Shown: one piece after another, positions 1 to 64,000 of the stretch
How the letters are laid out: every line of letters starts with the position of its first letter
Numbering within the stretch: the first letter of the stretch is position 1
IMG/VR virus record: IMGVR_UViG_3300045988_151219
Location: 32,001 to 96,000 of that record
From: a virus
Strand: one strand, 5' to 3'
DNA length: 64,000 bases
The notes under the pieces: model-generated
What the model was told of the DNA's origin: nothing
The model's database searches: none
What the model saw: only the letters and a program-made list of their open reading frames with translations
Translations under genes and position numbers: made by a program

Positions 1-289
1 ATTCAGGACATGTTCCTTCCACATGATAATCCGGACCGTATGAATGAATCCTTATCTTCATCAATAAAAACTGCTTATCATCAGGTGTAAGCTTGGTAGG
101 GTCTATTTTTGGCGAAATTACACATTCTTTTATAATGTCATCTAAAATAGTAGGGGATGTAGAACCATAAATCTTTTTCTCAAGCAACCCTGTAATCATA
201 GTTATCTTGATATCGCCCGCTAATTTCTTGTCTTCATAAGGTTTACCCTGTGACGGCAGTTTTACTACCATTTCTATCTTACTTGCCAT
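1..289 (-). CDS. 5' part of a CDS that runs off the window edge; structural-module gene, function unassigned
   Basis: Own translation from ATG 289-287 (MASKIEMVVKLPSQGKPYEDKKLAGDIKITMITG...HSYGPDYHVEGTCPE) stays open to position 1. AAGGAG RBS lies a few nt upstream. Absent from the ORF track because it is truncated. Confidence 0.6.
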   Translation of the reverse strand, partial: MASKIEMVVKLPSQGKPYEDKKLAGDIKITMITGLLEKKIYGSTSPTILDDIIKECVISPKIDPTKLTPDDKQFLLMKIRIHSYGPDYHVEGTCPE

Positions 290-344
290 AGTAGATATTT
301 TCTCCTTTACTAAATAAAATAAAATCTCCTACTTTAGTATATAT

Positions 345-407
345 CAGAAAATAAAAATCCCTTGAGTTCGGCTCGCTCGGATAAATGAGTTGCTTAATGT
401 CAAGGGA
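345..407 (-). terminator. Terminator-like hairpin downstream of the 453-1013 gene
   Basis: 8-bp stem tcccttga (358-365) / tcaaggga (400-407) around a GC-rich 34-nt loop. On the minus strand it is followed by TTTTTATTTT (plus 345-357). Confidence 0.4.
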
Positions 408-452
408 ATTATATATCAAATTAAAGCTTGAGATGTTCGATTATTGTTTATC

Positions 453-1013
453 TTACGGAGAAGTCTTTTTGTAGATAGCGTACAAAGCAATATCTTTCGT
501 GAGTTTTACTTTTTCCTGTTCCAGTGTATATTTTTCTCCGCTGTCATCACAAGCAGTGTTCCAGTGGTCAAGTTTGAAACCGGTCTGCGGAATAAGTTCA
601 TCACCTTTAGCCAGTTTAGCAATCACGCCAAACTTAGTTTCCTGCGGAGCAGGAACGATACCTTCCCCACCGTTAGCATAATATGTAACAGTGTATGAAA
701 GTTCATAAGTATCCAGTTCTGCAAACGTATCTAAAAATTCTTCAGGAGTACCTTCCAGCATTTCCATATATCCGGAAGCTCCCATTTCTACTGAAACAAT
801 CTTGTCTTTATTCAGCAGTGTGATTTTGAGACCCAAACCTTTAGAAATTACAGTGTCAACTTCATATCCATATTTGAACTGGGAACCTTTCTTGATTCCT
901 ACGTGAGAAATGTCTTCTGCTTTTCCTAAAGCTGCTTGACGATTAGAAATATTTAAAAGCTTTAAAGCTGCTACGCGGATTTTTGCTTTTAACGGTTCTG
1001 AAATAGCCGGCAT
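453..1013 (-). CDS. Virion-module protein with C-terminal Listeria-Bacteroides-type repeat (Flg_new-like) domain
   Basis: 186-aa ORF. C-terminus YTVTYYANGGEG..P.PQ....G......P..GFKLDHWNT..D.SGEKY.......L..DIALYAIY fits the Flg_new repeat pattern. Sits directly downstream of the tube gene. Confidence 0.6.
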   Translation of the reverse strand: MPAISEPLKAKIRVAALKLLNISNRQAALGKAEDISHVGIKKGSQFKYGYEVDTVISKGLGLKITLLNKDKIVSVEMGASGYMEMLEGTPEEFLDTFAELDTYELSYTVTYYANGGEGIVPAPQETKFGVIAKLAKGDELIPQTGFKLDHWNTACDDSGEKYTLEQEKVKLTKDIALYAIYKKTSP

Positions 1014-1047
1014 ATTATTTACCTACTTTCTTTAAAAATAAATATAA

Positions 1048-1575
1048 TTAAGTAACATTCTGAACATCTAAACGATATGCTCTGTCGTAAGACAAAGTCA
1101 TTGAAATTCTCTTGCGGTCTGATGAATCGTTAGACATTTCACCATAGTTTACAGCGGAGGGCCAAACACCTTCATACTTCCACTGGCGGATATATGTTCC
1201 GTCAGGACCACGCTGTGATAAAATCATGTCTCGTTTATATTGGTTTACCCAACCCATTTTACCCGTATTAGGGTCGTATACCTGGTTCTGCCACGCTTCA
1301 ATCTCTTTTTCAGTATCAACCAAAATAGCATCGTTTACTTCTAAAGTTCCGTCTGCGTATTCTGCTTGCCCTGCTACTTTAGCGTGGGAGTTTCCGAACG
1401 GTATGTCAACTACAGGAGTCGAACGGTCAGGCAAAGTCATTGAGTTCTGCAACATTGTGATGGATTCTGAAATGCCGTCAATCTGTATCTCAAACCAGTT
1501 CGTCATTTGTAACTGGTAATCTTTTCTTGAGCTTAGATGTCTGGCGTCATAATTCCTAACAGCTGAATCTGCCAC
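1048..1575 (-). CDS. Tail tube protein (T4 gp19-like)
   Basis: 175 aa with GTG start. Blocks NWFEIQI, MTLP, IPFGN..AKVAGQ.EY.DGTLEVND, EIEAWQ and YEGVWPSAVNYGEMS......ISMTLSYD align with T4 gp19 blocks NLFQVEI, TALP, IPVGF..INVAGD..FDDWTVTVMND, FVDWQ and LVGLWPTNVGELQL......FEVTLALD. Confidence 0.8.
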   Translation of the reverse strand: MADSAVRNYDARHLSSRKDYQLQMTNWFEIQIDGISESITMLQNSMTLPDRSTPVVDIPFGNSHAKVAGQAEYADGTLEVNDAILVDTEKEIEAWQNQVYDPNTGKMGWVNQYKRDMILSQRGPDGTYIRQWKYEGVWPSAVNYGEMSNDSSDRKRISMTLSYDRAYRLDVQNVT

Positions 1576-1614
1576 TATATAAACCTCTCTTTCTCTTATT
1601 ATAGAAACTCTATA

Positions 1615-2806
1615 TTATAAGTGCCACTTAAAATTTCCACACCTATATACTTTAATATATTTAAGGCTCTCCATAATGAAATCTTCTTTATTTGCATGAG
1701 TTAAAGATTCTTCATAGAGTTTTGGATATTTCTTTTTCAGATATTTTAATTGTGCTTTTTCCCTCGGTACAAATAAATACCCTTTATAATCTGTCCAGTA
1801 GTAACTAAGTGAATTAGACACTAACTTGAATCCCGCTTTAGAATATATTCCTCCGGTGAAAAAGTCATTATCTGAAAATGTGACAATATTTTTTTGAGTT
1901 ACTTAAATATATATGATATTTTAAAAGTTTTTGAAATCCGCCAATTACTATATACCCTTGTTTTACTACGTACCTTATTATCTCAAATTCTTCTTTGTCT
2001 TTAGAATATCTGGATTTAGAAAATGAAATTAAAGACATTAATTCTCCCTGGAAATAAAGTCCGTAATTTATACTTTGATAATGTGAACTTCCCTGCAAGT
2101 GATATAAGTCTGTAAACTCTTTAACTTCTTTATAAGATAATTTAACTATTGTACATTTTCTGGCATATATTTTAGTTTTTGGAATAAAAATATTTTCTAT
2201 AAGCTGCTTTATCTTCTTCCGTCTATTTCTCCAATCTACGTCAAAAATAGAAAGCAATCTTATTCCTTTTTCTCGACACTGTAAATATTTCTTATAATGA
2301 TAGTCTTTAGGCTTTGCTGGATACCTGTGAAAATAACTGCCGTTACACTCAATAGCTATTTTGTATTTTGGTATATAGAAATCAAGCCCTCTTTGATTTC
2401 TGATAAAATCTTTAGTATCTAAATATTTTAATAGTGTATTATATATTTCATTTTCAAATTTAGAGTTTGAAAAATTTAAATTATTAATATTTTCCTCTTT
2501 TAACGGAATGATTATATGTTCTTCTCTCCTATTTTCTCTTTTCTTTCTAACAGACGACTCCCTGCCACATTTCTGGCATCCCCCTAATTGTTCTTGTGTA
2601 GACATCTTAATGACATGTCCTACCATCTTATAGTAAATCCCATGTTTACAGCAGAAAAACGGTAACTTCTCTGTTACCGTAATCTCCGCTTTTCTTGCTC
2701 TTTCTTTATCTTCTTCTCTTGCTAACAGGTCTATAAACCACTCCGGAAACCTTTTATTTCTATTCCTTGTCTTCCAGCTTAGTTTAACTCTTTCTTCATT
2801 TGTCAT
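1615..2806 (-). pseudogene. Homing-endonuclease-like gene (PD-(D/E)XK / Hef-like core), split by a frameshift at an A7 run
   Basis: ORFs 1868-2806 and 1615-1821 belong to one gene. Core FYIPKYKIAIECNGSYFH and the ..IIRYVVKQGYIVIGGFQKLLKY.. block continue, after removal of one A from the coding-sense A7 run (plus T7 at 1889-1895), as NIVTFSDNDFFTGGIYSKAGFKLVSNSLSYYWTDYKG. A stop in the downstream frame lies just upstream of the run. Confidence 0.55.
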
Positions 2807-2924
2807 AGCTTATAACTATTGCAAAACCTTCATGAATATGTTAAAATAAATTAACTTAATTAATTAGTCTGGTCAGTTACGGTCAGATTCAAAGTGTGTA
2901 AGCGGCAACTTAAACACTTTATCT

Positions 2925-2948
2925 ACAGCCTTTATGGCTGTTTTTTAT
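2925..2948 (+). terminator. Plus-strand intrinsic-terminator-like hairpin in an otherwise all-minus region
   Basis: acagcc(2925-2930)-tttat-ggctgt(2936-2941) followed by a T run on the plus strand. Preceded by a second hairpin aaagtgt(2891-2897)/acacttt(2914-2920). The minus-strand reading has no U tract. Confidence 0.35.
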
Positions 2949-2985
2949 TGTATACATAAATTAATCCAATAATATAACTTCGACT

Positions 2986-3228
2986 TCAAATAAGATGAAT
3001 ATATTCCGCCTTATCAATGTAATCATCAATAAGTGCATTATCTTCTTCTGATGAATACCCAGGTATCCTACTTCTGAAAGGTGTTTGTTCAATTTCAGTT
3101 ACATCAGTTAATGTATTATCAAAATACGCAACAGCTGCTTTTTTTGCTACATCTTCATTAGCGACACGATATACATATACTACCGGTTTCTTAAGAAGTT
3201 TTACCACATAAGATTTATAAACTTTCAT
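2986..3228 (-). CDS. Hypothetical protein (80 aa)
   Basis: ORF-track entry in the same orientation and packing as its neighbours. No motif recognised. Confidence 0.55.
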   Translation of the reverse strand: MKVYKSYVVKLLKKPVVYVYRVANEDVAKKAAVAYFDNTLTDVTEIEQTPFRSRIPGYSSEEDNALIDDYIDKAEYIHLI

Positions 3229-3258
3229 TCTTTGTCACCCTAACCTAAATACATATTT

Positions 3259-3891
3259 TTATAGCTGTTGTAAAACAAAATATTTAGAAGCATTATTAAC
3301 TCTTTCAAAGGCATTATCTACATAACCTTGATAAGAACATTTGCCATTATAACGTTCATCCACTTCTTTAAAAGAATCGACTACTTTTGTTTCTAACTTA
3401 TATACATCTGGATTAGCTATTCCATAATTCAAAGGTGCGTAAACTTCATGTGCTACAATTAAAGAAATTGTTACTGAATGAAATTCTTTAAGATATTTAC
3501 TAAACTCTTTCATAGACATTTTACCGTTTTCATATTTTTTAGCCGCTGTCTCAAAAGCTTTTGCAAATTCAGGAGTATATAAAGTTATATTTTCCCCAGG
3601 TTCCATCTTACTTAACACTTCTTTTTTCTTTGCTTTATCAGATACTATTCCAGCCTGCTTTATAAGCCTGAAATTATCTAAATGTACTTTTTCAACTTTT
3701 GCAATATTAAAATAAATTTTGTCAGCATACTTCTTAAATTCAGTCAGGTCTTTACTCTCATTAGATACTGATGAAGTAACTTGATTAGATTTAGTATGTT
3801 TTACATCCGCTACTGTTTCATCTCCACCACAAGCTTTAACTAAACAAAGAATTAAAATTACTCCAATAAGATACTTCATCATTTTACTCAT
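3259..3891 (-). CDS. Secreted or lipid-anchored protein (possible lipoprotein); paralog of 5486-6112
   Basis: Start moved to ATG 3891 (GGGAAG RBS upstream): MSKMMKYLIGVILILCLVKAC|GG is a signal peptide with an imperfect lipobox. C-terminal block LIVAHEVYAPLNYGIANPDVYK matches VVVIYEVYDKINYSVTNATDYK of 5486-6112. Confidence 0.6.
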   Translation of the reverse strand: MSKMMKYLIGVILILCLVKACGGDETVADVKHTKSNQVTSSVSNESKDLTEFKKYADKIYFNIAKVEKVHLDNFRLIKQAGIVSDKAKKKEVLSKMEPGENITLYTPEFAKAFETAAKKYENGKMSMKEFSKYLKEFHSVTISLIVAHEVYAPLNYGIANPDVYKLETKVVDSFKEVDERYNGKCSYQGYVDNAFERVNNASKYFVLQQL

Positions 3892-3964
3892 TTTAAGCTT
3901 CCCTTTCTTTGACAGATTAACTGGTATAAACAATAGAATCTAAATTATATTTGTCAGCATACTC

Positions 3965-4552
3965 CTAAATAACATCTTTATATTCATTAGTGAACAATTT
4001 ATAGTCTTTAGAATATTCTTCAAAATCTTCAAAAATATCATAATCTTCATTACAAGGTCTTTCTTTAAGAGATTTAAACCTCTCTTTTAGAGTGATGTCG
4101 TCTAACTTAAAAAGTACGGGACAAACCTTGAAAGGCAAATAATCACTCAAGGAATAGTCAATCTTTTCCTTGATTTCTTTTTCTCTCTTACTGTTATTAT
4201 AAATCCGGTCATAAACTAAAGATGAAAATAACCACCTGTCAATAATACCAAAATTATCCAAACTATTTAAAACCTTGTACGGATAGTCAATACATTTCAA
4301 AACTTTCAAGACCATAGAAACATATTTATATCTTTCATTAAAATCAGGTTCCAGTTTATTCCACCCATAACTAATAATATCTACTTTAGTTAAAGCTTTA
4401 CCTACAAGCTTCTCTTTAACGATTTCTGCGGTCTTAGTCTTTCCTACTCCATCAAAGCCTTCAAATATAAATACAGTTGAATTTCTTTTGTTTGTACTTT
4501 TCATTAAATCAGCTAATTCATTAATTTCTTTTACATAACTTGTTGTCCTCAC
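3965..4552 (-). CDS. Thymidylate kinase-like P-loop nucleotide kinase
   Basis: VFIFEGFDGVGKTKTAE P-loop resembles the Tmk block FEG.DG.GKTT. A downstream IIDRWLFSSLVYD block resembles the DRY..S..AYQ region. Confidence 0.6.
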   Translation of the reverse strand: MRTTSYVKEINELADLMKSTNKRNSTVFIFEGFDGVGKTKTAEIVKEKLVGKALTKVDIISYGWNKLEPDFNERYKYVSMVLKVLKCIDYPYKVLNSLDNFGIIDRWLFSSLVYDRIYNNSKREKEIKEKIDYSLSDYLPFKVCPVLFKLDDITLKERFKSLKERPCNEDYDIFEDFEEYSKDYKLFTNEYKDVI

Positions 4553-4572
4553 TTTTATATTCTCCTTTAACT

Positions 4573-4950
4573 TTACAAATTTAACGTTTCTTTTAAATAA
4601 GGTTGTACATAATTATCTCCATAATTATCCTCATATTCATCTATTCGATAATACAAAGAGTAAATTTCTTTATCAAACGGACATTCTGAAATGTCAAATC
4701 CTTTTTCTTTAATAAATACTTCCCAATTTTTAGTTTTATCCTCTTGATAAATGTTTATCCATTCTTTCTCAAGCATTCCCCATAAGTCACAATCTTGATA
4801 GTGTTTATATTGTCGAACTTCCTCTATGTCAATAAGACGGTTTTTCATAGCCTCTATTTCTTTCAAATCTCGGCTTATCATGACTATTGTAGTTTCTTCT
4901 ATTTCTTCACTAAAACCATTTTCATAACTCTCTGTAAGTACATAATACAT
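4573..4950 (-). CDS. Hypothetical protein; paralog of 57001-57396
   Basis: MYYVLTESYENG...TTIVMISRDLKEIEAMKNRLIDIEEVRQ versus MIYVLQEICTDY...ARIVMISRDEQRVKDAKRQLEIKEEIYQ. Acidic Tyr-rich C-termini are also similar. Confidence 0.65.
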   Translation of the reverse strand: MYYVLTESYENGFSEEIEETTIVMISRDLKEIEAMKNRLIDIEEVRQYKHYQDCDLWGMLEKEWINIYQEDKTKNWEVFIKEKGFDISECPFDKEIYSLYYRIDEYEDNYGDNYVQPYLKETLNL

Positions 4951-4972
4951 AACATTTCCTCCTTTACAATAA

Positions 4973-5161
4973 TTAAAGATGTTTCTTAATAATCGTAAAA
5001 ATACTAAATATCAACAAAATAAACCAAATAAATAAAATCCAAAAGTAAAGCGTGTTGTCTGTTAAAAGACTGGCAAAAACATAAGCAGGAGCTACAACGA
5101 AAATTAAATTCACAGCTACTGTAAGAACCAAAACAGTAATTAAATACCAAATTAATTTCAT
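4973..5161 (-). CDS. Small two-TM membrane protein (62 aa)
   Basis: Start moved to ATG 5161 behind an AAGGAGG RBS. MKLIWYLITVLVLTVAVNLIFVVAPAYVF...ILFIWFILLIFSIFTII is almost entirely hydrophobic. Confidence 0.6.
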   Translation of the reverse strand: MKLIWYLITVLVLTVAVNLIFVVAPAYVFASLLTDNTLYFWILFIWFILLIFSIFTIIKKHL

Positions 5162-5171
5162 GATTTCCTCC

Positions 5172-5300
5172 TTAGTTATTAAAAATTGCCAACACAATAA
5201 ACGTACCGATAAGCGTGAAAATTAAATGAATTAGAGGATGTGGCGAAATCGGCTTTACCAAAATTGCTACAATAAATGCAATGACTGCAAACAGAAACAT
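5172..5300 (-). CDS. Small membrane protein (42 aa), below ORF-track cutoff
   Basis: Own translation MFLFAVIAFIVAILVKPISPHPLIHLIFTLIGTFIVLAIFNN*. First ORF downstream of the consensus promoter at 5349-5377. Confidence 0.4.
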   Translation of the reverse strand: MFLFAVIAFIVAILVKPISPHPLIHLIFTLIGTFIVLAIFNN

Positions 5301-5348
5301 GATTGTTGCTCCTCTCTTTTAAAAATATAATTTGTTTTCTATGTCTAT

Positions 5349-5377
5349 ATTATAAAAGAGATTGTAAAATATGTCAA
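5349..5377 (-). promoter_or_regulatory. Perfect sigma70-consensus promoter (TTGACA-17 nt-TATAAT)
   Basis: Minus strand reads cTTGACAtattttacaatctctttTATAATata. -35 is plus 5372-5377, -10 is plus 5349-5354, spacer is exactly 17 nt. Near-identical to the element at 57672-57700. Confidence 0.75.
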
Positions 5378-5382
5378 GTGCT

Positions 5383-5420
5383 TTTATAAAAAATTCTACA
5401 TAAAATTATATGTAGAATTT
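5383..5420 (-). terminator. Rho-independent terminator downstream of 5486-6112
   Basis: 10-bp stem aattctacat (5392-5401) / atgtagaatt (5410-5419). On the minus strand it is followed by TTTTTTATAAAAG. Confidence 0.65.
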
Positions 5421-5485
5421 AAATACTTTATACTATTAACTTACCATGACAGATTTTCTCCTTTAGATAGTATGTAAATACAAGA

Positions 5486-6112
5486 TTAATTTTTGATAGA
5501 TTGTGTGATTTCATCAGTAGCTTCTTTTACAGCAGTTTCATAATCTAAATCATAACCTAACTCTTCTGCTCTTTCTTTCATAACTCTTACTATAATACCA
5601 TTTTCTTTATAATCAGTAGCGTTAGTAACAGAATAGTTTATTTTATCATAAACTTCATATATTACTACAACGTTTATCATATATTCCTGGAACGCCTGAA
5701 TAGCTAAATCATAATCTTCCTGGTCAAGTCTTCCAGCATCAAAAGCCTGTTGCACATTACTTATAAAAGCAAAAGGATATGTAGAATAAATCTGTTTAGA
5801 TGAATAAGGCTTTAAGTCTTCCAGTATCTTCCTTTTCTCTTTCTTATGTATATTAGGCTTTCCTGCTCTGTCAATTACTCTATAATTTTTTAAAGCTCTT
5901 TCTTTAGCTATCTTTTTCTCTTGTTCAGAAGCTTTCGCATATTCCATAAGCAATGCCGTTGTGTGGTCACGCTCCTGTATTAAAATGCTCTGCGGAGGTT
6001 CCGGTTTATGTTGTACTCTTAAGAACTCTCCTACATAAAGTAAGGTAGCAGTAATAGCTAAGGCTACTATAATTAATGAAATGATATACTTTCTTTTTTC
6101 TAACTGCTGCAT
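5486..6112 (-). CDS. N-terminally membrane-anchored protein; paralog of 3259-3891
   Basis: 208 aa with N-terminal TM segment YIISLIIVALAITATLLYVGEF. Shares the C-terminal block with the 3259-3891 protein. Confidence 0.65.
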   Translation of the reverse strand: MQQLEKRKYIISLIIVALAITATLLYVGEFLRVQHKPEPPQSILIQERDHTTALLMEYAKASEQEKKIAKERALKNYRVIDRAGKPNIHKKEKRKILEDLKPYSSKQIYSTYPFAFISNVQQAFDAGRLDQEDYDLAIQAFQEYMINVVVIYEVYDKINYSVTNATDYKENGIIVRVMKERAEELGYDLDYETAVKEATDEITQSIKN

Positions 6113-6129
6113 TAAGGCTCCTTCCTAAG

Positions 6130-6267
6130 TCAAAATAAAAAATATAAAAATATGATTAACATTATTATACTATATTTTAAAATTTTCCTCTCTTCTATAA
6201 AACAAGAAAGGAAAAAGATAATAATTATTGCAGTTGATATATAAACAGAAATAACCGCATTTACCAT
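6130..6267 (-). CDS. Candidate tiny hydrophobic ORF (45 aa)
   Basis: Own translation MVNAVISVYISTAIIIIFFLSCFIEERKILKYSIIMLIIFLYFLF*. Its ATG overlaps the stop of the upstream mini-ORF (ATGGTAA). Confidence 0.3.
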   Translation of the reverse strand: MVNAVISVYISTAIIIIFFLSCFIEERKILKYSIIMLIIFLYFLF

Positions 6268-6332
6268 TTCTTATGATTCCTAATTTCATCTTCTATAATA
6301 AATAAAAGTATTAAACTAATTATTATACCCAT
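6261..6332 (-). CDS. Candidate tiny ORF (23 aa)
   Basis: Own translation MGIIISLILLFIIEDEIRNHKKW*. Chained with the neighbouring mini-ORFs. Confidence 0.2.
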   Translation of the reverse strand: MGIIISLILLFIIEDEIRNHKKW

Positions 6333-6342
6333 TTATATACCT

Positions 6343-6441
6343 CTAACTTTTAAAGTAGTTAGCTAAACTAAAAATAATACTACATAAAGTAAATGCAAAG
6401 ATTGTCCAAAATATAGACTCAATAAGCCACTCTTTATACAT
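6343..6441 (-). CDS. Candidate tiny hydrophobic ORF (32 aa)
   Basis: Own translation MYKEWLIESIFWTIFAFTLCSIIFSLANYFKS*, preceded by AGAGAGG. Confidence 0.3.
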   Translation of the reverse strand: MYKEWLIESIFWTIFAFTLCSIIFSLANYFKS

Positions 6442-6728
6442 TATATTTCTACCTCTCTTTATTAACTCTTAGAGAAACAACGATAAAAATATATAATAGC
6501 TTAATTAAGTCCAGGAATTGGCTATTTTTAAAACTTATATATAACTAAGTCTAAGAAACTATAAATTTTTAGACTTAATATAGAAACAACCCTTACTAAA
6601 GACCACCATTAGCTTAATCTCAAAGACGATTTCTTATATTGCCATACAAGACCCTTAGCAGAAGTCTTTAAGGTAAGTTTCCCCTACAGTATTTTTAAAA
6701 GCCTTAAAAACGACTATACGAAATAAAG

Positions 6729-6965
6729 CTACCTAAAGCTACTTGATATGTCATTGTCATAGCTTAAATATTTTAAAAGCACACAACACTCATCTTTAAT
6801 ATAAGCTTCTTCTATATCATGAAAAACTTGGTCACTACGTTCTTTTGTTTTAAAGGTTAAAGTGTATGTTCTTCTACAGCTTGAAACATAAATAGCATTA
6901 TTACTATCATCATAAAAAACATAATCTACAGTAGGAATAATTAGATTTTTAAAAATAATAGACAT
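6729..6965 (-). CDS. Hypothetical protein (78 aa)
   Basis: ORF-track entry 4 nt downstream of the preceding gene. No motif recognised. Confidence 0.55.
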   Translation of the reverse strand: MSIIFKNLIIPTVDYVFYDDSNNAIYVSSCRRTYTLTFKTKERSDQVFHDIEEAYIKDECCVLLKYLSYDNDISSSFR

Positions 6966-6969
6966 AAAT

Positions 6970-7780
6970 TTACCTCTCTTCCAAAAAACTACTTATTATA
7001 TTATATGAACTTCTTTTTAAATCTTCTTCACTATTTATTTCTTTATCTCCAAAAAGCTCATATCTACCCTCAAGGTCTATATCACCACCTATACTCACCC
7101 TATCAAAAACTTTAATGTTCCCTTGCAGTTTAGCCCTATCATAAACTTTGGAACTTCCGTATAAATTAACTCCGTGAAGTAATTGAGATTCTCCAAAAAC
7201 TTGAGCATCATCATACAGTTTTACAGAATTAAATATAAAAGCATCACCATATACTCTACATCTGTTTTTGATTTCAGATAAATCTTTCACTTTAGCATTT
7301 CCACAAACTCTGGCAAATCCTGATATAAACGACTCTGAAACTAATGCATTTCCGTAAACTTTTGCACTCTCTCTTATGTTACTTTTATATTCAACTCTTG
7401 CATTTTCAAATATTTTTGAATAATCTCTAATAGTAGAATTAGTTACTACAGCGTTATCATAAACTTTTGCATTACTATAAATTTCAGAATTTCCTCTTAT
7501 TTCAGCATTACCATAGACACGAACCTTTCCTTTAAGAACACCCATATACTTTTGCAAAATCACAAATTCTGGAATCATCTTTCACCTTAGCATTTTGATA
7601 TACCATTGCATGGTCATAAACCCAACATGTTCCTTCTTGTGATAAATTCTCCTCACTTTCTACAAATCCTCCTAAGGCTCCCCTCTGAACATAAGGTAAT
7701 GATTTTAAGGCTCTTATTCTATATAAAATATGACCATCTATAACTTTTGTCTCGTCAGTTAATTCGTATTTTCTCCCCAT
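6970..7780 (-). pseudogene. Hexapeptide-repeat (left-handed beta-helix-like) protein, split into two overlapping ORFs by a +1 frame change
   Basis: ORF 7532-7780 (YELTDETKVIDGHILYRIRALK...GGFVESEENLS..G.CWVYDHAMVYQNAKVKDDSRICDFAKVYG) and ORF 6970-7578 (about 25 repeats of the [YF]xNAx[VI] type). Dropping one G of coding-sense GGG (plus CCC 7541-7543) joins them as ..FAKVYGVLKGKVRVYGNAEI.. and keeps the repeat in register. An internal restart at ATG (MGVLKGK) is the alternative. Confidence 0.5.
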
Positions 7781-7815
7781 ATCTATTCTCCAATCTTACT
7801 ATATTATACTACAAG

Positions 7816-7850
7816 TTAAAAAGAGTTACTGCTTAAAGTAACTCTTTTCT
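7816..7850 (-). terminator. Rho-independent terminator after 7863-9071
   Basis: Stem aaaagagttac (7818-7828) / gtaactctttt (7838-7848). The minus strand continues with a T run. Confidence 0.6.
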
Positions 7851-7862
7851 TTAAATCTCTTA

Positions 7863-9071
7863 TTAGCCTAACAGTTTCTTATGTATTTTTACAGACTTGT
7901 TACGTTTCTTGTTAGCTTGAGAAGTGTGGGCTTTCTTGCGTGCTTTTACTAAAGCCATCTTCTGTGCTGAACTTAAACGTTTCTTTCTGGTAGGAATAGT
8001 CTTCTTAACGACTGCCTTATCTCTTACTACTTTTACAGTCTTTTCTTCAATCTTCTCGTCATGGTCATCATCTTCTTCTAAATCTTCTCCGTCTTCTAAT
8101 TCAGTCTCTAAGTCTTCCGGTTCTCCCTCATCTTTAGGTTCTTCCGACATCTTAGCAAAATCATCAGGTTCTTCTCCATCGTCATTTTCCGGCTCTTCGT
8201 CAGAATCAAAATAGTTTGACACCAACGCATCAAAATCAGCCTGATCAGCAAATTCATTAAGTGCTTCTGTTAAAGCGTTAGCAAAAGATGAGCCGTCATA
8301 AAGTGAAGATTGTACATCTAAGTCTTTTGTTACGTCACCTAACATACTGTTTGAGATATTGATTGTTCCTGTAAAGGAATCTGTATTTGCCTGGATATCT
8401 GCTTTTACTTTTACTTCATCAGCATATTCAGTGGTTTTTTCATCAGGGTCTACAACACCCAGCAGTAATGAAAATTCAGTTGAAGCTGTTCCTACTTTAG
8501 TATCATCCAAAGTATTTTCAAATACAATAGGAAGCGGAGAAATACCTAAGAAAATTACATTACCCTCTGTCTCGTGTGAAAGCTTTCCTAAGAAAGTTGA
8601 ACCAATTACAGCGTTAGGAATAGAATCAGAAAGAACTTCTGTATCCCCTTCCGCTTCAAATACTTTCAAAAGCTTTTTGGAAGCATAAGAAGTAAGAGAC
8701 TTAACAAGACCGTCTTTTACCTGCTGTTTGAGCCATGCTAAAGCTTTGCCTGCTCCCTGCTGTTTCATGATATAAAGCATTTTTTCTAAGATAGAATCAA
8801 TATCATCTGATTCATAGAAATAGTCTTTACCATTAATAGTTACTACTATCTGTTTAGGGTCTTTAGCTTTCTTAATATTGAGGTCAAGAGATTCCGTGAT
8901 TTCCGGATTTAATTCTTCCCCTTCTTCTACAGTGTCATCATCTTCTAATACTTCCGGCGGGTCTTTAGGCTCTTCTGCCTGGAAATCCACATCTTCATTA
9001 ATCTTCTTGAGCTTTTTCTTCATCGGTTCTGTGGATTCATTGAGTCTCTGAAAAATTGATTTTACAGACAT
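7863..9071 (-). CDS. Acidic protein with a strongly basic C-terminal tail; member 1 of the N-terminal 'SI..LNE' motif trio (candidate internal/ejected virion protein)
   Basis: 402 aa. N-terminus MSVKSIFQRLNES, long D/E-rich stretches, C-terminus KKTIPTRKKRLSSAQKMALVKARKKAHTSQANKKRNKSVKIHKKLLG. Confidence 0.65.
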   Translation of the reverse strand: MSVKSIFQRLNESTEPMKKKLKKINEDVDFQAEEPKDPPEVLEDDDTVEEGEELNPEITESLDLNIKKAKDPKQIVVTINGKDYFYESDDIDSILEKMLYIMKQQGAGKALAWLKQQVKDGLVKSLTSYASKKLLKVFEAEGDTEVLSDSIPNAVIGSTFLGKLSHETEGNVIFLGISPLPIVFENTLDDTKVGTASTEFSLLLGVVDPDEKTTEYADEVKVKADIQANTDSFTGTINISNSMLGDVTKDLDVQSSLYDGSSFANALTEALNEFADQADFDALVSNYFDSDEEPENDDGEEPDDFAKMSEEPKDEGEPEDLETELEDGEDLEEDDDHDEKIEEKTVKVVRDKAVVKKTIPTRKKRLSSAQKMALVKARKKAHTSQANKKRNKSVKIHKKLLG

Positions 9072-9080
9072 AATTAACTC

Positions 9081-9650
9081 CTATTCTTCATCTTTAATAA
9101 TTTTGTTTGGATTTAAATAAGCTACTCCCTCTTTGTCGACTTCAACAAAGAAAGGCTTTCCATCATTTAAAGCTTTCATCAATTTATTTGAATCAGCTTT
9201 GTCACCAATTATATAATCGAAAATTGAACTTCTGTCTAATGATAAGTTCTGCTCACCATTAAAGGCTATCTGTATAGTCTTGTTATCTACATCAACCAAA
9301 AATCCTAAGTCTTTGTAAATCTGCATATCGTAATCTATTAGAGATTCTTTTATGCCACTGCCTATAACTTCCTCTGAATCATTTTTTAAATCTAAAGATA
9401 AGTCATATGCTAAATCTTTAACTAATCTCGGATTAGCTTCACTAAGATAGCTATATAAGTCTTCTGGTGAATTATATTCATGCAGAAAACGATAAAATAG
9501 AGAATTGGCTAATTCATCAGTCAGATGTATTCCTTTTTCGTTTATATATAAATATTCTTTATTAGAGTCTAATTCATCAAAGGCAGACTCTTTTAAAAAT
9601 CTGATTTTCCTTGACTCGTTTAACCCTTGAATGATTGACTTTAAAGACAT
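9081..9650 (-). CDS. Hypothetical protein; member 2 of the 'SI..LNE' motif trio
   Basis: 189 aa. N-terminus MSLKSIIQGLNES. Confidence 0.65.
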   Translation of the reverse strand: MSLKSIIQGLNESRKIRFLKESAFDELDSNKEYLYINEKGIHLTDELANSLFYRFLHEYNSPEDLYSYLSEANPRLVKDLAYDLSLDLKNDSEEVIGSGIKESLIDYDMQIYKDLGFLVDVDNKTIQIAFNGEQNLSLDRSSIFDYIIGDKADSNKLMKALNDGKPFFVEVDKEGVAYLNPNKIIKDEE

Positions 9651-9659
9651 ATTTACCTC

Positions 9660-10046
9660 TTATAAGTATTCTTTAATAAGGTCTTCGGTTATTTCTCCGT
9701 CATCACCTAAACCATGTACAAACATAACATAGTCTTCATCGTCATAGATTTCAAAATATCCGTTTTCATCTAAGACCCAGGTAGTTCCTTCCGGAATGGT
9801 AATAAAATTCTTCTGATCTCCATCAGCCCATTTCATAATAGCATAAATTTTATTAAGTTCATCAGGCTTAACAAAATTCATTATGCAGTCTTCCGCTGTA
9901 AGCTTAGTTTCATATTTCTTTTTTAATTTGTATTCTTTTCCTACTTCTAATGAACCCATGTTAATTGTTACTTCAACCTGTTCATCGTTTTCGCTTTCAT
10001 TCATTCTTGCTTCGTTCAAGTTACGAATAATTGAATTTACAGCCAT
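9660..10046 (-). CDS. Hypothetical acidic protein; member 3 of the 'SI..LNE' motif trio
   Basis: 128 aa. N-terminus MAVNSIIRNLNEA. Confidence 0.65.
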   Translation of the reverse strand: MAVNSIIRNLNEARMNESENDEQVEVTINMGSLEVGKEYKLKKKYETKLTAEDCIMNFVKPDELNKIYAIMKWADGDQKNFITIPEGTTWVLDENGYFEIYDDEDYVMFVHGLGDDGEITEDLIKEYL

Positions 10047-10074
10047 CTTTCACTACTCCTTGTAATTAATATTT

Positions 10075-10106
10075 TAGTAAGAGGGAGATTATGTTCCCTC
10101 TTACTA
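10075..10106 (-). other. Strong stem-loop between the sheath gene and the next gene (no U tract)
   Basis: 12-bp perfect stem tagtaagaggga (10075-10086) / tccctcttacta (10095-10106) with an 8-nt loop. Neither strand has a clear U run after it. Confidence 0.45.
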
Positions 10107-10119
10107 AGTATATATAATC

Positions 10120-11949
10120 TTATTTTTCTCCGTCTAATTTGATATTCTTTGTAGCGTCTTCTTCTGAATAAGAAGTGATTCCATCTTTAGAAAGTACATA
10201 AGAAATATCAATATATTCAGCCGGTTTTATAATAGCAACTTTGATAAGTCCAGGCATCCGCCCATTATCAATATCTTCCTGTGATACTGTAGTTTCATCC
10301 ATCTTAAGGATATAATCATATATACCCCTGGATTCTTTTACCGCTCTGAAATAGGGGTCAAGTCTTAATTTCCATCTATTCCACGTATTCAATTCGTTCT
10401 GGTCAAACAAGAAATCAAGGGATTCTCTTAAAATGACTTTACGGAAATAGTTAGAAAGACGTCTTGCGTTGATATAACGTAAAGATTTATTAGTAGCGTA
10501 TTCGTCATAAACTTTAGAAGTACGAACACCCATTAAGCATAAGCCTTTTCCTCTAACATCTACAACGGAGTTTATATTTGTATCCGTGGAGTAAAGCATA
10601 TCCCGCTGTTCTTTTGTAGTAGAGTATTCAAGTCCATCAAGACCTACTACTTTACCACGGTTTACACCTGCCGGAGAAATCCATTCATGAGATACATTGT
10701 CAGAAGCTGTAAAGGTTGCTGCAATATATGGTGTAATATCTACTAAATCAATCTGTCCGGTAATAGCATTTCTAATATATCCGTTCGGATAAGTTAAGAA
10801 AATGTGTGAGTTATCAAATTTGTATCCTGTATCAACAAATTCTCCGTAAGCTCGTACATAATCTCTTGCCTGTTCAGGAGTAAGTCCGAAAGGAAGTGAC
10901 GGCAAATAAACTAAATCTTTACGATAGTTTATAATCTTTTCCGCTTCTTCATATACTTTCCTGTCAAACCATCCAGGAACTACTAAAGTAGCATAGTCAA
11001 CACGGTCCGGGTCATATAAGGATTTCATCCCTGAATTACCCTCGCCTATAACATCATCTACTGTAACGTCTAATCCTGAATTGCCGTCAGCTAATACAGT
11101 GTCAAGGTCAGCAGCATCAGCTTTAGTATATCCATCTTTTACTATACAAGTTACATAAGAAGAGAATCTGTTAATGATATTTCCAATAAAAGATATCTCT
11201 TTCGGGTCTATACTGCAACGATAGGTTTCTACCATATCCCCATCTTTATTAGCCAAAGTATACACTATTTTAGTTGAGTCATCAGTAGAAAGCTTAAGTG
11301 AAATCTTGTAGTCATTATAGTATGACGTCAAGTCTTTCGTATTAAATTTAATCCACGGCTCAACTCCTGCCGGCTTCTTATATTTATAATCAGCTTTTGC
11401 AGTTACAGTTCCTGTTGGAGCCGTGTCAAAGTTGATTTCTACTTTACCATTTACATAATTTACAGTGCCTTCGTAACCTATCTTATCACAAAGAAGTTTA
11501 CCTGCCTGGTTATCTTTCAGAACAATTTCTTTTGTGTCAAAAGTTACAAAAACAGTAGTAGAACCTTTAAGAAGAGGTTTATTGCTAAGTGTTGCACTAA
11601 ATTTTTTACCTTCAGTATCTTTTGTAAGCGTAAGTGCTTCGTCAGCTACAAACTTATACGGTGAAAAAGTAGAAGCTACACTTGCATTTTTACTAATTAC
11701 ACGCTGAAACCATACTTCTTTGTTAGTAGTTAGACCTACAAGCATAGCTCGTACAGCACTGTTATTAGCTATAGGATTACCAAATAAATTAATTGCCTGT
11801 TTGACTGAACTTACTAAAGTTAATTCCAGTGGACCCTTAATAGCTACACCCACAATTGCAGTAGCGTTAGAGATTTTGACTACGGAATCGCCCTGTTCTT
11901 CAATCTCTGATACAGACACTCTGGGAGCTACGCCATTATATTCTGCCAT
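10120..11949 (-). CDS. Contractile tail sheath protein
   Basis: 609 aa. C-terminal blocks WISPAGVNRGKVVGL and NINSVVDVRGKGLCLMGVRT are typical of phage sheath proteins. Size and position in the structural module fit. Confidence 0.85.
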   Translation of the reverse strand: MAEYNGVAPRVSVSEIEEQGDSVVKISNATAIVGVAIKGPLELTLVSSVKQAINLFGNPIANNSAVRAMLVGLTTNKEVWFQRVISKNASVASTFSPYKFVADEALTLTKDTEGKKFSATLSNKPLLKGSTTVFVTFDTKEIVLKDNQAGKLLCDKIGYEGTVNYVNGKVEINFDTAPTGTVTAKADYKYKKPAGVEPWIKFNTKDLTSYYNDYKISLKLSTDDSTKIVYTLANKDGDMVETYRCSIDPKEISFIGNIINRFSSYVTCIVKDGYTKADAADLDTVLADGNSGLDVTVDDVIGEGNSGMKSLYDPDRVDYATLVVPGWFDRKVYEEAEKIINYRKDLVYLPSLPFGLTPEQARDYVRAYGEFVDTGYKFDNSHIFLTYPNGYIRNAITGQIDLVDITPYIAATFTASDNVSHEWISPAGVNRGKVVGLDGLEYSTTKEQRDMLYSTDTNINSVVDVRGKGLCLMGVRTSKVYDEYATNKSLRYINARRLSNYFRKVILRESLDFLFDQNELNTWNRWKLRLDPYFRAVKESRGIYDYILKMDETTVSQEDIDNGRMPGLIKVAIIKPAEYIDISYVLSKDGITSYSEEDATKNIKLDGEK

Positions 11950-11964
11950 AAGATTTTTACTCCT

Positions 11965-12312
11965 TTACTTTAACTTAATTCTTAACTCTTTCAGATTGAA
12001 TTTGTTATAGAAATCTGATTTAATAACAGATTTAACTACTACAGTGTCTTCTATATTAAATTCAAACTGGTCGCCTTCAATACCGTTTACTGTAGTAGTT
12101 ACTTCCGGAATGTTGTTTACAAATAAAATGTATTTTCCATCCCTTACTATTCTTAACTTCTTAATAGACGGGTCAGCTAATTGTTTAATTTGAGTTGTCA
12201 GACTCTTAACTAATATATAATCGTGTGGTTGAAGATTATATTGTATATTGCTACCCTCATAGTTAGGTAAAATTATTCCAATATCTTCCCTTGAGATGTT
12301 ATATACTTTCAA
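11965..12312 (-). CDS. Hypothetical structural-module protein (115 aa)
   Basis: Part of the overlapping-stop/start chain between the capsid and sheath genes. Confidence 0.6.
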   Translation of the reverse strand: MKVYNISREDIGIILPNYEGSNIQYNLQPHDYILVKSLTTQIKQLADPSIKKLRIVRDGKYILFVNNIPEVTTTVNGIEGDQFEFNIEDTVVVKSVIKSDFYNKFNLKELRIKLK

Positions 12313-12905
12313 TCTTCAACCTCCTCTCCTTTCTCGATAACGTACTGATGAATAGGAATATGAGAAACTACAGGAGAATCTTTTAAGAAAGGTAAATCAG
12401 CATTCTGTATCTCAAGATTGACAGTCTCTCTATATAGTCTTCCTTTATCATCAAAAGATGAAAAATCTGTCTGTGACTGGTTATCTATTAGCTTAAGCGT
12501 ATAATCTTCTTCTAAAGCTACAGTGTCTGACAGATTAAAGACCACATGCAAAGAGTCATTGATATATAAGAACATACAAAGTTCTTTGAAAATATCATCA
12601 ACTTCTCGTCTTCGGTCAGAATAAATATCTATCTGGTAAGTTATTAAAACCGGTAATGATTGTATGGCTGTAACAGTCTTATTGTCTTTAGAGTATGCTT
12701 TATATCCTGAACGTATCCTGGCATCAGTTGATTTATCAAAAGCTAATACATTGGAAATACGCCATATAGTAATGATTGGTAAATTTAATACTGCATCATT
12801 TTCTATGGCGTCTGAATACATTTTTTCTTCGTGAGCTATCTCTGTATTCTCAAAGACATTCTGTATTTTCTTTTCTAAAGCTTCGTCAAAACACTGTAAA
12901 CTCAT
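12309..12905 (-). CDS. Hypothetical head-tail joining/neck-module protein (198 aa)
   Basis: 4-nt overlaps with both neighbours (translational coupling). Call rests on position only. Confidence 0.6.
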   Translation of the reverse strand: MSLQCFDEALEKKIQNVFENTEIAHEEKMYSDAIENDAVLNLPIITIWRISNVLAFDKSTDARIRSGYKAYSKDNKTVTAIQSLPVLITYQIDIYSDRRREVDDIFKELCMFLYINDSLHVVFNLSDTVALEEDYTLKLIDNQSQTDFSSFDDKGRLYRETVNLEIQNADLPFLKDSPVVSHIPIHQYVIEKGEEVED

Positions 12906-13321
12906 TTTCCTACCACCGAATCAATATAAAGTGCATATAAATTAAAGAGATTATCTTTATATTTCCAGTAAGTCTGCCTAATAAAAGGATGTGGCGGAAG
13001 TGCTAATAATCTGCTTCCATACTCATAAAGCCTTACTATTTCCGAATAATATAATCCTGTTTCTTCGTCTTCCCCATCTTTTACTGTCAGAAAGATATTA
13101 GGATGTGAAGAATCTAATACCAGTTTATCTAATACAAATTTAGTCTTCATTCTTAAAGATTCTGATTTTGTAGTCTGTATGACATTCTCATACTCTTTAA
13201 CTAAATCAGCATAAAATCTTTCCATTATAAAAAGGTCAAATTTATGTCTTTCTTTAGGGTCATTTATATTATTCTCTTCGGATGGGTGCCATGATGTTCC
13301 TATTGGTATAAACCATATCAT
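12902..13321 (-). CDS. Hypothetical head-tail joining/neck-module protein (139 aa)
   Basis: 4-nt overlaps with both neighbours. Call rests on position only. Confidence 0.6.
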   Translation of the reverse strand: MIWFIPIGTSWHPSEENNINDPKERHKFDLFIMERFYADLVKEYENVIQTTKSESLRMKTKFVLDKLVLDSSHPNIFLTVKDGEDEETGLYYSEIVRLYEYGSRLLALPPHPFIRQTYWKYKDNLFNLYALYIDSVVGK

Positions 13322-13836
13322 TTCTTCTGTGTCCTTAAATAAGTATAACCAGCTTCATTAACTCCATTTACAGTTGAATGATAACCCTCTAAATCAGGTC
13401 TCATTGAGACTTTAGGTCTGTACGGAGTGAGTGAACAAATAAACATCAGCGGGTCAATAGAAGACCCTCTCACTTTCTGTACTATAAAGAATCTTTCAGA
13501 CGATATAACTCTCTTTGAGTTAATCTGTATCTTCATCTGGTCTCGTACTTCAAACCCATCTTCATTATTATCTAATGGAGCTATATAAGCTAAGAACGGA
13601 AGTTCTTCGTCTTCGGTCAGCCAGTTATATCTTTTTAAAATAGGTCTCGGATTAGATTCAAAGATTAACCCTATGTGCCTTGCGTCCGAATAAGATACTG
13701 ATTTATCAAAGTACATATCTTCTTCTACTGAATCTGCGGGATATAAATAGGCATCTTGACCAATTAATTTTAATGCTTCCGCATAGTATCTTTGGTATTG
13801 GTCAAACTCCCTATCTACCATCATTAATTCTGCCAT
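13318..13836 (-). CDS. Hypothetical head-tail joining/neck-module protein (172 aa)
   Basis: Coupled gene chain. Call rests on position only. Confidence 0.6.
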   Translation of the reverse strand: MAELMMVDREFDQYQRYYAEALKLIGQDAYLYPADSVEEDMYFDKSVSYSDARHIGLIFESNPRPILKRYNWLTEDEELPFLAYIAPLDNNEDGFEVRDQMKIQINSKRVISSERFFIVQKVRGSSIDPLMFICSLTPYRPKVSMRPDLEGYHSTVNGVNEAGYTYLRTQKK

Positions 13837-13841
13837 AGTTA

Positions 13842-14498
13842 TTATGTCCTACTATCAGAATAAATAATAAACGGACCAAACGGCTTCTCCGTCAAGTCAT
13901 TTTCAAGAACTTGTCTTTCCTGCTGTGCCTCGCTTAACAGTGTGTCTCCGTCTAACTCGATAGGAATGTTAGGAGATTTAAACTTAGACCTGATTCTTCC
14001 TACAGTCTCCTTGCATAAAGATAAAGCGTATGACTGAATCCAGTCTATAGCCTGCTCATCTTGAAGTTCGTCTAATGTAGGTGTAGTTAAACATTGTGCC
14101 GTTACTCTGCCCTGGAAAGCTACGTTATTATCTAAATATAAAAATCCATCTATAAACCGATAGCTGATAGAATCATCTACTATCGGATATGACCCTAAGA
14201 TATACTTTTTAATATCTTTCCGCCTTAAATCAATCGTTTCAAAATCAAATAGACGGTTACCTGTTAGTATAGATTGTGTAGTCCTAAAACACCTAATGAC
14301 TTCATGAACGTTTTCTTTTCGTAAGTCAATAGATGTCATATAAGGTTTAGTTATATATTTCTCTTCCGCTATATAAGGTTTTACTTTTCTATAGGCTTTT
14401 CGTATTAGTCTGGCTATATCTTCATCGGATATTTCCAGTCTTAATACAGACCCACCTAATTGCAGTTTTATATCCTCAACGGTGTCCTGTACGTTCAT
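13842..14498 (-). CDS. Hypothetical head-tail joining/neck-module protein (218 aa)
   Basis: Lies in the capsid-to-sheath gene chain. N-terminus reads VEDIKLQLGGSVLRLEISDEDIARLIRKAYRKV; no family recognised. Confidence 0.6.
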   Translation of the reverse strand: MNVQDTVEDIKLQLGGSVLRLEISDEDIARLIRKAYRKVKPYIAEEKYITKPYMTSIDLRKENVHEVIRCFRTTQSILTGNRLFDFETIDLRRKDIKKYILGSYPIVDDSISYRFIDGFLYLDNNVAFQGRVTAQCLTTPTLDELQDEQAIDWIQSYALSLCKETVGRIRSKFKSPNIPIELDGDTLLSEAQQERQVLENDLTEKPFGPFIIYSDSRT

Positions 14499-14958
14499 TC
14501 TGCTGATACTCCAGTATTTGATTAGCTATGTACGTTTTCGGAGAAGAATCTGATACTACTAAGTCAAAAGATTTAGCAATAGAGATAAGCTCAATTAAAG
14601 TCTTCTTCATCAATTTAGATTTTGTAAAGACTTCTTTTTTATTCTCTTCTTTAACTGCTTCCTCTAAACTTTCCGGATTTGCTTCTTCTACCTTATTCTC
14701 TTCTTTTTCAGCTATAACTTCTTCTACTTTATCAGGAACTTCTTTAAATCTCAACTCAACAAAGATTCTGCGATAACGTTTATAGTACAGTTCTTCATCA
14801 CGTGAGATTTCTCCTAAAAAGTAAGAGTGTGCCGGATAGATGTTAATAGAATCTTTATATTCTACAATCTTTCCGTTTATTTCTTTCTTCTTGAAACCGT
14901 ACAAAAATACATTTACTAATGAATAAGAATTGTTGTACAAATAAGCTTGTCTTGACAT
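14476..14958 (-). CDS. Hypothetical protein with K/E-rich centre (160 aa)
   Basis: First gene after the capsid-gene terminator. GGAAGGAG RBS upstream. Confidence 0.6.
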   Translation of the reverse strand: MSRQAYLYNNSYSLVNVFLYGFKKKEINGKIVEYKDSINIYPAHSYFLGEISRDEELYYKRYRRIFVELRFKEVPDKVEEVIAEKEENKVEEANPESLEEAVKEENKKEVFTKSKLMKKTLIELISIAKSFDLVVSDSSPKTYIANQILEYQQNERTGHR

Positions 14959-14997
14959 TATTTTCTCCTTCCTAACACATAAATATATGTTATGTCT

Positions 14998-15008
14998 TAA
15001 GATATAAG
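14998..15008 (-). promoter_or_regulatory. CTTATATCTTA motif (candidate late-promoter element), copy 1
   Basis: Minus-strand CTTATATCTTA lies immediately 3' of the capsid terminator hairpin and 39 nt upstream of ATG 14958. The same 11-mer occurs at 37177-37187. Confidence 0.25.
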
Positions 15009-15040
15009 AAAGCCGCCTCCGTTAATCAGAAGCGGCTTTC
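15008..15040 (-). terminator. Terminator hairpin downstream of the major capsid gene
   Basis: 9-bp GC-rich stem gaaagccgc (15008-15016) / gcggctttc (15032-15040). T-rich on both flanks, so possibly bidirectional. Confidence 0.65.
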
Positions 15041-15082
15041 TTTTTATTATTTTATAACTGTGTGAGCAGTCATAAACTAAGA

Positions 15083-16558
15083 TTAATGTCCGTCAGACGC
15101 CTGTTTTTCATAGAAAATTGTACCCCGAACATAAAGATTCGGTTCAATCATTCTCTTAGCGTAAGACGTTGCATATCCACGGCGACCCATAAAGTCGTCC
15201 AACATTACCAGTTCAGTGTTGTAGAACATCATGTAGGGACTATATACAAACCCTGTATCAATCAGCGTATCGCCTTTGTAACCTACCAGGTAATCGTTTT
15301 CACCTAAGAACGGGTCAAAGTATACGTCTACCTGTCCATCAAGTTTACCTGCAAAATACGGACCAGCTGCCGGAGCTGCTGAACCCTGAAAGCGGGGAGC
15401 CCCTACCATGTTTAAGAGGTCCTGTGCTTTCTTTCCGCAAACTACCCAATTACCGCGGACACGTTTTGTACGGTTGTAAATTGCGTTACACTGTACATGA
15501 ATTTCATTTACGAAAGTCTGAGCCCATTCAGACTGCGAAATGTTAGCTGCAAAAGCGTTGTAGTAGTTATTGAATGAAGAAACAGCTTTAGTACCGTTCC
15601 AAATAGAATTAATGATATCACCGTCAGTTTCATGTTTCAGTTCATTAGCAGCTGCAACAAGCAGTGATTCAGCAATATCAATACCCTGTGCCATCTGGAT
15701 ATCATAAGCTGCATCCAGTGAGAACAGTGAACGGAGCTTTCTCGGCTTAGCAGTTACAAACGTATCAGAAATCTGGATATTGATTTCCGGTACTGCTGCC
15801 GGAGCATATTCTAAATCCTGTTCATAAGAAATAGATACATCGTGAGGACCAGCAACAATGCCCGCAAGTTCTACTACGCCGGTAGCATAGTCAACAGTAC
15901 CTGTAATAGTTCCGCCAGTTGCTTCTGCTAATACTCCATCAGAAGAGTCTTCAACAACTGCATCACCTACGTGGATTAATACAGTTCCAGGAACTACCGG
16001 TACATTTTCAATAGACGTTTTATAAGTAGCAGTAGCTGTCGGTTCATGTGCTTCATCTTCAACTACTTCGCCAGTATAGTTACGTCCATTGTAACCGGCA
16101 GTTTCAAACTGCCCAAATAAAGTATCGCCTTTTTTATTGCGACCTCTGTTTGTACCACGGACATATTTCAGGAAGAAAATCTGCCCCTGTTTCTGCTGCA
16201 AAGGCTGTACAGATACAAGCTGTTCAGCAATGATGTTCGGAAAGACTCCCGTGATCACATCGAAAGCCTGGCGTTTCAGATTCAGTGTATTAACGTTACC
16301 TGAATTATTATATTTGTAAGACTGTGTACCGCTGATTCCGAAAGTCGGGTCAGCAGCTTCGTAAATGGGATGACCCATAGTCTTGCAGTTATACGCCTGG
16401 TCTACTGATTCAAGAAGCATTCCCAAACGAATCTTTTCTTCGTCAGAAAATGAACGACCTTTTGAACGACGGTCTGCTTCTACACAGTCCATACGTCCTT
16501 TGTACTTTTTAAGCAGATATTCACTCTGCTGATATAATTTACTCTGCCATGATTCCAT
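15083..16558 (-). CDS. Major capsid protein
   Basis: 491 aa, immediately downstream of the protease-scaffold gene and followed by a terminator. GC content is visibly higher than its surroundings (highly expressed gene). Possible maturation site ..GMLLE|S at aa 50. Confidence 0.75.
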   Translation of the reverse strand: MESWQSKLYQQSEYLLKKYKGRMDCVEADRRSKGRSFSDEEKIRLGMLLESVDQAYNCKTMGHPIYEAADPTFGISGTQSYKYNNSGNVNTLNLKRQAFDVITGVFPNIIAEQLVSVQPLQQKQGQIFFLKYVRGTNRGRNKKGDTLFGQFETAGYNGRNYTGEVVEDEAHEPTATATYKTSIENVPVVPGTVLIHVGDAVVEDSSDGVLAEATGGTITGTVDYATGVVELAGIVAGPHDVSISYEQDLEYAPAAVPEINIQISDTFVTAKPRKLRSLFSLDAAYDIQMAQGIDIAESLLVAAANELKHETDGDIINSIWNGTKAVSSFNNYYNAFAANISQSEWAQTFVNEIHVQCNAIYNRTKRVRGNWVVCGKKAQDLLNMVGAPRFQGSAAPAAGPYFAGKLDGQVDVYFDPFLGENDYLVGYKGDTLIDTGFVYSPYMMFYNTELVMLDDFMGRRGYATSYAKRMIEPNLYVRGTIFYEKQASDGH

Positions 16559-16572
16559 ACACTATTACCCCT

Positions 16573-17961
16573 TTAGTTTATCTGGGTAAGAAAGCTATTT
16601 AACCTTGTATGATTTTCGTTAATTGAATTGATTGTTTCTACCTTTTGAGGCTTATTAACTATTGACTCATTAACTACTGTCGTTTGGTAATATGCTTTCG
16701 CCCCATAGTCAAAATTTGATTTCTTTTTGACGCTCTTCTTTATTTTAGGCTTTGAGATAACAGGCTTTACAGACTCTACTATCTTTTCCTCTTTTTTAGA
16801 AAGCTGCGTCTTTAAATTCTTTATTTGCTTATTTAAAAGCTTTTTGGTTTCGGTAGATTCTTCTATCTTAGAAAAATAAGTGGCTTTTAACATAGAATTT
16901 GATTCCTGTAAAAAGTCTATCTCTTTACTAAGACTATCAATAGATTCTTCTAACTTCATGTTAGAAGCTATAGCAACATCAACTTCTTTAGATTTCTCGA
17001 CAAGTGCCAGCTTACTTTTAGAGATTTCTTTATTAAAGTGACTTGCCTGGCTGTCTATAGATTCTTTTAAATCTTTTATATCTTTACGATATGAAGAAAC
17101 TTGGTTATTTAGAGTCTGGATGTTGTCTGTAAGTGTAGAGATTTTCGCTCTAAGTGTAGAAATTTCTTCTTCACTTTCAAGTAATTTAGACTCTGTTATA
17201 ATATTTTCTTCAAAAAGATTCTCGTAAGACTCGTCTAAAATCTCTTTGTCAGAAGTGCTGTTTTTGATTTTAGCGTCTATCTTACTTTTAATAGAATCAT
17301 ATATATTAGAATCCATAGATTCAAATATCGGTTTTAATGATTTAATATCCGATGAAGTCGCTTCATCAAGATATTTATTCAATGTGTCAATAAATGTAGC
17401 ATTAGACGATTCATTGACCGGAGAAAGTCTTGAAGTAGAAAAGCCAGGATTAGGTACAAAGTCAAATCCTTTAAAAACATAGTTATCTTCATCAGGATAA
17501 CTTATACCATCTCTAACGGTCATTGACCCTCTGGCTCTTGCAGAAATACCCATTTTACTACCATACTTTATCATGGTATATACCATTCTTCCTGCTGGTG
17601 TATTGAGTATGTCGGCTCTTCCCCACAAGACTTTTTTAGCTTCATCCCACCATAATTTAATTACATTATGGGATACTTTATTTAAATCAATATCAAACCG
17701 TTCTTCCGGATGTGATAATTCTCCGAATAATGTACGGTTTTCCATTAATTCAATAGTGGTTGGATAGTTACGTATCTTATTCTCTACTAAAGAAAAAGTG
17801 TAACCCCGCATATTGTTATTTATTTCATCAACTGAAATAAACGGACCCTCAACGGAACAAAGCACAGCATCGTTAGGTACGTTACTTTCAGTAGATTCAC
17901 ATATTTTTAATTGATGTACTTGTATATTGCTTAAGTATTGTAATTCTTTATCTGTAGGCAA
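16573..17961 (-). CDS. Prohead protease (T4 gp21-like) fused to a coiled-coil scaffold domain
   Basis: N-terminal 200 aa: LFGELSHPEERFDIDL...KLWWDE..KVLWGRADIL.TP.G......IKYGSKMGISARARGS aligns with T4 gp21 ALGELNHPPRANVD...DMWWKG.DVYGRARVI.....G......IRAGWIPGVSSRGLGS. C-terminal 260 aa is K/E/S-rich heptad-like coiled coil. TTG start behind GGGGGTG. Confidence 0.85.
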   Translation of the reverse strand: MPTDKELQYLSNIQVHQLKICESTESNVPNDAVLCSVEGPFISVDEINNNMRGYTFSLVENKIRNYPTTIELMENRTLFGELSHPEERFDIDLNKVSHNVIKLWWDEAKKVLWGRADILNTPAGRMVYTMIKYGSKMGISARARGSMTVRDGISYPDEDNYVFKGFDFVPNPGFSTSRLSPVNESSNATFIDTLNKYLDEATSSDIKSLKPIFESMDSNIYDSIKSKIDAKIKNSTSDKEILDESYENLFEENIITESKLLESEEEISTLRAKISTLTDNIQTLNNQVSSYRKDIKDLKESIDSQASHFNKEISKSKLALVEKSKEVDVAIASNMKLEESIDSLSKEIDFLQESNSMLKATYFSKIEESTETKKLLNKQIKNLKTQLSKKEEKIVESVKPVISKPKIKKSVKKKSNFDYGAKAYYQTTVVNESIVNKPQKVETINSINENHTRLNSFLTQIN

Positions 17962-17998
17962 GGTTTCACCCCCAATAAACTAAGATAATATATAAGAG

Positions 17999-20230
17999 TT
18001 AGGTTCTAATTAATCTTTGTTTATATCCCGAATCGTACTTGCGAATTTCGTTGACTGAAAAATGTTTTGTCACTACCCAAATTAATTTATTCTTATTCCG
18101 CCTAATATATGATAAAGAAGTTGATGAATCGTTTCCGAAAAATTCACCGTCAGTAAATACAATTATGCAGTCTGTCTTCTGATTTACTCTTTTCTTTACC
18201 ATCTCTACCGCTGTAGAAAAGTCCGTTCCACCCTGCGGATATTTCGCATAAGCTGCAGCAACTCTACCATACAGACCCCTTAAGGTTGTGTAGTGTTCCC
18301 AATAATAATCTTTGTCAGACGCCCAATATAAAGCTTCGACCTTCAAATTATGTTTGATTATTTTACTTATATTATCTATTTCCGAAATAACTAAACGATA
18401 TTTATTTGCAGACATAGAACCCGAATTATCAAACATTAAAACTATACGTCCTATATAAGATTCATCAGCTGATGAACCAAACGCTCCTTCAAGTCTTCTG
18501 GACGGGTCATTAGGTCTATACTCTTCTTTTACGTTTAAATAATTGGTAAGTAAAGCTCTTAATTTAACTTTCCAATTAGATAAATTCTGATTAACTTTCA
18601 GCGGCTTTTCCATAATAGGTGAAGAAGCCTTCAACGTTTTCTTAGCCTTTGCTAAAGAACTATTTGAGTCTTCATCATCTTTTACAATTCCAGCTTCTTT
18701 TAATTCTCTTAATTCATCTTGGTCTTCTTTACCTTGTTCATTATTTGTATTGTTCAAAATCTTTTCTACTACATCTTTTAAATCTTTTTGTGACATAGCC
18801 GGCATAGATGAATTAGATTTAGACTGTCTAACTAAAATGTTACGCATAGATTTAGGTATAGATGAATTTCCGCCACTTGAAGAGTCACTGCCAGAAGAAC
18901 CACTTTGAGAATCTCCAGCTTGAGAAGTTGTACCCGAACTACCGCTATCTTGCGAATCTCCTTTGTTACCTTTCATATCATTCTGGCTTAAATCTCTTCC
19001 TGTACTTGAAGAGTTTCCACCATTACTACCTTGAGATGAATTATTTCCGTTTTGACTTTGTTGCGAACTTGATGAACCGCCACTCTGTTGATTTTGCTGG
19101 GAATTTCCGCTCTGTTGACGTTGCTGTGAGTTACCACCCTGCTGATTATCTTCCGTATCTACATTGTTACCGTTAGATACTATTTGTTTTTCATTTCCAT
19201 CTTCATCAACCATGGAAATATTATCAGAAAATCTCTTGATAAAATCTAATATTTTATGAGTTACTATTACAGAATTATCTTTATAGTATTCAAGTAATGA
19301 GTTTGAAATAGAAAAATTAACTCCTAAATAGCCGTCAAAGTCAGTCACTTTAGATAAAACATTAGAAGGTAAAGATACTTTTCCATCTAACAGCTGTTTA
19401 AAAGCTTCTCTTAAAATCTTATAGAATTTGTCTTTTGTAAAATCTACTTTACCTAAAGAGAAAAACATGTCATTAGAAACGCCTGTTATCATCGGAGACT
19501 TTAACAAAACTTTTTCTAACGGCAAGTTTATACAAGCATCTTCTACTATATTACATAAAGTATGAGGATATTTTTTAAAAGATTTTTGAAATAAATGTCC
19601 TCTGTAGATGTGGCTCATCTCATGAGCCAGCAAAAGAACTATTGAATTTTTGGCTTCATTTACTATTAAATCAATAGCTCTTTTGTCAGTTAATTTTAAA
19701 TATCTTATATATTCATTGGTAGACTGATAAAGTGCCTGATAAATAATAAATTCCGGATTGTACCAAAGCTCAACGTCTCCTGATAAAGTCCTGGTAACAC
19801 ATAAAGTCGGTATCTTCCTATTTACTTTCTGCGGAATGTGATTAAAGATAATAGCATATTGAGGAAATAAAATATTTAATCTCTTTACAGCAGCATTAAA
19901 CAATTCAACGCCTAACTGCGGATTAACTTTTTTCATTTCCTCTTTTACTATATCAGCAAGCTTTTGTCTTATTTTTAATGTGTCTACATCAGCACTATAA
20001 TTATTAGATAAAGTAGCTTCTTCTTTTGAGCCTTCCGGAGAATAAGCTACTCCTATTGAAAAAGTATTGTCCGGATTTTCTGTGTTAGTATCTTTAGCAA
20101 ATATAAAGTCTATATCTAAAAAGTTCTTCTGTTTTTCAGAAACCAGTTTATTAAGCTCTTGTCCGTCTTTACTAACAAACTTTTCTTTTATATTTTGTAT
20201 ATGTCCTACTATTTCTTTAAAGTTATACAT
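17999..20230 (-). CDS. vWA-domain protein with N-terminal HExxH metallopeptidase-like domain and a ~110-aa S/G/Q/N-rich linker
   Basis: 743 aa. HExxH motif in LLLAHEMSHIYRGH. Low-complexity region at roughly nt 18850-19190. C-terminal vWA MIDAS elements VLMFDNSGSMS, GGTDFSTA and IIVFTDGE. Confidence 0.8.
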   Translation of the reverse strand: MYNFKEIVGHIQNIKEKFVSKDGQELNKLVSEKQKNFLDIDFIFAKDTNTENPDNTFSIGVAYSPEGSKEEATLSNNYSADVDTLKIRQKLADIVKEEMKKVNPQLGVELFNAAVKRLNILFPQYAIIFNHIPQKVNRKIPTLCVTRTLSGDVELWYNPEFIIYQALYQSTNEYIRYLKLTDKRAIDLIVNEAKNSIVLLLAHEMSHIYRGHLFQKSFKKYPHTLCNIVEDACINLPLEKVLLKSPMITGVSNDMFFSLGKVDFTKDKFYKILREAFKQLLDGKVSLPSNVLSKVTDFDGYLGVNFSISNSLLEYYKDNSVIVTHKILDFIKRFSDNISMVDEDGNEKQIVSNGNNVDTEDNQQGGNSQQRQQSGNSQQNQQSGGSSSSQQSQNGNNSSQGSNGGNSSSTGRDLSQNDMKGNKGDSQDSGSSGTTSQAGDSQSGSSGSDSSSGGNSSIPKSMRNILVRQSKSNSSMPAMSQKDLKDVVEKILNNTNNEQGKEDQDELRELKEAGIVKDDEDSNSSLAKAKKTLKASSPIMEKPLKVNQNLSNWKVKLRALLTNYLNVKEEYRPNDPSRRLEGAFGSSADESYIGRIVLMFDNSGSMSANKYRLVISEIDNISKIIKHNLKVEALYWASDKDYYWEHYTTLRGLYGRVAAAYAKYPQGGTDFSTAVEMVKKRVNQKTDCIIVFTDGEFFGNDSSTSLSYIRRNKNKLIWVVTKHFSVNEIRKYDSGYKQRLIRT

Positions 20231-20235
20231 AAACT

Positions 20236-20568
20236 TTATTCCTCATAAGAAAATCCGATTCCGTTATATCTCGGTCGGCCTAAAGCTTCTATTGTGAGCT
20301 TATATAAATCTTTACTTCTAATCACTACTATATCAAAATCATATATTGTGTGATTAACATTCTGGCGATATTTAATTTTAAATCCGCCTGTAAATTTAGT
20401 GCTGTTATTTACATACCGCCCATCAGTCGCAATAGCAGGAACGAAATATTTCTCATAATCATTCCTGCTCACGTCTATAGAAATGATTTTATTACTGTCT
20501 TCTACTTCTTCTAAGTCAGTACGATAATCGATTGAATTAAGAAAAGATATAAGTACCTCTTTTAACAT
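20236..20568 (-). CDS. Hypothetical protein (110 aa) between the AAA+ and vWA genes
   Basis: ORF-track entry, 1-5 nt from both neighbours. Confidence 0.6.
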   Translation of the reverse strand: MLKEVLISFLNSIDYRTDLEEVEDSNKIISIDVSRNDYEKYFVPAIATDGRYVNNSTKFTGGFKIKYRQNVNHTIYDFDIVVIRSKDLYKLTIEALGRPRYNGIGFSYEE

Positions 20569-20569
20569 C

Positions 20570-23500
20570 TTATTTTGCTCCTTTATTAATATTAGCAGCT
20601 ACTTTAGCTTTGATTTCATCAGAAACTACTACCCCTACACTGTCCATAAGCTCTACCAGTAAGTCTGCTGTATCAAAAGCTTTATTAATAAATTTTCTAA
20701 AATATGTACTGTCTTTTCCTGTATAAAGCATATTAACTTTATATTCATTTGATGGAAGACTATTTAAGAAAGCATAAACAACTTCTCTATCATATTCTGG
20801 GTCTTTATTATCAAAATGGTCAATATACTGTTTAAACAAGCTATTAACAACTGAATATCTCTTTTCAATTACAGGTATAATAGAAATTTCCTGTTCTAAG
20901 AATTTGTTTAATATGTCTATTGATACGCAATCTTCTAAATCATAATGCTCTATTTCTCGGTCAGACACATTATTATAAAACTGTCCGAATTTAGAAGAAG
21001 CATCACTTCCTACAATATAAGTAAAAGCTTCTTTACGGTCACGCATAACTTCAATATCTATCTGTCTTGCAATAACCGCTAATCTCTGGAAAGTCCTATA
21101 AAGAGAATCATCTTCTTTTATACTATCAGAAGTATGAGAAGCTACTAATTCCTGGAGCGTTTCTGCTACTGATTGAGAATCTACCTGCTCCCCACCTAAG
21201 GTAACAGAATAATCCCCTCTGGCACCAGCCCATTTATGAATGTACTTCTTGACTGTATTGTAGACATCTACAAAATCAGTATCTTTTCCCTCTCCTGAAA
21301 TTAAATCAGCTACCTGTCTTTGTGTCTTTTCATCAGGGAACAATACAACTCCTCTAAACATAGAAGTTGATTTAGAGTTCTTTATAAATGTACTTAAGTC
21401 TTCCCACGCTCTGGTAGATGAAGAAGAACATTCTAATGACCGCTTTTCAACTGTATTCATAAAAGCAATAGCATCTTCCGGAGCTAAGTCATTAAAATAT
21501 TTTTGTACTTCCGGAGCAAATTCTGAATCTTTCATATACTTCTGGAAAGATTTTAAATCAAGCTCATCAAATTCAGGTTTCTTTAATACTGAAAATCTTG
21601 CTGAAAATGCAGGGTCAAGAGGTTTAACGTCAGAATAAGCTTCCCCTACGTTACAAGAACCTACAACTTTTACTCTGTCTTTATTGAATTTTATACCTCT
21701 AAATCTGTGGTCTGAAATAACTTCTAAGATAGCACTCATAAGAGTCGTATCAGAAAGTCTATTCATTTCATCAAAATGAATAATAACTTCCTGTCCTACG
21801 TCCGCTGCTTTTCTTAGCTTATAATATAATTCTCCGTCACAAGCTTTTATAGTAGTCTTTTCAGGCAAGTTAAATTCAGACAGCTTAGGCAACTCATTTA
21901 GTTCAGACTCATTTAAATTAAGTCCGCCTAAAATATAACGGGCTACAGATACAGTAGTAGGAATACCCATCAAGTCCAGTCTATCTTGTTCAGCTAAGTT
22001 TACATCTATCAGTAAAGCCTTTCTTTTATTTGCTATTGCTTTTAACCTTGAAGATTTACCCATAGATGAAGCTGTTTCAAGCAGAATAGGTGTATTAGAA
22101 TCAATACCCTGTTCTATAAAATCAGACATAACATCATCAGAAAGTTCAGCTTCTTTATATCCTAATTTAGTCAGATAGTCATAGAAGTTTTCTCCACCTT
22201 CTCCTAAAAGACCCATAAAGATATCTTTCTTAATTACTTTATCGGGATGTTGATAAAGATAGTTTGAAGCCATTTCCCACGTGCGGAAGTTAGGATAAGA
22301 AGTTTCCCCAGCTTTGTCAGTATCCCCTGTATCATTATAAACTTTCTCTACTAAAGAAAAATCATAATACTGTGTTGGGAATTTTTCTAAGTATTCTCTT
22401 ACTACCGGATGAATGTTAGTCCTGTCTCCTTCAGACTTTTCATCTGCCCAGGCTTTCCACGGTTTAATAACATCTTCCGGCAAAATAGGAATAGGTTCAA
22501 AACGGTCATTAAAAGCAGCATCGTCTGAAATTCCTACTTGATATATTGACTGTAAATCTTCTTCTTTTCCTACGGCATAGTTAGAAGCTGCTACAATCTT
22601 AGCATACTTCATAGGGTGACCCATAAATTCCTTGTCCGACAGTATCTTTGTAAAAGCTTGTCTGATAGGTGGATAACATCTCATAAGTTCGTCCAGGAAC
22701 AGAACAGGCGGTTTTGCTCCTTCTTTAAACTTATTCAATATTTTTGTGAGTCTTTCTTTGTCATAGTCTTCTGCGGTTTCTATTTTCTCTTCTATAATAG
22801 GAATAGATTTACGGCAGAAATCTACGTATGAATCTAAGCATTCTATCATAAAAGAAGCAGGAGCTGAATTTGCCACTATCTCTGAAAGGTCCTCTAAATC
22901 TTCTGTATTATTTACTTTAGATAAACCTTGTAAGTCAAGACGTGATAAGAAAGCTAACCGAATATCTACTAAACGATAGCCATACTGGTCAGCTAATTTC
23001 TTAACCATAGCAGATTTAGCTACCCCTGACTGCCCTAAAAGCAAAGGTATTCTATTCTGCGGTTTATCATTTTGAAAATAAACATCAAGTCTACTTACAT
23101 ATGTAGGGGTACCTGATTCTACATTCCCTACACTGTTTTTAAATTCATCATCATCTACTTTGTTAAATAGGTCTTTGAGATTTGCTTCATCAATAGTCAT
23201 AAGTTTCATAGGTTTCCTTTGGATAGATTCATTAATATAATTATTAAAAGGGTGGTCATCAGTTAAAGAGTCTTTGTGATTTAAGCAGAAGTCTAAATAG
23301 TAAGAGTCCGAAACTCCCCCTATTTCCTGTCCGTCTATATCAGAATAGACTACAGTCGTTCCGCTTTCTGCCGTATCTACATATGAGTTTCTTAAAACAT
23401 CGTTATAGTCTACTTCGACTATCATTGCTTTAATTTTCTCCATATGCTTTTTAATCGAATATACGACAAAATCAGGTTCTGTCATTACATAAAAATTAAA

Positions 23501-23683
23501 TGGACGAACCTGATATATAGTTGGTGATTTTATTGAGCTTACTACTGATGAAGTAAACTCATCTGATAGATTGTTAAATTGTGAGGCTTTAGCTGTCAGT
23601 AAAAGATTATTTGTATCAAAGTCTACTACTTTGTTTGATATAACGGGACATTTTTCTAAGAAAGGTAAATAATCTTGTACCAC
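20570..23683 (-). CDS. Large ATPase with two MoxR/dynein-related (AAA_5-like) AAA+ modules
   Basis: 1037 aa. Module 1: Walker A LLLGQSGVAKSAM, ..RLDLQGL, Walker B VLFLDELMR. Module 2: Walker A LETASSMGKSS, ..RLDLMGIP, Walker B IIHFDEMNR. Confidence 0.8.
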   Translation of the reverse strand: MVQDYLPFLEKCPVISNKVVDFDTNNLLLTAKASQFNNLSDEFTSSVVSSIKSPTIYQVRPFNFYVMTEPDFVVYSIKKHMEKIKAMIVEVDYNDVLRNSYVDTAESGTTVVYSDIDGQEIGGVSDSYYLDFCLNHKDSLTDDHPFNNYINESIQRKPMKLMTIDEANLKDLFNKVDDDEFKNSVGNVESGTPTYVSRLDVYFQNDKPQNRIPLLLGQSGVAKSAMVKKLADQYGYRLVDIRLAFLSRLDLQGLSKVNNTEDLEDLSEIVANSAPASFMIECLDSYVDFCRKSIPIIEEKIETAEDYDKERLTKILNKFKEGAKPPVLFLDELMRCYPPIRQAFTKILSDKEFMGHPMKYAKIVAASNYAVGKEEDLQSIYQVGISDDAAFNDRFEPIPILPEDVIKPWKAWADEKSEGDRTNIHPVVREYLEKFPTQYYDFSLVEKVYNDTGDTDKAGETSYPNFRTWEMASNYLYQHPDKVIKKDIFMGLLGEGGENFYDYLTKLGYKEAELSDDVMSDFIEQGIDSNTPILLETASSMGKSSRLKAIANKRKALLIDVNLAEQDRLDLMGIPTTVSVARYILGGLNLNESELNELPKLSEFNLPEKTTIKACDGELYYKLRKAADVGQEVIIHFDEMNRLSDTTLMSAILEVISDHRFRGIKFNKDRVKVVGSCNVGEAYSDVKPLDPAFSARFSVLKKPEFDELDLKSFQKYMKDSEFAPEVQKYFNDLAPEDAIAFMNTVEKRSLECSSSSTRAWEDLSTFIKNSKSTSMFRGVVLFPDEKTQRQVADLISGEGKDTDFVDVYNTVKKYIHKWAGARGDYSVTLGGEQVDSQSVAETLQELVASHTSDSIKEDDSLYRTFQRLAVIARQIDIEVMRDRKEAFTYIVGSDASSKFGQFYNNVSDREIEHYDLEDCVSIDILNKFLEQEISIIPVIEKRYSVVNSLFKQYIDHFDNKDPEYDREVVYAFLNSLPSNEYKVNMLYTGKDSTYFRKFINKAFDTADLLVELMDSVGVVVSDEIKAKVAANINKGAK

Positions 23684-23695
23684 GATAATTTCTCC

Positions 23696-24250
23696 TTATT
23701 GCTGTAATAAGTATTTGAATAAATATTTAAAAGCTATTGAAACTTCTGTATCAAACTGCTTACTTAATGATATATTTCTGTTGCTTTCCCAGTCTATATC
23801 CATAAGTTCAAAGATAGGTTTCAGCCGCATATATACTGAAGGTGAATATGAAATCTGATACTGTCCTGAATCTGTTTTATATATACATTTCAACGCAAAT
23901 ACCAGTACTAAAACCTGAAACATTGTTACGACTGTCCGAATAAAAACATAGTCTTTATTCTGGTCATCTAAATAGTCCTGGTCTCCCACTTGCTGGAGTT
24001 CTTTAACCAGTTGCATAAACCTTTGATTCATGAAAATACGGCTCATAGCAGACCCGCCGGCATCTTGATACAGCTTTCTGATGTCTTCGATATCATCGAT
24101 ATCAGGATTATCCATAAGCTCTTTTATTTCATCATTATATTTCCTCAAAAGCGGAAGTACAATAACATCACTCTTCGGTCCAAAAGGTTTTTTAGACAAA
24201 AGCTTTCTAAAATATTTCTGGTAGTAAGTAGAAATCAGCTGTAACTTCAT
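23696..24250 (-). CDS. Hypothetical protein (184 aa)
   Basis: ORF-track entry. No motif recognised. Confidence 0.6.
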   Translation of the reverse strand: MKLQLISTYYQKYFRKLLSKKPFGPKSDVIVLPLLRKYNDEIKELMDNPDIDDIEDIRKLYQDAGGSAMSRIFMNQRFMQLVKELQQVGDQDYLDDQNKDYVFIRTVVTMFQVLVLVFALKCIYKTDSGQYQISYSPSVYMRLKPIFELMDIDWESNRNISLSKQFDTEVSIAFKYLFKYLLQQ

Positions 24251-24278
24251 TGTTTAACCTCTCTTTGAATTAATTTTG

Positions 24279-25283
24279 TCAAATAATTGAAAGTGTAAAA
24301 TATCTCCTTAACAGAATCTGCTTTATAAGTGTTACTAAATTTATAATACGATATTTTTCACTTAGTAAATATTTCTTTCTCCCAAAAGGTTTTACTTCTA
24401 AATAAAAATCCTTTGGCAATAACTTACGTAAACTATCAGGAAGTATTGTTGTTAAATCTAAAAATCCCCTTGTTATTGAGTAAAAAGCTGATTTAGTGGC
24501 AATTCTTCCACCATCTAAAAACGCTATTGCTACTTCTTCTAAATTACTCTCCTTTAAAATTTTGTATGATTTAATATTATCTTTAGCACTATTATTTACT
24601 AAAATATAAAGCTGGTCTTGTTTTGTCGCCTTATATGTTAAGTAAGAAAATTTTCGTACGGGTATTATAGATTTTATAACATAATATATGTCTACCTTCT
24701 CTCCCTTTTTAGGCTTCACATATCTATATAGAATAGTAAGCACAGATTTATATAAATTTACATTCTTAACTAACAAAATTAACTTATCTACAACATTTAA
24801 AATATTGTAATCAACTCCGCTATTTAAAAGCTTCACCATCAACTGAAAAGCGTCTAAGTTTTCTTCTTTTAAGTTAAATAAGTTAAAATCCAAACTAAGT
24901 TTAAAAGCTATCAGTATATCCCTTATATTATTTTTATCGTCTTTAAAGTTTAAATAGTCTTTTAGCTGTTGGTCAGTTCCTACATAAACAGCTACCCCTA
25001 AACTTGGGTCAGTTAAATAAAAATTTCCTGATTTAATTCCATAAAATAACCCAAATAAAACTACATAAGGTTCGTCAACTTTTAACAGTTTAATATTTAA
25101 TTTAACATATTTACTAAAATTGTCAAAAGATACTATATGTAATCCAGTAAATTCTGGAAATATCTTCTGTATTTTAAGTAGATAGTCAGTTTTTTTACTT
25201 ATATCCTTATAAAATTTAATTACAGCCTCTTGACCGTTAATGCAAGAAATATTTAATTTGAAAGTTTTTTCTTGTACATTCAT
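24279..25283 (-). CDS. Paralog-array member 6 (divergent)
   Basis: LFGLFYGIKSGNFYLTDPSLGVAVYV and DAFQLMVKLLNSG correspond to the IFSMYYSPDTNIFYLNDP..AVPI and DSFSLLVQMLTKG blocks of the other members. The C-terminal tail has diverged. Confidence 0.65.
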   Translation of the reverse strand: MNVQEKTFKLNISCINGQEAVIKFYKDISKKTDYLLKIQKIFPEFTGLHIVSFDNFSKYVKLNIKLLKVDEPYVVLFGLFYGIKSGNFYLTDPSLGVAVYVGTDQQLKDYLNFKDDKNNIRDILIAFKLSLDFNLFNLKEENLDAFQLMVKLLNSGVDYNILNVVDKLILLVKNVNLYKSVLTILYRYVKPKKGEKVDIYYVIKSIIPVRKFSYLTYKATKQDQLYILVNNSAKDNIKSYKILKESNLEEVAIAFLDGGRIATKSAFYSITRGFLDLTTILPDSLRKLLPKDFYLEVKPFGRKKYLLSEKYRIINLVTLIKQILLRRYFTLSII

Positions 25284-25319
25284 TGGCAGTACCCTTCTAC
25301 AAACAGTTTATATTTTATA

Positions 25320-26404
25320 TTATACTAATTCTTTCATTAGTCTTTTTGAGATTTTGTTAAATATTACAGAAAATCGTCTACTATTGTGAGTATTATGAAT
25401 AAACTTATTTGCTTGAAACTCATGACCAAAATTAATTTTATTAGGGTCTGTAGGAGATTTTATAGAAGTCGCTTTATTAAAAGTTTCTTCCCCCATTAAA
25501 TCTTTTGCCGGACTTATTAAATCTTGAAAAGTAACTTCTGTCGTTTTTTTCTAAAGAAGGACTTTGTTTAATGAAATATTCTGTTAATTCCACCTTATTT
25601 ACATAATTAAGAATTTTATTATAGTGTTCTGAATCAGAATCATATTGGCTTAACGGAACATCAGAAGAAGCTCGGTATAAATAATATTTACAAGCTGATG
25701 AAGATTCTATAGGAACTATAGTAGAATTTTTATAAAATACTCTTTCTATATCTGAATAAAGGTTTGTTTTTTCCGCATTCAATTTTAAAATCCGTTGAAA
25801 GAAAAACTGAACTTCTATAACTTCTTTAGCTAAATTAAACAGCTTATATACAAAACCATCAACACTACTTGGGTCTGATACACTCTCTACAGAATGACTA
25901 CATAACAAGTCTATTAATAACTCAAAATTATCTACTTCTTTTTCTATTTCTTCATCTTTATTTAAAAAATATTCTATATTTCCTGTTAGCTTATAAGCCA
26001 TAACTTTATTAATAAAATCTTGACTTAAATCTACTCCTAAATAAAGAGATAAATCAGCTAAAGTATTAAACGGAACTGCAATACCAGTCTCCGGTTCAGT
26101 TAAATAAAATATTTCTGTTTCCGGAACATAATACATATTAAACAAATAAATATAATTTACCGTTTTGTTTTTTCATCCCAGTAAAGACAAAATAACTTTT
26201 CATTTTCATCTACTTCAAAGGGAAAGTCGGTAACATTTTCCGCTTTTCTTGTAGTAGATTTAAACAATAATATAAAAAGCATATATATTTACAGTCATTA
26301 TCTCTATTTGAGTTCAGTAATTTATCTATGAAAGTTAATTGTCTTACAAAACTAATTATTCTACGGGATACTTCACCAGTATCCAAAAAATAAAGTTTCT
26401 TCAT
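25320..26404 (-). pseudogene. Paralog-array member 5, disrupted by three frameshifts
   Basis: Track ORFs 26210-26419 and 25477-26145 are fragments. Own three-frame reading gives MKKLYFLDTGEVS... then (shift at plus A5 26274-26278) ..FILLFKSTTRKAENVTDFPFEVDENEKLFCLYWDEK, then (shift at plus T6 26168-26173) ..KTVNYIYLFNMYYVPETEIFY...SPSLEK, then (shift at plus T7 25544-25550) ..TTEVTFQDLISPAKDL...NSRRFSVIFNKISKRLMKELV*. Confidence 0.7.
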
Positions 26405-26405
26405 G

Positions 26406-27440
26406 TTAGGACACCTCATTTAAAACAGATTTAGATATTTTATTAAAAATTACAGAAAATCTTCTATCCAGTAATCCTCTTTTATATAAAAAATTAGTAT
26501 TCATATCAGCATAATCCCCAGCATATTTTTCTTGCCCTGGTTCTATTTCAACCTTATTAAATGAATTTAAAGCTCTTTTACTTATATGAAGCTTTAACGG
26601 CTCTAATAAATCTGCCGCTGATTTTTCCGCCGATTCTATTGACGATGAAGTTTTTATGAAATACTCTTTTAGCTCTTCTTTATTTAATGCTCTATATAAT
26701 GAATTAGACACGTCATTTGTAGTAATATTAATATCCACTACATTATCTAAAGACAATTTCTTTAAATCATCTAACTTATTTGCAAAAATAAACAAATAAG
26801 GAACAAAAGAAGCAGATATACCGTATAATTTTATATTAGTTTGCCAGTCTTCCAGTAAAGAAAAAAATCTTCTTGAATTATTAACTAATAAAGTACAAAC
26901 AAAAACAACATCCAATAAAGTTTTCTTGACTTGATTGATGTCTACCTGGCTCTCTTGTAATGAATTTTGCAAACATGAAATTAAAAGCTGGAAATTATCT
27001 ACGTCTTCATCATCTCCGGTTTCAAAAAAATTTGCTATGTTTCCGGATATTTTATAAGCTAAAGCTTTTTTAAAGAAGTCATTTCTTATCTTAAACTGCA
27101 ACTTTTTTTCAAGAGTCGTTAGAGACAATATAGGAATAGCTCCAACATCTGATTTATTAGCATAAAAAATTTCTGTGTCCGGTGAATAGTACATACCCCA
27201 AAGACATATAAAGTTACGTGGATTTACACAAGTAACAGCTTCTCCTCGTGTTAGGACCCTTATACTATTTTTAGTTAAGTTATGTACTATAAAAAATAAA
27301 GATTTAGTTTTAAAGAAAGCTTCATATCTTTTTATAACCGAATTAACAGCCTTTATAGAATGAAACACATTATCTAAATTCTGTTCATCTGATAGAAAAG
27401 TATCTAAATGAAATTCAAAAAGAGTTTTTTCTACTCCCAT
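26406..27440 (-). CDS. Paralog-array member 4
   Basis: 344 aa with YYSPDTEIFYANKS core. Tail is RRFSVIFNKISKSVLNEVS*. Confidence 0.75.
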   Translation of the reverse strand: MGVEKTLFEFHLDTFLSDEQNLDNVFHSIKAVNSVIKRYEAFFKTKSLFFIVHNLTKNSIRVLTRGEAVTCVNPRNFICLWGMYYSPDTEIFYANKSDVGAIPILSLTTLEKKLQFKIRNDFFKKALAYKISGNIANFFETGDDEDVDNFQLLISCLQNSLQESQVDINQVKKTLLDVVFVCTLLVNNSRRFFSLLEDWQTNIKLYGISASFVPYLFIFANKLDDLKKLSLDNVVDINITTNDVSNSLYRALNKEELKEYFIKTSSSIESAEKSAADLLEPLKLHISKRALNSFNKVEIEPGQEKYAGDYADMNTNFLYKRGLLDRRFSVIFNKISKSVLNEVS

Positions 27441-28442
27441 TTAACTTACCTCTTTAAGTAGTATCTTAGATATTTTATTGAAAATTACTGAAAACTTCTT
27501 ACAATATAATATACTCATTTCTCCATAATACGTTGTATAAAGCTCTTTACTTTGTTTAGCATCCGCTTCTATTTTACTATCGGCTGTATCAAATAAAGAA
27601 AGAGTTCTCTTAGAAACTTTATCTTGGATAGGCTTTAAAAAATCCTTTATTGATTTATCAGCTACATCAAGAGACGGTGAAGTTTTTATAAAATACTCTG
27701 AAAGCTCTTCTTTATTTAAAGCTTTATATAAAGGATTAGTTAAATTAAATTCACTTGTAGTAAATTCATGTTCTACAAAATATGACGGATAATCAAGAGA
27801 AGCTTTTCTAAAATCATCTATATTATCAATACCTAATAGAGTATTTTTCTGAAACGTACATTCTATAGTTTTAAATTCTTCCTCTTCAACATGTTGTGCA
27901 AAATCTTCCATAAAAGCACCAAACGTAAAAAGAAATCTTGTCATTGCATCTGTAAATTTAAGTAACCTATCTTTTATTTCTTTTTTGTCTGTGATAACCT
28001 CAACGTTCATATTCTGTAAAAGATTAACCATTAAAGAGAATGTATCCGATGTTGTATCTTGAATATCAAAAGATAATAAATCATCTATATTACCTGTTAC
28101 TTTATAAAGTAAAACTCTCTCGGTAAAATTTTGATTAATAGGATATTGCAAATATTTACTTAAAGCTTTTAAAGAAACAACAGGTATCGCTATCTTCTCT
28201 GATTTATTAGCATAAAAAATTTCTGTGTCTGGTGAATAATAAGCTCCAAATATCTTTAAAAAATTTTGAGGTCTAATTTCTTCTTCCCAGCTTAAAATTA
28301 CATAATCATCATGGAAATTTTCATATTTAAAAAGATATTCCATATTTAAATCTTTTTTTAGTCTTCTTAGTGGAGAATTTACTATTCTTACTCCACCCTT
28401 TATATCAGAAGTAGGATAATTTACTCGATAAGACCGTTTCAT
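27441..28442 (-). CDS. Paralog-array member 3
   Basis: 333 aa with YYSPDTEIFYANKS core. Tail is KKFSVIFNKISKILLKEVS*. Confidence 0.75.
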   Translation of the reverse strand: MKRSYRVNYPTSDIKGGVRIVNSPLRRLKKDLNMEYLFKYENFHDDYVILSWEEEIRPQNFLKIFGAYYSPDTEIFYANKSEKIAIPVVSLKALSKYLQYPINQNFTERVLLYKVTGNIDDLLSFDIQDTTSDTFSLMVNLLQNMNVEVITDKKEIKDRLLKFTDAMTRFLFTFGAFMEDFAQHVEEEEFKTIECTFQKNTLLGIDNIDDFRKASLDYPSYFVEHEFTTSEFNLTNPLYKALNKEELSEYFIKTSPSLDVADKSIKDFLKPIQDKVSKRTLSLFDTADSKIEADAKQSKELYTTYYGEMSILYCKKFSVIFNKISKILLKEVS

Positions 28443-28443
28443 T

Positions 28444-29460
28444 TTAACTTACCTCTTTAAGCAGTATCTTAGATATTTTGTTGAAAATGACTGAAAACTT
28501 TCGGTCAGTTAATCCTCTGCTATATTTTGCTCGTACTGCATTATAACCTATGTCTCTCTTTTCAACTGCTTTATCGAAAGCCGAAATTGTTCTTCCGCCT
28601 GTCACATCTTTTACAAACTCTAAATGTTCTTTCATTGATTTTTCAGCCACATCAAGTGAAGAAGAAGATAATAAGAAAAAGTCAAATAGTTCTTCTCTAT
28701 TAAAAACTTTATTTTCTACTATGTCTTCTTTATCATAAGTAGAATCTGTACATGAAGAATAAAGATAAGATTTACTATTAAATCTTTTAACAGGCTCCGT
28801 GCAAGATGGACCTAACCAATACTCATAATTAAATAAAAAAGTAAACCTACGTTTTATATTATCTACAAGGACTACAAATTTTTTTAAAATTCTGGTCGCT
28901 TCATTAATATCTACATTAAATATTTCAGAATGATTCTGAAGGAGATTAATTAAAAGCTCGAAATTATCTGTATCCTTAACATCTTTATTTTCATATAAAA
29001 AATAATCCAATTTCCCTGATATTTTAAAGGAAACGGCTCTTTTTACAAAATCATCTGAAATTTTAAAATTTAAAATCCTTTCAAAAGTTTTTAAATTAAT
29101 AAAGGGAATAGCTCCCCCACCTTTAGGGTGATTGAAATAAAATATTTCTGTTTCAGGTGAGTAATATAAGCTAAAAAGTTTTATTGCATTAGTCGGCTTA
29201 ACTATTTCATCCCATTCAAATTTAACAGCTCTAACATTCATATCTTTTCTTTGTATACCTGGTTGAGTTGCCAACGCACTTTCCGGAACATCTTCTAAAT
29301 TAACGATTCTATAAGTAAATAAACAATCACTCTCTGCTATTTGATTTTTTAACTCGTTCCCCCATTTATAAAAAAAGTCACTTAAAAAAGAACTTAAAGT
29401 ATGCCACCAGTTTTCTACATTCACATAATCTGGAAAAAATCCGTATATTTCTCTATGCAT
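28444..29460 (-). CDS. Paralog-array member 2
   Basis: 338 aa with YYSPETEIFYFNHP core. Tail is RKFSVIFNKISKILLKEVS*. Confidence 0.75.
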   Translation of the reverse strand: MHREIYGFFPDYVNVENWWHTLSSFLSDFFYKWGNELKNQIAESDCLFTYRIVNLEDVPESALATQPGIQRKDMNVRAVKFEWDEIVKPTNAIKLFSLYYSPETEIFYFNHPKGGGAIPFINLKTFERILNFKISDDFVKRAVSFKISGKLDYFLYENKDVKDTDNFELLINLLQNHSEIFNVDINEATRILKKFVVLVDNIKRRFTFLFNYEYWLGPSCTEPVKRFNSKSYLYSSCTDSTYDKEDIVENKVFNREELFDFFLLSSSSLDVAEKSMKEHLEFVKDVTGGRTISAFDKAVEKRDIGYNAVRAKYSRGLTDRKFSVIFNKISKILLKEVS

Positions 29461-29464
29461 TTAT

Positions 29465-30571
29465 CTAAGCCCCTCCATTCAAACTTACCTCTTTTAATAG
29501 AGATTTACTTATTTTATTGAAAATTACTGAAAATTTACGATTAAGTAATTCATTCCGTCTATCAAGCTGTCCTAAAGGTTTATCTATAAAAGCATCTATT
29601 TTATCTAAATTAGATTGGTCAGCTGCCTTATTAAAGAAAGAAGCAGCCCTGCTACTTACTCTACTTTTTAACGGTGTAACTAAATCTTTAAAAGCTTTTT
29701 CCGCACTTTCAACAGAATCAGATTTATCTAAATAGTAGTTAGATATTTCTTCCCTATTTACAGCTTTTTGCAAATTTAACAGTTCTTTTTTATCTTTAAA
29801 AGCATATTCCAGTCTATAAATTAAAGTGGAATACGAATAAAGAGTTTTACTTACAGCAGAAAAATTATTACTGTCTACCATCCCTTCTTGTGAAGCTGCA
29901 AAAGAAGGAGCAATTTCTTTATATAAAGAAGTGTTAAATTCATACATATCCAAAGTAGACATGTAAATATGATAGAAATAAACCTGTAAAGCTGATACTA
30001 AATTTACCATCTTATAAAGAAGTTTACTTCTACTTTTTGTATCTAAAGCACTGTTATAACTATCAACACCTTTAGTCAACATTTGCACTAAAAGCGAAAA
30101 AGAATCCGCATCTTGAATTTCAGACTCTTTAAATAAAGTCTCTAAATCTCCGGTAATTTTATATGATAAAGCTCTGTTTTCAAAATCAGTTTCTAAAGGA
30201 AGCTCTAAATACTCCGCTAAAGTTTTTAACTTCATAATCGGCACAGCATAATCATATTTAGGGTCGTTTAAATAAAAAATATTTGTGTCCGGAGAATAGT
30301 ACATACTAAAAATGTAGATACTGTCTTTCGGCTTGACAGTCTCTTCCCATTCCAGTTTTAAAAAACTTAATTCTTCATCAATAGTATCATATGGAAAATC
30401 AGGGTCTTGTTCCGCTTGTTTAAAAGTTAAGAATTTTATGTTAAATAAGAACTCTCCTAAATAAAGGTTCATAGTATTTAAAATGCTTTTAAACAAGTCT
30501 TCAAATTTAGACTTCTTATAAAAAATATTCGATTCTCCAGTACCTAACGATAAATATAAAGTTCTTTTCAT
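29465..30571 (-). CDS. Paralog-array member 1
   Basis: 368 aa with YYSPDTNIFYLNDP core. Tail is RKFSVIFNKISKSLLKEVSLNGGA*. Confidence 0.75.
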   Translation of the reverse strand: MKRTLYLSLGTGESNIFYKKSKFEDLFKSILNTMNLYLGEFLFNIKFLTFKQAEQDPDFPYDTIDEELSFLKLEWEETVKPKDSIYIFSMYYSPDTNIFYLNDPKYDYAVPIMKLKTLAEYLELPLETDFENRALSYKITGDLETLFKESEIQDADSFSLLVQMLTKGVDSYNSALDTKSRSKLLYKMVNLVSALQVYFYHIYMSTLDMYEFNTSLYKEIAPSFAASQEGMVDSNNFSAVSKTLYSYSTLIYRLEYAFKDKKELLNLQKAVNREEISNYYLDKSDSVESAEKAFKDLVTPLKSRVSSRAASFFNKAADQSNLDKIDAFIDKPLGQLDRRNELLNRKFSVIFNKISKSLLKEVSLNGGA

Positions 30572-30588
30572 CTTAAGTTCCTTTCATC

Positions 30589-31011
30589 TTAAGTTCCTTT
30601 TACAAATACTGAAACGTCTTTCTTTGAGATTAAAAATGATTGGTCTTCTTCTACTTCAAGACTGTAAATAAAATCATCATAAAAATAATTTGACTTCTTT
30701 ATCAAAACTTTCTGATATATTATACTTTTCTTTCCGTGAGGACTTAATCCAAAAAATTGTTTGGGAAGCTCTTTTAAAGCTTCTATACTATTATTATACG
30801 ATGAAATAAAAAATAGCTGGTTTTCAGTAGCGTAAATTACTTCTTTCCCTATTATCAATTTACCCACTTTATCGTATGAGATAGTCTTCCCGATAACCTC
30901 TCTAACTCTATTTCTATGCGTGTAAACATAGTCTCCTATATTTACTAAATAGATAGGCAGTCTCCCTCTTGATGTTTTAACTAAAGTAGAAGCTGAAAAA
31001 CAGTCTCTCAT
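30589..31011 (-). CDS. Free-standing Hint (intein-like) domain protein, degenerate
   Basis: 140 aa. MRD|CFSASTLVKTSRGRLPIYLVNIGDYVYTH matches intein block A. The block-B position reads TENQ (no His). C-terminus is ..IYSLEVEEDQSFLIS..VSVFVKGT* without a terminal HN. Start overlaps the upstream stop (ATGA). Confidence 0.65.
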   Translation of the reverse strand: MRDCFSASTLVKTSRGRLPIYLVNIGDYVYTHRNRVREVIGKTISYDKVGKLIIGKEVIYATENQLFFISSYNNSIEALKELPKQFFGLSPHGKKSIIYQKVLIKKSNYFYDDFIYSLEVEEDQSFLISKKDVSVFVKGT

Positions 31012-31301
31012 TTAAAATATTCCCCGAATAATTTTTTATGTATATTAAGAACTTCTTCCTGTGAAATCTTTCCCTGTATAAAATCATTTAATGTATTAGC
31101 CTGTATCTTTACATCTAAAATTTCATACATAGATACTGATTGATAAGAAAGCTCTATTAAAGAATGTGTTAAGAATGATGAAAGATACTTGGCTAAAGTT
31201 AAGTCGTTAGGCTGCTCTTTGCCATTAAGAACTTTTCTAAGTCCTATATAGAAAGCTTTAGTCCTCATTGATTTAAAAAATTCCTGCTTAACGTTTACCA
31301 T
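31008..31301 (-). CDS. Hypothetical protein (97 aa)
   Basis: Coupled to portal (1-nt overlap) and to the Hint gene (4-nt overlap). Confidence 0.6.
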   Translation of the reverse strand: MVNVKQEFFKSMRTKAFYIGLRKVLNGKEQPNDLTLAKYLSSFLTHSLIELSYQSVSMYEILDVKIQANTLNDFIQGKISQEEVLNIHKKLFGEYFK

Positions 31302-32929
31302 TACATTTCATCTCCCATCTCTTCTTCAGGAACTCCCTCTTCAAAATCGTCTGATAAATCCTTCTGAATAATAGAAGGTGTTTTTTCTTCTTTAGGCATT
31401 ATATTATCCCATAACTCTTTGAGGTTAAGCATCTTAGCTAAAATATATTCATACAAAGCGTCTTTGTCTATCTTCTTAAAGAACTCTTCATCTTCGGAGA
31501 TAATAGATTTTAAAGTTTGTGCCATAGTCAACGTGTCATTTAATGTAGTTGACCTGTCATTTTCCTCTGCTGAATAAAGTCTCGGAAGTACAATTGTAAA
31601 CTTATTGCAGTCAGCTTCTCGCCCTTGTGTATATAAATAATAATCACACAAAGCTTTAATGCCTACAGCTAAACATGCCTGGCAATGTCTAACCATTCTA
31701 CTATATCTAACGTCTATCTTCAAAAGGCTCTGATTGCCTATTCCGCCTGAAACATCTTCTGCATCTCCTAAATAAGCTTTCGGTATCTTTAAAGCTCCGA
31801 AAAGTTTTGTTCTATAATAATCTAAATCAAGAAGTGCTTTAATATCCATGTCTCCGCCAACAGTGTCTACAGTAACATCACCTTTACCGTTTCGTGTAGG
31901 AACATATATAGACCCACCTAACGGTAACGGCTGGTTGCGACTGGAATACTTCTTTCCTGGAATATCAACAGTTTCTGTTTTAGTAATCGCTTTCTGAAAT
32001 TCCGCTAAAGCAGATTTTACTTTCTTTCTGTCAAAAGCCCCTACTTCTATTTTAAAGATACGATAAAAAGCAGATTTATTAAATCTTGCTACTAATAAAA
32101 TCAGCTCTAAAAGCTCTAAAGTCTCAAAAGCTTCTCGTGCCTGATTTATAAAAGAAGTACCAAATTTAACTTTAAATTCTTTGCTTATTTCAGTAGTTCC
32201 TTTATAGTACCTTAAATTGATTTTATCTCTATGATTTCCTCTATCATTTATGATATGGATATAATCTCTTGTACCGTAAATGACTTTATTCTTATCTTTG
32301 TCTTCTGCTACAAAGCCTACGTTATCTCCATATTCCTGAATATCCTGTACAGCAAGAGGGTCTGTTATTATTTCATATAAATGTCCTCTCTTGACCACCA
32401 GCTTTTCGTCTTGCTCGTCTTTAGGCTTTTCTCTTTCAGCTATGATGTCAGATTCATAAGTCTTTAAAAAGACTTCTCCATAAGCTACAAGATTATAAGC
32501 AATAGGATATAAGTTCTGGTCTATCTTTAAAATGTCATAAAGAAAATGATGTACAGTGTCTATTATATCTTCTTTTTCTTTTTCCGTTCCTGATATATTA
32601 TAAAGATTTCTAATAGACTTGTATTCCTCTAAATTAGGCTCTGCCCAACAAACATGCATACGGTCAAAGTCCATCTGCGTTGCATCTTCTGTTATCATTT
32701 CAATAGCAGAACCTACTACAGAATCATTCATCATATTCTGTAAGTCAGTTATTATATCCTGTCTTGTGTTTGATAACTGTTTTACAGACGAAATAAAACT
32801 TAAAAGATTCTGTACAGATGAACCCTCTATTTCAGATAAAAAAGTTTCTTCTACCTGTAAACCTGAACCTGATTTATTAACAGGTATTAAAGTTTTAAGA
32901 GACTCGTTAATACTCTTGATTATGTCCAC
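31301..32929 (-). CDS. Portal protein (by position and size)
   Basis: 542 aa, immediately downstream of TerL. Size is close to T4 gp20. N-terminus MDIIKSINES resembles the SI..LNE motif. Confidence 0.6.
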   Translation of the reverse strand: MDIIKSINESLKTLIPVNKSGSGLQVEETFLSEIEGSSVQNLLSFISSVKQLSNTRQDIITDLQNMMNDSVVGSAIEMITEDATQMDFDRMHVCWAEPNLEEYKSIRNLYNISGTEKEKEDIIDTVHHFLYDILKIDQNLYPIAYNLVAYGEVFLKTYESDIIAEREKPKDEQDEKLVVKRGHLYEIITDPLAVQDIQEYGDNVGFVAEDKDKNKVIYGTRDYIHIINDRGNHRDKINLRYYKGTTEISKEFKVKFGTSFINQAREAFETLELLELILLVARFNKSAFYRIFKIEVGAFDRKKVKSALAEFQKAITKTETVDIPGKKYSSRNQPLPLGGSIYVPTRNGKGDVTVDTVGGDMDIKALLDLDYYRTKLFGALKIPKAYLGDAEDVSGGIGNQSLLKIDVRYSRMVRHCQACLAVGIKALCDYYLYTQGREADCNKFTIVLPRLYSAEENDRSTTLNDTLTMAQTLKSIISEDEEFFKKIDKDALYEYILAKMLNLKELWDNIMPKEEKTPSIIQKDLSDDFEEGVPEEEMGDEM

Positions 32930-32932
32930 TTC

Positions 32933-35900
32933 TTAATCTCCTTTTATTGCACTGATGTTTGGAATGTCTAAAAGCTCCTGCATTGTAAATCCTTCATCTT
33001 CATCAACATTCATATCTTTGTAAAAATCTAACATTCCTCCTACCGATGACTGTGTAATTCCTGGTGAGGCTGATGAGCCATGCTTAAATGCATTATATAC
33101 AGCACCCACGATTCCGTCACAAACGTCTTTTGAGTTGTGTACTATAATAGAATTATATAACTGGAAGTTGTCTGTCTTCTCCATCTCTATATCATAAACA
33201 GGCATCTTCACTCCATTAAATGATATTTTCTCTATGTCTGTGACTATAATAGGTTCCGGATTATCAGTCAACATAGACATTCCAGCAGATAATTTATCCG
33301 CCCTGATATACTTTAAGTTACTTAACCTGAATAAATGATTGTCTGTTCCTTTTACTACCGAACCGTCAGAAAAAGTTATTTTATATAAGCTGTCTATAAA
33401 TTTAGATATCCAGCATTTTTTCATCTGGCTCTCTACTATAGCTCCTGTCTCCGTTGATGAATAAAGAGTAGCTTTTTTATTCATCAAAGCGTACATAGGA
33501 ACATTTCCTTTTGGTGTCTTTATTAATGTATTACCTAACAAGCAGCCGTCAGAAGGATGGTCTACTTTCCCGCCGTGGTTTTGCCCTGCATCAGGAAAAT
33601 ATAATAAATCAAATAGCTCTTTTTCCTCTGGAGCATATCTATACCCTTTTATTCTTCCTTCATACATGCACTGTATGTAGTATAAATAAGCATCAGCAGT
33701 GCGGTCTACAGATTCAAGTCCTGAAGGTATTCCAGCTTCAGCAAACGCCTGGAGTGAGTACGATGACTGAAATTGGTCTTGTGAAATATACCCATACTCT
33801 ATTCTCCACTTTTCCCGCATATAAAAGATAAAATCAATTATTTTCTGTATAGATATCTTCCTCGGAGCATGCGGAGGTTTTATCTTTAATTTCATATCAA
33901 TAATGATATAAGGTAACTGAACTCCTGATGGCGTAGACTCCCAATGGTCTATATAACACATGCCTATTCCTGTTGAGTCGTTAGTAGTTGACATGTCTAT
34001 ATGCATGTATCTCGGCTTGTCTATATTCCTGGGTCTATATCCCTTTCTAAGAAAATCCCACACCTGTATAGAGTCTCCAGTAGCTACAGATATTTCATCT
34101 TTGTAAAAGGGATGTATTATATTATCAGTACAGCTATCTAAATAAGTAGTCCTGGAGTTAAACAGCTTTCCCATCGGAGCTACAGAAATACCTGCTATAT
34201 CTTGAAGTGACCGTGTTACATTTATTTCAAAAGATTTCCTAAAGTCTTCCGGTATAGCTATAAATTGTTCTTTATCATAGGCATCTAATGACTTGATAGC
34301 TTCTTCTATATTGTCCGTCTTGACTGTGAGTGTCTTATTGACAGATTCTAAATACTGCCTGATATCATTGACTTCTTTTATTATAACGGGGTCTATTAAA
34401 TTAGAACCTTTAAATACATAGAAACATTTGTCTGAATATGTTCCTTTTGGCTTGACTTCCCACAATCTGGCGTTTACTACTTTTGTTTTTGAATCTTTTC
34501 CTTGCAGCAAAGATTCTCTTATTCTCTTGTCTGTAAATGAGGATGTAGATGTGTTAGACGATACTAAAATAGATAACGATGAATCATGACCTTTACTCAT
34601 GAATCGGGAAGCAGACCTATTTACAACGGATGAATACATATCCGCTACTTTACTATAATTCATTGTTGATTTCTGTGTAGACTGTGCGTCTTTCTGAAAG
34701 AAGTTAGCTTCGTCAAGAATAGTACCGATTATATTCATACCGATAGAATTGTGAGTGATTAAAGAGTTACATGTATAAAGCTCTCCTTCAACGGAAGCTC
34801 CGTAACATTCCTGCTCTCCTAAATACTCTATCTTCACGACTGATTCTATCTGTAAAGAATCTTTCATTCCTCTTGGTTGTGAGTCTTTTGTCTTGCACAA
34901 AAAAGCTCCCCTTAATTCCCTGTCTTCCGCCGGAAGTAATTTACAGAATCTTTCATTAGACATATTTTTTAAGAATACAATATATATCAGATATTTACTT
35001 AAATTCTTCTCGTGATATGTTGTCTGGAAACCTAAGCACGACAAGAGATTATGTAAATCCTGTCCTAAACTTGAAGATGAGAAAGTAAAAGAAAATGTCC
35101 GTTTATCTAATTTACCACTCGATAAGAATAATCCATAAAAGAAATAAAACTGCTCTTCAAGCTTTAAATTAACTATTGAGTCAGGAATTACTCTGTCTTT
35201 TCTTTCTTCTGATATTTCAAGCTTCTTCAACAAATTAACTAATTTTAAATCTTGTATAGTAATCTGGCTATAGGCTATTGCTCTGTCTTGTATCTTTGTA
35301 TTTTCCGGTAATATTTCTTTTATATAATCAATATTTTTAGTTAAGAATCTATCTATTATTACTATATTATTTTTATAAACTATTTCTCCAGTTCCTATTA
35401 TCATTCCTAAAAGAGTAAGTAACTTAGGATTAAAGTTTTCTATTTTATGAATAGATTTAAATGATTTAGTAGTTGTGTTCTCGTAACCATTAACTCCGGT
35501 AAACAGTAAGTCTCCGTACTCTAAATGCTGTGTTTCAACAAAACCTCGGTGTGTGTAATGTAAATGATTATCTTTAGTGATGAGCTCTCTTCCTGTGTCT
35601 GTATAAACTTTATACATTTCTCCGGTAGCTTTGTAGGTATATCGTACTTTCTTAAATTCGCTACCGTTATAGACAAAATATTTGTCTGTTAGCTGCTTGG
35701 CTCTTACTATCCCTTTGCTTGTCATAATCATAGAATTAGGGTCTAAGCAGTGTACAGAAGATGAACCATACATAAACATTACATTATCCGGAAATTGCAG
35801 AATAGAATCTAATCTTTCATTTCTCTGAAATCTATCCCTGAAATAAGGTATCTGGTCTATCATTCCTTTAAACTGCCCATACCCTGTTAATTCAGCCTGT

Positions 35901-37150
35901 GCTTTAGAAACGTTGAAGTACATGAACCCAATGATTGATGAAGGCATTAAATCAAACAATCCTGCTATATGTTCATAGCAAGATAATTCATATAGCTTCC
36001 TAACCATTAAAAAGTTAGCACATGAAGTTTTGCCTGTATTATGTGATATAAACGGACCTACAGAATAGTTATGACAAGCTGCTATATTTAAATCTCGGCA
36101 ATATGATTTCTGTGTATATATTGATTTCACTTTGTCTACATAAATATCATATTTCTTTATTAAATAAGCAGTTGTTGTATTTACTCCAAAATCTTCTATT
36201 ATATGCTTATGTGCAAGCTCTCTAACTTGATATTCTACAGTCTGATTAAATTTCTCGTCCTGTAATATCTTCTTATGAAATAAAACTATATTATATCCAT
36301 CTGTTTCTACAGTTAAAGTTTGATTTTCTATCTTTGAGTTTATGCCAAATAAATCCAGCAAAGACTGTATGTCTCTTAAATAAGTCCTTGATTTTGAATA
36401 AACTTTATACTCTACTATAAGATTTTTGAGAACATAAGCTATTCCATTTCTATTTAATAGATAAATAGAAGGAGCTACGGTCTGATGTGATTTAGAGTAT
36501 AAAACTAAGCTGTCTAAAGTATCCTTTGTCATTTCCATCTTTCCAAAAGGACGCTCTGCTCGATGACAGATTAAATAATCAGACGGTTTTATACTTCCTA
36601 ATGTCCGCCATACTATATTAAATTTTCTGTCAAATATTCTAAACCTATGTTCCGGCGTTCCCTCAATTATTCTTCCTGATTCAAAAACAATTCGTTTAGT
36701 TTGTGCTACTCCACGGTCTTTTACTAAATTGATATCTTTAAATCCACCTTCAGTATAAACTTGAAGTCTTGGTAAAGTTACTTTTACTTTATCCGATAAC
36801 TTAACAGACGGCAGCTCTGCTATCTGTTTCAAAGTGAGTAACCCTAAAGAGGTCGGTATCTTAGTGTCTTCATGTAAGCACCCTAAACCACCTGATAAAA
36901 TGACTTCATTATATTTACCTCTGTTTGTTTCAAAAATATCAATTAATAAATTCTTCCAGTACGGATAAATGTAGGAACCCTCCACACCTACATAATATTC
37001 ATCATTCACCCACTGGGAAGCTGGAACCATAGGATACCGTAATTTTGGTTTTGAGAATAAATCCTTGCATTTAATCGCTTGTCTTAATATTGAGATAAGC
37101 TCGCTGGAATCTTTCTCATCCATTCCCTCGACTATGCTGTGGTCTGTCAT
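32933..37150 (-). CDS. terL: Terminase large subunit interrupted by three inteins
   Basis: Exteins join to a ~653-aa TerL. Walker A is SGGLG|TGKTS, Walker B region is SSVH|SIGMNIIGTILDEANFF, nuclease-domain motif is GKVDHPSDG|SKDVCDGIVGA. All three insertions begin with Cys and end HN followed by T or S. Confidence 0.9.
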   Translation of the reverse strand: MTDHSIVEGMDEKDSSELISILRQAIKCKDLFSKPKLRYPMVPASQWVNDEYYVGVEGSYIYPYWKNLLIDIFETNRGKYNEVILSGGLGCLHEDTKIPTSLGLLTLKQIAELPSVKLSDKVKVTLPRLQVYTEGGFKDINLVKDRGVAQTKRIVFESGRIIEGTPEHRFRIFDRKFNIVWRTLGSIKPSDYLICHRAERPFGKMEMTKDTLDSLVLYSKSHQTVAPSIYLLNRNGIAYVLKNLIVEYKVYSKSRTYLRDIQSLLDLFGINSKIENQTLTVETDGYNIVLFHKKILQDEKFNQTVEYQVRELAHKHIIEDFGVNTTTAYLIKKYDIYVDKVKSIYTQKSYCRDLNIAACHNYSVGPFISHNTGKTSCANFLMVRKLYELSCYEHIAGLFDLMPSSIIGFMYFNVSKAQAELTGYGQFKGMIDQIPYFRDRFQRNERLDSILQFPDNVMFMYGSSSVHCLDPNSMIMTSKGIVRAKQLTDKYFVYNGSEFKKVRYTYKATGEMYKVYTDTGRELITKDNHLHYTHRGFVETQHLEYGDLLFTGVNGYENTTTKSFKSIHKIENFNPKLLTLLGMIIGTGEIVYKNNIVIIDRFLTKNIDYIKEILPENTKIQDRAIAYSQITIQDLKLVNLLKKLEISEERKDRVIPDSIVNLKLEEQFYFFYGLFLSSGKLDKRTFSFTFSSSSLGQDLHNLLSCLGFQTTYHEKNLSKYLIYIVFLKNMSNERFCKLLPAEDRELRGAFLCKTKDSQPRGMKDSLQIESVVKIEYLGEQECYGASVEGELYTCNSLITHNSIGMNIIGTILDEANFFQKDAQSTQKSTMNYSKVADMYSSVVNRSASRFMSKGHDSSLSILVSSNTSTSSFTDKRIRESLLQGKDSKTKVVNARLWEVKPKGTYSDKCFYVFKGSNLIDPVIIKEVNDIRQYLESVNKTLTVKTDNIEEAIKSLDAYDKEQFIAIPEDFRKSFEINVTRSLQDIAGISVAPMGKLFNSRTTYLDSCTDNIIHPFYKDEISVATGDSIQVWDFLRKGYRPRNIDKPRYMHIDMSTTNDSTGIGMCYIDHWESTPSGVQLPYIIIDMKLKIKPPHAPRKISIQKIIDFIFYMREKWRIEYGYISQDQFQSSYSLQAFAEAGIPSGLESVDRTADAYLYYIQCMYEGRIKGYRYAPEEKELFDLLYFPDAGQNHGGKVDHPSDGCLLGNTLIKTPKGNVPMYALMNKKATLYSSTETGAIVESQMKKCWISKFIDSLYKITFSDGSVVKGTDNHLFRLSNLKYIRADKLSAGMSMLTDNPEPIIVTDIEKISFNGVKMPVYDIEMEKTDNFQLYNSIIVHNSKDVCDGIVGAVYNAFKHGSSASPGITQSSVGGMLDFYKDMNVDEDEGFTMQELLDIPNISAIKGD
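33134..33544 (-). mobile_element. TerL intein 3 (137-aa mini-intein) in the nuclease domain
   Basis: aa 1203-1339. Starts CLLGNTLIKTPKG, ends NSIIVHN, with +1 Ser. Confidence 0.8.
34748..35749 (-). mobile_element. TerL intein 2 (334 aa) with LAGLIDADG-type homing endonuclease
   Basis: aa 468-801. Starts CLDPNSMIMTSKG, ends NSLITHN, with +1 Ser. LAGLIDADG-like helices LLGMIIGTGEI and FFYGLFLSSGKL. Confidence 0.85.
36038..36880 (-). mobile_element. TerL intein 1 (281 aa) in the Walker A P-loop
   Basis: aa 91-371. Starts CLHEDTKIPTSLG, ends GPFISHN, with +1 Thr. Has a central endonuclease-like/linker domain. Confidence 0.85.
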
Positions 37151-37176
37151 GTGTTCCTCCTAAATTTTTCTTTCTA

Positions 37177-37187
37177 TAAGATATAAG
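37177..37187 (-). promoter_or_regulatory. CTTATATCTTA motif (candidate late-promoter element), copy 2
   Basis: Minus-strand CTTATATCTTA lies just 3' of the hairpin at 37192-37217 and 26 nt upstream of the TerL ATG. Identical 11-mer at 14998-15008. Confidence 0.25.
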
Positions 37188-37191
37188 AAAA

Positions 37192-37217
37192 GTGGAGCAG
37201 TTTTCACTCTGCTTCAC
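37192..37217 (-). terminator. Terminator-like hairpin in the 171-nt gap upstream of TerL
   Basis: Stem gtggagcag/ctgcttcac (one mismatch on the minus strand) with an 8-nt loop, followed on the minus strand by TTTTCTT. Confidence 0.4.
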
Positions 37218-37321
37218 AGTATAAATTTGAAATTCTCTTATAGAAGTCTGATTTTACAGTTTTGACATTTTTCTTAAAGTGTCAGAACTCATAAAGTCTT
37301 TTTGAAGCCTCTTACAAGCCA

Positions 37322-37921
37322 TTATACGTTGTTTTCGTCCGAATCTTCGGCAGTTATTGAGTCCACAGCGTTTGCGACAGGCTCTTTATTGATAACTTCC
37401 GACAAAACTTTGATAGCTTCCTCCGCTTTATCGTTAGGTAGTGCCATAATGCGGGACATCAGCTGCTCCTGCATAGAACCATTGGATGAAGAATTAATCT
37501 GATGGTTCTGAATAACAAACTTCCGCATTGTCTCCGCCATGTCTGTCAGATTCTTGTTTACCTGTTTATATATTTCCAGCTTGGTTTTGTCCGGATACAG
37601 GTCGAACTTATTCATGTCCAGCAAAGATTCTTCCATCTGTTCAAGTTTCTTTGCTAAAGAAATCTGTCTGCGTAAAGAATTAATAACTGTAAGCCCTAAA
37701 CCCATTGAAACTTTGTTACTGATGTTAGTAGTAGCTTTCTGAACATCATGCGGAGCTTCCGGTGAGTTACCGAAAGCGAACGCAATGAAGTTCCGTAAAT
37801 CTGTTTCAGACAACCCTGTATTGCTAAGGTCGATGTCTGAAATAATGTCATTAGTATCTTCTACTAAATCTACAGCTGATTCCACATTGTCCAAATCATA
37901 ATCAGAAGAAACTGTTTTCAT
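37322..37921 (-). CDS. Hypothetical protein; small-terminase candidate by position only
   Basis: 199 aa with acidic ends and a helical centre. It is the gene immediately upstream of TerL. Confidence 0.55.
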   Translation of the reverse strand: MKTVSSDYDLDNVESAVDLVEDTNDIISDIDLSNTGLSETDLRNFIAFAFGNSPEAPHDVQKATTNISNKVSMGLGLTVINSLRRQISLAKKLEQMEESLLDMNKFDLYPDKTKLEIYKQVNKNLTDMAETMRKFVIQNHQINSSSNGSMQEQLMSRIMALPNDKAEEAIKVLSEVINKEPVANAVDSITAEDSDENNV

Positions 37922-40900
37922 GTACTAACTTTCCTTTCCTTGACCACTTAATATAACGAACTCCGAAGCCTTGACTTCTTCTAAGCTTTATCAAGTACGG
38001 GTCGACCTTAGGTCTGTCTTTTGTCTTGATTGTTATAGGACTTGACACTGCCTGATAACGCTTGTCTGAAAGTTTCATTGCTCCGTCAACTATTATATTA
38101 TACTTGTTTTCGTCAGTGGCGTTTCTAAATTCAACCTGGAAAGTTTCTCCTTCTCTAATATCAGCTGTGCTTGGGAATGTTACTATCTCTACCGGAGGCT
38201 CTGCTGATGTAGAAACTTTTACTAATGTTTCTGCCTCATTATTGATAGTAACATAAGGTCTCGGCTCTACTTCTATTGTAACATCAGCATCGATTAATTT
38301 AAATTCCTTGCCTTCCTTAAGTATTCCTACTAAAGGCTCTTTTATTTTATATCCTGGCTTAGGAATAATTTTTATCTTGCTACCTACAAATAATGAAGTA
38401 TCCCCATCATGAATTACAGCATTTTCTACTGTCTTGACTTTCACATGTGTTTCGTCCGGAATATGTATAGTAGCAGGAATTTTCTTATGCTCACAATCAA
38501 CCGTTACTACAGGACCTGAAACTTTGTAAGAATATCCGTCAGGAATAGAAGCTTGAAGTTCAGCCCCAGTTACTTTCATATCATATTTATCCTTAAGTGA
38601 AGTGACCCTAAAGAATACTTTAAAGATTTCTTCATTATGGAGCAAGTGTGATGGGAAAGTAGTTACTTCATTGTCCTGTACTAATATCTTAAGTAATGAA
38701 TCTTTGTTATTGTATAAGATAACTGTAGGCTCTTCTTCTACATCTACTTCTACTTCTTTAGCTACTATAGTAAATTTGTTCGGGTCAGATGTCGCCTTAA
38801 GTCCTTTTAATAATGTAGGATTTATTTTAAAGAATTTCTTCGGCACTATCTTTATAACATCGGTAGTAGATATAGATGTATCACCATCATGGATTTCTCT
38901 ACCATCTGATTCAGCTGTTACAGTTACATTAGCTGCATGTTTAATCTTAATATGAGACGATACTACTTTCATAACAGCAGATATATTTACATCAGTAGTT
39001 CCTACACGATATCTATGTTCAGAAGGTGTAGCAGTTGCTCCGGTAACATTAATATCATATAAAGGTTTATAAAGGTCTTCATCTCTATATTCAATGACTA
39101 TTTCCTGGGTCTGATGAATTTTATCCGAACACGGGAACGTATCAATATTGTTACGTACACTATTCCAATAATAAGATACTGAAATAATATCCGGATTATC
39201 GTTATTAATTGTAACAAACGGAACAGGCTCTATTTCTATAGTGACATTCTCATCCGTGATTTCATAAAGATACCCCAGTTTTTGAACAGCACCTACTACA
39301 GATTTTACTCTATATTCATAAGAATATGGAGGTCTTTGAATCTTAAGCTTATCACCTATTGCTAATGAGTAGTCATTATCATAGATTGGCTCATTACTCA
39401 TATTAGTGACGTTAGTGTGTTCTTTATCCAAAATATGAATCTTTGCTTTATGATTTGCTTTAATAATAATAGGACTGCTCAATGCTGTATACATCATTTC
39501 AGATTTATGATTAGCAGCTATAACCGATAGTTTATAATCATTCAAATAACTCGGATTTATCCACTCTATAAGGAAATCTTGATTATCATGAATGGTATCA
39601 GAATTTGGATATGTCGTTAATGTTACTATAGGTGGGTCTACTGTTTTTACAGCTACAATATCAGGATTCTCATTATCTATCATAACGCAATGAGCTTCCT
39701 CTACATTAATAACTACTGATGTAGCATCTTCCCTAACTATATACGTTACTTTTGTACTGGAGTAAGTATGATATACTTCGATACTATCAGAAAAAGTTAT
39801 ATTGATATATTTTTTAAATGCTGGGAGTTCAACAGTAAATTTATCGCCTCTCCTAAGAACTGTACCATTTACTAAATCAGAGCCGTCTCTAATGTTAGTA
39901 ATCTTTACTTTTGTAGTATTAGATTCTAATTTTAAAACTATTTGAGGGTCATACCGTAAATCAATTTTAAAATTAGTTGAATCATCGCTGGGGATTGTAA
40001 ATCCACGTTCATTTTTTGCTGTTATAATATAATCATTTTTATATTCATCTTTTAACTCAACCTTAAAAGGCTCACCTGCATGGAAAATATTAGACGGTAG
40101 TGTTGATGTTGTAGGACCATATATTGAAGTTACGCCTTTTATTTTATCCCTGTCTGCAGGTTCTCGCATATCTAAATTTAATGTGAGTTTTTCCGGCATA
40201 TCGGGTATAGTAACCGTGTCAATTGGAACGTTTTTAATCTGGCATACAAAGTAATGTTGACCATCTAATTCATCATATTTCCAGGGACCCGACTCATTCA
40301 TTGTTGTATTATCAGGGATTTTTAAATAATACCTGGCGTCTGTCATGATAACGCGGAATTTATCTCCGGTTTTCATAACAGTATCGTTGGGAATTACTTC
40401 TTCACTATCGATTTTAATAACTTTACATTTAGTAGTATTAGGAATTTTTAGAGTTACATTTTTGCCTTTAAATTTTATATCGATATAGACTCTACCAATA
40501 CGTGTAGCTTTATAGATATGATTTTCAGCATCTTCTAACTCAAACCCTTTATCTGCATCAGACATATCTACATAGAATCCATCTTTAAAAGTGAGTTGAA
40601 ATCTATCACCTTTGCAAAGCATCGTATAGATAGTTCCTACAGGAATTTCTTTATTATATCTTAAATGAGTACAATGAATATCTGCTTGAGTCTCAAAATC
40701 AGAAGAAACAATAAATCTCTGTAATCTTTCTACTTCTTTGTCAATTAACGTAATTTCCTGGACGTTGGCTCTAAACGTACATTCTTCGGATGAATCATCT
40801 TCCGGCGGATTAACCCACATTATGTAACTATTATCATCCAAAGCCTCAACGTCAGCCCCCGCAAAATAATTTAAGTCTTTAGGCTTTACTTTAATTACAT

Positions 40901-41252
40901 CATTTACATAAAGCTCTGTAGTGTCTGTAATCTTTGTACCGTCAACTTTATATAAATCTACATTAGCGTTGTTTGTAATCTTTAAATATGGAAGCTGTTT
41001 ACTTTTATCTTTATAGCCCAAAATAAAATTCGTTTCATCTTTAACTTTTATTTTTGTGTTAAATCCACTTGTGGAAATTACTTCTGCACAACCTCCATAA
41101 ATATGTGGAACTTTATCAGCATCCATAGTTAAAATATCAAGTATATCCCCAATAGAGACTAAAGACGCTTCGGTTACAGGCTGTCCAGTTGTTTCATTAG
41201 TAATATTAAATAATGACCCTTTTTGAAATATTCGTTTTATCTTAGTTGCCAT
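37902..41252 (-). CDS. 1116-aa modular beta-domain repeat protein (fibre, decoration or adhesin-like)
   Basis: Alternating repeat modules (see repeat feature). Many small x-V-x-I-...-GD-K-[FI]-x-V units in the N-terminal half. No enzymatic motif recognised. Confidence 0.7.
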   Translation of the reverse strand: MATKIKRIFQKGSLFNITNETTGQPVTEASLVSIGDILDILTMDADKVPHIYGGCAEVISTSGFNTKIKVKDETNFILGYKDKSKQLPYLKITNNANVDLYKVDGTKITDTTELYVNDVIKVKPKDLNYFAGADVEALDDNSYIMWVNPPEDDSSEECTFRANVQEITLIDKEVERLQRFIVSSDFETQADIHCTHLRYNKEIPVGTIYTMLCKGDRFQLTFKDGFYVDMSDADKGFELEDAENHIYKATRIGRVYIDIKFKGKNVTLKIPNTTKCKVIKIDSEEVIPNDTVMKTGDKFRVIMTDARYYLKIPDNTTMNESGPWKYDELDGQHYFVCQIKNVPIDTVTIPDMPEKLTLNLDMREPADRDKIKGVTSIYGPTTSTLPSNIFHAGEPFKVELKDEYKNDYIITAKNERGFTIPSDDSTNFKIDLRYDPQIVLKLESNTTKVKITNIRDGSDLVNGTVLRRGDKFTVELPAFKKYINITFSDSIEVYHTYSSTKVTYIVREDATSVVINVEEAHCVMIDNENPDIVAVKTVDPPIVTLTTYPNSDTIHDNQDFLIEWINPSYLNDYKLSVIAANHKSEMMYTALSSPIIIKANHKAKIHILDKEHTNVTNMSNEPIYDNDYSLAIGDKLKIQRPPYSYEYRVKSVVGAVQKLGYLYEITDENVTIEIEPVPFVTINNDNPDIISVSYYWNSVRNNIDTFPCSDKIHQTQEIVIEYRDEDLYKPLYDINVTGATATPSEHRYRVGTTDVNISAVMKVVSSHIKIKHAANVTVTAESDGREIHDGDTSISTTDVIKIVPKKFFKINPTLLKGLKATSDPNKFTIVAKEVEVDVEEEPTVILYNNKDSLLKILVQDNEVTTFPSHLLHNEEIFKVFFRVTSLKDKYDMKVTGAELQASIPDGYSYKVSGPVVTVDCEHKKIPATIHIPDETHVKVKTVENAVIHDGDTSLFVGSKIKIIPKPGYKIKEPLVGILKEGKEFKLIDADVTIEVEPRPYVTINNEAETLVKVSTSAEPPVEIVTFPSTADIREGETFQVEFRNATDENKYNIIVDGAMKLSDKRYQAVSSPITIKTKDRPKVDPYLIKLRRSQGFGVRYIKWSRKGKLVHENSFF
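38013..39695 (-). repeat. Internal ~160-aa two-module protein repeats (3.5-4 copies)
   Basis: A modules: VMIDNENPDIVAVKTVD, VTINNDNPDIISVSYYW, VILYNNKDSLLKILVQD, VTINNEAETLVKVSTSA. B modules: ..IHDGDTSISTTDVIKIVPKKFFKI, ..IHDGDTSLFVGSKIKIIPKPGYKI, ..IYDNDYSLAIGDKLKIQRPPYSY, each ending VTIE[IV]EP.P[FY]V. Confidence 0.7.
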
Positions 41253-41305
41253 ATCAACACCTCTTAAAAATAAAGTACCTAATTAAAATATATTAGCAAT
41301 TTAAA

Positions 41306-41329
41306 ATAGAAGACTTTTTAGTCTTCTAT
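41306..41329 (-). terminator. Rho-independent terminator after 41338-41640
   Basis: Stem atagaagact/agtcttctat with a 4-nt loop. On the minus strand it is followed by TTTTAAATT. Confidence 0.6.
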
Positions 41330-41337
41330 TTATCTTA

Positions 41338-41640
41338 TTACTCTTTAAATTTTACTCCGAAACCGTATGTTTTAATCAATCTTTCGTTTGATGTGTCTTC
41401 TTGTATCGGCTCTTCCTGAAATTCATCTTGCTGTTCATTTAACTCATTCACTGTCTCATTTATATCTTCTTGTATCGGCTCTTCATCTTTGATTAAATCA
41501 GTCGCTTCTTCTATTGGAGTGTCTGTAAGGATTTCTCCAGGAACTTCTGCTTTTTCTACTTCTTCTTTCTCTTCTACTGTTTCCTGTACTACTTCATTTA
41601 AATTTTCCTGGTCTTCTACTACTTTCTTAGTTCTCGGCAT
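41338..41640 (-). CDS. Highly acidic 100-aa protein
   Basis: E/D-rich throughout. The C-terminus LIKTYGFGVKFKE resembles the C-terminus LIKLRRSQGFGVRYIKW of the 1116-aa protein. Confidence 0.6.
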   Translation of the reverse strand: MPRTKKVVEDQENLNEVVQETVEEKEEVEKAEVPGEILTDTPIEEATDLIKDEEPIQEDINETVNELNEQQDEFQEEPIQEDTSNERLIKTYGFGVKFKE

Positions 41641-41641
41641 T

Positions 41642-42004
41642 TTACTTCTCCTTTACTTGTTTAATATAATTTTCTATCTTAGTACATATATCTTTAACTG
41701 CCTGCGGCTTTTTCTTAAATATTATAGCTGCTGAGGATACAGAATCTTCTGTATTATTTCTTTTCTTACAATATAGATATATCTTAACAGATGAAATTAA
41801 ATTTGACAAATATTCTCTCTTGGGATATCTAACTTGCTGTCCTGCCATTGCATCTAAATACATAAGAAATCTATCCTGGAAAATTAGCTGTATTAAATCG
41901 GCATTCAGCTTAGGATTTATTACTGTCAGTGAGTCTACAAGTATATCAACTTCTTCCTGATTTAAGTTGAAAATTAATAAAGAACCTGCACTTTGATTTT
42001 CCAT
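41642..42004 (-). CDS. Hypothetical protein
   Basis: Start placed at ATG 42004 (MENQSAG..), which overlaps the upstream stop as TAATG. Confidence 0.55.
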   Translation of the reverse strand: MENQSAGSLLIFNLNQEEVDILVDSLTVINPKLNADLIQLIFQDRFLMYLDAMAGQQVRYPKREYLSNLISSVKIYLYCKKRNNTEDSVSSAAIIFKKKPQAVKDICTKIENYIKQVKEK

Positions 42005-42561
42005 TAATTGACCTCGTTTCCCCATGAATCCCAGCCTTCTCTTATATCCCTTGCAAATAGTTCTATTTTCTCTGTGTTAGGAAACATAGATTCTATCATA
42101 TTATATACATGTTCAGGCTTCTGTGAGTGTTTTTTCACTTTTTCAGAAAAGACGTCTGCCCATTTACCTTGCTCTTCTTTTACAGGCTTTAGTATATTTC
42201 CCTTTTTGTAACACCACAAGAGATATTCATGTTGATAACGTATTGTAAAAGCTGCCGGAATACCTGTGACTTTATCCCAAACAATTCTTGCATGTAATGA
42301 ATATCCTAAGTCATGCATCATCTTCTCTGTTTGAAATAAATATTTCTCTATCGTCCAAACAAAAAAATTATGCTTTTCTTCTGTCTTTACTTGTTGAAGT
42401 ATATTCTTTATATCATTTAAAGACATTGTAGGATAATCTAAATTTTTTCCGCTTGAGTTAGGTCTTGCCACTTTCTTCCCGCCTTTCTTTTGTTCCCACG
42501 GAGGGTCAGCATAAATTATGCTATATTTTTTATTATTGCTTTTTAAATCCGTTATGACCAT
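42004..42561 (-). CDS. MT-A70-family N6-adenine DNA methyltransferase
   Basis: SIIYADPPWEQ (DPPW catalytic motif) and HSQKPEHVYNMIESMF. Confidence 0.8.
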   Translation of the reverse strand: MVITDLKSNNKKYSIIYADPPWEQKKGGKKVARPNSSGKNLDYPTMSLNDIKNILQQVKTEEKHNFFVWTIEKYLFQTEKMMHDLGYSLHARIVWDKVTGIPAAFTIRYQHEYLLWCYKKGNILKPVKEEQGKWADVFSEKVKKHSQKPEHVYNMIESMFPNTEKIELFARDIREGWDSWGNEVN

Positions 42562-42594
42562 TTAAATATCTCCTATTATAATAAAACTTTTTAG

Positions 42595-43173
42595 TTAGTT
42601 TATCCACTTTATAATAGGGTCTCCTGTATAACCCTTCTCCCAAACATACCAGGCGAAAGCTACAGCCCCACCTTTAGGTAATGTCCTGTCATTATTTTTA
42701 TAAGTAGTTATACGTCTTCTTGCTACATATAAAGTCTTAAGCGGAAACTCTTCAAATAGTCTTGCTCTTCCCTGGCTTTCTAAAAAGAGTAGCCTAAGGA
42801 ACATACATACTTTTCTTCCCTCCGGAACTAAAGCCATAGCATGTGCTACAAACTCTTCCGCTGCATGATACGGTGGATTAGTTGCTATATCCCCATCCCA
42901 TTTATTTAAACATTTAAAGAAGTCTATTCCAATTTCTCCATATCCGCGGTCTACTAAGTCAGAAGCTCTTCCTAAAACTCCTTTCTCTTTAAAGACTTTA
43001 GCAAGTTCCCCATCTCCGCAAGCACATTCCCAAACATTATTTAAGCTTTCTACCTCTAAAAGAAGATACGCCGCTATATTATCAGTAGCATAAAAATCGT
43101 ATTCCTCTCTCTTGTCTTTAGAGTGGTTGGAAGCTCCCATTGTTACAAATACATTTTTGTTTGACTTTGCCAT
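42595..43173 (-). CDS. N6-adenine DNA methyltransferase (NPPY type)
   Basis: ECACGDGEL (SAM-binding motif I-like) and DIATNPPYHAAEEF. Confidence 0.75.
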   Translation of the reverse strand: MAKSNKNVFVTMGASNHSKDKREEYDFYATDNIAAYLLLEVESLNNVWECACGDGELAKVFKEKGVLGRASDLVDRGYGEIGIDFFKCLNKWDGDIATNPPYHAAEEFVAHAMALVPEGRKVCMFLRLLFLESQGRARLFEEFPLKTLYVARRRITTYKNNDRTLPKGGAVAFAWYVWEKGYTGDPIIKWIN

Positions 43174-43174
43174 T

Positions 43175-43750
43175 CTACCACCCCCTATATTTTGATAAAT
43201 AAAGTAACTTCCATAAGAACATAGCCTGTATTATATTATTCCTCGATGTATTAGGTTCTTTATCTGTCTTGATATACCTCTCTATCTTAAACCCTAACTC
43301 CGTAAGTGAGTTCGCTAAATCTTCTTTGTCTTGCTCATTCTTGCAGTATTCATCTAAGCTTTCAAGCTGTAGATTTAATATAGAGAAGTCTATTCCGCTA
43401 AACTGTGTATTGCATATAGATTCTGTATTCGTATCCATAATAGTTGAATCTACAGCAAAATCTTTATTCATCTTATATACATAGTTATGAATCTCATTCC
43501 TTATTCCTGTATATAAATAGTTAAATAAAGAAGCTTTCTTTGGATTATAATTTGACCTCTGTAATAAAGACAAAGCTTTATATAATCCTACCTGCTTTAA
43601 ATCTTCTTTGTCAAAAGCCGGATTAGAATAGAAATGCCTTGCCATTACTATATCACATAAGTTACATATGTTTTTATAACCATTTTCGGTTAGTCTGAAT
43701 TTGAAGTCTTCTGTGTAAAAGTCTTCTATTTTAACGTCTATCTTCTGCAA
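43175..43750 (-). CDS. Sigma-factor-like protein (T4 gp55-like late sigma candidate)
   Basis: 191 aa. DKEDLKQVGLYKALSLLQRSNYNPKKASLFNYLYTGIRNEIHNYVYKMNK resembles sigma region 2 and the gp55 block ..[31 protein letters not shown]. Confidence 0.45.
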   Translation of the reverse strand: MQKIDVKIEDFYTEDFKFRLTENGYKNICNLCDIVMARHFYSNPAFDKEDLKQVGLYKALSLLQRSNYNPKKASLFNYLYTGIRNEIHNYVYKMNKDFAVDSTIMDTNTESICNTQFSGIDFSILNLQLESLDEYCKNEQDKEDLANSLTELGFKIERYIKTDKEPNTSRNNIIQAMFLWKLLYLSKYRGW

Positions 43751-43754
43751 TTTA

Positions 43755-45917
43755 CTACCTCAAAGATTTTGTTAATATCTGAAACACACATAATAACCCT
43801 GTCTGCAACTCTAAGTCAGATTTAAAAGAATCTTCTAAAATCCACGGAGCTAACAAGAACTTTATTATCTTAAGAGTATTAGCTCCAAATAAGCTGTTAA
43901 TCTTCTTAGACTGCTCCGCATAAGGCGGATAATTAACCATGGCTTTTGTCATGTCGGCTAAAACTTCCTGGAAGTCCTGCTGCACAGTTACTAAGGGAAA
44001 TTTTAATATACTGTCTATTGCTTTAAAACAGGTCTCTTTATCTTTCTTTGCAATCGATTCAAGAAATAGATAAATATAAGGATGTGCTGTCCGTACAGAT
44101 TGTACAAAAGCATCATGACCTATTAAGAAGTATTTGTCTAAAAGCATGTGTGCATTTCTCATATGCCCTCTTGAACGTTTGCAAATCACATCTATTACAT
44201 TATCAGGTACTTCTTTGTTTAGCTCTTTAGAAATATTCTTTAAATTCTTGAACATTTCTTCTTTTGATATACCATCAAATTTAAGCTCTATAGAACGTGA
44301 CCTTATTGTCTTGAGTAATTTCTCCGGATTAGTTGTAGCAAATATAAAGAAAACTTTTTTAGGAGCTTCTTCTATAATCTTAAGTAAAGCTGCTTGCCCC
44401 ACACTCGAAATCAGTTGGGCCTCGTCCAGCACTACTACTTTATAGAATGAACCTGAGGAATAGGCAAACGTATCTCTTAGTTCTCTAATATGGTCTACAG
44501 AACCCATAGCCGCTGAATCAAGTTCCATATAATACGGCGTTGTATCTAAGTCTACTGTATTATCGTGATTTATTTCTCTGGCAAAAATTCTCGCACAAGT
44601 TGTATTGTGATTATATGTACCTTGGGCGTAAAATTCATGACACTTCTCTGTTGTTATGTCATAAACATCTTCTACTGTGTCAGTGTATGATAAAATCTTA
44701 GCATATGTATACCCTATTAATTCATCAAAACATGACGGCAAATACCCTAATTCATTCTTAAGATTAATAAGAGTCCTTTCTGTAACACATCTACCCGCTC
44801 GTAAATTATGTAAAACAGCACGTACTCTACTCGTTTTTCTTCCTTTTACATAATGTTCTAATTCTTCCGTCATTCTTCTTGTAACTGAAATAACATTTCT
44901 GGAATTAGCTGTATTTTTATCTTCTAAAATAAACTGTCTACTTGTCCATTTAAAGTCCTGTAAAGAATGATTTTTTATATATATTTTATAATAAACATTT
45001 CCTTTATATCGTCCGGTAGTTAGTGTCTTAGGTATTATCTTTGTAGCTACCCCTAAAGACATGAAAATCTCCTGGTACCCCTTTACCAGCTTTTCAGACT
45101 TGCTCATTAATTCAAACTGATTCTTTGAAATGCACCCATCAGTATCAAATAAGCCCTGAATGAATGCTTTCCTCGTCTCTACGTCTGTATTAAAAACCCA
45201 TTCCGGAACATACTTATTTCCTGCTCCGTGCATGATTTCTATACTCATCTTGTCTTTTAAAGAAGACCTTATATTATAAACGTCTTCTTTTCTCTTATCT
45301 TTAGACAGCTTCCCGCTCCAGCCTACAATTCTTTTAAATTTCTTGCAAGCTTTGAGTGAACCACAATACCCTGCTGCTGTTCTGTCTCTGCTGCACCACC
45401 CATCAGAAAGCCACACGGCTTGTGCATAAGCTAAATCAGGACAGTGTTTAGCATTCTTAAACTCTATAGGTTTCTTAGGAAATAAAATATAATCTCCTAT
45501 TTTTAAATTGCCTAATGGAAATAATCCAATTTCCCCATCTTTAAAAGCTAAGACTTTGTGTCTTAGTGTTCCCCTTACATTATTATTTACATTTAAATTT
45601 ACTGTACGGACTAAAGCTTCTCTTTCAAAATATTTTGCTACTATCTTGTCTTTACCAAACCTGCCCTCTGTCTCTCCTTTACAGTCTGTAAATCCCTCGT
45701 CTATCCCTTTACAGTAATCTCCTATTTTTACATATCCATTCTCTGTTAAAATGCGTATATCTCCTGGAACGCATTTTCCACAACCATATTCTCCATAAAG
45801 TATAAGAGACCTCGGAGCTTCTTCCGGTTTAGCTACCAGTGATTTTAATATTTTTACATTTAAATCCTGCCCTACTACTTCATCAAAAGTTGTCGGTCTG
45901 AATTGCTGCGTAATCAA
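43755..45917 (-). CDS. dnaX: DnaX-like (gamma/tau) clamp-loader ATPase interrupted by an intein
   Basis: FRPTTFDEVVGQ. P-loop GEYGCGK|TTCARIF after splicing. Walker B VVVLDEAQLIS. FIFATTNPEKLLKTIRSRS (sensor 1/SRC). Confidence 0.85.
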   Translation of the reverse strand: MITQQFRPTTFDEVVGQDLNVKILKSLVAKPEEAPRSLILYGEYGCGKCVPGDIRILTENGYVKIGDYCKGIDEGFTDCKGETEGRFGKDKIVAKYFEREALVRTVNLNVNNNVRGTLRHKVLAFKDGEIGLFPLGNLKIGDYILFPKKPIEFKNAKHCPDLAYAQAVWLSDGWCSRDRTAAGYCGSLKACKKFKRIVGWSGKLSKDKRKEDVYNIRSSLKDKMSIEIMHGAGNKYVPEWVFNTDVETRKAFIQGLFDTDGCISKNQFELMSKSEKLVKGYQEIFMSLGVATKIIPKTLTTGRYKGNVYYKIYIKNHSLQDFKWTSRQFILEDKNTANSRNVISVTRRMTEELEHYVKGRKTSRVRAVLHNLRAGRCVTERTLINLKNELGYLPSCFDELIGYTYAKILSYTDTVEDVYDITTEKCHEFYAQGTYNHNTTCARIFAREINHDNTVDLDTTPYYMELDSAAMGSVDHIRELRDTFAYSSGSFYKVVVLDEAQLISSVGQAALLKIIEEAPKKVFFIFATTNPEKLLKTIRSRSIELKFDGISKEEMFKNLKNISKELNKEVPDNVIDVICKRSRGHMRNAHMLLDKYFLIGHDAFVQSVRTAHPYIYLFLESIAKKDKETCFKAIDSILKFPLVTVQQDFQEVLADMTKAMVNYPPYAEQSKKINSLFGANTLKIIKFLLAPWILEDSFKSDLELQTGLLCVFQILTKSLR
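44604..45773 (-). mobile_element. DnaX intein (390 aa) with LAGLIDADG homing endonuclease, inserted in the P-loop
   Basis: aa 49-438. Starts CVPGDIRILTENG, ends QGTYNHN, with +1 Thr. LAGLIDADG-like AQAVWLSDGWCS and FIQGLFDTDGCIS. Confidence 0.9.
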
Positions 45918-45930
45918 AATAAGCTCCCCC

Positions 45931-46632
45931 TTAAATATTGCATCCTAATATTGACAGTTGTGTTTTGTAATATTCTTCTAAATAGTCAGCTTCATATGAT
46001 TTTCCAAAATACCTATAATCTGTAAGTGTTCCTACGTCTTTTATTCCGTCAGGATGGTCAGCTATTGAAACATCAAAATATTTCTGTAGCTTATAATACT
46101 CTCTTTTGCTTCCTTTCTTTCCCTGTTCATCGTTATCTAACAGCAAGATTACTTTATTGGTAAGTGTCTTGAGTATCTCTCTTCCCATCGATGAAAGCCC
46201 TGTAGACTGCAAAGCAAATACATATGGATAAATCTTTCCTAAGGTATCCCTGTCTTTCAAGCCCTCTACTAATACTATAGGCGTTTGCGGTGTAAATTTC
46301 TTGTCTAAAGAAAAAATACCATATGGAAATTCTCGATAATTACCATAGGTAATAAATTTCTTGTTGATTAAACTTCGGAATATAATATAAAAGTCTTTAT
46401 CTTGAAAATGATTTACTATACCTACTACCAGTTTTTCGTCAATAATAAAAGTCTTTAAATAAGCGGGAAGTAATGAAGCTTTTCCCGCTAACTGTATTAA
46501 AGACTGCATTGTGAATAATCTATAGTTAGATAAGTCGTAATATAACCCCATATAAGAATACGGGTCTACTACGTCTTTCTTTTTTAGTCTAAAGCTAACT
46601 TTTAACAGTTCGCTTACTGGTAGTGTACTCAT
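45931..46632 (-). CDS. Toprim-domain protein (primase-related?)
   Basis: IVLVEGLKDRDTL (Toprim Glu) and VILLLDNDEQGKKG (DxD). Confidence 0.6.
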   Translation of the reverse strand: MSTLPVSELLKVSFRLKKKDVVDPYSYMGLYYDLSNYRLFTMQSLIQLAGKASLLPAYLKTFIIDEKLVVGIVNHFQDKDFYIIFRSLINKKFITYGNYREFPYGIFSLDKKFTPQTPIVLVEGLKDRDTLGKIYPYVFALQSTGLSSMGREILKTLTNKVILLLDNDEQGKKGSKREYYKLQKYFDVSIADHPDGIKDVGTLTDYRYFGKSYEADYLEEYYKTQLSILGCNI

Positions 46633-46633
46633 C

Positions 46634-46978
46634 CTAATCCTCTTTGTTGATTTTTTCTAATTCTTTATTTATCTGTGTGACTGTCTGCGTTAAATCACTT
46701 GACTTAGAATAATAAGAAGCTGTTATGTCTATAATAGATATTTTATTAGGCATTACTCCATATAAGCAGACAATAAATAAGAAAAGAAGTGTTGCTCTTT
46801 TTATCCTTTTCTTATTGCTTGTATTTAAATCAATCTCAAACGGATTAGTAATAAAAACAAGAAAACATCCACCAAATAAAATACTTAATATAATTACTAT
46901 AACTCTTAATGTCTCATGAACATTGCAGTATAAATTCAAAGCATATATAACCCATGGAGATATAAACAGTTCGTCCAT
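46634..46978 (-). CDS. Multi-TM membrane protein (114 aa)
   Basis: Hydrophobic segments VIYALNLY, VIVIILSILFGGCFLVFI and LLFLFIVCLYGV. Confidence 0.6.
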   Translation of the reverse strand: MDELFISPWVIYALNLYCNVHETLRVIVIILSILFGGCFLVFITNPFEIDLNTSNKKRIKRATLLFLFIVCLYGVMPNKISIIDITASYYSKSSDLTQTVTQINKELEKINKED

Positions 46979-47007
46979 AATATTAAATCCTCTCTAAAAG
47001 TATCTCT

Positions 47008-47024
47008 TATATTATACTGTTTTC
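47008..47024 (-). promoter_or_regulatory. GAAAACAGTATAATATA 17-mer (TATAAT-containing), copy 1
   Basis: Exact 17-nt match to 56827-56843. The TATAAT lies ~32 nt upstream of ATG 46978. It overlaps the last codons of the radical-SAM gene. Confidence 0.3.
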
Positions 47025-50000
47025 TTCGACAAATTGTACAGTAATAATCGTCCTGTACATGTAGGACACATCTTATTATAATCGTGCTTAAACAAAGAAA
47101 AAGTTAAAGAGTTTCCACACTTGCAGTTTGCATCTACTTTCATTGTCTGGTCTACCATCTGAAAAATACAGTCCTGTAAGCATTGACGGTATGACCTCTT
47201 CGTGATTGTGGACATTACTAAATATGGTGAAATATAAGCCGGCAGTGACATATAAACTAAAGCTCCCGCTTTGTACGGTATAGCTAATATCTTGTCTCTT
47301 AATTCCGGCATATACTTTGTTGTAAATGTCATCAGTGTATTAAGACTCTTTCCAGCTACTTTTATATTCCAGTCTGTATTTGCCATTTTGTTTTTAAAGA
47401 AGTCTACAGAATAATCGTTTATCACTCCTAAGTATGTTATCTCGTTTTCTCTTGACTGCTTTAAAGCATCCGCATCATCATAAACAGCTGTAACTTGACA
47501 CGACTCTAATTTACTGTTTACTTCTTCTAAATGTTGTAATAAATCCTGTGCTGATACTTTTTCTTTGAAAGATACATCAAAAAGCCAGCTGCCTGTATAC
47601 CAACCTCTCTGGTCGTTAGCAGATAATAATTGACAAGAGTTTCCTTCTACAGCAAAATACTTATACGCCAATCCAGGAACAGTTTTAAAAAATTGAGATG
47701 TAACGTAATACTGTAAAGCATCTCTATTATAAAAGAACCATTTAGGATTCTGCTTTACAATAAATCTAAGTATTGTAGCTTTTCTTCCTTCAGAAAAAGA
47801 ATTAATGACATCATCGTAATTGCTTTCATCATATATCTTTCTGGTAGTCATATATTTTATATGCTTGGCGTCACACGTCTGGCATCCTAAACATGTAGCA
47901 TCCTCATTGGCTAAAGTCTTTAGACACAGATTAGCCGAAAAGTCCATTTTCTGTGTCCTTTCCCACCACATCTTTTTTACTCTGTCAGTGACCGCCTGCA
48001 TATAATCATTGGGAAATATCCAGTCTTTAGGACGTGCATTACAAAAAAAGAACATATCTTCTATTCCATGTTCTTTTAAGACTTTTACTACTATTTCCTG
48101 GCAGTTTCTTCGAAACCTACTGTAATAAACTGCTCCTTGTTCAGACATCTTTACTAAACAATCAGTTCCTGCCGGACCAAAATCTATTAGCAACTGCTCT
48201 ATCCAGGTTCCCCCAAAGATTGAATGTATCCTTACTCTTACTTTTCTTTTCTTCATCTCTTCTATCAGATAAAGAAATTGATTGCCAGGATAAAATGACA
48301 TTCTTGCAGTCTTTCTATCAAGATATCTAAGTGCTATATTTGTATAATAAAGCAACGGAGTTATATTCATCTGTAGGGATGTTTTAGCTCCGATTTTATC
48401 CCTGATAGCGAACATCTCGTCTACTTCTGAAATGCATTCATCTATGTCTTCTTTAGTTTCATATCCGGTTTGGATATACCCCATTTTTAAGTGCATGATT
48501 TTTAAGCGGTAGATATTTCTTGCCGCCTGCATTATAGTTTCTCTTGATAGATTTTTATTTAAGAATTGATTTCTTAGTCTGTTGGAAAATCCCTCAATAG
48601 GTGCAGATACTCTGGATAATCCTAATTTCTTTGCAATTAACAGCTGCTCCGGTGCATGTGCTATCACGTCTAACCGTTCATTTATCAAAGAAATTTTAGA
48701 AAAGTATTCCGCCCCTTTCTTTATCATGTCCATAAACCTATAGTAGTAGTTTAGATTATAACTATAAAAAGTTACTTTATTAGCAGCAGAAGTCTTTCTT
48801 GCATACTCTAAATTCTTCTCTACATTATCTAAAGTACGTTCATGATAGTTTCCGGCTATAGTTGCTTCGTGACAATTGTGAGTATAAAGCATGTTGTAGC
48901 ATGTCCGATGGTTAGGCAAGGTCTCTGTAGTATATGTTACTTCTTCTCTTCCTAATTTCTTCACAGACATAACATATACAGGAAAATAATCCCCGCTCGC
49001 TAAAGCTTTAAAGATTCTCGGTAAAGAACTATAAGAATATTTCTTTAATGTCTCTATAGAAATATTATTTCCTTGATATGATACAAAAGCTTTGTTATCT
49101 TTATATAAACATAAGTGAATATATTCTCCTGTGATTTCTACAAATTTTCCTACCATACGATATAACAGTTGAATATCTGATTTAAACTTATATTCTGTTA
49201 TCTTAGTTAAATCGTTTTCTACATACTCTAAATATTTCTCTATGCTCTCTTTAGCATAATAGAATACATGGTCAGAAACTCTTTTGTTTTTAAAGTCTTC
49301 TTCGTATCTCTCTTTTAGCTCTTTTTCAGACGGAATATACTTGCCATAAGATTCTAAACCCATCTTGATATAAAAGACATCTCTTATATTGATGTCTTTT
49401 GCTAAGACTTCTTCTTCTCTTCCTTCAGATAAAATCATCCTCATCATGCGATGGTTTTCTGAACAGGTGAATTTAGAACCATCTGATAAAGTAATTTCCA
49501 TTAAAGGCTGCTTTGAAGCCTGTTTTACTGTTGTATATTGCTTTTCGTCTTCTCTTAAAAATCTTGTAGTAGGCACAGCCCCCACGTCTAAAAGAGACTC
49601 TATATTCTCAAGCCCTCTTCCTGTCGGTATCTTAGTTCCTGCCGGTACTGAAAAAGAACATAATGTAGAAGCCCCTGAACAGCCTGAGGATACCTGCACA
49701 TCTATAGATGAACAGTTTGACCCCGCTAAGTGAAAAGTCTTTAAAGGAAAGCCTTCCCATTCATCAAGCTCAAGTTTATTTACTTGCACTCTTTCCGGAA
49801 GTCTTTCGTCTAAAGGCTTAATTGATTTTATTGTATAGTTGTCTTCCGCATAATCCCATTTATATTTATTGGGATAAAAAATATAGTGGTTTAAAATATT
49901 CCTCGATATTAAATACTCCATGAACCCATTAGTATCATGCAGATTTTTACCCTCTTTTACTTTATAGTTGTATGCACTTTCAATCAGTGTAGGTAAAATA

Positions 50001-50596
50001 ACTTCTCCATACCCATGAATAGTCATGTCTACTAAAGATGAGCCTAAGTCTTTCCCCTCTTCATCGTAAACATGTCCATAAAGTATCGGGGCTTCCGTTG
50101 CAGAAGCTCCCCCCATTATAAAAGGCGGAATCCTTAAATCTTTTGCTCTTCCCTCTACCGTGTAAGGTATGCCTGATTTCTTGAGTATTATCGGAATATG
50201 AAACATTTCCGGAATTAAAGCCATTGATACTAATACTAAGTCATAGTCTTTTACCGGATGGTGGGAACAGTTACCAAAAAGATAAGGAATGTGGTTTTCT
50301 TCATAAACCTTTTCATTCCCCTCTTCGATAAAGTAACAGTTGTCTACAAAGATATCTTCGCCATGCTTTTCATGACATAGCCAATTCAAGCAGCTAAAGG
50401 AGTTAGATACTGTCTTGTGTGACCCTGGCAGTAATAACACTACAAGTATTTTTAGTTTTGATTTATCCCATTTCTGTATAGAATCTTGGTTATTGTCTAC
50501 CGCATACAGATATTCAGGATAATTCATCTTCTTCATATTATTATCAAGAAATCTCTCTATCTCTTCATGAGTGACTTCTATTAAATCATTCATCAC
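47012..50596 (-). CDS. Large B12-binding-domain/radical-SAM-like protein interrupted by an intein
   Basis: N-terminal Rossmann-like KILVVLLLPG...DLVLVSMA...PPFIMGGASATEAP. After splicing the Cys motif is SSGCSGASTLCSF|CHEATIAGNYHERTLDNV (CX6CX2C). ~600-aa unassigned C-terminal region ends in a CxC...CxxC zinc-ribbon-like motif. The true start is probably ATG 50593. Confidence 0.6.
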   Translation of the reverse strand: MMNDLIEVTHEEIERFLDNNMKKMNYPEYLYAVDNNQDSIQKWDKSKLKILVVLLLPGSHKTVSNSFSCLNWLCHEKHGEDIFVDNCYFIEEGNEKVYEENHIPYLFGNCSHHPVKDYDLVLVSMALIPEMFHIPIILKKSGIPYTVEGRAKDLRIPPFIMGGASATEAPILYGHVYDEEGKDLGSSLVDMTIHGYGEVILPTLIESAYNYKVKEGKNLHDTNGFMEYLISRNILNHYIFYPNKYKWDYAEDNYTIKSIKPLDERLPERVQVNKLELDEWEGFPLKTFHLAGSNCSSIDVQVSSGCSGASTLCSFSVPAGTKIPTGRGLENIESLLDVGAVPTTRFLREDEKQYTTVKQASKQPLMEITLSDGSKFTCSENHRMMRMILSEGREEEVLAKDINIRDVFYIKMGLESYGKYIPSEKELKERYEEDFKNKRVSDHVFYYAKESIEKYLEYVENDLTKITEYKFKSDIQLLYRMVGKFVEITGEYIHLCLYKDNKAFVSYQGNNISIETLKKYSYSSLPRIFKALASGDYFPVYVMSVKKLGREEVTYTTETLPNHRTCYNMLYTHNCHEATIAGNYHERTLDNVEKNLEYARKTSAANKVTFYSYNLNYYYRFMDMIKKGAEYFSKISLINERLDVIAHAPEQLLIAKKLGLSRVSAPIEGFSNRLRNQFLNKNLSRETIMQAARNIYRLKIMHLKMGYIQTGYETKEDIDECISEVDEMFAIRDKIGAKTSLQMNITPLLYYTNIALRYLDRKTARMSFYPGNQFLYLIEEMKKRKVRVRIHSIFGGTWIEQLLIDFGPAGTDCLVKMSEQGAVYYSRFRRNCQEIVVKVLKEHGIEDMFFFCNARPKDWIFPNDYMQAVTDRVKKMWWERTQKMDFSANLCLKTLANEDATCLGCQTCDAKHIKYMTTRKIYDESNYDDVINSFSEGRKATILRFIVKQNPKWFFYNRDALQYYVTSQFFKTVPGLAYKYFAVEGNSCQLLSANDQRGWYTGSWLFDVSFKEKVSAQDLLQHLEEVNSKLESCQVTAVYDDADALKQSRENEITYLGVINDYSVDFFKNKMANTDWNIKVAGKSLNTLMTFTTKYMPELRDKILAIPYKAGALVYMSLPAYISPYLVMSTITKRSYRQCLQDCIFQMVDQTMKVDANCKCGNSLTFSLFKHDYNKMCPTCTGRLLLYNLSKKTV
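48875..49651 (-). mobile_element. Intein (259 aa, Ser1) inside the radical-SAM Cys motif
   Basis: aa 316-574. The start SVPAGTKIPTGRG aligns position-for-position with CLHEDTKIPTSLG of TerL intein 1. Ends NMLYTHN, with +1 Cys. Confidence 0.7.
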
Positions 50597-50605
50597 TTTC
50601 TCCTA

Positions 50606-51118
50606 CTATATGTCAAGGATTAAATCGTCAAGCTGCTGTTCCAATGAATATTCTTTAGACGGACTGTCAAAAGGGTCAGCTAAAGAACTAAAGATATCCT
50701 CCTGTGTCTCTTCTATCTTATATTCTTTCTGGTCATCTTTTGTATCGTCTAAAAGCTCCTGCGGAAACTTGTCAAACATCTTCTTTAATTCTTCTTCCGG
50801 ATATTTAACTGCTTCCTCTATAGTTGCTTTCGCTCTTTTCGATTTCTTCTCTTCTTTGTTTATCTTTGTCTTCTTAAACTCAATACCAATTTGTTTGAGG
50901 AAAGGAACAAGTTCACCCTCGTATGCTTGCTTCTTCGCCCCCATTGAAGTTTCTTTGTCTTTCAGCCCTAAGTAAACTTCATAGCATCTTTTGACCCTTT
51001 CCTCAAACGCTCTCAACTGCTCTTTAGGTATTGCGTCATATAAAGCTTTATTTACTTTTATTCCCTTTGAAAAAGATACCGCTCCCGATATCTTCTCTGT
51101 TGTCTCTATCATATTCAA
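50606..51118 (-). CDS. Hypothetical K/E-rich protein (170 aa)
   Basis: ORF-track entry. No motif recognised. Confidence 0.6.
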   Translation of the reverse strand: MNMIETTEKISGAVSFSKGIKVNKALYDAIPKEQLRAFEERVKRCYEVYLGLKDKETSMGAKKQAYEGELVPFLKQIGIEFKKTKINKEEKKSKRAKATIEEAVKYPEEELKKMFDKFPQELLDDTKDDQKEYKIEETQEDIFSSLADPFDSPSKEYSLEQQLDDLILDI

Positions 51119-51139
51119 TTCCTCCTTCTCTATATTATA

Positions 51140-51484
51140 CTACTTCTGGAAATAGTAGGTCTTGAATATTTCAAATAACGTTCCTCTCTGGACTTGCATA
51201 TTCTCGATTTCAGAACATTTTATAGAGACTTCTCTTCCGTCATTATGCTCTGCCATTAAAAAGGCTGTATTCATAGATAAAGGATTGTGTGTTATTATCT
51301 TGAACCTCGTCTCTTTGACCCACACATATAAAGTATTCCCTTTGCTGAATTTTACTTTAAGACGAACATTTCCCTCTCTTAACTTTCCTAAATAGAAAAC
51401 AGCCGCTCTGATAAGCATTAGTCCTGCTATATTTATTATAGATAATATTCCTATCAGAATATAAAGCAATTCAGCTATAGACAT
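51140..51484 (-). CDS. Hypothetical membrane-anchored protein (114 aa)
   Basis: N-terminal TM segment LLYILIGILSIINIAGLMLI. Confidence 0.55.
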   Translation of the reverse strand: MSIAELLYILIGILSIINIAGLMLIRAAVFYLGKLREGNVRLKVKFSKGNTLYVWVKETRFKIITHNPLSMNTAFLMAEHNDGREVSIKCSEIENMQVQRGTLFEIFKTYYFQK

Positions 51485-51486
51485 TA

Positions 51487-52683
51487 TTAAACACTTTCTT
51501 TATATAATATGGCGTCATATTCGTTAGACGATAAACCCATTCCTTTTTCTGTCAGATAAAAAGCAATGGACGACTGTGTGCTAAAAGCTTTGAGGAAAAT
51601 ATAAAGCAGTTTAGACGATATAGTAAAGTTGGAACTCATCGGAGTAGTATCTCCTTCTTTCGACCCTACCAGTGTGAATTTTGAATCGCCTTTCTTTGAT
51701 TTCAAAATAAATTCAACACCTGAATCATTATAGTTAAATTCTACTTTACCTGTACTTGTCGGCAAGATAGATGAAATATCCACCAGCTTATAAAGCTGTG
51801 CATAATCAATATAGCATTTTCCTTTTGCCGCATGGATTATATTATCTATTCCGTCTCTGATAGCCTGCGGTACTGTTGAGTCTGATACTAAGAAAGCATA
51901 CTCAAAATTGGAACCTTTAATGACTTTCCTCTTTGTCACTACTGTCTCGTCTGTCTCCAATATCTCAAGCTCTTCTTCTACCTCTGATAAGACATTCCTA
52001 AGCACGTTTAAATCTTTCACTTTTAAATCCATATTGCTGAAAGATTTTCTGCATGAAATGTTACCCCACATATAAGAAGCATACGCTATGTCTTTGTCAC
52101 ACAGAATACGTCTTTCTGCCGGTGATACTGCATTATTAACTACTGGCGTAAAGTCTTTTACTACAGACAGCAAGTCTATTGAGTTAAGAGACTGCTCTTT
52201 GTGAACACTGTCTTTAAACATAAATTTACTGTTGTCTACTGTATATGTTTCTAAAACGATATCTCCACCAAACAGCTTTAATTTATAATTGTCTCCGTCT
52301 TTGAAAATAACCGTCTTATTCCCTATAGCTCTTGAAAGCTTGTCTAAATAGTCTGTCGGTATGACGATATCTTCCGTCAGCACATTCTCTACATTTATTC
52401 TATCTACTTCATACTTGAAATAAACGTCAAAGTCTGTAATATAGAATTGTACTTTGTCTCCTTCAGGATGTATCAAAATAGCTTTTGAAATGACGTCTCT
52501 TCCTGATACTACAGATAATGTCTTCGCTATTTTTATTAAAAACTTGAACTGCACCCCTGAAAACTTAATGTGAGGTGCTGTAATCTCTTCTTCTACCGTT
52601 CCAAAGTTGGACAAGTCTACGTCTTCCGTATTGTCCATTATAATATTGTCTAATTCGATTTCATTGAACACTGTCTCTTCCAT
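51487..52683 (-). CDS. DNA polymerase sliding clamp (DnaN-like) candidate
   Basis: 398 aa. The N-terminal pattern FKFLIKIAKTLSVVSGRDVISKAILIHPEGDKVQFYITDFDVYFKYEV resembles the DnaN domain I start. Lies between the SbcCD genes and the replication genes. Confidence 0.5.
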   Translation of the reverse strand: MEETVFNEIELDNIIMDNTEDVDLSNFGTVEEEITAPHIKFSGVQFKFLIKIAKTLSVVSGRDVISKAILIHPEGDKVQFYITDFDVYFKYEVDRINVENVLTEDIVIPTDYLDKLSRAIGNKTVIFKDGDNYKLKLFGGDIVLETYTVDNSKFMFKDSVHKEQSLNSIDLLSVVKDFTPVVNNAVSPAERRILCDKDIAYASYMWGNISCRKSFSNMDLKVKDLNVLRNVLSEVEEELEILETDETVVTKRKVIKGSNFEYAFLVSDSTVPQAIRDGIDNIIHAAKGKCYIDYAQLYKLVDISSILPTSTGKVEFNYNDSGVEFILKSKKGDSKFTLVGSKEGDTTPMSSNFTISSKLLYIFLKAFSTQSSIAFYLTEKGMGLSSNEYDAILYKESV

Positions 52684-53650
52684 GCTGGATTCTCCTTACT
52701 ATTCCTCTTTGCTCTAAATAATAAATAATTAAATCTTTCGCTTCTTTGCCGGCAGTTATATTGTCTAAAATAGAATATACTGATGAATTACTTCTCTTCT
52801 TCGACATCATCTCTATCAAGGTGTCAAAGTTATTCGTAAGCTTGCTTGTGAGTTTAGTGATATTCTCACTCTCCATATCTTCACTGCTAAATACCAGCTT
52901 GGGGTCTGTTATCTTCTCCTGATACCTTTGATATTGTATTCCGTCTCCTAATGTCAGCACATCAATATTAAAATAATCCCTCTTGATATTATAATCTTTA
53001 GATGAACCTCTCGACATAGACCCAGGACGAATTATACTCTGGTCTCCTACATATTCTATCGGATAAGGAACGTGGTCATGCCCTAATACATAGTAATCAT
53101 ACCCATATTTTGTGACGTCTTCTTTGTATATCGTCTCAAATCTTTCTCCATACGGAAAATTGTAGTATGAGTGTGAGATGAGAATATTATACTCTCCTCG
53201 GTTTGGAAGCTCATTCACAGCTTTAATAGGTGTATTATAGTCATTCCCTACTAAGACATACTTATCACCATTTATTGTATATTCCAGTGTTACTAAATGC
53301 TCTATCACTTTTGCGTTATAAAGCAACCCTAATGCTGAACGGTGCAGATTAGCTACATTCATATATTGTATATCATGGTTGCCTGTCACTGTTAAAGCTC
53401 TAATGCCCGCTTGCTTATATTCATTGAAGACTTCTATTACTTTATTTAAATAGTCGAACGGCTGGTGAGGTTGGTGGAAGATGTCTCCTAAAAAGATTAC
53501 CGCGTCGATACCGCTCTTGCTCGCAAAGACTTTAATCTGTTTTAATTTCTCTAGCAATGCGTTGGGATAATCGTCTATTCTGCTACGGGGTGCTTGGTAA
53601 TTTAAATGCAAATCTCCGATGAATATTATATTCTTTTCAGTTAAGCTCAT
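52661..53650 (-). CDS. sbcD: SbcD/Mre11-family nuclease (T4 gp47-like)
   Basis: Phosphoesterase motifs IIFIGDLHL, VIFLGDIFH, VTGNHD, ISHSY and VLGHDH. Start placed at ATG 53650. Confidence 0.85.
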   Translation of the reverse strand: MSLTEKNIIFIGDLHLNYQAPRSRIDDYPNALLEKLKQIKVFASKSGIDAVIFLGDIFHQPHQPFDYLNKVIEVFNEYKQAGIRALTVTGNHDIQYMNVANLHRSALGLLYNAKVIEHLVTLEYTINGDKYVLVGNDYNTPIKAVNELPNRGEYNILISHSYYNFPYGERFETIYKEDVTKYGYDYYVLGHDHVPYPIEYVGDQSIIRPGSMSRGSSKDYNIKRDYFNIDVLTLGDGIQYQRYQEKITDPKLVFSSEDMESENITKLTSKLTNNFDTLIEMMSKKRSNSSVYSILDNITAGKEAKDLIIYYLEQRGIVRRIQHGRDSVQ

Positions 53651-54290
53651 GATACCGACCACCCTCTACTTCGTATGTCTTCACCGCATTATGCATAAGA
53701 CGCTCGTCATGCGTGATAAGTACGAATATGAACCCTAACCTCTTGGCTATGTCTTCTATAAACATCTTGAGATAAATTATATATTTGTCCGACAGCTGCG
53801 TGAACGCTTCGTCTAAAAATATAATAGGCGACAGTCCGTGATATTGTATGTAGAATACCTGGAACAAAAAACCTATAGTAACTAATACCCCGCCACCGAC
53901 TGAATCCTTTAGAGATGACTTTAAAATGTCTTCTCCATTCTTTTCAATCAAATAAAGGTTTGCTTGCTTTAAGTTACGCTTGTCTTCTATCTCTATCTCT
54001 ATTTTATATTCTTTGTCATAAAAGATAGTCTTTAAACCCTCATTGATGAAGTTTGCTGCCTCGTTAATGTGTTCAGTAGCCATCGTCTGTATGAGGTTCT
54101 TTAAAAGGTTTAAGCCCTCTTCTTGCAATGTACTTTTCTTAGTAAGCTCTTCGTATTCTTTCTTCTTCTCTTCATAGTTAAGCTTGAACTGGCTTAGCAC
54201 TCGCTTCGTGTTCGTGATTGAGCTTTTCAGACTGATACTTTGCATTTTTGCTTGGTTGTAACGTGATATTATCTCTTCGGCGTTTCCCAT
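53637..54290 (-). CDS. SbcC/Rad50 C-terminal ATPase half (signature/Walker B/H-loop)
   Basis: ..KDSVGGGVLV.. (signature-like), SPIIFLDEAFTQL (Walker B/D-loop) and VLITHDERL (H-loop). Preceded by a coiled-coil region. Confidence 0.75.
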   Translation of the reverse strand: MGNAEEIISRYNQAKMQSISLKSSITNTKRVLSQFKLNYEEKKKEYEELTKKSTLQEEGLNLLKNLIQTMATEHINEAANFINEGLKTIFYDKEYKIEIEIEDKRNLKQANLYLIEKNGEDILKSSLKDSVGGGVLVTIGFLFQVFYIQYHGLSPIIFLDEAFTQLSDKYIIYLKMFIEDIAKRLGFIFVLITHDERLMHNAVKTYEVEGGRYHELN

Positions 54291-54293
54291 CTG

Positions 54294-54548
54294 TCAATCT
54301 TCCTTAATATCTAAAGAAAGACTTTCTTCGGCTTTCGCTAAAGCTCTCTCTATTTCTTCACTTAACCTCTGCACTTCGGTCTCTGCTTCTTCCAAAGTGT
54401 TAAGGTTATATTTTTCTTTTAGCTCTTTAAGTAACGCTCCCTCTCTTTCTTTTAGTACAGACAGCTTCCCGCTTAATTCGACCTGCTCTTCTTTCAGCTT
54501 GTCTCTTTTCTCGGTTAGCTCTCTGAACCGCTCTTTCATTTCTTCCAT
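54294..54548 (-). CDS. 84-aa coiled-coil protein between the two Rad50 halves
   Basis: Entirely heptad-like K/E/L sequence. Has its own AGGAGG RBS and ATG. Confidence 0.65.
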   Translation of the reverse strand: MEEMKERFRELTEKRDKLKEEQVELSGKLSVLKEREGALLKELKEKYNLNTLEEAETEVQRLSEEIERALAKAEESLSLDIKED

Positions 54549-54561
54549 CTTCGCTCCTCCT

Positions 54562-55788
54562 TTATTTTAAGATTGAGTGGCAGTATGGACAGGCTTTGAA
54601 TGTTGTCAGTTCTTCCTCCACTTCTTTTTGAGTTGAAAGTGTCTTTGTCAGAAGCTGCCCCGCTGCCACTCTTTCTTTGAATACCTGTGATAGTTCCTTT
54701 GTTAGCTCTTCTATATATAATACTTTGGCTGGGTCTATCTTTTTCAGGCTCTCACTATTTTTTAGCTTTTTGTTTATTTTTTGTATCTTGCTCTCTATTT
54801 TCTCTATATTATTCTTTGTCTCTTTTTCTTCTTCTATCCTCTTTGACATTAGCTCTGCTGTCTCAATCTTCGTTGTTAGCTTGCTTAAGTCTTCTGTGTT
54901 CTGTATCTTATTCTCTATATTCTTTATATTATCTTTTTTCTCTTTTATTGCTTCTTTTACGTTTTTAGTTTCTTTAATTATTGTATTAATTGCTTCTATC
55001 TTCTCTATATCTTCTTTTTTAGGTAATTTGATATTATTTAGCTTATTCATTATATTGGTATTTTTGTTTTCTATCTTCTCTATATTATTCTTTGTCTCTT
55101 TGATGTCTTTTTCTATATTGTGTATGTGATTTAGTTCGTTAGCTTTACTGTCTAATTTTAAGATTGTATCGGCTGCTTCTTCGGACTCTTTTAGTTTATT
55201 GAGTCGGTTGCTTTCTTCTAAAGCAAGATTTTTGTTGGTGTCCATGGTATTTTTACAAAGCAAGATGTCTCGCTTGATACCTTTGAAGTCCTGCACCATG
55301 TCTGCTTGGACTTCCCCTAAATTTTCAAATTCAGAAGAGTATGAAAAGAATTTGAAAAGTTCTGATGGTGTCCTATTCAGTAAAAATGGATATGCCATCT
55401 GTGAATAAAAGTTAAGACGCTCTTTTGTTCCTGTAACGTCTACTTCTTTTATACCAAACGTATTCGCTAATTCCTCAAGCTGATTTCTTCCTATCTTAGA
55501 ATATGTTTTGCCATCAATTATATAAGTAGTCTTGATAGATGAATCTTTGTCTCTCGCCCATATGAAATAATGATTCCGATAAGAGAACTTGACAGCAGCT
55601 TTTTTAGCTCCCTTAGTAATGTGTGATTCTCTGGCTAAATTAAAAATTGATGTTTCTAACGCTCTAAATAAAGAAGATTTACCCTGATTGCTGGAACCTA
55701 AGATTAAGTTCAGTCCAGGCTTAAATTCTATTTTAGCATTTTTTATTCTTTGATAGTTTCTAATTTCAATCTTGAGTGAGTTATCCAT
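54562..55788 (-). CDS. SbcC/Rad50 N-terminal ATPase half with coiled coil, ending in a CxxC zinc hook
   Basis: Walker A LNLILGSSNQGKSSLFRAL, a long K/E/N-rich coiled coil, and the C-terminus ..FKACPYCHSILK*. Confidence 0.8.
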   Translation of the reverse strand: MDNSLKIEIRNYQRIKNAKIEFKPGLNLILGSSNQGKSSLFRALETSIFNLARESHITKGAKKAAVKFSYRNHYFIWARDKDSSIKTTYIIDGKTYSKIGRNQLEELANTFGIKEVDVTGTKERLNFYSQMAYPFLLNRTPSELFKFFSYSSEFENLGEVQADMVQDFKGIKRDILLCKNTMDTNKNLALEESNRLNKLKESEEAADTILKLDSKANELNHIHNIEKDIKETKNNIEKIENKNTNIMNKLNNIKLPKKEDIEKIEAINTIIKETKNVKEAIKEKKDNIKNIENKIQNTEDLSKLTTKIETAELMSKRIEEEKETKNNIEKIESKIQKINKKLKNSESLKKIDPAKVLYIEELTKELSQVFKERVAAGQLLTKTLSTQKEVEEELTTFKACPYCHSILK

Positions 55789-56787
55789 TTATGTTTTTAT
55801 CTCTCCTTTCTCCAGTTCAACAATATGTTTCCCTATATCATATACTACGTTTACTGTTACAGCATTTCCTGCTTGTTTATATAATTGTTCAGTGCTATTA
55901 CATAATAAAGCTTTATGAAACTGCTCGTCAGTAAACCCTTGTAGCCCCCAGCACTCCTTTGGAGTAAGCTTTCTTATATAACACTTAACTCCATTAGATA
56001 ATAAAACTCCGCTTATCTCACCTTTATGGTTGCTTGTTCCTTTATTGCAACCAGTCGTAAGACATCTTGCATATTCAGTTAGTTTTACTTCTTTCTCTGA
56101 AAGGTCTATGAATTGACAGTATAAACCTGTTTTTGCTCCTATACCTCCACCTTGCGATGTTATAGTACAAGCCAAATCTAAATTATATACTCTATCTCCT
56201 TGAGAACCATTTATAATTTCTTTAAGAGTTCTCTCACTTTTTCTTGTGACAGGAAGTAGCGACTGTCCTTTGTGTTCTCCATTATATCCCGCAATGTACA
56301 CTCGCTCACGGCTTTGCGGAACTCCGTAGGCTTTTGAGTTGTAAACACGCCATTCAAGACTGTACCCTCTCGCAGCCATTTCAGACAAGACCTGGAAGAA
56401 TCCCCAGCCATCATCAATTGAAAGCAAGTTCTTAACGTTTTCAGCGATAAGCCATTTGGGTCTATTTCCGCCTGCTTCGTCAAGAAGCCGCATAATCTCA
56501 TAAAATAAGCCACTTCTGGTTCCTCGTTTGATACCTGCTTGTTTCCCTGCAATGGATACATCTTGGCATGGAAACCCGAAGGTCCATATGTCGGCTTTTG
56601 GTATTTTGTCGCCTCTAACTTTTTGGACATCATTTGCAAACCATAATCCCTCCGTGTTATATAAAGCTCTATAACTTCTTTGAGCATATTTATTAAATTC
56701 ACACCAGCCAATACATTTCATTCCCGCCTTCTCAAACCCTGAATGAAATCCACCTATGCCAGCGAAAAAGTCAATAAAAGTTAGCAT
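55789..56787 (-). CDS. DNA (cytosine-5) methyltransferase
   Basis: Motif I FIDFFAGIGGF, motif IV GFPCQDVS, motif VI IAENVKNL, motif VIII QSRERVYI, motif X GNAVTVNV. Confidence 0.9.
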   Translation of the reverse strand: MLTFIDFFAGIGGFHSGFEKAGMKCIGWCEFNKYAQRSYRALYNTEGLWFANDVQKVRGDKIPKADIWTFGFPCQDVSIAGKQAGIKRGTRSGLFYEIMRLLDEAGGNRPKWLIAENVKNLLSIDDGWGFFQVLSEMAARGYSLEWRVYNSKAYGVPQSRERVYIAGYNGEHKGQSLLPVTRKSERTLKEIINGSQGDRVYNLDLACTITSQGGGIGAKTGLYCQFIDLSEKEVKLTEYARCLTTGCNKGTSNHKGEISGVLLSNGVKCYIRKLTPKECWGLQGFTDEQFHKALLCNSTEQLYKQAGNAVTVNVVYDIGKHIVELEKGEIKT

Positions 56788-56826
56788 TCTTTTTCCTCTT
56801 AAAAATTTTAGAATTTGAATTTATTA

Positions 56827-56843
56827 TATATTATACTGTTTTC
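56827..56843 (-). promoter_or_regulatory. GAAAACAGTATAATATA 17-mer (TATAAT-containing), copy 2
   Basis: Exact match to 47008-47024. The TATAAT (plus 56830-56835) lies ~43 nt upstream of the C5-MTase ATG. No good -35 element. Confidence 0.35.
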
Positions 56844-57000
56844 AGCAAAAAATGTTTCTAAACATATTTTGTAAAAATCGTATCATTTTAAATTCTTCCT
56901 CCCGTAAAATGTCAGTAAACCTTATAAGAATCGTACAAAAAGAAGCTTTTACCAAACATATTGTTCAATATCAGCTTCCTTTTCTTTATTTTATGTATAT

Positions 57001-57396
57001 TTAATTATTTTCTATTAAATCTTCGGTGATATAATCTCCGTTACTTTGTTCTTCTCCGCTATAAATTTCATAGCGGTATTCTCTATTCGGATACATAATA
57101 AAGAATTTAAAATAATCTACACCATGCTTTTTGAAAAAATCATTCCTAAGTTCCTTCTCCCTACTTACAGATATATTCTTAAACTTCGGTTTTTTAATAT
57201 ACACATTATATAAAAGGTTTACCACGTTTAGCTTTATTGAATTTTCTTCCCGTTCTTTCTGATATATTTCTTCTTTAATCTCTAACTGTCTTTTAGCATC
57301 TTTAACTCGTTGTTCATCTCGGCTTATCATTACAATACGTGCTCTTTTATATGGATTATCATAATCGGTACATATTTCTTGCAATACATATATCAT
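57001..57396 (-). CDS. Hypothetical protein; paralog of 4573-4950
   Basis: Start moved to ATG 57396 behind a GGAGGA RBS (MIYVLQEICTDY...). See 4573-4950 for the alignment. Confidence 0.65.
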   Translation of the reverse strand: MIYVLQEICTDYDNPYKRARIVMISRDEQRVKDAKRQLEIKEEIYQKEREENSIKLNVVNLLYNVYIKKPKFKNISVSREKELRNDFFKKHGVDYFKFFIMYPNREYRYEIYSGEEQSNGDYITEDLIENN

Positions 57397-57397
57397 A

Positions 57398-57628
57398 TTA
57401 TTCCTCCGTTTTATTTCTATAAAGATGTTCAACTATTCTAAAAGTGCTTTCAGCATTAGCGTTACTTTCTCCAATAGCTTTTACTATACGCTGTAATAAC
57501 TCTTTTATAGCCTCATTATCTTCTTTCAAAATATTTACTTCTTTCCTTAAGTCACTCACATTCAGCTTTAAATTTCTATTCTCCAGTTTTAAAGCATTGA
57601 CTTTAATTGATAACTTCAAAATATCCAT
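57398..57628 (-). CDS. 76-aa coiled-coil protein
   Basis: First ORF downstream of the consensus promoter at 57672-57700. Confidence 0.55.
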   Translation of the reverse strand: MDILKLSIKVNALKLENRNLKLNVSDLRKEVNILKEDNEAIKELLQRIVKAIGESNANAESTFRIVEHLYRNKTEE

Positions 57629-57671
57629 TATTGTTTTCCTTTCTTCTACAACACATTTAATTTACAAGTAT

Positions 57672-57700
57672 ATTATAAAAGAAATTGTAATATATGTCAA
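57672..57700 (-). promoter_or_regulatory. Perfect sigma70-consensus promoter (TTGACA-17 nt-TATAAT)
   Basis: Minus strand reads cTTGACAtatattacaatttctttTATAATata. -35 is plus 57695-57700, -10 is plus 57672-57677. Matches the 5349-5377 element at most spacer positions too. Confidence 0.75.
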
Positions 57701-58356
57701 GCTTTATTTTCTATAATAAATCCGCTCCATTGGTCAGCATGTTGCAGTAATAATGCTAAAGGACATTCTTTACAAGCATACTCTTTGTTAGCATTAACAT
57801 ACTGTCCGTCATGTATTAAGATAGCCTGAAATTCTTCCGGTGTAAGTTTAAAATGCCACGTTAAATAATAAAGAGACCTGTGAGGAACAGACATAAACGG
57901 ATAAAGCTTAGTGTTATATTGATAACCAGCTTTCCAATCAGGTTTCTCTAAATATAAAGGATTATGAGGATTACCTGCTTTACCAAAATCATGAAATAAC
58001 CCGCAAAAAGCTACGGAACTTCTGAATACATTAGGCATAGAATCTTTATGTGCTTCATAAAGATTTAAAGCTGTTTCAGCTACATTAAGTGAATGTTCTA
58101 AAAGACCAAATTTCCTATTTAAATGATACTTAGTAGAAGCTGGAGCTGTAAGAAATCCGAAATCTTTAATCACCTCTGTAAAGAAAATTTTAAAACTGTC
58201 GATAAATTGAGAATCTCTTCCTTCTAAAATAACGTTAATAATTTTAGGCAATCTTCTATCAAATAACTCCGGATTTTCTTCCGGATAGTTTTTACTTGGC
58301 TTATCATCACTAAAATGTAAGTCGTCTAAAATGTCTTGATAATTAGTATACATCAT
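57697..58356 (-). CDS. HD-domain phosphohydrolase
   Basis: LLEHSLNVAE ... CGLFHDFGK (H...HD). Start placed at ATG 58356 behind GAGGAG. Confidence 0.75.
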   Translation of the reverse strand: MMYTNYQDILDDLHFSDDKPSKNYPEENPELFDRRLPKIINVILEGRDSQFIDSFKIFFTEVIKDFGFLTAPASTKYHLNRKFGLLEHSLNVAETALNLYEAHKDSMPNVFRSSVAFCGLFHDFGKAGNPHNPLYLEKPDWKAGYQYNTKLYPFMSVPHRSLYYLTWHFKLTPEEFQAILIHDGQYVNANKEYACKECPLALLLQHADQWSGFIIENKA

Positions 58357-58708
58357 CTTCCAACTCCTCAAAAGAATTTAACCAGTCCTGCATAGTTTCT
58401 GCTTCTTCTTTATCTTTTAAATGCTTGATGTAATATCTGATAGTCTTCTTATCATTATCATCTTTAGGGTCTAATACTATAGTGTCTTTATCCGGTTTCT
58501 GATTTATATTGTCATAAACATAAAATCTCGGACATATTTCATTGTGGGCATCTGAAAGTGAAATCCTTAAGGTAGACGCCATCTCTAATACTAATTCAGA
58601 AAGTTTGTCTAAACAGTCTAATTGGTCATAGGGTGTAGTAGACATATCTAAATCGTATAGAAGTTTTGATATCTCTTTCTTGTCTTGTTCTGTCATATTA
58701 AGCTTCAT
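58343..58708 (-). CDS. Hypothetical protein (121 aa)
   Basis: ORF-track entry, overlapping both neighbours by a few nt. Confidence 0.6.
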   Translation of the reverse strand: MKLNMTEQDKKEISKLLYDLDMSTTPYDQLDCLDKLSELVLEMASTLRISLSDAHNEICPRFYVYDNINQKPDKDTIVLDPKDDNDKKTIRYYIKHLKDKEEAETMQDWLNSFEELEDDVY

Positions 58709-59729
58709 CCTCGTCTACTACTAATTTTACTCCGCCTTTAGCATTAAACAGTTGCTTGACTTCATCTAAGTTATCCCTTACTAATGCAGAAAGTTTAACC
58801 TGTCCTCTCACTTTAACCATCTCTTTCATAGACGGTAACTGTACATCATACATACCCATCTTGTGAGCTTTGACGTATCCTTCATTAATGAGGAATGTAC
58901 TGTAATAAGAAATGTTTGAAATACCTTTACCAAAATAAATTGCTATCTCTGCTTTCACAAAAGGTCTGTTATATCTATTCTTTTCTGAATAAATAGTGTT
59001 TATTGCTCCATAAGGTGTTTCTTCTCTTCCGGTAATTGTTGATACCATCTTCTTAAGCTTAGTCTTAAGAGTCATCAGAAGCCTAATATCCATATTAAAT
59101 TTCTGTGCAGACCCACCAGCAGCTTCATAAGTTGAACCTCTCATAAAGTTAATCTTATTGCGCATCTGATTAATAAATAAAAAGCTTGCCGGACATCCGG
59201 AATTTTTAAGTTTTGCTTTATATTTAGGTAAAAATAAAGACATATACCTTGCTTGAAGTCCTGGCTCTATTTCCGCAATTGATTTCTCAAGCACCTTTTC
59301 CGGAAATAAATTTGTTATAGAGTCTATTACTATCAATGCAAATCTGTCGTCCGGTATCAATATTGAATCTAAAATCTCTTCCGCCTCTTCAAACGTACTA
59401 ATTTGCCTATGAAAAAAGCTCTTATTTAAATAATCTTTTAGTCCAAAGGATTCTATTTGCGTATCATTTACAGCTTTTTCACTATCTAAATAAAATGTAA
59501 TATAACCATTGGCACACAAGGTTTTACAAATATGAAGTGCCATAGTCGATTTACCACAACCTGATTCAGATGAAAGCTGTATAAATTTTCTTCTCGGAAA
59601 CCCTTTACCGTTAGACAGAACAGCGTCAAATACAATAGAACCTGATTCTAAAAATTCATCTTTATCTACTTCGGTCGTGTCGTCCTGGCATAATGCCGTA
59701 AGCGATTTTACTAAGTCTTGTGTTGCCAT
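58698..59729 (-). CDS. RecA-family recombinase (UvsX/RecA-like)
   Basis: Walker A SSESGCGKST, Walker B ALIVIDSITNL, and the block FINQMRNK......GGSAQKFNMDIRL resembling RecA FINQIR.K......GGNALKFY.S.RL. Confidence 0.8.
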   Translation of the reverse strand: MATQDLVKSLTALCQDDTTEVDKDEFLESGSIVFDAVLSNGKGFPRRKFIQLSSESGCGKSTMALHICKTLCANGYITFYLDSEKAVNDTQIESFGLKDYLNKSFFHRQISTFEEAEEILDSILIPDDRFALIVIDSITNLFPEKVLEKSIAEIEPGLQARYMSLFLPKYKAKLKNSGCPASFLFINQMRNKINFMRGSTYEAAGGSAQKFNMDIRLLMTLKTKLKKMVSTITGREETPYGAINTIYSEKNRYNRPFVKAEIAIYFGKGISNISYYSTFLINEGYVKAHKMGMYDVQLPSMKEMVKVRGQVKLSALVRDNLDEVKQLFNAKGGVKLVVDEDEA

Positions 59730-60328
59730 TATTTACTCCTTGTGTATAATAATTTTTCTTTCTCTTCGTGAAATCTTCGCCTCATCGGTAAGTCTTTACA
59801 GTTTTTTCCGCTTGGTAATATTATACCATTCCTCACCATAAGTCTAAAGAGAAAGATAAAAGATTCTGCTGTGTCATTATTGAGTCTATTAGTATATTGT
59901 ATAACTGTTACTTTATTAAGCTTTAAAGTGTCGATTATCTCTTTAGCTAAAATAACAGATTCAGATTTAATAGACTTCTTCGCCTCTTTAACATATTTAC
60001 AATATGTAGGATGTAAATTGTAAATCGTATTAATTCCTTTATCATGTATTAACCTATAGAAAATATGAGTATCCAGTGTATATAGTCCTGATGAAAATAA
60101 AGCAGTAGGCAACGGTTCTTCTGATATAAGTGTGTCTAAATCCCCTTTGGAATATAAAGCATCAACAACCCTATCTCCGAATAAAAGAACTCTATTAAAC
60201 ATTGCCTGATAAGTTTTTTCAGTTGATTCTAATTTTGAAACTGCATCTAAAAATAAAAATGAACGCTCTGTATCATAAATAGAAATACCTGTCCTTGTAA
60301 ATGACGGGTCAAGCCCTGCTATTAACAT
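59729..60328 (-). CDS. ruvC: RuvC-like Holliday junction resolvase
   Basis: MLIAGLDPSFTRTGISIYD (first catalytic Asp block), LISEEP and NNDTAESF. Confidence 0.7.
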   Translation of the reverse strand: MLIAGLDPSFTRTGISIYDTERSFLFLDAVSKLESTEKTYQAMFNRVLLFGDRVVDALYSKGDLDTLISEEPLPTALFSSGLYTLDTHIFYRLIHDKGINTIYNLHPTYCKYVKEAKKSIKSESVILAKEIIDTLKLNKVTVIQYTNRLNNDTAESFIFLFRLMVRNGIILPSGKNCKDLPMRRRFHEEKEKLLYTRSK

Positions 60329-60345
60329 TATACTCTCCCTATAAA

Positions 60346-60383
60346 TGAAAAAAGAGATTATCTACTTTAATAAATAATCTCTC
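60346..60383 (-). terminator. Rho-independent terminator after 60401-61174
   Basis: Stem gagattat (60354-60361) / ataatctc (60374-60381). On the minus strand it is followed by TTTTTTCATTT. Confidence 0.6.
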
Positions 60384-60400
60384 CTTTCCGTTACGATATA

Positions 60401-61174
60401 TTAGTCTGAAAAATAAGAAGAAAGGTCTTCCTCGGAACTGATAGTGTCCGGTGCTGATTCTACACGCTGGGCTATCCCTTTTTTCTCATCGTATTCCTGC
60501 TGTGTCATAGCAGTAGCTACAGGAAGTACAATGTCTTTGATGTGACGTTTCCAGAAGTCAATCACCTGTTGTTTGATTTTAGCAGATTTCTTCCACGTTG
60601 CAGCTCCGGCTACTGTGAAAGTCTTTGATTGAAATTTCTCATCATTACATGTTACCACGATATCAATGTTATTCAGCGGTGTATTCTGTACTTCTTCAAT
60701 AGTTACCAAATCAGAATACTCTCTATACCCCAATACTAATACAGCATTAGTAACATGGTTAGACTGAATAACGCCTTTCCGGTCGGTCTCATAAATCAAG
60801 CATGGATATAAGTACCTTACTCTTACTTTAGGTGAACCCTTAAGCTGCAAATCGTCTGTTACAAGAATATTCGTTGATATTTCTTCATCATACACGGTCT
60901 TTATGATAATTACTTTATTTGAAATTAATGAAATTCTTGACCTTGCAGACACTGTAAATCTTGCTTTATCAACCGGAAATCTTGATACTGTGGTTCCTGA
61001 TTTCCCTACTACCACACCAGGTACTGATGAAAGGGAACCAAAATCTAAATCATCTTTATCTTCTTTTGCTTCTACTATCTCTTCTGCTTTTGCTGCTTCT
61101 GTTTCTTCTACTTCGTTTGTTAGGACGTCTGTGTCATCAAGCACCTGGTCTAAACCTACTTCGTTCGTTGTCAT
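60401..61174 (-). CDS. Hypothetical protein with acidic termini (weak ssDNA-binding protein candidate)
   Basis: 257 aa with acidic C-terminal tail ..SSEEDLSSYFSD, next to the recombination genes. No OB-fold motif recognised by eye. Confidence 0.55.
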   Translation of the reverse strand: MTTNEVGLDQVLDDTDVLTNEVEETEAAKAEEIVEAKEDKDDLDFGSLSSVPGVVVGKSGTTVSRFPVDKARFTVSARSRISLISNKVIIIKTVYDEEISTNILVTDDLQLKGSPKVRVRYLYPCLIYETDRKGVIQSNHVTNAVLVLGYREYSDLVTIEEVQNTPLNNIDIVVTCNDEKFQSKTFTVAGAATWKKSAKIKQQVIDFWKRHIKDIVLPVATAMTQQEYDEKKGIAQRVESAPDTISSEEDLSSYFSD

Positions 61175-61195
61175 GACTTTCTCCTTTATTTTACT

Positions 61196-61687
61196 TTAAA
61201 TTTCTTCAATTACTTTCTTCTTCGGCTTTTCTTCTGCTTTTGTTCCATATTTCTTGTAATCAAGCGGATGTAACACATCAAGCATCGCTTTGTCTTCCGC
61301 ATCTTCTGAAACCAAAATTCCATGGAATTTAAGAGAAGATTCAAGTTCTTCAAATCCCAGCAACTGTTCAATATAAGTCTTTACAGCTGTGGACGGATAG
61401 AACTTGAAGTGCGGTACATATTCCCATGTCTTCATTCCTGGAATTGGCTTTCCATTCTTATCAAGACCTGCTTTTGCTCCTCTCGGCTTACTGTGATTAA
61501 TTTTATACTTTCCTACTCCAGCCAGCGGAATATTATGCTGGTCAATGACTGTCGTAAGCTCCGCCATTCCCCACATAATGTCTTTGTACAACTCCCATGC
61601 CTTCTGTTTCGATACATTCACACCCAACGTATCCTTAATGATAAGCTGGATATGACGTTTGACTACTTCGGTCGTCTTAATAGCCAT
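61196..61687 (-). CDS. HU/IHF-family DNA-binding protein with C-terminal extension
   Basis: LAGVGKYKINHSKPRGAKAGLDKNGKPIPGMKTWEYVPHFKFYPSTAVKTYI parallels HU [46 protein letters not shown]. Confidence 0.6.
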   Translation of the reverse strand: MAIKTTEVVKRHIQLIIKDTLGVNVSKQKAWELYKDIMWGMAELTTVIDQHNIPLAGVGKYKINHSKPRGAKAGLDKNGKPIPGMKTWEYVPHFKFYPSTAVKTYIEQLLGFEELESSLKFHGILVSEDAEDKAMLDVLHPLDYKKYGTKAEEKPKKKVIEEI

Positions 61688-61717
61688 AAATTTTCTCCTT
61701 TACTAAATAAAATAAAT

Positions 61718-62143
61718 TTACATCTTATAAGTTGAATTACTTATAAGGTATTGAGAAGAATTGTAAAACTGCAATAGCTTCTCATATTTACTTTTCAAAG
61801 TTAATGTAGCTTCTCGGACTAAATCAACTTGTGAAAGTAAAAATTCTATTTGAGCAGTAATTTTACTGCGAATAGACGGCAAGACAGCTTCCTCTCTTAT
61901 AGACTTCCTAAGCTGTCTTAATTTAATTTGTGCCTGCACCAGTAAAGCTAATTTGTTGCAGGCTTCCTGGTAATTAACAGCGGTCTCTTTATATCCCCCA
62001 TAAAGTGTTGACAGCTGTGTAGGGTCTTTGATGTCCGGTATGTCTATCACGCCTTTTTCTAAGTCTGTATCAACAAAAGACATGATAGAGTTTATTACTC
62101 TTTCTAAAGAAGCACACATTGAAAGAAATTCACTTTGCTGCAT
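61718..62143 (-). CDS. Hypothetical protein (141 aa)
   Basis: Start placed at ATG 62143 behind TGAGGA. Overlaps the endonuclease IV gene end by 14 nt. Confidence 0.55.
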   Translation of the reverse strand: MQQSEFLSMCASLERVINSIMSFVDTDLEKGVIDIPDIKDPTQLSTLYGGYKETAVNYQEACNKLALLVQAQIKLRQLRKSIREEAVLPSIRSKITAQIEFLLSQVDLVREATLTLKSKYEKLLQFYNSSQYLISNSTYKM

Positions 62144-62972
62144 AGAATTTATCCTCAATAGTCTTAATCAACCAGGCTCTATCTTCTAAAGAGATACTCT
62201 CACTACGTTCTAATATCATAGGAATGTTATTCTCTAAACAATAATGAGCTATCCGTAAAAGTTGAAGTTGCAGTTTACCACTATTAATATACGTTTCTGA
62301 ATGCCTATCCAGATGTGACCCCTGCTTAACAAAATAAGGAATTGAGTTTAAGTGAACCAAAGAAGCATTGCTTAAAACCTTGTTCAAATAAGTCTTGTCT
62401 GTTAAGTCATCTCCATCAGCGTAAGCATGTTCCGTATCATATGTTATATATACGTTTTTGTAGTTTCCCTGTAACTGGAGTAAGTTCTTTACTACACCTA
62501 TCTTAGTAGACTTTTTAGACCCTGGGTCGTTCTCATAAGTAAATTTTATTTTCTTTGAGCTTTGTCTATAAAATTCCTGACTAATATAAGAAAGCTCTTT
62601 GATATTTTCCTCATAAGACAGTTCAGGATTATATGCTCCGCAATGAGATACAAGATAAATGTTTATTCCATACTTGTCTACCATAAAAGACATTTTCTTA
62701 TCTATATCTAAACAGTATTTTAAGATAAAAGCTTTATGAGTTTCTTTAATAAGAGTAAAAATAAAAGGTAAATGTATTACTATATTCACATTATCACTTG
62801 AACTTTTATTCTTTACAAGATATTTACTCATTTCTAAGAATCGCTGATATCTCGGAACTTCCCATTGTGTAGGTGAAGATAAAAACATTTGAAACGTTCT
62901 TACTCCTTGAGTAAAAGCTTCTTTAAAGAAATCTACATTATCAACATGTACTCCGATTAAGTCGTACTGCAT
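62130..62972 (-). CDS. nfo: Endonuclease IV-family AP endonuclease
   Basis: IGVHVD, FQMFLSSPTQW, YLVSHCGAY, YENDPGS, TYDTEHAYADGDDL, VHLNS....GSHLDRHSE and IPMILER parallel E. coli Nfo IGAHVS, FALFTKNQRQW, LNFHPGSH, IENTAGQGS, CIDTCHAFAAGYDL, MHLND....GSRVDRHHS and IPLILET. Confidence 0.85.
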   Translation of the reverse strand: MQYDLIGVHVDNVDFFKEAFTQGVRTFQMFLSSPTQWEVPRYQRFLEMSKYLVKNKSSSDNVNIVIHLPFIFTLIKETHKAFILKYCLDIDKKMSFMVDKYGINIYLVSHCGAYNPELSYEENIKELSYISQEFYRQSSKKIKFTYENDPGSKKSTKIGVVKNLLQLQGNYKNVYITYDTEHAYADGDDLTDKTYLNKVLSNASLVHLNSIPYFVKQGSHLDRHSETYINSGKLQLQLLRIAHYCLENNIPMILERSESISLEDRAWLIKTIEDKFYAAK

Positions 62973-64000
62973 ACCTTGCCCTCTTTTTTCTGTGACTTAG
63001 CTCTTATATCATAAATAGCATTTTTAAGCTCATCAGCCTTATCCGTTTTCTCCCACGGGAAAATAACATTTCCAAAGAACCCTATTTTAGCCGTCATAGC
63101 ATAATTCCAATCTGTAGGATGTCTTAAGTTAAGCTCTCTTTCTATCCCTGCCGGCGTTAAGTCAAATACCTGTCTAACTGCTCTTAAGATAATAGATGTA
63201 GGTATGTCTGATGTTCCAAAGCATTTTATATTAACGGAACAGGGATTTTCTACACCAATAGCATAAGAAAGCTGTACTTCTACTTTATGAACAAGACCGG
63301 AAGCTACTAAATTCTTTGCTACATATCTTGCCATTAATGCTCCTGATATATCCTGCTTGGTCGGGTCTTTACCATTCATAGAACCCCCACCAGCCGGAAA
63401 ATACATACCATAAGAATCTACAATAATTTTTCTTCCTGTTAATCCAGAATCTACAGCCGGACCAAACTCTGTAAATGACCCTGTAGGATTGATATAAAAT
63501 CTCTTAACATCTTTAATATCAAATCCGCTTGACTGTAATATCGGTGCAATGATTGTCTCTTTTACTCTTTTCCTTAACTCTGTTATTCCTATGTCTTTTG
63601 TTGAAGCTATAGAAATAACCACCGTGTCTACAATAAGTTTTTCTAATCCTCTATTATATCTTATTGTTACTTGAGCTTTTCCATCAGGATAAAAGGGATT
63701 GCCTAAATCAGCTAAAGCTACCTCGGTCATTCTGCATGTAAGCTTTCTTGCTAATTCAATAGGCAGCGGCATAAAGTTAGGTGTTTCATCAATAGCTCCC
63801 CCACATACTAACCCCTGGTCACCCGCTCCCTGTGTTTCAGACTGCTTTCCTCTAACATAAGTATCTTCAACACCTTGGTTAATCTCTTCTGATTGATTAG
63901 TTACTCTTACTTCTATTGATACTGTGTCATAACTAAAGCCTTTAGATGGGTCTATATAACCTAATGATTTAATAGCTTCTCTTGCTACTTTTTCATAAAC
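62957..64000 (-). CDS. metK: S-adenosylmethionine synthetase (3' two-thirds; gene continues beyond the window end)
   Basis: Own translation shows the frame is open from 64000: ..INQGVED....ETQGAGDQGLVCGGAIDETPNFMPLPIELARKL... then GGGSMNGKDPTKQDISGALMARYVAKNLVASGL. These match MetK blocks INQGV, GAGDQGLMFGYA.NET...MP.PI and [27 protein letters not shown].VAAGL. Confidence 0.9.
   Translation of the reverse strand, partial: VYEKVAREAIKSLGYIDPSKGFSYDTVSIEVRVTNQSEEINQGVEDTYVRGKQSETQGAGDQGLVCGGAIDETPNFMPLPIELARKLTCRMTEVALADLGNPFYPDGKAQVTIRYNRGLEKLIVDTVVISIASTKDIGITELRKRVKETIIAPILQSSGFDIKDVKRFYINPTGSFTEFGPAVDSGLTGRKIIVDSYGMYFPAGGGSMNGKDPTKQDISGALMARYVAKNLVASGLVHKVEVQLSYAIGVENPCSVNIKCFGTSDIPTSIILRAVRQVFDLTPAGIERELNLRHPTDWNYAMTAKIGFFGNVIFPWEKTDKADELKNAIYDIRAKSQKKEGKVCSTT

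Follow-up and report, generated by a model that had tools for sequence, protein, structure and literature searches.

Why should three consecutive phage genes, whose products are otherwise unrelated, all begin with the same dozen residues? The genes in question, g128, g189 and g402, lie in a 64,000-nucleotide stretch of an uncultivated phage genome, hereafter the window. The initial annotation gave their coordinates and N-terminal peptides exactly; the strand is corrected here to minus (table 1), and the order of transcription is sheath, g128, g189, g402.

Table 1. Features of the leader-gene locus and of the head and tail genes discussed in the text. Arrows mark candidate cleavage positions.
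Entry	Feature	Position	Strand	Remarks
1	g128 leader	10008..10046	-	codons 1-13
2	g189 leader	9612..9650	-	codons 1-13
3	g402 leader	9033..9071	-	codons 1-13
4	g128	9660..10046	-	128-aa acidic orphan (pI 4.3); leader MAVNSIIRNLNE↓A; second candidate site MNE17↓S
5	g189	9081..9650	-	189-aa acidic protein (pI 4.5); leader MSLKSIIQGLNE↓S; second candidate site LKE21↓S
6	g402	7863..9071	-	402 aa; PHROG 1053 (P1 gp21 family); leader MSVKSIFQRLNE↓S; conserved second INE26
7	g402 conserved basic C-terminal segment	7866..8042	-	residues ~344-402, preceded by IEE↓K
8	Terminator-like hairpin	10074..10107	-	13-bp stem, between sheath gene and g128
9	Tail sheath	10120..11949	-	upstream neighbour of g128
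10	Tail tube protein	1048..1575	-	PF06841
11	Prohead protease, S77 (T4 gp21-type)	16573..17961	-	protease at residues ~1-215, fused to coiled-coil scaffold-like domain
12	Major capsid protein, Gp23 fold	15083..16558	-	candidate maturation site IYE67↓A68; others CVE27↓A, LLE50↓S
13	Portal, T4-type	31301..32929	-	N-terminus MDIIKSINE↓S (II-x-x-I-N-E-S motif); GTG start; Pfam Portal_T4

A common N-terminus on unrelated proteins

Each of the three genes is preceded by a Shine-Dalgarno sequence, and the spacing between them is 9 nt. Their products begin MAVNSIIRNLNEA (g128), MSLKSIIQGLNES (g189) and MSVKSIFQRLNES (g402), and share a 12-residue pattern, M-[S/A]-[V/L]-x-S-I-[F/I]-x-x-L-N-E. The sequence L-N-E↓S/A occupies residues 10-13 in all three, and the portal and the L004 orthologue have I-N-E↓S. 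As first described, the bodies are unrelated, no BLASTP similarity being found past residue 13 (best E 0.13-1.9), and the codons differ between copies: 7 of the 10 identical residues in the leaders of g402 and g189 are encoded differently. Across population variants the leader is nearly invariant, and that of g128 is unchanged in 14 of them.

How often would such a peptide be expected? Among the 71 open reading frames of the window (20,266 aa) there are four instances of the motif I[IF]xx[LI]NE[SA], each at an N-terminus: those of g128, g189, g402 and the portal, whose resemblance to the other three had already been pointed out and is verified here. Shuffling (2000 rounds) gave a mean count of 0.019 for all positions and of 0.001 for N-termini. 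The looser motif [LI]NE[SAG] occurs ten times, four of them at residues 7-10. No further leader-bearing gene was found in the ~84 kb scanned of the ~138-kb genome (the window and ~10 kb on each side), and blastn of the leader-gene region against GenBank phages gave no match. A scan of IMG/VR with a degenerate DNA version of the leader returned a single match, which we attribute to chance because it falls outside any open reading frame. The comparative evidence supports the view that the leader is a selected feature, kept at the level of the peptide rather than of the DNA.

The leader and the head protease

Does the leader end in a site that the phage itself could cut? The gp21 homologue claimed for this genome is confirmed (entry 11, table 1): it belongs to Pfam Peptidase_S77, matches the T4 gp21 structure 5JBL, and has His84 and Ser140 aligned with the catalytic positions of that structure. 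All four proteases of the clade share an N-terminal L-x-[IL]-[CV]-E↓[SG] and an [FL]-E-S at ~214. The protease-scaffold protein carries 13 hydrophobic-x-E-[SAG] sites, most of them in the coiled-coil domain, and ranks first in the window by density of such sites (P=5e-6); g128, g189 and g402, with 3-6 sites each, take ranks 2-4. In HSE3 the same ranking is headed by the protease-scaffold protein (P=2.5e-8), with the PHROG 1053 homologue next; in LIS04 it is headed by the PHROG 1053 homologue.

The capsid site LLE50↓S that had been proposed does exist, but it is not conserved in relatives and is probably not the maturation site; IYE67↓A68 agrees better with the conserved site, and also with the spacing in T4. 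The capsid candidates IYE↓A, LLE↓S and CVE↓A all lack Asn at P2, so what ties the leader to the protease is the general hydrophobic-x-E rule. Under that rule, the sites found support the proposal that the leader ends in the type of site cut by the phage's own S77 (gp21-type) protease.

Our preferred reading, held with moderate confidence, is that the shared N-terminus is a T4-like capsid-targeting leader removed by the head protease. The 12 residues would form a leader propeptide that admits otherwise unrelated proteins to the core of the immature head; the S77 protease would cut after Glu12, and possibly a second time at a nearby hydrophobic-x-Glu site. We infer that this cleavage takes place, and that it is the leader rather than the protein body that does the targeting. 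The binding partner of the leader would be the scaffold or core, which fits its presence on the portal, the protein that nucleates the core. The LIS04 portal is without the motif.

Covariation with the capsid maturation site

If the head protease cuts such N-termini, how do they behave where the capsid maturation site itself has changed? We compared 18 P1-like lineages, 12 with Glu-type and 6 with Asp-type capsid sites, taking as reference position the Edman-verified P1 site MLE120↓S (PMC9024508). In the 12 lineages whose capsid protein has hydrophobic-hydrophobic-E↓S at the P1 site, the gp21-like N-termini contain 27 Glu-type sites and no Asp-type site; in the 6 with ..LD↓S/A they contain 12 Asp-type sites and no Glu-type site. 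The acidic residue of the N-terminal motifs is thus that of the capsid site in 18/18 lineages (Fisher P=2.6e-10, counts uncorrected for phylogeny). Other proteins of the same loci have Glu-type and Asp-type sites mixed.

The motif class also matches in L036, where the capsid protein has LNE↓A and P0015 has MNE↓G and LNE↓G. In the window, the capsid candidates IYE↓A and LLE↓S and the g402 site LNE↓S are of the same class, with a different P2 residue. As a positive control, the first 160 residues of P1 DarA contain a single such motif, LLE68↓A, at the processed boundary; the cryo-EM model of DarA begins at residue 70 (PMC12810830). Because the N-terminal acidic residue tracks the capsid site without exception, we regard the covariation as strong indirect evidence that the PHROG 1053 family is cut by the head protease. 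It bears on the family of g402, not directly on g189 or g128.

g402, a member of the P1 gp21 family

What kind of protein is g402? It matches the profile phrog_1053 with E=3.7e-20, the conserved basic C-terminal segment included. As initially noted, acidic tracts are combined with a basic C-terminal tail, the last 42 residues carrying a net charge of +16, and the segment shows the family signature KVVRxGxVxK...KKRLSxxQKxALxKARKKAHT. LIS04_64, HSE3 gp066, P0013 and P0016 also match PHROG 1053. With a P1-like family member as query, tblastn retrieves P1 gp21, SP-15, LIS04 and HSE3; with P0013 it gave no matches, and with LIS04_64 or P1 gp21 only close relatives. The homologues in SP-15, LIS04 and HSE3 have LNE↓G, LNE↓S and INE↓S, respectively, at residues 20-24; metagenomic homologues begin MSxMSSLFxQMRE↓S and have additional xNE↓[GS] sites. 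The gene lies in the late structural operon, adjoining sheath or neck genes. Structural modelling told us little: an AlphaFold2 model of g402 from a 16-sequence alignment reached a pLDDT of 52, and Foldseek found no match to it in BFVD at E<=0.001. The best BFVD match (E 1.7e-3) is a 309-aa protein that equals HSE3 gp066 in length and may be that very homologue.

Are the three proteins delivered with the DNA, or do they serve only during assembly? It is quite possible, though we lean the other way, that targeting and cleavage occur as proposed but that g128, g189 and g402 are all transient core or scaffold-accessory proteins, chopped and expelled before DNA packaging, with nothing delivered. 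P1 gp21 is missing from the 23 virion proteins identified by LC-MS/MS, among which its operon neighbours were detected; it is unmentioned in a whole-virion cryo-EM study (PMC12810830), and no separate scaffold protein has been reported in the P1 literature. All three proteins of the window are, moreover, acidic like T4 gp22 and rich in candidate cleavage sites. Little weight attaches, however, to the absence of gp21 from the P1 proteome, since tryptic LC-MS/MS would miss so basic a C-terminal peptide. Nevertheless, the failure to detect gp21 in mature virions suggests that g402 may act transiently in the core, or in the manner of a scaffold, and not be a delivered effector; we consider that it probably is a transient core protein, whose basic C-terminal peptide is perhaps left behind with the DNA. 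What argues against extending this to all three is the character of g189 and g128: they are fast-evolving orphans, one of them missing from a relative, as is typical of host-interaction cargo more than of assembly machinery.

The orphan genes

Word-indexed searches of 5.8 billion proteins found no homologue of g128 or of g189 beyond their own >90% identity clusters; for g189, an exhaustive phmmer search of 1.84 billion representatives likewise found none past that cluster. Neither protein has a match in Pfam, PHROGs or NCBIfam. The relative L004 has a 180-aa gene syntenic to g189, 27% identical overall and with 8 of the 13 leader residues retained (MSVGSIIRNINES), and has no counterpart of g128. 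For comparison, the sheath proteins of the two phages are 71% and the tube proteins 93% identical. AlphaFold2 from the single sequence of g128 gave a pLDDT of 36. These comparisons mark g189 and g128 as fast-evolving orphans with the same leader as g402, and under the preferred reading of a removable head-targeting leader they may be retained, delivered cargo. The initial annotation went further, raising possible ejection and, by analogy with T4, anti-restriction activity; we found no supporting evidence for either.

The most extended form of the preferred reading would make the leader a transferable label for entry to the prohead core, used alike by the portal, a conserved core protein and fast-evolving orphan cargo. 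PHROG 1053 would then be an unrecognised prohead core protein, supplying the 'missing' internal assembly component of P1-like and SP-15-like phages; the protease would dismantle it while its basic C-terminal peptide stays with the DNA. As for g189 and g128, they would be ejected to counter host defences, possibly by mimicking DNA. As a whole, this composite is speculative and we hold it doubtful.

A tail function?

Could the leader instead dock its proteins during assembly of the tail or baseplate, perhaps in a chaperone-like function, its likeness to a head-protease site being coincidental? A tail-related role had been entered as a caveat, and the caveat is well placed: in the window, L004, P1 and the 18 P1-like loci alike, the PHROG 1053 gene follows the sheath and precedes the tube, and classical genetics labels P1 gene 21 'baseplate or tail tube'. 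A non-virion chaperone would, like a transient core protein, be missing from the virion proteome. On the other hand, a tail protein would hardly be expected to covary perfectly with the capsid maturation site; the same leader is found on the portal; in SP-15, LIS04, HSE3 and L036 the family gene follows a gp13-like neck gene, away from the sheath; and amber mutations in P1 gene 21 could, we infer, be polar on pmgG and bplB. We judge a tail function unlikely. None of the three genes encodes the tube itself, the tube gene having been located elsewhere (entry 10, table 1), and none matches a tube protein in Pfam, PHROG or NCBIfam.

Local duplication of a 5' end is a likely origin of the leader, because the genes stand in tandem, 9 nt apart, but that the leader is a mere relic of it, retained for non-virion reasons (translation initiation, N-terminal stability or chance), is very improbable: the peptide was retained while its codons diverged, it persists in L004, where the body of g189 is only 27% identical, the unlinked portal gene has the same motif, and distant PHROG 1053 members have similar leaders.

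Comparison with known systems

How close is the likeness to T4? The capsid-targeting sequence (CTS) of T4 is the precedent for a head-targeting leader (PMC9026906), and the parallel drawn by the initial annotation holds in design: a short common leader, here of ~10-12 residues, stands before unrelated cargo. The leader likewise ends hydrophobic-x-Glu before a small residue and has hydrophobic residues at P7 and P3. The cargo behind it comes from variable or orphan genes, and among the head genes of the phage are those for a Gp23-fold capsid protein and for an S77 protease that has both catalytic residues, His and Ser. There are several differences. The leader has no sequence homology to MKTYQEFIAE, with which it shares only the pattern of hydrophobic P7 and P3 and Glu at P1, and on sequence its relation to the CTS is one of analogy or of divergence too deep for homology to be demonstrable. 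Whereas the T4 internal proteins are basic, g128, g189 and g402 are all acidic (pI 4.2-4.5), basic only in the last ~45 residues of g402. Their genes lie between sheath and tube, and the leader is also found on the portal and on the conserved family PHROG 1053. The example is new; the underlying T4-type trick is already known.

In P1, gp21 resembles g402 in its conserved basic C-terminal segment, acidic middle, N-terminal hydrophobic-x-acidic-small motifs and location downstream of the sheath gene. Its N-terminal leader is unlike that of g402 (MSKNFFQSGAF...LME↓S), and gene 21 has no adjoining orphan genes that share it. The P1 literature that we found assigns gp21 no head role, only the baseplate or tail tube annotation. 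Substrates of the P1 Pro protease include gp23 and DarA. In DarB, an N-terminal signal of >9 and <=30 residues suffices to route a reporter into the capsid (PMC9024508). By description, this resembles the present case: an N-terminal capsid-localisation signal, a Gp23-type capsid, and a PHROG 1053 gene in the phage. However, targeting of DarB needs other Dar proteins, and cleavage of its signal is not reported.

In the giant phages phiKZ, 201phi2-1 and SPN3US, gp21-like proteases cut propeptides at S/A/G-x-E or A-x-E (PMC5694885, PMC10052503), and in SPN3US the portal is cleaved (PMC10052503). There, too, the enzyme is a diverged gp21 homologue that cleaves behind Glu, and its many substrates in the head include portal and ejection proteins, but the propeptides are mostly long (111-254 residues) and not a short leader common to unrelated proteins.

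If the preferred reading of a removable head-targeting leader is true, the T4 principle would also apply to a remote lineage of low-GC phages that have not been cultivated; the closest relatives in culture are phages of Bacillus, Listeria and Streptococcus. The 12-residue tag would be a candidate for loading foreign proteins into such capsids, and g189 and g128 would be flagged as candidate delivered effectors. The Glu/Asp covariation leads to a testable reassignment of P1 gene 21 from 'baseplate or tail tube' to head-protease substrate. Ranking by motif density, shared N-terminal leaders and capsid-site covariation may together be a reusable route to annotating head-internal proteins in metagenomic phages.

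Do relatives carry such leaders on variable genes, a check suggested in the initial annotation? A literature search found no virion proteomics of SP-15-group phages. At the level of the genes, the 180-aa gene of L004 has a similar leader, and LIS04 offers a parallel. In LIS04, three small, otherwise unrelated genes start MIEFIRSKSLNE↓A, MPVNLRIIDLNE↓T and MIEFRRLNE↓A.

The leader and its genes

All genes of this part of the window lie on the minus strand, in the transcriptional order sheath, terminator-like hairpin, g128, g189 and g402 (named for products of 128, 189 and 402 residues). The last three are tightly packed, each behind a Shine-Dalgarno sequence. The initial annotation had claimed that they share an N-terminal 13-mer ending in L-N-E on otherwise unrelated bodies, and this is confirmed. 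BLASTP among the three proteins detects no similarity beyond residue 13. The leaders of g402 and g189 use different codons at 7 of 10 identical residues, and selection therefore acts on the peptide, not on the DNA. Across the 71 minus-strand ORFs the motif I[IF]xx[LI]NE[SA] is found in the three leader genes and in the portal gene, always N-terminally (4/4), against 0.019 overall and 0.001 at N-termini in shuffled proteomes. The tail tube was ruled out as one of the three leader genes, since it lies elsewhere (see table). The strong hairpin (13-bp stem, then a T-rich tract) sits immediately between the sheath gene and g128, and may be an attenuator that lowers expression of the three leader-bearing genes.

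Features of the window, in nucleotide coordinates
Feature	Position	Strand	Remarks
Tail tube	1048–1575	minus	
Extra genes	1576–7862	minus	about 6 kb, between g402 and tube
β-Solenoid gene	6970–7780	minus	overlapping ORFs, 82 + 202 aa
g402	7863–9071	minus	starts MSVKSIFQRLNES
g189	9081–9650	minus	starts MSLKSIIQGLNES
g128	9660–10046	minus	starts MAVNSIIRNLNEA
Hairpin	10074–10107	minus	
Tail sheath	10120–11949	minus	upstream of g128
Major capsid protein	15083–16558	minus	Gp23 fold
Peptidase_S77 protease	16573–17961	minus	aligns to T4 gp21 structure 5JBL
Apparently non-structural genes	17999–31300	minus	about 13 kb, between portal and protease/capsid genes
Portal, T4-type	31301–32929	minus	GTG start; N-terminus MDIIKSINES
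Intein-interrupted genes	32933–37150, 43755–45917, 47012–50596	minus	

How does the leader fare as the proteins diverge? Overall identity to the relative L004 is 93% for the tube, 71% for the sheath, about 54–57% for g402 (leader 12/13) and 27% for g189 (leader 8/13). In L004 just two genes separate the sheath gene from the tube gene, encoding proteins of 180 aa (start MSVGSIIRNINES) and 422 aa (start MSVKSIFKRLNES). The leader is nearly unchanged across population variants. Among 5.8 billion proteins no homologue of g189 or g128 was found beyond their own >90% identity clusters, and phmmer run exhaustively with g189 on 1.84 billion representatives returned nothing further. Judged by these alignments, the leader is under selection and the bodies are not.

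The head protease and the capsid site

The proposed gp21 homologue is indeed a Peptidase_S77 protease. In the crystallised 5JBL chain, Ala occupies both positions aligned to His84 and Ser140 of the protease; we take these to be mutated catalytic residues, so that His84 and Ser140 are presumably catalytic. A coiled-coil extension of about 250 residues follows at the C-terminus. When hydrophobic-x-E-[S/A/G] sites were counted in every ORF of the window, this protease-scaffold protein was clearly the richest (13 sites, P=5e-6, mostly in the coiled-coil domain), and the next three were g189, g402 and g128. Each of these has a second candidate site shortly after the first: MNE17↓S in g128 (the arrow marks the candidate cut), LKE21↓S in g189 and a conserved INE26 in g402. 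In Bacillus phage HSE3 the top rank again goes to the protease-scaffold protein (16 sites, P=2.5e-8), followed by the g402 homologue gp066; in Listeria phage LIS04 the g402 homologue ranks first. The proteases of the window phage, LIS04, SP-15 and HSE3 conserve L-x-[IL]-[CV]-E↓[SG] near residue 22 and [FL]-E-S near residue 214, which recall the self-processing sites of T4 gp21 (PMC9026906).

LLE50↓S, initially put forward as a capsid site, is not conserved in relatives. Their conserved hydrophobic-x-E↓[A/S/T] site directly precedes a (T)Q-x-SD motif, and the aligned sites read LLE↓TTQASD (LIS04), MFE↓TTQPSD (SP-15), MTE↓STQTSD (HSE3), LNE↓ATQASD (related locus L036) and IYE67↓AAD (window). Residue 98 of the window capsid protein aligns to residue 30 of mature T4 gp23*; with Ala68 as the first mature residue, the spacing is therefore nearly identical to that of T4. 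Further cuts inside the propeptide may occur at LLE50↓S and CVE27↓A. Because IYE67↓AAD has no Asn at P2, the protease would appear not to need one, and the Asn would be a feature of the leader. The capsid gene products of close relatives are called as 35, 49, 106, 362 and 450 aa, which suggests an interrupted gene in some strains, resembling the case of SP-15, whose capsid gene is split by an endonuclease gene.

g402 belongs to the family of P1 gp21

The basic C-terminal segment of g402 matches protein family PHROG 1053, as do LIS04_64, SP15_037, HSE3 gp066 and several metagenomic proteins. At residues 20–24 the members from the SP-15 group have LNE↓G, LNE↓S or INE↓S. Metagenomic members start MSxMSSLFxQMRE↓S, near MSVKSIFQRLNE↓S, and have 2–4 further xNE↓[GS] sites. 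One of them, P0015, has MNE↓G, LNE↓G and MNE↓S; the capsid protein of its locus, L036, has SLNE62↓ATQASD. In most members a hydrophobic-x-Glu site directly precedes the basic segment: MLTE↓AFKKVV (P1), LVE↓KVVKVV (P0010, P0015) and IEE↓KTVKVV (g402).

By tblastn the family includes phage P1 gp21 (gene 21, NC_005856 54592–55407, locus L035). A scan of IMG/VR with the family alignment yielded 18 loci (L017–L034), all P1-like. The P1 late operon order, 23 (capsid), 22 (sheath), 21, pmgG and bplB (tube), is common to all 18. The order sheath, PHROG 1053 gene, tube holds in these loci and in the window, and is therefore ancient.

The record annotates P1 gene 21 as 'baseplate or tail tube', a label possibly explained, we infer, by amber polarity on pmgG and bplB. 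In purified P1 virions gp21 was not among the 23 proteins detected, while ORFs 54, 55, 57 and 58 around it were (PMC9024508), and a cryo-EM study of P1 from head to baseplate makes no mention of it (PMC12810830). Such absence fits a degraded core protein and equally a tail chaperone; trypsin digestion could also have let a C-terminal fragment that is very basic escape detection. P1 gp21 may be an unrecognised head-core protein.

Covariation with the capsid cleavage site

The strongest evidence comes from covariation. Edman sequencing placed the cut in the P1 capsid protein between Glu120 and Ser121 (NKAMLE↓SVAAEM; PMC9024508). We aligned the capsid proteins of the 18 loci, read the residues at this position, and counted sites in the first 100 aa of the gp21-like protein; L023 (1/18), with no gp21-like ORF call, was left out of the tabulation. 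In 12 lineages, P1 included, the capsid reads hydrophobic-hydrophobic-Glu↓Ser and the gp21-like sites are 27 Glu-type to 0 Asp-type. In six, with capsid ..Leu-Asp↓Ser/Ala, they are 0 to 12 (Fisher's exact P=2.6e-10, phylogeny not corrected for). Other proteins of the same loci, as a control, are mixed (78:60 and 36:50). The N-terminal motifs track the capsid Glu or Asp in all 18 lineages examined. Where the capsid site carries Phe at P2, as it does in two lineages, the gp21-like sites have Tyr or Phe there. P1 DarA served as positive control: its first 160 residues contain a single motif of this kind, LLE68↓A. The cryo-EM model of DarA begins at residue 70, and the authors of that study infer removal of residues 1–69 by Pro (PMC12810830).

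The simplest explanation of these sequence patterns is cleavage of the PHROG 1053 family by the head protease, in which case its members would need to be in the prohead at the time of protease activation. The P1 gp21 family as a head-protease substrate appears new in the literature searched.

What role might the leader play? On balance we favour targeting to the prohead core followed by removal by the S77 protease. The 12 residues, weakly predicted to be helical over residues 4–12, probably form an amphipathic helix that would bind a component of the core. In this way the prohead would recruit the portal, g402, g189 and g128 during its assembly, and cleavage would follow Glu12. Once cleaved, g402 would more likely serve as a transient core protein; since g189 and g128 are acidic, orphan and fast-evolving, they would be better candidates for retained or delivered cargo. 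Neither ejection nor an anti-restriction role, both raised in the initial annotation, gained support from the analysis. A role in tail assembly, to which gene position and the old P1 label point, is unlikely, as it leaves both the Glu/Asp covariation and the portal leader unexplained. That the leader is a functionless relic of duplication is very improbable, being contradicted by peptide-level conservation across diverged orthologues.

The targeting principle is already known from T4, P1 and giant phages. The T4 capsid-targeting sequence undergoes targeting then cleavage of the same kind (PMC9026906), P1 DarB has an N-terminal targeting signal (PMC9024508), and SPN3US provides an example of portal processing by a gp21-type protease (PMC10052503). 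The window leader is not homologous to the T4 sequence, its cargo is acidic, and it is also found on the portal and on a conserved family, PHROG 1053.

Leader-type genes in LIS04

A parallel case is found near the right end of the LIS04 genome, in the small genes LIS04_213, _215 and _217 (locus L009, 40285–40869, 41324–41605 and 41996–42460). Their products open with MIEFIRSKSLNE↓A, MPVNLRIIDLNE↓T and MIEFRRLNE↓A, and the bodies of the two MIEF proteins are unrelated. LIS04_213 gives a weak PARP/ADP-ribosyltransferase match (E=0.007, below threshold) that recalls T4 Alt. In LIS04, 7 of 12 hydrophobic-NE-[SAG] sites fall within the first 45 residues of a protein. HSE3 showed no extra leader-type genes.

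The phage and its genome

The uncultivated phage (genome about 138–147 kb, 33% GC) recurs in many ENA and Logan metagenome assemblies. Among cultured phages the closest to it, with about 34% identity in the capsid protein, are Bacillus phages SP-15 and vB_BceM-HSE3, Listeria phage LIS04 and Streptococcus phage vB_SagM-GXN1.

The lineage-specific genes before the tube are missing from L004, where the tube directly follows the g402 orthologue, and the set differs between the 138-kb and 147-kb relatives. Among their products are a thymidylate-kinase-like protein, a membrane protein, several orphans and a possible restriction-endonuclease-fold protein (weak MTES_1575 match). The split β-solenoid gene (YdcK/hexapeptide-repeat) is a single 332-aa ORF in the 147-kb relative L011, and the window copy is without about 186 nt of repeat sequence. 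The genes behind the portal include a VWA-domain protein with an HNH-type PHROG match and a 1037-aa AAA ATPase; ribonucleotide reductase genes fill this gap in the SP-15 group. Interruptions by intein splicing and LAGLIDADG domains affect three genes, which encode the large terminase (1405 aa, with possibly two inteins), a clamp-loader/DNA pol III δ′-like AAA protein and a radical SAM protein. Locus L012 (4907–10016), upstream of the window end, has three tandem S-adenosylmethionine lyase genes adjoining S-adenosylmethionine synthetase, dUTPase and UDG-like genes, and beyond them lies a DNA methylase gene that bears an intein in the relative L013.

Follow-up and report, generated by a model that had tools for sequence, protein, structure and literature searches.

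What are twelve genes doing between the portal gene and the prohead protease gene of a T4-type head cluster? The question is raised by the 64,000-nucleotide stretch of viral DNA analysed here (the window), in which the sequence-only reading had described 12 co-oriented and tightly coupled genes separating the portal from the protease-scaffold gene. The ORF map of the window confirmed this description and reproduced the earlier gene list, with all 12 genes on the minus strand; by the ORF coordinates, neighbouring genes of the block overlap by up to 14 nt or stand at most 37 nt apart. The flanking head genes are as follows.

31301..32929, minus strand: portal protein, 542 aa (Portal_T4 in its orthologs)
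16573..17961, minus strand: S77 prohead serine protease with a coiled-coil scaffold-like tail, 462 aa
15083..16558, minus strand: gp23-like major capsid protein, 491 aa (Gp23 Pfam family on its orthologs)

The portal is 74% identical to that of the related contig L005. In the protease, Peptidase_S77 matched residues 36-181 (E 7e-13; phrog_207, E 6e-40) and coiled-coil families matched residues 222-362 of the tail, and the density of [LI]xE motifs was 3.5 per 100 aa in comparison to about 1-2 in neighbouring proteins. The capsid protein showed 33-35% identity to the major capsid proteins of SP-15, LIS04 and HSE3 by tblastn, and its predicted maturation site, PIYE|AADP, carries a conserved Glu, as is T4-like. 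As in T4 (20, 67, 68, 21, 22, 23), the portal comes first, then the S77 protease and the scaffold-like region, then the gp23-like capsid protein, and small ORFs lie 3' of the portal where T4 has 67 and 68, whereas the T4 head cluster has no ATPase or vWA genes at the corresponding place. Four of the 12 genes, which adjoin the protease, make up what we call the core:

23696..24250, minus strand: 184-aa ORF directly upstream of the ATPase gene, central hydrophobic segment conserved
20570..23683, minus strand: tandem two-module AAA+ ATPase (MoxR/dynein/midasin, AAA_5 type), 1037 aa, identified by Pfam, PHROG and an AF2 model
20236..20568, minus strand: 110-aa ORF between the ATPase and vWA genes
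17999..20230, minus strand: vWA/HExxH protein, 743 aa; zincin-like domain (HExxH) at the N-terminus, vWA domain (intact MIDAS) at the C-terminus

Synteny was compared with divergent metagenomic phage contigs, as the sequence-only reading had proposed, and the outcome was clear. Seven independent contigs (L005, L006, L007, L009, L011, L015 and L017) keep the order of the core, with the S77 protease gene and then the gp23-like capsid gene immediately downstream of it; their ATPases are 29-50% and their capsid proteins about 30-80% identical to those of the window. In an eighth, L016, the core lies elsewhere within the structural cluster. This agrees with the earlier suggestion of a head-associated unit. 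ATPase identity ranks the relatives in the same order as capsid protein and portal identity, the GC content of the core is 0.32-0.34 in comparison to 0.331 for the window, and dN/dS against the sister strain is 0.016-0.12 for the core genes. The core is ancestral to a whole clade and compositionally native, and appears to be vertically inherited; to call the block an insertion, as had been done, is thus wrong for the core, and only the paralog array described below is AT-richer and copy-variable. Because the synteny is accompanied by arrays upstream of the core, the block is a coherent unit linked to the head operon and under purifying selection. We regard it as belonging to the operon for head morphogenesis in a clade of uncultured myoviruses that have a low GC content and heads of the T4 type. 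Its genes are probably co-expressed late, and since the same block occupies the same place in distant relatives, it probably helps to build the phage head. SP-15-like phages, HSE3 and GXN1, which have similar heads, were found to have no such module, and it is therefore dispensable for building a T4-type head.

The same comparisons bear on whether the genes have any coherent function, or are morons that accumulated by chance at a permissive junction. Unrelated genes (ribonucleotide reductase, TnpB) fill the corresponding slot in relatives, and profile searches including Pfam and PHROG found no recognisable domain in most block products, as chance accumulation would predict, but gene order is kept in eight or more divergent genomes, the catalytic motifs are invariant and arrays occur repeatedly beside the core. 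Together with the purifying selection, the synteny effectively refutes chance accumulation, which we consider hardly credible.

The double AAA+ ATPase was confirmed. Its architecture comprises an N-terminal beta-rich domain, two AAA+ modules and a C-terminal helical domain; Pfam AAA_5 scored 30.9 bits against a 22-bit cut-off, and phrog_1297 matched over two stretches (E 3e-48). The Walker A (G217, K223 and S224; G542 and K543) and Walker B (D331 and E332; E639) residues of both modules are invariant in 18 homologs. The AF2 model (pLDDT 79.6) has dynein AAA2-4 and Rea1 as its top PDB matches (E 2e-11 to 3e-8), and its top viral match, in BFVD, is an 1174-aa protein (E 2e-32) equal in length to the ATPase of Rhizobium phage TM30. 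The dN/dS of the gene against the sister strain is 0.04, and inteins, which favour conserved and important genes, are present in some of the homologs.

The vWA/HExxH protein was likewise borne out, with the HExxH motif (HEMSH, residue 203), the downstream NIVEDACIN and the MIDAS DxSxS motif (DNSGS, residue 601) kept in every homolog examined. VWA_2 matched residues 596-696 with 29.9 bits against a 27-bit cut-off, phrog_1314 (N4 gp25-like) matched residues 122-723 (E 2e-21), and the zincin-like and vWA domains are connected by about 130 aa of low-complexity sequence rich in S, G, Q and N, which we take to be a disordered linker. The motifs are retained even where the two domains are split between proteins, as in L009 (607 and 511 aa) and TM30 (471 and 507 aa). 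Like midasin/Rea1 and dynein, the window ATPase has several AAA modules in one chain, although two instead of six and with an identity of about 10%. Midasin, which strips assembly factors off a large pre-ribosomal particle, has a low-complexity (acidic) linker followed by a client-gripping MIDAS, and the vWA protein follows a similar logic, except that its MIDAS is on a separate polypeptide which also carries the zincin domain.

The two small core genes are conserved in position. The ORF upstream of the ATPase gene is 167-200 aa long in L005, L006, L007, L009, L011 and L017 and 138 aa in L015, with clear similarity of the window's 184-aa ORF to L005 only (26%, E 8e-11) and a weak profile match to the other lineages (E 0.0095). 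The window's ORF is most hydrophobic at residues 102-120, where its 19-residue Kyte-Doolittle score reaches 2.31; the maxima of the positional equivalents that were scored, the 138-aa L015 ORF not being one of them, are 1.1-2.4. Judged by hydropathy, this segment may be a transmembrane helix. The dN/dS against the sister strain is 0.016. A small ORF between the ATPase and vWA genes is present in every relative, 100-133 aa long in L005, L006, L007, L009, L010, L011, L015 and L017, and the N4-like phage Presley has a 174-aa ORF at this position. Homology of the window's 110-aa ORF was shown to L005 only (E 1e-8), and no cross-lineage homology was found by hhalign (E 0.054).

The block had been called an undescribed module, which holds in part: the MoxR and metallopeptidase-vWA pair is already known, while the tandem dynein/midasin-like ATPase, the fixed head-operon position and the linked tandem orphan arrays with a conserved C-terminal helix are new. 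On domain content and gene order, the window pair belongs to the uncharacterised phage pair typified by N4 gp24/gp25 (phrog_1297/phrog_1314), a family found in about 790 cultured phage genomes. Iyer et al. (2021) noted the phage pair in group 2.2 jumbo phages and proposed that it acts as a chaperone in virion assembly, together with peptidolytic processing. In the N4 gp24/gp25-like arrangement, as in the window, a small ORF separates the gene for an AAA_5-type ATPase from the downstream gene for an HExxH and MIDAS vWA protein, and Presley has the same three-gene order. The key differences are that the N4-type ATPase has a single module of about 390 aa, while that of the window is a two-module tandem about 1,000 aa long that has additional domains at both ends; that the window vWA protein is about twice the N4-type length with its linker as an addition; that the window proteins fall below the curated thresholds for Pfam DUF2201 and DUF2201_N, the families of the N4 pair; and that the window unit is fixed between portal and protease with an amplified orphan gene array linked to it, unlike the N4-type pair.

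Among cultured phages, a homologous two-module ATPase occurs only in the Rhizobium phages RHph_TM30 and Y65 (Kleczkowskaviridae); it is 1174 aa long and 27% identical to the window's over 535 residues (E 1e-32). In their clusters a small ORF comes after the ATPase gene, with the genes for an HExxH and for a vWA/MIDAS protein next, so that zincin and vWA are separate genes instead of one protein as in the window; the clusters lie about 75 kb from the capsid gene amid tRNA and accessory genes; a paralog array was not seen in them. A further virus-encoded MoxR-vWA pair is p618 (MoxR) and p892 (vWA) from Acidianus two-tailed virus (ATV). The links of this pair to virion morphogenesis are experimental: p618 and p892 interact with each other, the ATPase is stimulated by p892, and p618, itself a virion component, binds virion and tail proteins; both are implicated in development of the virion tails, which is extracellular. 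ATV differs from the window in being a virus of archaea, in the single module of its ATPase and in lacking a zincin domain.

In cultured phages the usual place of the pair is not with the head genes but with early or replication genes, and it was found among early, middle or replication genes in N4-like phages, Vequintavirinae, TM30 and the distant contig L010. Linkage to head genes is therefore specific to the window's clade, and the ancestral function of the pair may have been unrelated to capsids. Another explanation is that the ATPase, vWA and zincin domains together with a diversifying array act on host proteins in takeover, anti-defence or superinfection exclusion, the late-operon site being merely an insertion-tolerant portal-protease junction. 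In its favour are the early or middle location of the pair in N4-like and rV5-like phages, the occurrence of MoxR-vWA ternary systems as conflict systems in bacteria (Kaur et al. 2020), the ribonucleotide reductase and TnpB genes in the slot of relatives, and the array, which is AT-rich and copy-variable and has the highest dN/dS of the block. However, the core strictly adjoins the protease in seven lineages despite deep divergence, PADLOC and NCBIfam searches found nothing beyond a P-loop match, and every dN/dS is well below 1. We thus consider a host-directed role rather unlikely, though it is the first of the alternatives to be weighed against a role in the head.

The remaining explanations turn on the array, for which six paralogs had been listed:

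29465..30571, minus strand: array paralog 1, 368 aa, C-terminal motif RKFSVIFNKISKSLLKEVS, dN/dS 0.07
28444..29460, minus strand: array paralog 2, 338 aa, dN/dS 0.37, the block maximum
27441..28442, minus strand: array paralog 3, 333 aa, last 58 nt (3') 95% identical to those of paralog 2
26406..27440, minus strand: array paralog 4, 344 aa, dN/dS 0.23
25320..26419, minus strand: array paralog 5, broken, its pieces (69-aa ORF, 222-aa ORF, C-terminal fragment) in three frames
24279..25283, minus strand: array paralog 6, 334 aa, the copy that diverges most, C-terminal motif degenerate

The array was confirmed, with the qualification that the fifth copy is interrupted in the window, its pieces lying in three different reading frames. 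Its C-terminal motif is located in the ORF segment 25323-25550, and the gene is intact in the sister strain (366 aa, L013; 361 aa in P0035), so the broken copy is either a pseudogene or an assembly error. Paralog 6 is 20% identical to paralog 1 and 80% identical at the amino acid level to its sister-strain counterpart (dN/dS 0.28). Paralogy is far above chance (BLASTP of the 344-aa paralog against the other copies, E 1e-52 to 1e-5), and the array is visible at the DNA level as repeats with a period of about 1.0-1.09 kb. Its GC content is 0.26-0.29, lower than that of the core, and dN/dS against the sister strain ranges from 0.07 to 0.37. The proteins share a conserved domain of about 130 aa and a C-terminal helix conserved inside each array; structure prediction for the paralogs gave no reliable model (pLDDT 40.6). 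The number of copies, all directly upstream of the core, is six in the window, eight in L017, four in L007 and one in L005, and the window and L017 families matched each other by hhalign (probability 94.6%, E 7e-8). By profile homology the arrays of at least three lineages form one orphan protein superfamily with 1 to 8 copies per phage.

The sequence-only reading had taken these proteins for a cargo family, and a capsid-cargo explanation would make them internal head proteins that are taken up into the prohead and leave it together with the DNA, comparable to T4 IPI-III/Alt or the inner-body paralogs of phiKZ, with the C-terminal helix as capsid-targeting signal and the ATPase/vWA pair loading or organising them. 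The location of the genes between portal and protease, the copy number of 1 to 8 and raised dN/dS, both expected of host-facing proteins, and the conserved C-terminal peptide on otherwise divergent bodies are consistent with it, and the motif end LxE|VS fits a Glu-specific T4-type protease site such as the one predicted in the capsid protein. Direct support was not obtained, however. Because the N-termini of the array proteins vary, there is nothing in them like the N-terminal targeting sequence of T4, and the paralogs show no enrichment of [LI]xE protease-site motifs (0.6-1.7 per 100 aa in comparison to 3.5 in the scaffold). The L005 and L017 families do not keep the LxE terminus, and outside the array the window has no further occurrence of the C-terminal motif, the scaffold included. 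T4 internal proteins, which do carry an N-terminal targeting sequence, are encoded away from the head cluster, and an AAA+ motor is part of no known prohead-loading system. Packaging as cargo is thus judged unlikely.

The conserved C-terminus also allows that the zincin cleaves the array proteins and frees the amphipathic helix as an active peptide. The bodies are variable while about 20 C-terminal residues are kept, the helix has a hydrophobic moment of about 0.6 and a net charge of +3 to +5 in the window and L005, and zincin and FxSxx-COOH precursors are linked to MoxR-vWA ternary systems (Kaur et al. 2020). Such processing nevertheless seems quite improbable, given that the L017 helices are near neutral and three of four weakly amphipathic, that no conserved cleavage motif precedes the helix, and that the precursors, at 300-390 aa, are not small. 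The domain of about 130 aa is moreover the best-conserved part of the array proteins, which argues that they function as folded proteins.

The explanation that we favour, tentatively and at somewhat less than even confidence, is that the block encodes a chaperone-protease for prohead assembly or maturation, with the array proteins as its clients. The vWA/MIDAS domain would bind a client via an acidic ligand, as in MoxR-vWA systems and midasin; the AAA+ ring, in physical contact with it, would use ATP to exert the force that inserts, extracts or remodels the client during prohead assembly or maturation; and trimming or destruction of the client would fall to the fused zincin. The tandem orphan proteins encoded upstream would be the most likely clients or adaptors. 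Precedents for such a role are the ATV pair p618 and p892 and the virion-assembly function proposed by Iyer et al. (2021).

Two small genes next to the portal complete the block:

30589..31011, minus strand: Hint-like protein, 140 aa, catalytically degenerate (weak Pfam Hint_2 match)
31008..31301, minus strand: 97-aa ORF starting at the stop codon of the portal gene, member of a conserved family of small post-portal proteins

The first had been read as a free-standing Hint domain. The gene is present, but the Hint assignment is weak, with Hint_2 matching residues 4-40 only (E 1.9e-4) at 22.2 bits, below the 28.4-bit gathering cut-off, and a bacterial intein-like domain in PDB matching at E 0.71. 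The block-B TxxH reads TENQ and thus lacks its His, the terminal His-Asn is missing, and the L005 ortholog (32% identity) additionally lacks the N-terminal Cys1; because of this degeneracy, the proposed autoprocessing is not supported. The sister-strain copy is identical. The 97-aa ORF gave no significant Pfam or PHROG match, and has orthologs in L005 (56% identity) and L007 (36%) and weaker matches in L015 and to gp058 of Bacillus phage HSE3; its dN/dS against the sister strain is 0.009.

The window (1-64000) is a phage structural-gene region in which each ORF judged to be coding lies on the minus strand. The 12-gene block that the sequence-only reading had placed between portal and prohead protease was confirmed by Pfam and PHROGs matches, by BLASTP among the paralogs and by the DNA repeat period.

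Genes in and around the block
32933-37150, minus strand: large terminase with inteins, 1405 aa
31301-32929, minus strand: portal, 542 aa
31008-31301, minus strand: small ORF, 97 aa
30589-31011, minus strand: Hint-like ORF, 140 aa
24279-30571, minus strand: six tandem paralogs, 333-368 aa for the five intact copies
23696-24250, minus strand: small ORF, 184 aa
20570-23683, minus strand: ATPase, 1037 aa
20236-20568, minus strand: small ORF, 110 aa
17999-20230, minus strand: HExxH/vWA protein, 743 aa
16573-17961, minus strand: S77 prohead protease with coiled-coil tail, 462 aa
15083-16558, minus strand: gp23-like capsid protein, 491 aa

Spacing in the block region ranged from a 14-nt overlap to 37 nt, and the protease was identified by both Peptidase_S77 (E 7e-13) in Pfam and phrog_207 (E 6e-40) in PHROGs. 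The whole 64-kb window contained no tRNA genes and no Rfam families at the gathering threshold. Sigma-70-like promoter matches were not commoner than in shuffled sequence, the T4 late-promoter motif TATAAATA occurred less often than expected by chance, and terminator-like sites were slightly more frequent (12 in comparison to 6.7 ± 2.5 in shuffled sequence), with none between block genes. On these counts, the signals give no indication of when the block is expressed.

Judged by the capsid protein, the closest cultured phages are Bacillus phage SP-15, Listeria phage LIS04 (Thornevirus) and Bacillus phage HSE3, at about 34% identity; the ATPase is absent from all three as well as from Streptococcus phage GXN1, in which portal and protease are almost adjacent. 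Neither the whole block by megablast nor the vWA protein by tblastn gave a match among GenBank phages, and IMG/VR scans with the ATPase and portal confirmed no relatives. Contigs of 138-147 kb that belong to the species of the window phage itself are seen in numerous metagenome assemblies. The portal-protease slot of LIS04 and HSE3 holds two small ORFs together with ribonucleotide reductase alpha and beta, and that of one metagenomic relative holds a TnpB/IS605 OrfB gene, which shows that this junction tolerates foreign genes.

Foreign genes in the portal-protease slot
L001 (LIS04) 14933-18068 and L002 (HSE3) 14977-18096: ribonucleotide reductase alpha and beta, Thornevirus-like phages
L009 (metagenomic contig) 5600-6697: TnpB/IS605 OrfB gene

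Metagenomic homologs of the ATPase amounted to 28 proteins, 23-50% identical to it apart from one that is 99% identical and represents another strain of the window phage, and synteny was looked up on the contigs of nine of them. The comparison showed that the order of the core genes and their adjacency to protease and capsid are kept in seven of the nine (L005, L006, L007, L009, L011, L015 and L017), where an ORF of 138-200 aa, the ATPase, an ORF of 100-133 aa and the HExxH/vWA protein (split into 607 and 511 aa in L009) come immediately before the S77 protease and the gp23 capsid gene, and the portal lies upstream of the core wherever these seven contigs extend far enough. On L016 the core unit comes after the capsid and gp13-like genes, still within the structural cluster; only on L010, which carries the most distant homolog (24% identity), does the ATPase/small ORF/vWA trio lie away from head genes, near a DNA polymerase. 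The identities to the window were 80% for capsid, 74% for portal and 50% for ATPase in L005, and about 40% for capsid and 33% for ATPase in L006 and L007; the ATPase identities thus track those of the head genes, indicating that the core has been vertically co-inherited with them. The GC content of the core genes is 0.32-0.34 in comparison to a window average of 0.331. With an order shared across divergent contigs, identities that follow the head genes and native GC, the earlier description of the block as an accessory insertion is wrong for the core, which is, on this comparative evidence, an ancestral component of the clade's head operon. A further conserved family of 159-254 aa adjoins the module in three relatives (L007 2351-2881, L009 4801-5565 and L016 11756-12235) and was unmatched in BLASTP by the block's own proteins; ten other ORFs in the relatives' variable slots or beside the core had no Pfam matches.

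Selection was estimated as dN/dS between the window and its sister strain L013, for which synonymous divergence is 0.1-0.5 for most genes.

dN/dS between the window phage and the sister strain
portal: 0.010
97-aa ORF: 0.009
paralogs: 0.07-0.37
184-aa ORF: 0.016
ATPase: 0.042
110-aa ORF: 0.12
vWA protein, N-terminal part: 0.11

Between the two strains, the Hint-like protein does not differ. As judged from the substitution ratios, the block ORFs are real and constrained genes, of which the paralogs are constrained least. That the block should have no coherent function, as foreign genes in the slot of relatives might suggest, is extremely improbable in our estimate, beside this constraint and the kept order of the core.

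The ATPase matched PF07728 (AAA_5) at 30.9 bits in comparison to a 22-bit cut-off, a match split by HMMER into sub-threshold stretches, PF00004 (AAA) at 30.2 in comparison to a cut-off of 21.2, and phrog_1297 (E 3e-48). An alignment of 18 homologs showed invariant Walker A/B residues in module 1 (G217, K223, S224, D331, E332) and module 2 (G542, K543, E639), as well as invariant arginines in both AAA+ modules. With two modules and extra domains in 1037 aa, the protein departs from classical MoxR, which has one AAA+ module of about 300-400 aa. Its AF2 model (pLDDT 79.6) consists of an N-terminal beta-rich domain, the two AAA+ modules and a C-terminal helical domain, and a Foldseek search of PDB ranked dynein AAA2-4 first (E 2e-11) and Rea1/midasin lower (E 3e-8), followed with poorer coverage by the type II AAA+ proteins p97 and ClpA, so that the window ATPase resembles concatenated dynein or Rea1 modules. 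Among viral models the best structural match was an unnamed 1174-aa protein (E 2e-32), whose length is that of the ATPase of Rhizobium phage TM30, and the next were single-module "gp24-like" or MoxR ATPases of RaK2, PBS1, phage G, phiRSL1 and HHTV-2. No significant match came from searching PDB with the sequences of the ATPase, the vWA protein or the Hint-like ORF. As in all relatives, a vWA/MIDAS partner lies downstream of the ATPase (338 nt here), separated from it by a single small ORF. Inteins are present in three ATPase homologs; where located (L007 10001-14560; proteins P0004, P0013 and P0027), an intein of about 430 aa interrupts the second AAA+ module at a point equivalent to about residue 657 of the window protein. 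Inteins tend to occupy conserved sites of important genes.

In the HExxH/vWA protein, HEMSH (residue 203) and the downstream NIVEDACIN, which takes the form D..(F/Y/C)IN across homologs, are kept in 12 of the 12 homologs that have the domain, including gp33 of the N4-like phage Presley and the split forms. The MIDAS motif DxSxS, read in the window as DNSGS at residue 601 followed by GGTDF and FTDGE, is kept in every homolog, including two lineages in which zincin and vWA are separate genes. Peptide processing by the zincin domain as the main task of the block appears very improbable to us. At the profile level, VWA_2 reached 29.9 bits in comparison to a 27-bit cut-off and phrog_1314 (N4 gp25-like) covered both domains (E 2e-21), while DUF2201 scored 20.1 bits in comparison to 26.4, and DUF2201_N was undetected in the window protein and weak in its orthologs (best in L007, 22.0 in comparison to 23.2). 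Presley gp33 ("N4 gp25-like"), which belongs to an ATPase/small ORF/gp25-like trio, matches both DUF2201_N and DUF2201 cleanly. On these motif and profile matches, which reach the PHROG model and fall short of the DUF2201 thresholds in Pfam, the window protein is probably a divergent member of the metallopeptidase-vWA superfamily, of unusual length.

With Presley gp33 as tblastn query, the gp25-like family was found in 793 cultured phage genomes. The pair is located among middle and replication genes in N4-like phages, near rIIA or thymidylate kinase in Vequintavirinae, and far from the capsid gene in Rhizobium phage TM30. For N4, gp24 is given as an AAA ATPase and gp25 as a vWFA protein, both of unknown function (PMC2784036). 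Iyer et al. (2021) described a pairing of MoxR with a metallopeptidase-vWA protein in jumbo phages of group 2.2, for which they proposed a role in virion assembly with peptidolytic processing, citing p618 and p892 of ATV (PMC7824862). In ATV, p618 interacts with p892, which stimulates the ATPase; p618 also binds proteins of the virion and the tail (PMC4124505). In view of these reports, the pair and the virion-assembly hypothesis are not new, and the module can be called undescribed, as it had been at first, only in part: new here are the tandem ATPase, the fixed position in the head operon and the linked orphan arrays.

For the 184-aa and 110-aa ORFs, profile comparison did not show homology across lineages, and only position and size are kept. 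The 184-aa protein has a conserved hydrophobic segment at residues 102-120 (Kyte-Doolittle 19-residue maximum 2.31; 1.1-2.4 for its positional equivalents in other phages), which could be a transmembrane helix. If so, the module would be placed at the membrane. T4 prohead assembly begins at the membrane.

The small ORFs and paralogs matched no model in Pfam, NCBIfam or PADLOC, and the PADLOC and NCBIfam matches obtained were at P-loop level only (BrxF). Bacterial MoxR-vWA ternary conflict systems (VMAP/iSTAND; Kaur et al. 2020) are marked by a third VMAP-C or iSTAND component and effector domains fused to vWA; bpMoxR gave no more than a faint precomputed match, on two homologs. A module directed at the host rather than the head is in our view unlikely, at a level that still deserves weight: a strictly head-related role is argued against by the pair being encoded elsewhere in other phage families, by similar heads being built without the module, and by the slot tolerating unrelated genes, and on the other side stands the position of the core beside head genes in seven of nine contigs.

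The Hint-like ORF was considered as an active autoprocessing domain, as the sequence-only reading had it, and rejected as such, the catalytic signature being missing. Hint_2 scored 22.2 bits in comparison to 28.4 and covered residues 4-40 only, and a BIL domain in PDB gave E 0.71, which makes for weak evidence of a Hint fold. The N-terminal nucleophile is Cys4 in the window and Val/Gly at that position in the L005 ortholog, block-B TxxH reads TENQ in both orthologs (His to Gln), and the C-terminus, VFVKGT, has no His-Asn. The protein is nevertheless conserved, with an ortholog in L005 in addition to that of the sister strain. A short, weak likeness to the start of the third intein of the terminase (TerL residues 1206-1225, E 0.03) was also observed.

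The six paralogs are related to each other at BLASTP E 1e-52 to 1e-5, with a DNA repeat period of about 1.0-1.09 kb, and are AT-richer, at a GC content of 0.26-0.29. Paralog 5 (25320-26419, minus strand) lies in three frames in the window, with at least two frame changes near homopolymer runs, and sister strains carry it unbroken, at 366 and 361 aa; in the window it has either become a true pseudogene or been disrupted by an error of sequencing or assembly. When 1.84 billion representative proteins were searched exhaustively by HMMER with the paralog profile, seven matches were returned, all from the window phage's own lineage or the single L005 copy, and the family is thus without annotated relatives. 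Copy number is 1, 4, 6 or 8 by lineage: the equivalent slot holds eight paralogs of 299-387 aa in L017 and four of 390-465 aa in L007, the latter interleaved with paralogs (190-204 aa) of the pre-ATPase ORF. Profile-profile comparison linked the window and L017 families (probability 94.6%, E 7e-8, 131 columns) and, more weakly, those of the window and L007 (E 2e-3); against a database of about 70 sequences, the window-family HMM picked up one of the L007 copies (E 9e-6). The region common to the arrays is a domain of about 130 aa, LFG.YY...FY...L..YL...AL.YK. in consensus. Each array also has a conserved C-terminal helix. The window version, FSVIFNKISKxLLKEVS, is encoded by the part of the repeat that is most conserved as DNA (up to 95% identity), and is cationic and amphipathic (hydrophobic moment 0.6, charge +3 to +5); the L017 helix is near neutral. 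The idea that this motif is common to the scaffold or other head proteins was rejected, as it occurs nowhere else in the window. For a paralog, the AF2 model based on the alignment of the six sequences reached pLDDT 40.6, too low for use in a fold search.

That the array proteins are cargo packaged into the head, as first suggested, was unsupported. The predicted maturation site of the capsid protein, PIYE|AADP, has a conserved Glu, which fits a T4-like Glu-specific protease. T4-type internal head proteins carry a capsid-targeting sequence removed at (L/I)xE, whereas the array proteins have no such sequence: their N-termini are unalignable, their [LI]xE density is 0.6-1.7 per 100 aa in comparison to 3.5 for the scaffold-like tail of the protease, and the sole conserved candidate site, an LxE two residues from the C-terminus, is not kept in the L005 and L017 families. 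Packaged cargo is possible for these proteins, and as an account of the block we regard it as rather doubtful.

The view of the block as a head-associated module was partly supported, with the position of the core standing, the autoprocessing component falling away and the cargo component left unsupported. Our preferred reading, held tentatively, is that the block is a head-assembly chaperone/protease. A MoxR/midasin-style remodelling machine would have been recruited to, and then fixed in, the head-morphogenesis operon of the clade. It would combine an AAA+ motor, a MIDAS adaptor to which a zincin is fused, and a pair of small partners, of which the 184-aa protein may be membrane-anchored, and would have the amplified orphan proteins as clients or adaptors. 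More speculatively, and with a small chance of being right, it might be a phage "mini-midasin", in which a concatenated dynein/midasin-type motor, a MIDAS/zincin protein acting in trans and perhaps a membrane anchor mechanically deliver or strip fast-evolving, tandemly amplified clients at the assembling prohead; if so, tailed phages would have an ATP-driven head-assembly factor of a new class, different from the terminase, from scaffolds and from folding chaperones of the GroES/gp31 type. MoxR-like ATPase and metallopeptidase-vWA genes are among the most widespread phage gene pairs of no known function, ranging over N4-like, rV5-like and many jumbo phages, and in the present clade the pair has kept its place between the portal and prohead protease genes over deep divergence, together with candidate client genes. 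This fixation is the strongest genomic-context evidence in the present analysis for the published virion-assembly guess, which becomes testable as specific partners can be named: the array proteins with their C-terminal helix, the two small ORFs, and the S77 protease with the scaffold. If the guess is right, some tailed phages use an AAA+ remodeller in capsid assembly; should it fail and the module act on the host instead, the block would represent a new counter-host system, expressed late and equipped with an effector array that diversifies.

Upstream of the terminase, a 1116-aa repeat-rich ORF (37902-41252) is followed by several shorter ORFs up to about 45900, while in the sister strain a 2685-aa product was called upstream of a 199-aa ORF (L013 1-2686); the discrepancy could be a strain difference or could reflect frame breaks. 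The terminase gene of L013, of identical length, matched Intein_splicing and, faintly, LAGLIDADG_3, and the L005 terminase ortholog (1393 aa, 61% identical) also contains an intein.

Follow-up and report, generated by a model that had tools for sequence, protein, structure and literature searches.

A tandem-AAA ATPase and its metallopeptidase–vWA partner, held upstream of the prohead protease in ~200-kb T4-like phages, as a possible accessory protein-remodelling module

The stretch of viral DNA analysed here (the window; 64,000 nucleotides, positions 32,001 to 96,000 of IMG/VR record IMGVR_UViG_3300045988_151219) carries, on the minus strand and among its head genes, a gene for a tandem AAA_5-type (phage gp24-like ‘MoxR’) ATPase together with one for a metallopeptidase-like (MPTase)–linker–vWA protein. 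The pair of a MoxR and an MPTase–vWA protein is known; what is new is a tandem AAA with N- and C-terminal domains of its own, held upstream of an S77 protease and a major capsid protein (MCP). What the analysis establishes is how the domains are arranged, that the catalytic sites are conserved, the order of the genes, the phyletic distribution and the family relationships. As to function, we tentatively favour an accessory ATP-driven module for protein remodelling and processing, of the gp24/gp25 kind and in tandem-AAA form, rather than a core head-assembly factor, with a target that is most likely host-dependent. Of the gene pairs without an assigned function in large virulent phages, few are as widespread as the MoxR and DUF2201 (metallopeptidase–vWA) pair: it is core in N4-like phages, present in rV5-like and RaK2-like phages, and routinely mislabelled ‘HNH endonuclease’. 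To this the locus adds a dynein-like ATPase whose two modules come from an internal duplication and both keep a conserved site, naturally occurring fusions and splits of the peptidase and vWA parts, and a large clade of uncultured phages that keep the module fixed beside the capsid protease.

Both genes are found where the original prediction had put them. The ATPase gene (20570..23683, minus strand) encodes 1037 amino acids from a GTG start with an AAGGAG ribosome-binding site, and the partner gene (17999..20230, minus strand) encodes 743. An ORF of 110 aa (20236..20568, minus strand) lies between them, with gaps of 1 bp to the ATPase gene and 5 bp to the vWA gene, and another of 184 aa (23696..24250, minus strand) ends 12 bp upstream of the ATPase gene. 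The T4-type portal gene (31301..32929, minus strand; Pfam Portal_T4, 6.5e-40) forms the upstream edge of a variable slot. Immediately downstream of the module, beginning 37 bp past the vWA gene, comes the gene for an S77 prohead protease with a coiled-coil, scaffold-like C-terminal half (16573..17961, minus strand; Pfam Peptidase_S77, 7e-13; PHROG 207, 6e-40; coiled-coil matches over 220–400), followed by that for the gp23-like MCP (15083..16558, minus strand; Pfam Gp23, 2e-52), which has a hairpin and T-run downstream. A terminator was looked for in the 37-bp gap and none was seen.

Along the 1037-aa protein, a family-specific N-terminal alpha/beta domain (aa 1–135; 23279..23683, minus strand; AlphaFold model pLDDT 70–88) is followed by a disordered segment (aa 136–190; pLDDT below 50 in the model), AAA module 1 (aa ~195–512; 22148..23101, minus strand), AAA module 2 (aa ~513–760; 21404..22147, minus strand) and a family-specific, all-helical C-terminal domain (aa 761–1037 plus the stop codon; 20570..21403, minus strand; model pLDDT ~75–90), for which Pfam gave no match besides DUF5886 at chance level. 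The N-terminal domain is kept in the full-length family and missing in relatives of the Rhizobium-phage type, which match only ~180–770. Module 1 carries GQSGVAKS (217, with K223), RLDLQG (248), LFLDEL (328, with D331/E332), sensor-1 N368 and R394; module 2 carries TASSMGKS (ASSMGKS at 538, with K543), RLDLMG (568), IHFDEM (635, with E639), sensor-1 N678 and R696. Pfam AAA_5 matches module 1 (E = 3e-7, 30.9 bits; gathering cutoff 22) and does not detect module 2, which aligns to module 1 over 207 columns (hhalign probability 99.3%, E = 1.5e-20); the two modules are, judged by sequence, genuine duplicates. The two AAA_5-like modules that had been proposed are thus borne out, one by Pfam and the other by hhalign. 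The protein as a whole matches PHROG 1297 ‘ATPase’ (3e-48) and its module 2 matches PHROG 16335 (1e-14).

Both ATPase sites appear to be under constraint. Residues K223, D331/E332, N368, R394, K543, E639, N678 and R696 are invariant (19 homologs), and the Walker A of module 2, TASSMGKS, is non-canonical in its first residue with a GK[ST] core that is invariant in the family. Homologs carry intein-sized insertions adjoining Walker B in module 1, and after GK (543/544), after DEMNR (~642) and between ISD and HR (~658) in module 2; since these lie at or adjoin catalytic motifs, they argue for constraint on both sites. In the predicted model each module shows inserts between beta2 and beta3, and the structures that it matches best are dynein AAA2-4 and Rea1. 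As had been supposed, the tandem form is rare: of 1.84 billion cluster representatives, 153 match at E ≤ 1e-30 and about 100 of the 153 are full-length proteins, and a search of 185,579 bacterial and archaeal genomes for tandem-AAA relatives found none.

The 743-aa partner begins with a diverged DUF2201_N zincin-like domain (aa ~100–345; 19196..19933, minus strand), with T142, YNP157–159, H203-E204-xx-H207 (within AHEMSHIYRGH at 202), H212, N227, D231 and I234-N235, and ends with a vWA domain (aa ~590–743; 18002..18463, minus strand) whose MIDAS residues are D601-x-S603-x-S605, T669 and D694 (DNSGSMS at 601, GGTD at 667, FTDGE at 692), together with a conserved C-terminal D..R.I tail. Every motif quoted in the original prediction is thus found in the two proteins, and the HExxH metallopeptidase-like N-terminus and the vWA domain with an intact MIDAS are both present. 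HExxH is invariant in all homologs, as are the MIDAS residues; the HExxH...N..D..IN and MIDAS motifs are kept. The linker between the domains (aa 349–475; 18806..19186, minus strand) is a low-entropy stretch of ~125 aa, rich in S/Q/G/N as described but about 74% S/G/Q/N, not made of these residues only; linkers of homologs vary in composition and length. Profile searches, proposed at the outset as a check, supported AAA_5 (module 1) and VWA_2 (E = 9e-7, 29.9 bits; cutoff 27), whereas at Pfam cutoffs they did not support DUF2201 (E = 7.5e-4, 20.1 bits, under the cutoff of 26.4) or DUF2201_N (E = 0.022, 14.8 bits, under the cutoff of 23.2); profile–profile comparison of the N-domain with bona fide DUF2201_N did (hhalign probability 96.7%, E = 3.3e-10). 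PHROG 1314 matches residues 122–723 (2e-21), and the predicted structure of the protein, at a pLDDT of 43.5, is too poor to be used. Its counterpart in most related loci is two adjacent genes, MPTase and vWA, and the separate MPTase genes of the clade gave no match whatever to Pfam. This fusion and fission argues that the ATPase, peptidase and vWA activities work as one machine. To our knowledge, protease activity has never been demonstrated for DUF2201_N.

The original prediction named no characterised role for such a pair in the head-morphogenesis module of a phage. The pair itself is not new to phages: Iyer et al. (2021) described a MoxR plus metallopeptidase–vWA pair from jumbo phages and predicted that it acts in virion assembly (PMC7824862), gp24/gp25 of N4 are core genes of N4-like phages and middle genes in N4 (PMC4193335), and the same two families occur in at least 618 GenBank phage records. 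HMMs of the window modules match nACB1_061 (1e-24), the MoxR of Bas58 (2e-13), that of Bas54 (1.7e-13 and 3.6e-12) and gp563 of 121Q (9e-10). The jumbo-phage pair (Viruses 13:63; 121Q gp563/gp564, RaK2 ‘gp24-like’) likewise sets an AAA_5/MoxR ATPase gene beside one for an HExxH DUF2201_N plus vWA-MIDAS protein, and falls into the same PHROGs, 1297 and 1314. Its ATPase, however, has a single AAA module in ~350–440 aa, whereas that of the window has its module duplicated in tandem and additional domains at both the N- and the C-terminus; its partner is compact (~400–490 aa) with clear Pfam matches, whereas that of the window has a long linker and is too diverged for Pfam. Unlike the jumbo-phage pair, the window-type module is fixed beside the prohead protease, is accompanied by two small ORFs, and may have its partner split into two genes in relatives. 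The genes flanking the 121Q pair are annotated as virion structural; the pair itself is not.

N4 gp24/gp25 (vWFA; Schitoviridae) belong to the same two protein families, and the nACB1 order of MoxR-like ATPase, 137-aa ORF and 404-aa DUF2201_N+DUF2201 protein mirrors the window order of AAA, small ORF and MPTase–vWA; the N4-like pair, in contrast, has a single AAA module, lies among replication genes and is transcribed in the middle phase in N4 (PMC4193335). Vequintavirus Bas54 (phage MaxBurger) encodes a member of the same AAA family with a single AAA module, bas54_0063, and a DUF2201_N+DUF2201 partner, bas54_0055, in genes 3.7 kb apart, divergent and next to rIIA/rIIB. Knockout of this MoxR is tolerated on K-12, and the gene is required against defence system DS-28 (bioRxiv 10.1101/2025.11.20.689424), a result given in one sentence of a preprint for a single-AAA relative that is distantly similar to the window protein; the neighbouring metallopeptidase–vWA gene was not implicated. 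The sole phenotype recorded for a member of the family is this conditional counter-defence, not assembly. Rhizobium phages are the only cultured phages with a tandem-AAA homolog. Genes gp273–gp276 of RHph_Y65 (Kleczkowskaviridae) encode a tandem AAA (1174 aa, 27% identity over both modules) and then a small ORF, an MPTase and a vWA protein, as in the window clade, but this AAA has neither of the terminal domains, N or C, seen in the window family, and the module is some 75 kb away from the MCP gene, among gyrase, partition and tRNA genes in a region that is not structural.

Outside these phages, the ATV pair p618 (MoxR) and p892 (vWA) is tied experimentally to virion morphogenesis, and its vWA protein stimulates the ATPase (PMC4124505); ATV, however, is an archaeal spindle-shaped virus whose pair has a single AAA module and is without a metallopeptidase domain, and whose role is in extracellular tail growth. 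NorQ/NorD, CbbQ/CbbO and RavA/ViaA also couple an AAA_5-class ATPase to a vWA-MIDAS adaptor whose linker matters for function (PMC13036017); compared with such cellular chaperones, the module of the window has an added HExxH domain and its client enzyme is not evident. Cellular MoxR proteins have one AAA module per chain, the window protein two, and the concatenated rings of midasin and dynein six. Bacterial MoxR–vWA ternary conflict or defence systems (VMAP, iSTAND and FtsH types; Kaur et al. 2020) were considered and rejected: neither a third component nor a match to a defence model was found, the PADLOC models giving just a chance-level P-loop match to BrxF.

The genomic setting was compared in related loci. 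AAA, small ORF, MPTase and vWA genes stand directly upstream of the S77 protease and gp23 MCP genes in ~45 divergent metagenomic loci, always in that place although MCP identity goes down to ~30%, and all module-bearing loci encode a vWA-MIDAS partner beside the ATPase. Many of these contigs are of ~200 kb, and the module is inherited in a cargo slot within one broad group of ~200-kb T4-like phages. The fixed place is an observation against an accessory reading. The module is nevertheless absent from 37 of 58 protease-anchored related loci, module-free lineages are nested among module-bearing ones, and SP-15 and LIS04, which have the same head genes, carry RNR in the portal-to-protease slot and no AAA or vWA homolog; the module is thus not shared by all phages with this portal, S77 protease and gp23 head type, as a core T4-type head gene would be. 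Other occupants of the slot are RCC1-repeat proteins with RNR (L055) and a 1759-aa protein (L059). Intrinsic terminators separate the vWA gene from the protease in at least five divergent lineages, whereas in the window and in L005, L006, L009, L011 and L035 the gap is of 9–69 bp without a terminator, which suggests co-transcription with the late head genes. Between the window and L005 the module has evolved faster than the capsid and portal genes (identity of 50% for AAA and ~40% for the vWA protein, against 80% for MCP and 74% for portal). In Rhizobium phages, L010, N4-like phages and Vequintaviruses, homologous modules lie at a distance from the head genes.

The placement among head genes, with the Portal_T4 gene upstream and the S77 protease and gp23-like MCP downstream, is therefore correct as a location but counts for little as functional evidence, because the slot holds varied cargo (RNR and others), 37 of 58 loci lack the module and a terminator is frequent; position in the slot does not show a capsid-building role. 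More generally, the portal-to-protease slot is a cargo hot spot, which cautions against deducing function from position. A link of the module to the paralog array of the window, also raised in the original prediction, does not hold, that paralog family being confined to the window and the L005 lineage.

Absence beside the same head genes, the cargo in the slot, the terminators and the homologs outside head modules speak for accessory status, which is further supported by the middle-gene status of N4 gp24/25, the conditional requirement for the Bas54 MoxR and the faster divergence of the module. In such a module, each 1037-aa chain would contribute two active AAA modules, and three chains would probably form a pseudo-hexameric ring, as in the concatenated rings of dynein and midasin. 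The vWA domain may serve as an adaptor whose MIDAS grips an acidic residue of the target, ATP hydrolysis would pull or remodel this protein, and the HExxH zincin, which is a subunit of its own in most relatives and is here tethered by a flexible linker of ~125 aa, might cut it. The target would most likely depend on the host, being either a host defence or takeover protein or a phage protein whose processing matters in some hosts. An early counter-defence role fits poorly, because the terminator-free gap suggests late co-transcription. Anti-defence genes are not usually core, whereas this pair is core throughout the N4-like phages.

A chaperone–protease of virion or head morphogenesis, in which the AAA ring and vWA adaptor aid assembly or remodelling of a large prohead (portal, scaffold core or shell) while the zincin processes a structural protein alongside S77, is possible but in our view doubtful. 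It draws on the fixed position in ~45 loci, the tight, terminator-free spacing before the protease in the window lineage, the ~200-kb size of many module-bearing contigs, and the intein-sized insertions at several sites, which suggest an important gene. In ATV, p618 is a virion component with a p892-stimulated ATPase and a suggested part in tail development (PMC4124505, reviewing Scheele 2011), and in Staphylococcus jumbo phage DC4 the AAA ATPase gp11, beside the ‘metallopeptidase’ gp12, was detected in purified virions, a detection that its authors say needs confirmation (PMC10638138). However, the same type of protease and MCP builds capsids without the module, plainly non-structural cargo shares the slot, many relatives have terminators between module and protease, homologs lie outside head modules elsewhere and are middle genes in N4, the 121Q pair is not annotated as structural in spite of its flanking genes, and Bas54 without its MoxR still plaques on K-12. 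We regard as unlikely a further reading for the ~200-kb clade, in which the module is an ATP-dependent targeting protease, expressed late and functionally coupled to the head genes that it precedes, which would act either as a prohead assembly or maturation factor (a second, energy-driven step besides S77, for large capsids) or as a guard removing host sensors of portal, protease or capsid when these are made; if true, either version would be the first function for the conserved phage gp24/gp25 (MoxR–DUF2201) pair.

That the proteins are carried inside the capsid or on the virion and work on ejection or thereafter (like the ATV MoxR and T4 internal proteins), for example by remodelling ejected proteins or attacking host defence on entry, is improbable: apparent late co-transcription in the window lineage, the possible counter-defence role (Bas54 preprint) and virion detection in ATV and DC4 (PMC4124505, PMC10638138) would fit, but no signal for capsid targeting or cleavage was identified, rings of 1037-aa chains would be very bulky cargo and the 121Q pair is not annotated as structural. 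More improbable still is a chaperone for metal-cofactor insertion or enzyme activation, in the manner of NorQ/NorD, CbbQ/CbbO, CobS/CobT and CoxD/E, with a phage metalloenzyme as its client, for instance RNR or a radical-SAM protein that the window encodes. This is the best-understood MoxR–vWA role (PMC13036017, PMC9976466), the layout of N-domain, linker and vWA resembles CobT, BchD and NorD, and RNR occupies the same slot in relatives; yet families of CobT, CbbQ_C and NorD type are unmatched in Pfam and NCBIfam, the conserved zincin motif HExxH speaks for peptidase chemistry, and no candidate client enzyme consistently co-occurs with the module. Together with the Bas54 counter-defence phenotype, the locus frames a testable question, assembly chaperone versus host-directed protease.

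The two small ORFs are themselves recurrent. At the position of the 184-aa ORF, nearly all related loci have an ORF of 177–205 aa; 34 of these form one sequence family, to which homology of the window and L005 ORFs (26% identical to each other) is not detectable (hhalign probability ~2%). Sequence similarity of the 110-aa ORF extends to L005 only; nonetheless, all loci of the head-cluster clade that bear the module have an ORF of 100–144 aa between the genes, and in N4-like nACB1 one of 137 aa stands at the same place, between the genes for the ATPase and the DUF2201_N protein.

The minus strand carries every large ORF of the 64-kb window. As the original prediction held, these include genes for a tandem-AAA ATPase [20570-23683 (-); 1037 aa, GTG start preceded by an AAGGAG ribosome-binding site] and for a metallopeptidase-linker-vWA protein [17999-20230 (-); 743 aa], and every motif it quoted for them was found at the expected place. 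A 110-aa ORF [20236-20568 (-)] separates the two genes and a 184-aa ORF [23696-24250 (-)] lies just upstream of the AAA gene. The surrounding head genes are likewise as described: an S77 prohead protease with a coiled-coil, scaffold-like half [16573-17961 (-)] immediately downstream of the 743-aa gene and a gp23-like major capsid protein [MCP; 15083-16558 (-)] beyond it, with a T4-type portal [31301-32929 (-)] and an intein-bearing large terminase [32933-37150 (-)] upstream of the pair. AAA_5 (E = 3e-7) and VWA_2 (E = 9e-7) both exceeded the Pfam gathering score. A match of the AAA protein to phrog_1297 ('ATPase', 3e-48) in PHROGs was far stronger than in Pfam, and residues 122-723 of its partner matched phrog_1314 (2e-21), whose 'HNH endonuclease' label is evidently a mis-annotation. 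Searches of NCBIfam and PADLOC with the proteins of the locus gave chance-level P-loop matches only, and PDB sequence searches with both proteins gave no useful match. Among GenBank phages there were zero near-identity DNA matches to the locus, hence no close relative; the nearest MCPs (~34% identical) belong to the Bacillota phages SP-15, LIS04, HSE3 and GXN1.

In an alignment of 19 homologs of the ATPase, the Walker A lysine, the Walker B acidic residues, the sensor-1 asparagine and an arginine are invariant in both modules (K223, D331/E332, N368 and R394 in module 1; K543, E639, N678 and R696 in module 2). Comparison of the two by hhalign (99.3% probability, E = 1.5e-20, 207 columns, taking in Walker A, the RLDLxG block, Walker B, sensor 1 and the arginine region) indicates that they are internal duplicates. 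The AlphaFold model (mean pLDDT 79.7) begins with an alpha/beta domain (residues 1-135); a disordered segment comes next, then both AAA modules and a helical C-terminal domain of ~280 aa. In the PDB its fold is matched best by dynein (AAA2-4) and Rea1/midasin, in both cases by concatenated AAA modules. Of the viral models, the best matches are the tandem ATPase of a Rhizobium phage and many 'gp24-like/MoxR' ATPases of phages with a single module. When 1.84 billion cluster representatives were searched exhaustively with the profile, 153 proteins reached E<=1e-30, ~100 of them matching end to end; a second group, of the Rhizobium-phage type, has only the two AAA modules in common. No relative of the tandem AAA was found in bacteria and archaea (185,579 species, one genome each). 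Several homologs contain intein-sized insertions (Pfam Intein_splicing being confirmed for some), located just behind the Walker A lysine in module 2, behind Walker B in either module, or at ISD|HR. Since inteins home into conserved catalytic sites of this kind, we read the insertions as independent evidence that both ATPase sites are constrained. At least five different insertion sites were observed in AAA-gene homologs, and the window itself has inteins (Intein_splicing, with or without LAGLIDADG) in the large terminase [32933-37150 (-)], a clamp-loader subunit [43755-45917 (-)] and a radical-SAM protein [47012-50596 (-)]; these phages are therefore unusually intein-rich.

The N-terminal and vWA domains of the 743-aa protein each match separate, adjoining genes in more distant relatives. 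This split arrangement is the majority state, fusion being restricted to the window, L005 (a locus of the same lineage) and three further loci (L006, L007 and L010). HExxH and the DxSxS...T...D MIDAS site are invariant in every homolog examined, including the nACB1 protein of an N4-like phage; downstream of HExxH there is always H, D or N four residues on, then N...D..IN. The partner proteins of nACB1 and 121Q are clear DUF2201_N + DUF2201 members (1e-47 and 3e-34). For the window protein the predicted DUF2201-type assignment stayed below the Pfam threshold, for DUF2201 as for DUF2201_N. Divergence puts the metallopeptidase genes of the head-cluster clade out of reach of Pfam, but profile-profile comparison ties them to DUF2201_N (96.7% probability, E = 3.3e-10). 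A comparison of a DUF2201 profile with the PDB found nothing beyond vWA domains of a generic kind and a weak match, in HExxH, to selecase MJ1213. The linker (residues 349-475) is of low entropy (S/G/Q/N = 74%). Word-indexed searches with the vWA protein gave 1 and 3 matches only, since the linker overwhelmed them or divergence restricted their reach, and the AlphaFold model (pLDDT 43.5) was too poor to use because of the shallow alignment. A DUF2201 partner is present in at least 618 GenBank phage records. Such proteins are widely labelled 'HNH endonuclease', 'Zn-dependent hydrolase (T4-gp25-like)' or 'anti-sigma factor' (PHROG 1314, GenBank); the first of these labels seems to be an annotation error that has spread.

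Module-bearing loci comprised eleven contexts retrieved via homologous proteins and 38 IMG/VR loci retrieved via the AAA profile. In every locus long enough to show it the order is constant: portal, a variable block of ~4-7 kb, an ORF of ~200 aa, tandem AAA, an ORF of ~100-144 aa, metallopeptidase, vWA, S77 protease and MCP. MCP identity across these loci drops to about 30%, and nothing argues more strongly for a link with the head genes than the constancy of gene order despite this divergence. In divergent loci only AAA, metallopeptidase/vWA, portal, protease and MCP co-occur. Seen from the window, the 110-aa and 184-aa ORFs are conserved in position and size alone, and the idea that they form conserved sequence families was not supported. 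Between the window and L005 the AAA protein (50% identity) and the vWA protein (~40%) change at a pace like that of the protease-scaffold (50%) and faster than TerL (61%), portal (74%) and MCP (80%). A paralog array [24279-30571 (-)] of six tandem members (222-368 aa, 26-39% mutual identity) lies between the portal and the AAA module. The family has one copy in L005 and is absent from all other related or module-bearing loci; the array is an expansion specific to this lineage. The predicted array is real, whereas its predicted connection with the AAA/vWA module does not stand, and the paralogs were rejected as module substrates because the other module-bearing loci lack them.

In mechanistic terms, the module is probably a machine powered by ATP: a MoxR-class ring would act via a vWA-MIDAS adaptor, with a zincin either tethered to it or associated; we infer its ring stoichiometry, its protease activity and its client alike. 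NorQ/NorD serves solely as a mechanistic analogy: there the vWA partner reaches into the pore of the MoxR ring with a finger and also contacts the ring C-terminally, and the NorQ ATPase remodels a linker in NorD (PMC13036017).

On the biological role of the module the evidence points both ways. An accessory, host-dependent role is tentatively favoured, falling a little short of an even chance. The reasons are that the locus behaves like a cargo slot, that there are phages sharing these head genes which lack the module, that terminators precede the protease in many relatives, that homologs elsewhere lie outside head regions and that N4 expresses the pair in its middle phase, together with the Bas54 phenotype. 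An assembly chaperone-protease is a less likely reading. The fixed position beside protease and MCP speaks for a morphogenetic, or at least late, role, as does the vWA-protease junction in the window lineage: this gap is 9-69 bp and terminator-free in the window, L005 and four further loci (L006, L009, L011 and L035), and the first clear hairpin with a T-run in the window comes after the MCP. Against a head-gene link, an intrinsic terminator separates the vWA gene from the protease in at least five divergent lineages, with hairpin sequences that differ among lineages. Compensatory changes occur within the largest group. A conserved hairpin at 16627-16657 of locus L017, and at the equivalent position in about 20 loci, has such changes in its stem (variants AGGGAATAT..., AGAGGATAT..., GGAGGAATATAC...). 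The T4 late promoter TATAAATA was not enriched (9 found vs 16 expected) and a sigma-70 promoter scan was at background level, so neither scan points to a particular phase of expression. The head-gene link is also weakened by SP-15 and LIS04, which have the same portal/protease/MCP arrangement with ribonucleotide reductase (RNR) genes in the slot between portal and protease, and no AAA or vWA homolog in their genomes. Purely random cargo insertion, which these two phages taken alone would suggest, fits less well with the fixed position seen in about 45 loci. Among protease-anchored loci with enough upstream sequence, the module is present in 21/58 and absent from 37/58; in many of the 37, as in T4, the portal precedes the protease by only 0.5-2 kb. 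In the protease-domain tree (a rough NJ tree, without support values) module-bearing loci form one broad group with module-free lineages nested inside, which also counts against the link. In one nested lineage, beside the window's branch (L055), the slot is occupied by a class II RNR together with three large RCC1-repeat proteins (L055 17-9909), and in another (L059) by a 1759-aa protein. One of the RCC1-repeat proteins has a Hint/intein-like C-terminus, and the slot of L009, a module-bearing relative, contains an IS605 OrfB/TnpB-like gene.

Outside the head-cluster clade, homologous modules lie away from head genes, again in opposition to a head-gene link. The module of Rhizobium phage Y65 is among gyrase, partition and tRNA genes, that of L010 is near DNA polymerase A and that of N4-like nACB1 adjoins replication genes. 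In 121Q the pair is between structural genes and DprA/ThyA, and in Vequintaviruses its members are separated by 3.7 kb and lie beside rIIA/rIIB. In N4-like phages gp24 and gp25 (vWFA) are among only 14 core genes, and in N4 both are middle transcripts (PMC4193335); the CRISPRi-ART and PhageMaP studies hold no data on essentiality of this pair. The HIDEN-SEQ preprint found that bas54_0063, the MoxR ATPase of Bas54, is specifically needed against the predicted defence system DS-28, knockouts plating on K-12 (bioRxiv 10.1101/2025.11.20.689424). The record confirmed that Bas54 is phage MaxBurger and bas54_0063 an annotated MoxR ATPase; nearby bas54_0055 is a DUF2201_N + DUF2201 'putative metallopeptidase', and bas54_0063, 121Q gp563, nACB1_061 and both window modules belong to one ATPase family. 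An assembly role with peptidolytic processing was proposed by Iyer et al. 2021 (PMC7824862), citing ATV. In that virus the MoxR protein p618, a virion component, has the vWA protein p892 as a binding partner, and p892 stimulates the p618 ATPase (PMC4124505). An AAA ATPase encoded beside a 'metallopeptidase' gene in Staphylococcus jumbo phage DC4 was detected in purified virions, a result that its authors consider to need confirmation (PMC10638138). To a virion-packaged role and to cofactor insertion we give smaller shares than to either the accessory or the assembly role.

The original prediction was right that the pair has no characterised role; as a discovery the pair is not new, having been described computationally and being widespread. 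Three features are new here: a tandem-AAA protein that has terminal domains of its own, a four-gene module whose metallopeptidase and vWA parts undergo fusion and fission, and the fixed place of this module next to the prohead protease in a large clade of uncultured phages. The main value lies in a sharper, testable question about the function of a conserved phage gene pair.

Several minor observations were made. A 325-aa protein labelled 'anti-sigma factor' (bas54_0056; L134 1583-2560, the Bas54 locus), with orthologs in L131 and L132, is encoded directly upstream of the DUF2201 metallopeptidase-vWA gene; this Vequintavirus protein has no Pfam match and might be an additional partner. IMG/VR contigs that bear the module often measure ~198-213 kb, those of most module-free relatives ~100-142 kb (contigs that may be incomplete), with SP-15 (222 kb) and L120 (202 kb) as exceptions; a tie between module and genome or capsid size is only a lead. 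In many related loci (L013-L049, L082, L100, L120 and others) and in SP-15 (L004 15983-18500) the MCP gene is in two or three pieces, presumably due to introns or homing-endonuclease insertions, as annotated for SP-15. In the window protease [16573-17961 (-)] the S77 domain is joined to a coiled-coil region of ~240 aa and no separate scaffold gene precedes the MCP, which suggests a protease-scaffold fusion, unlike T4, where gp21 and gp22 are separate. Near residue 67 (residues ~60-70) of the window MCP [15083-16558 (-)], 'HPIYE/AADP' was read straight from the sequence; we take it to resemble the [L/I]xE cleavage site where T4 gp23 loses its propeptide.
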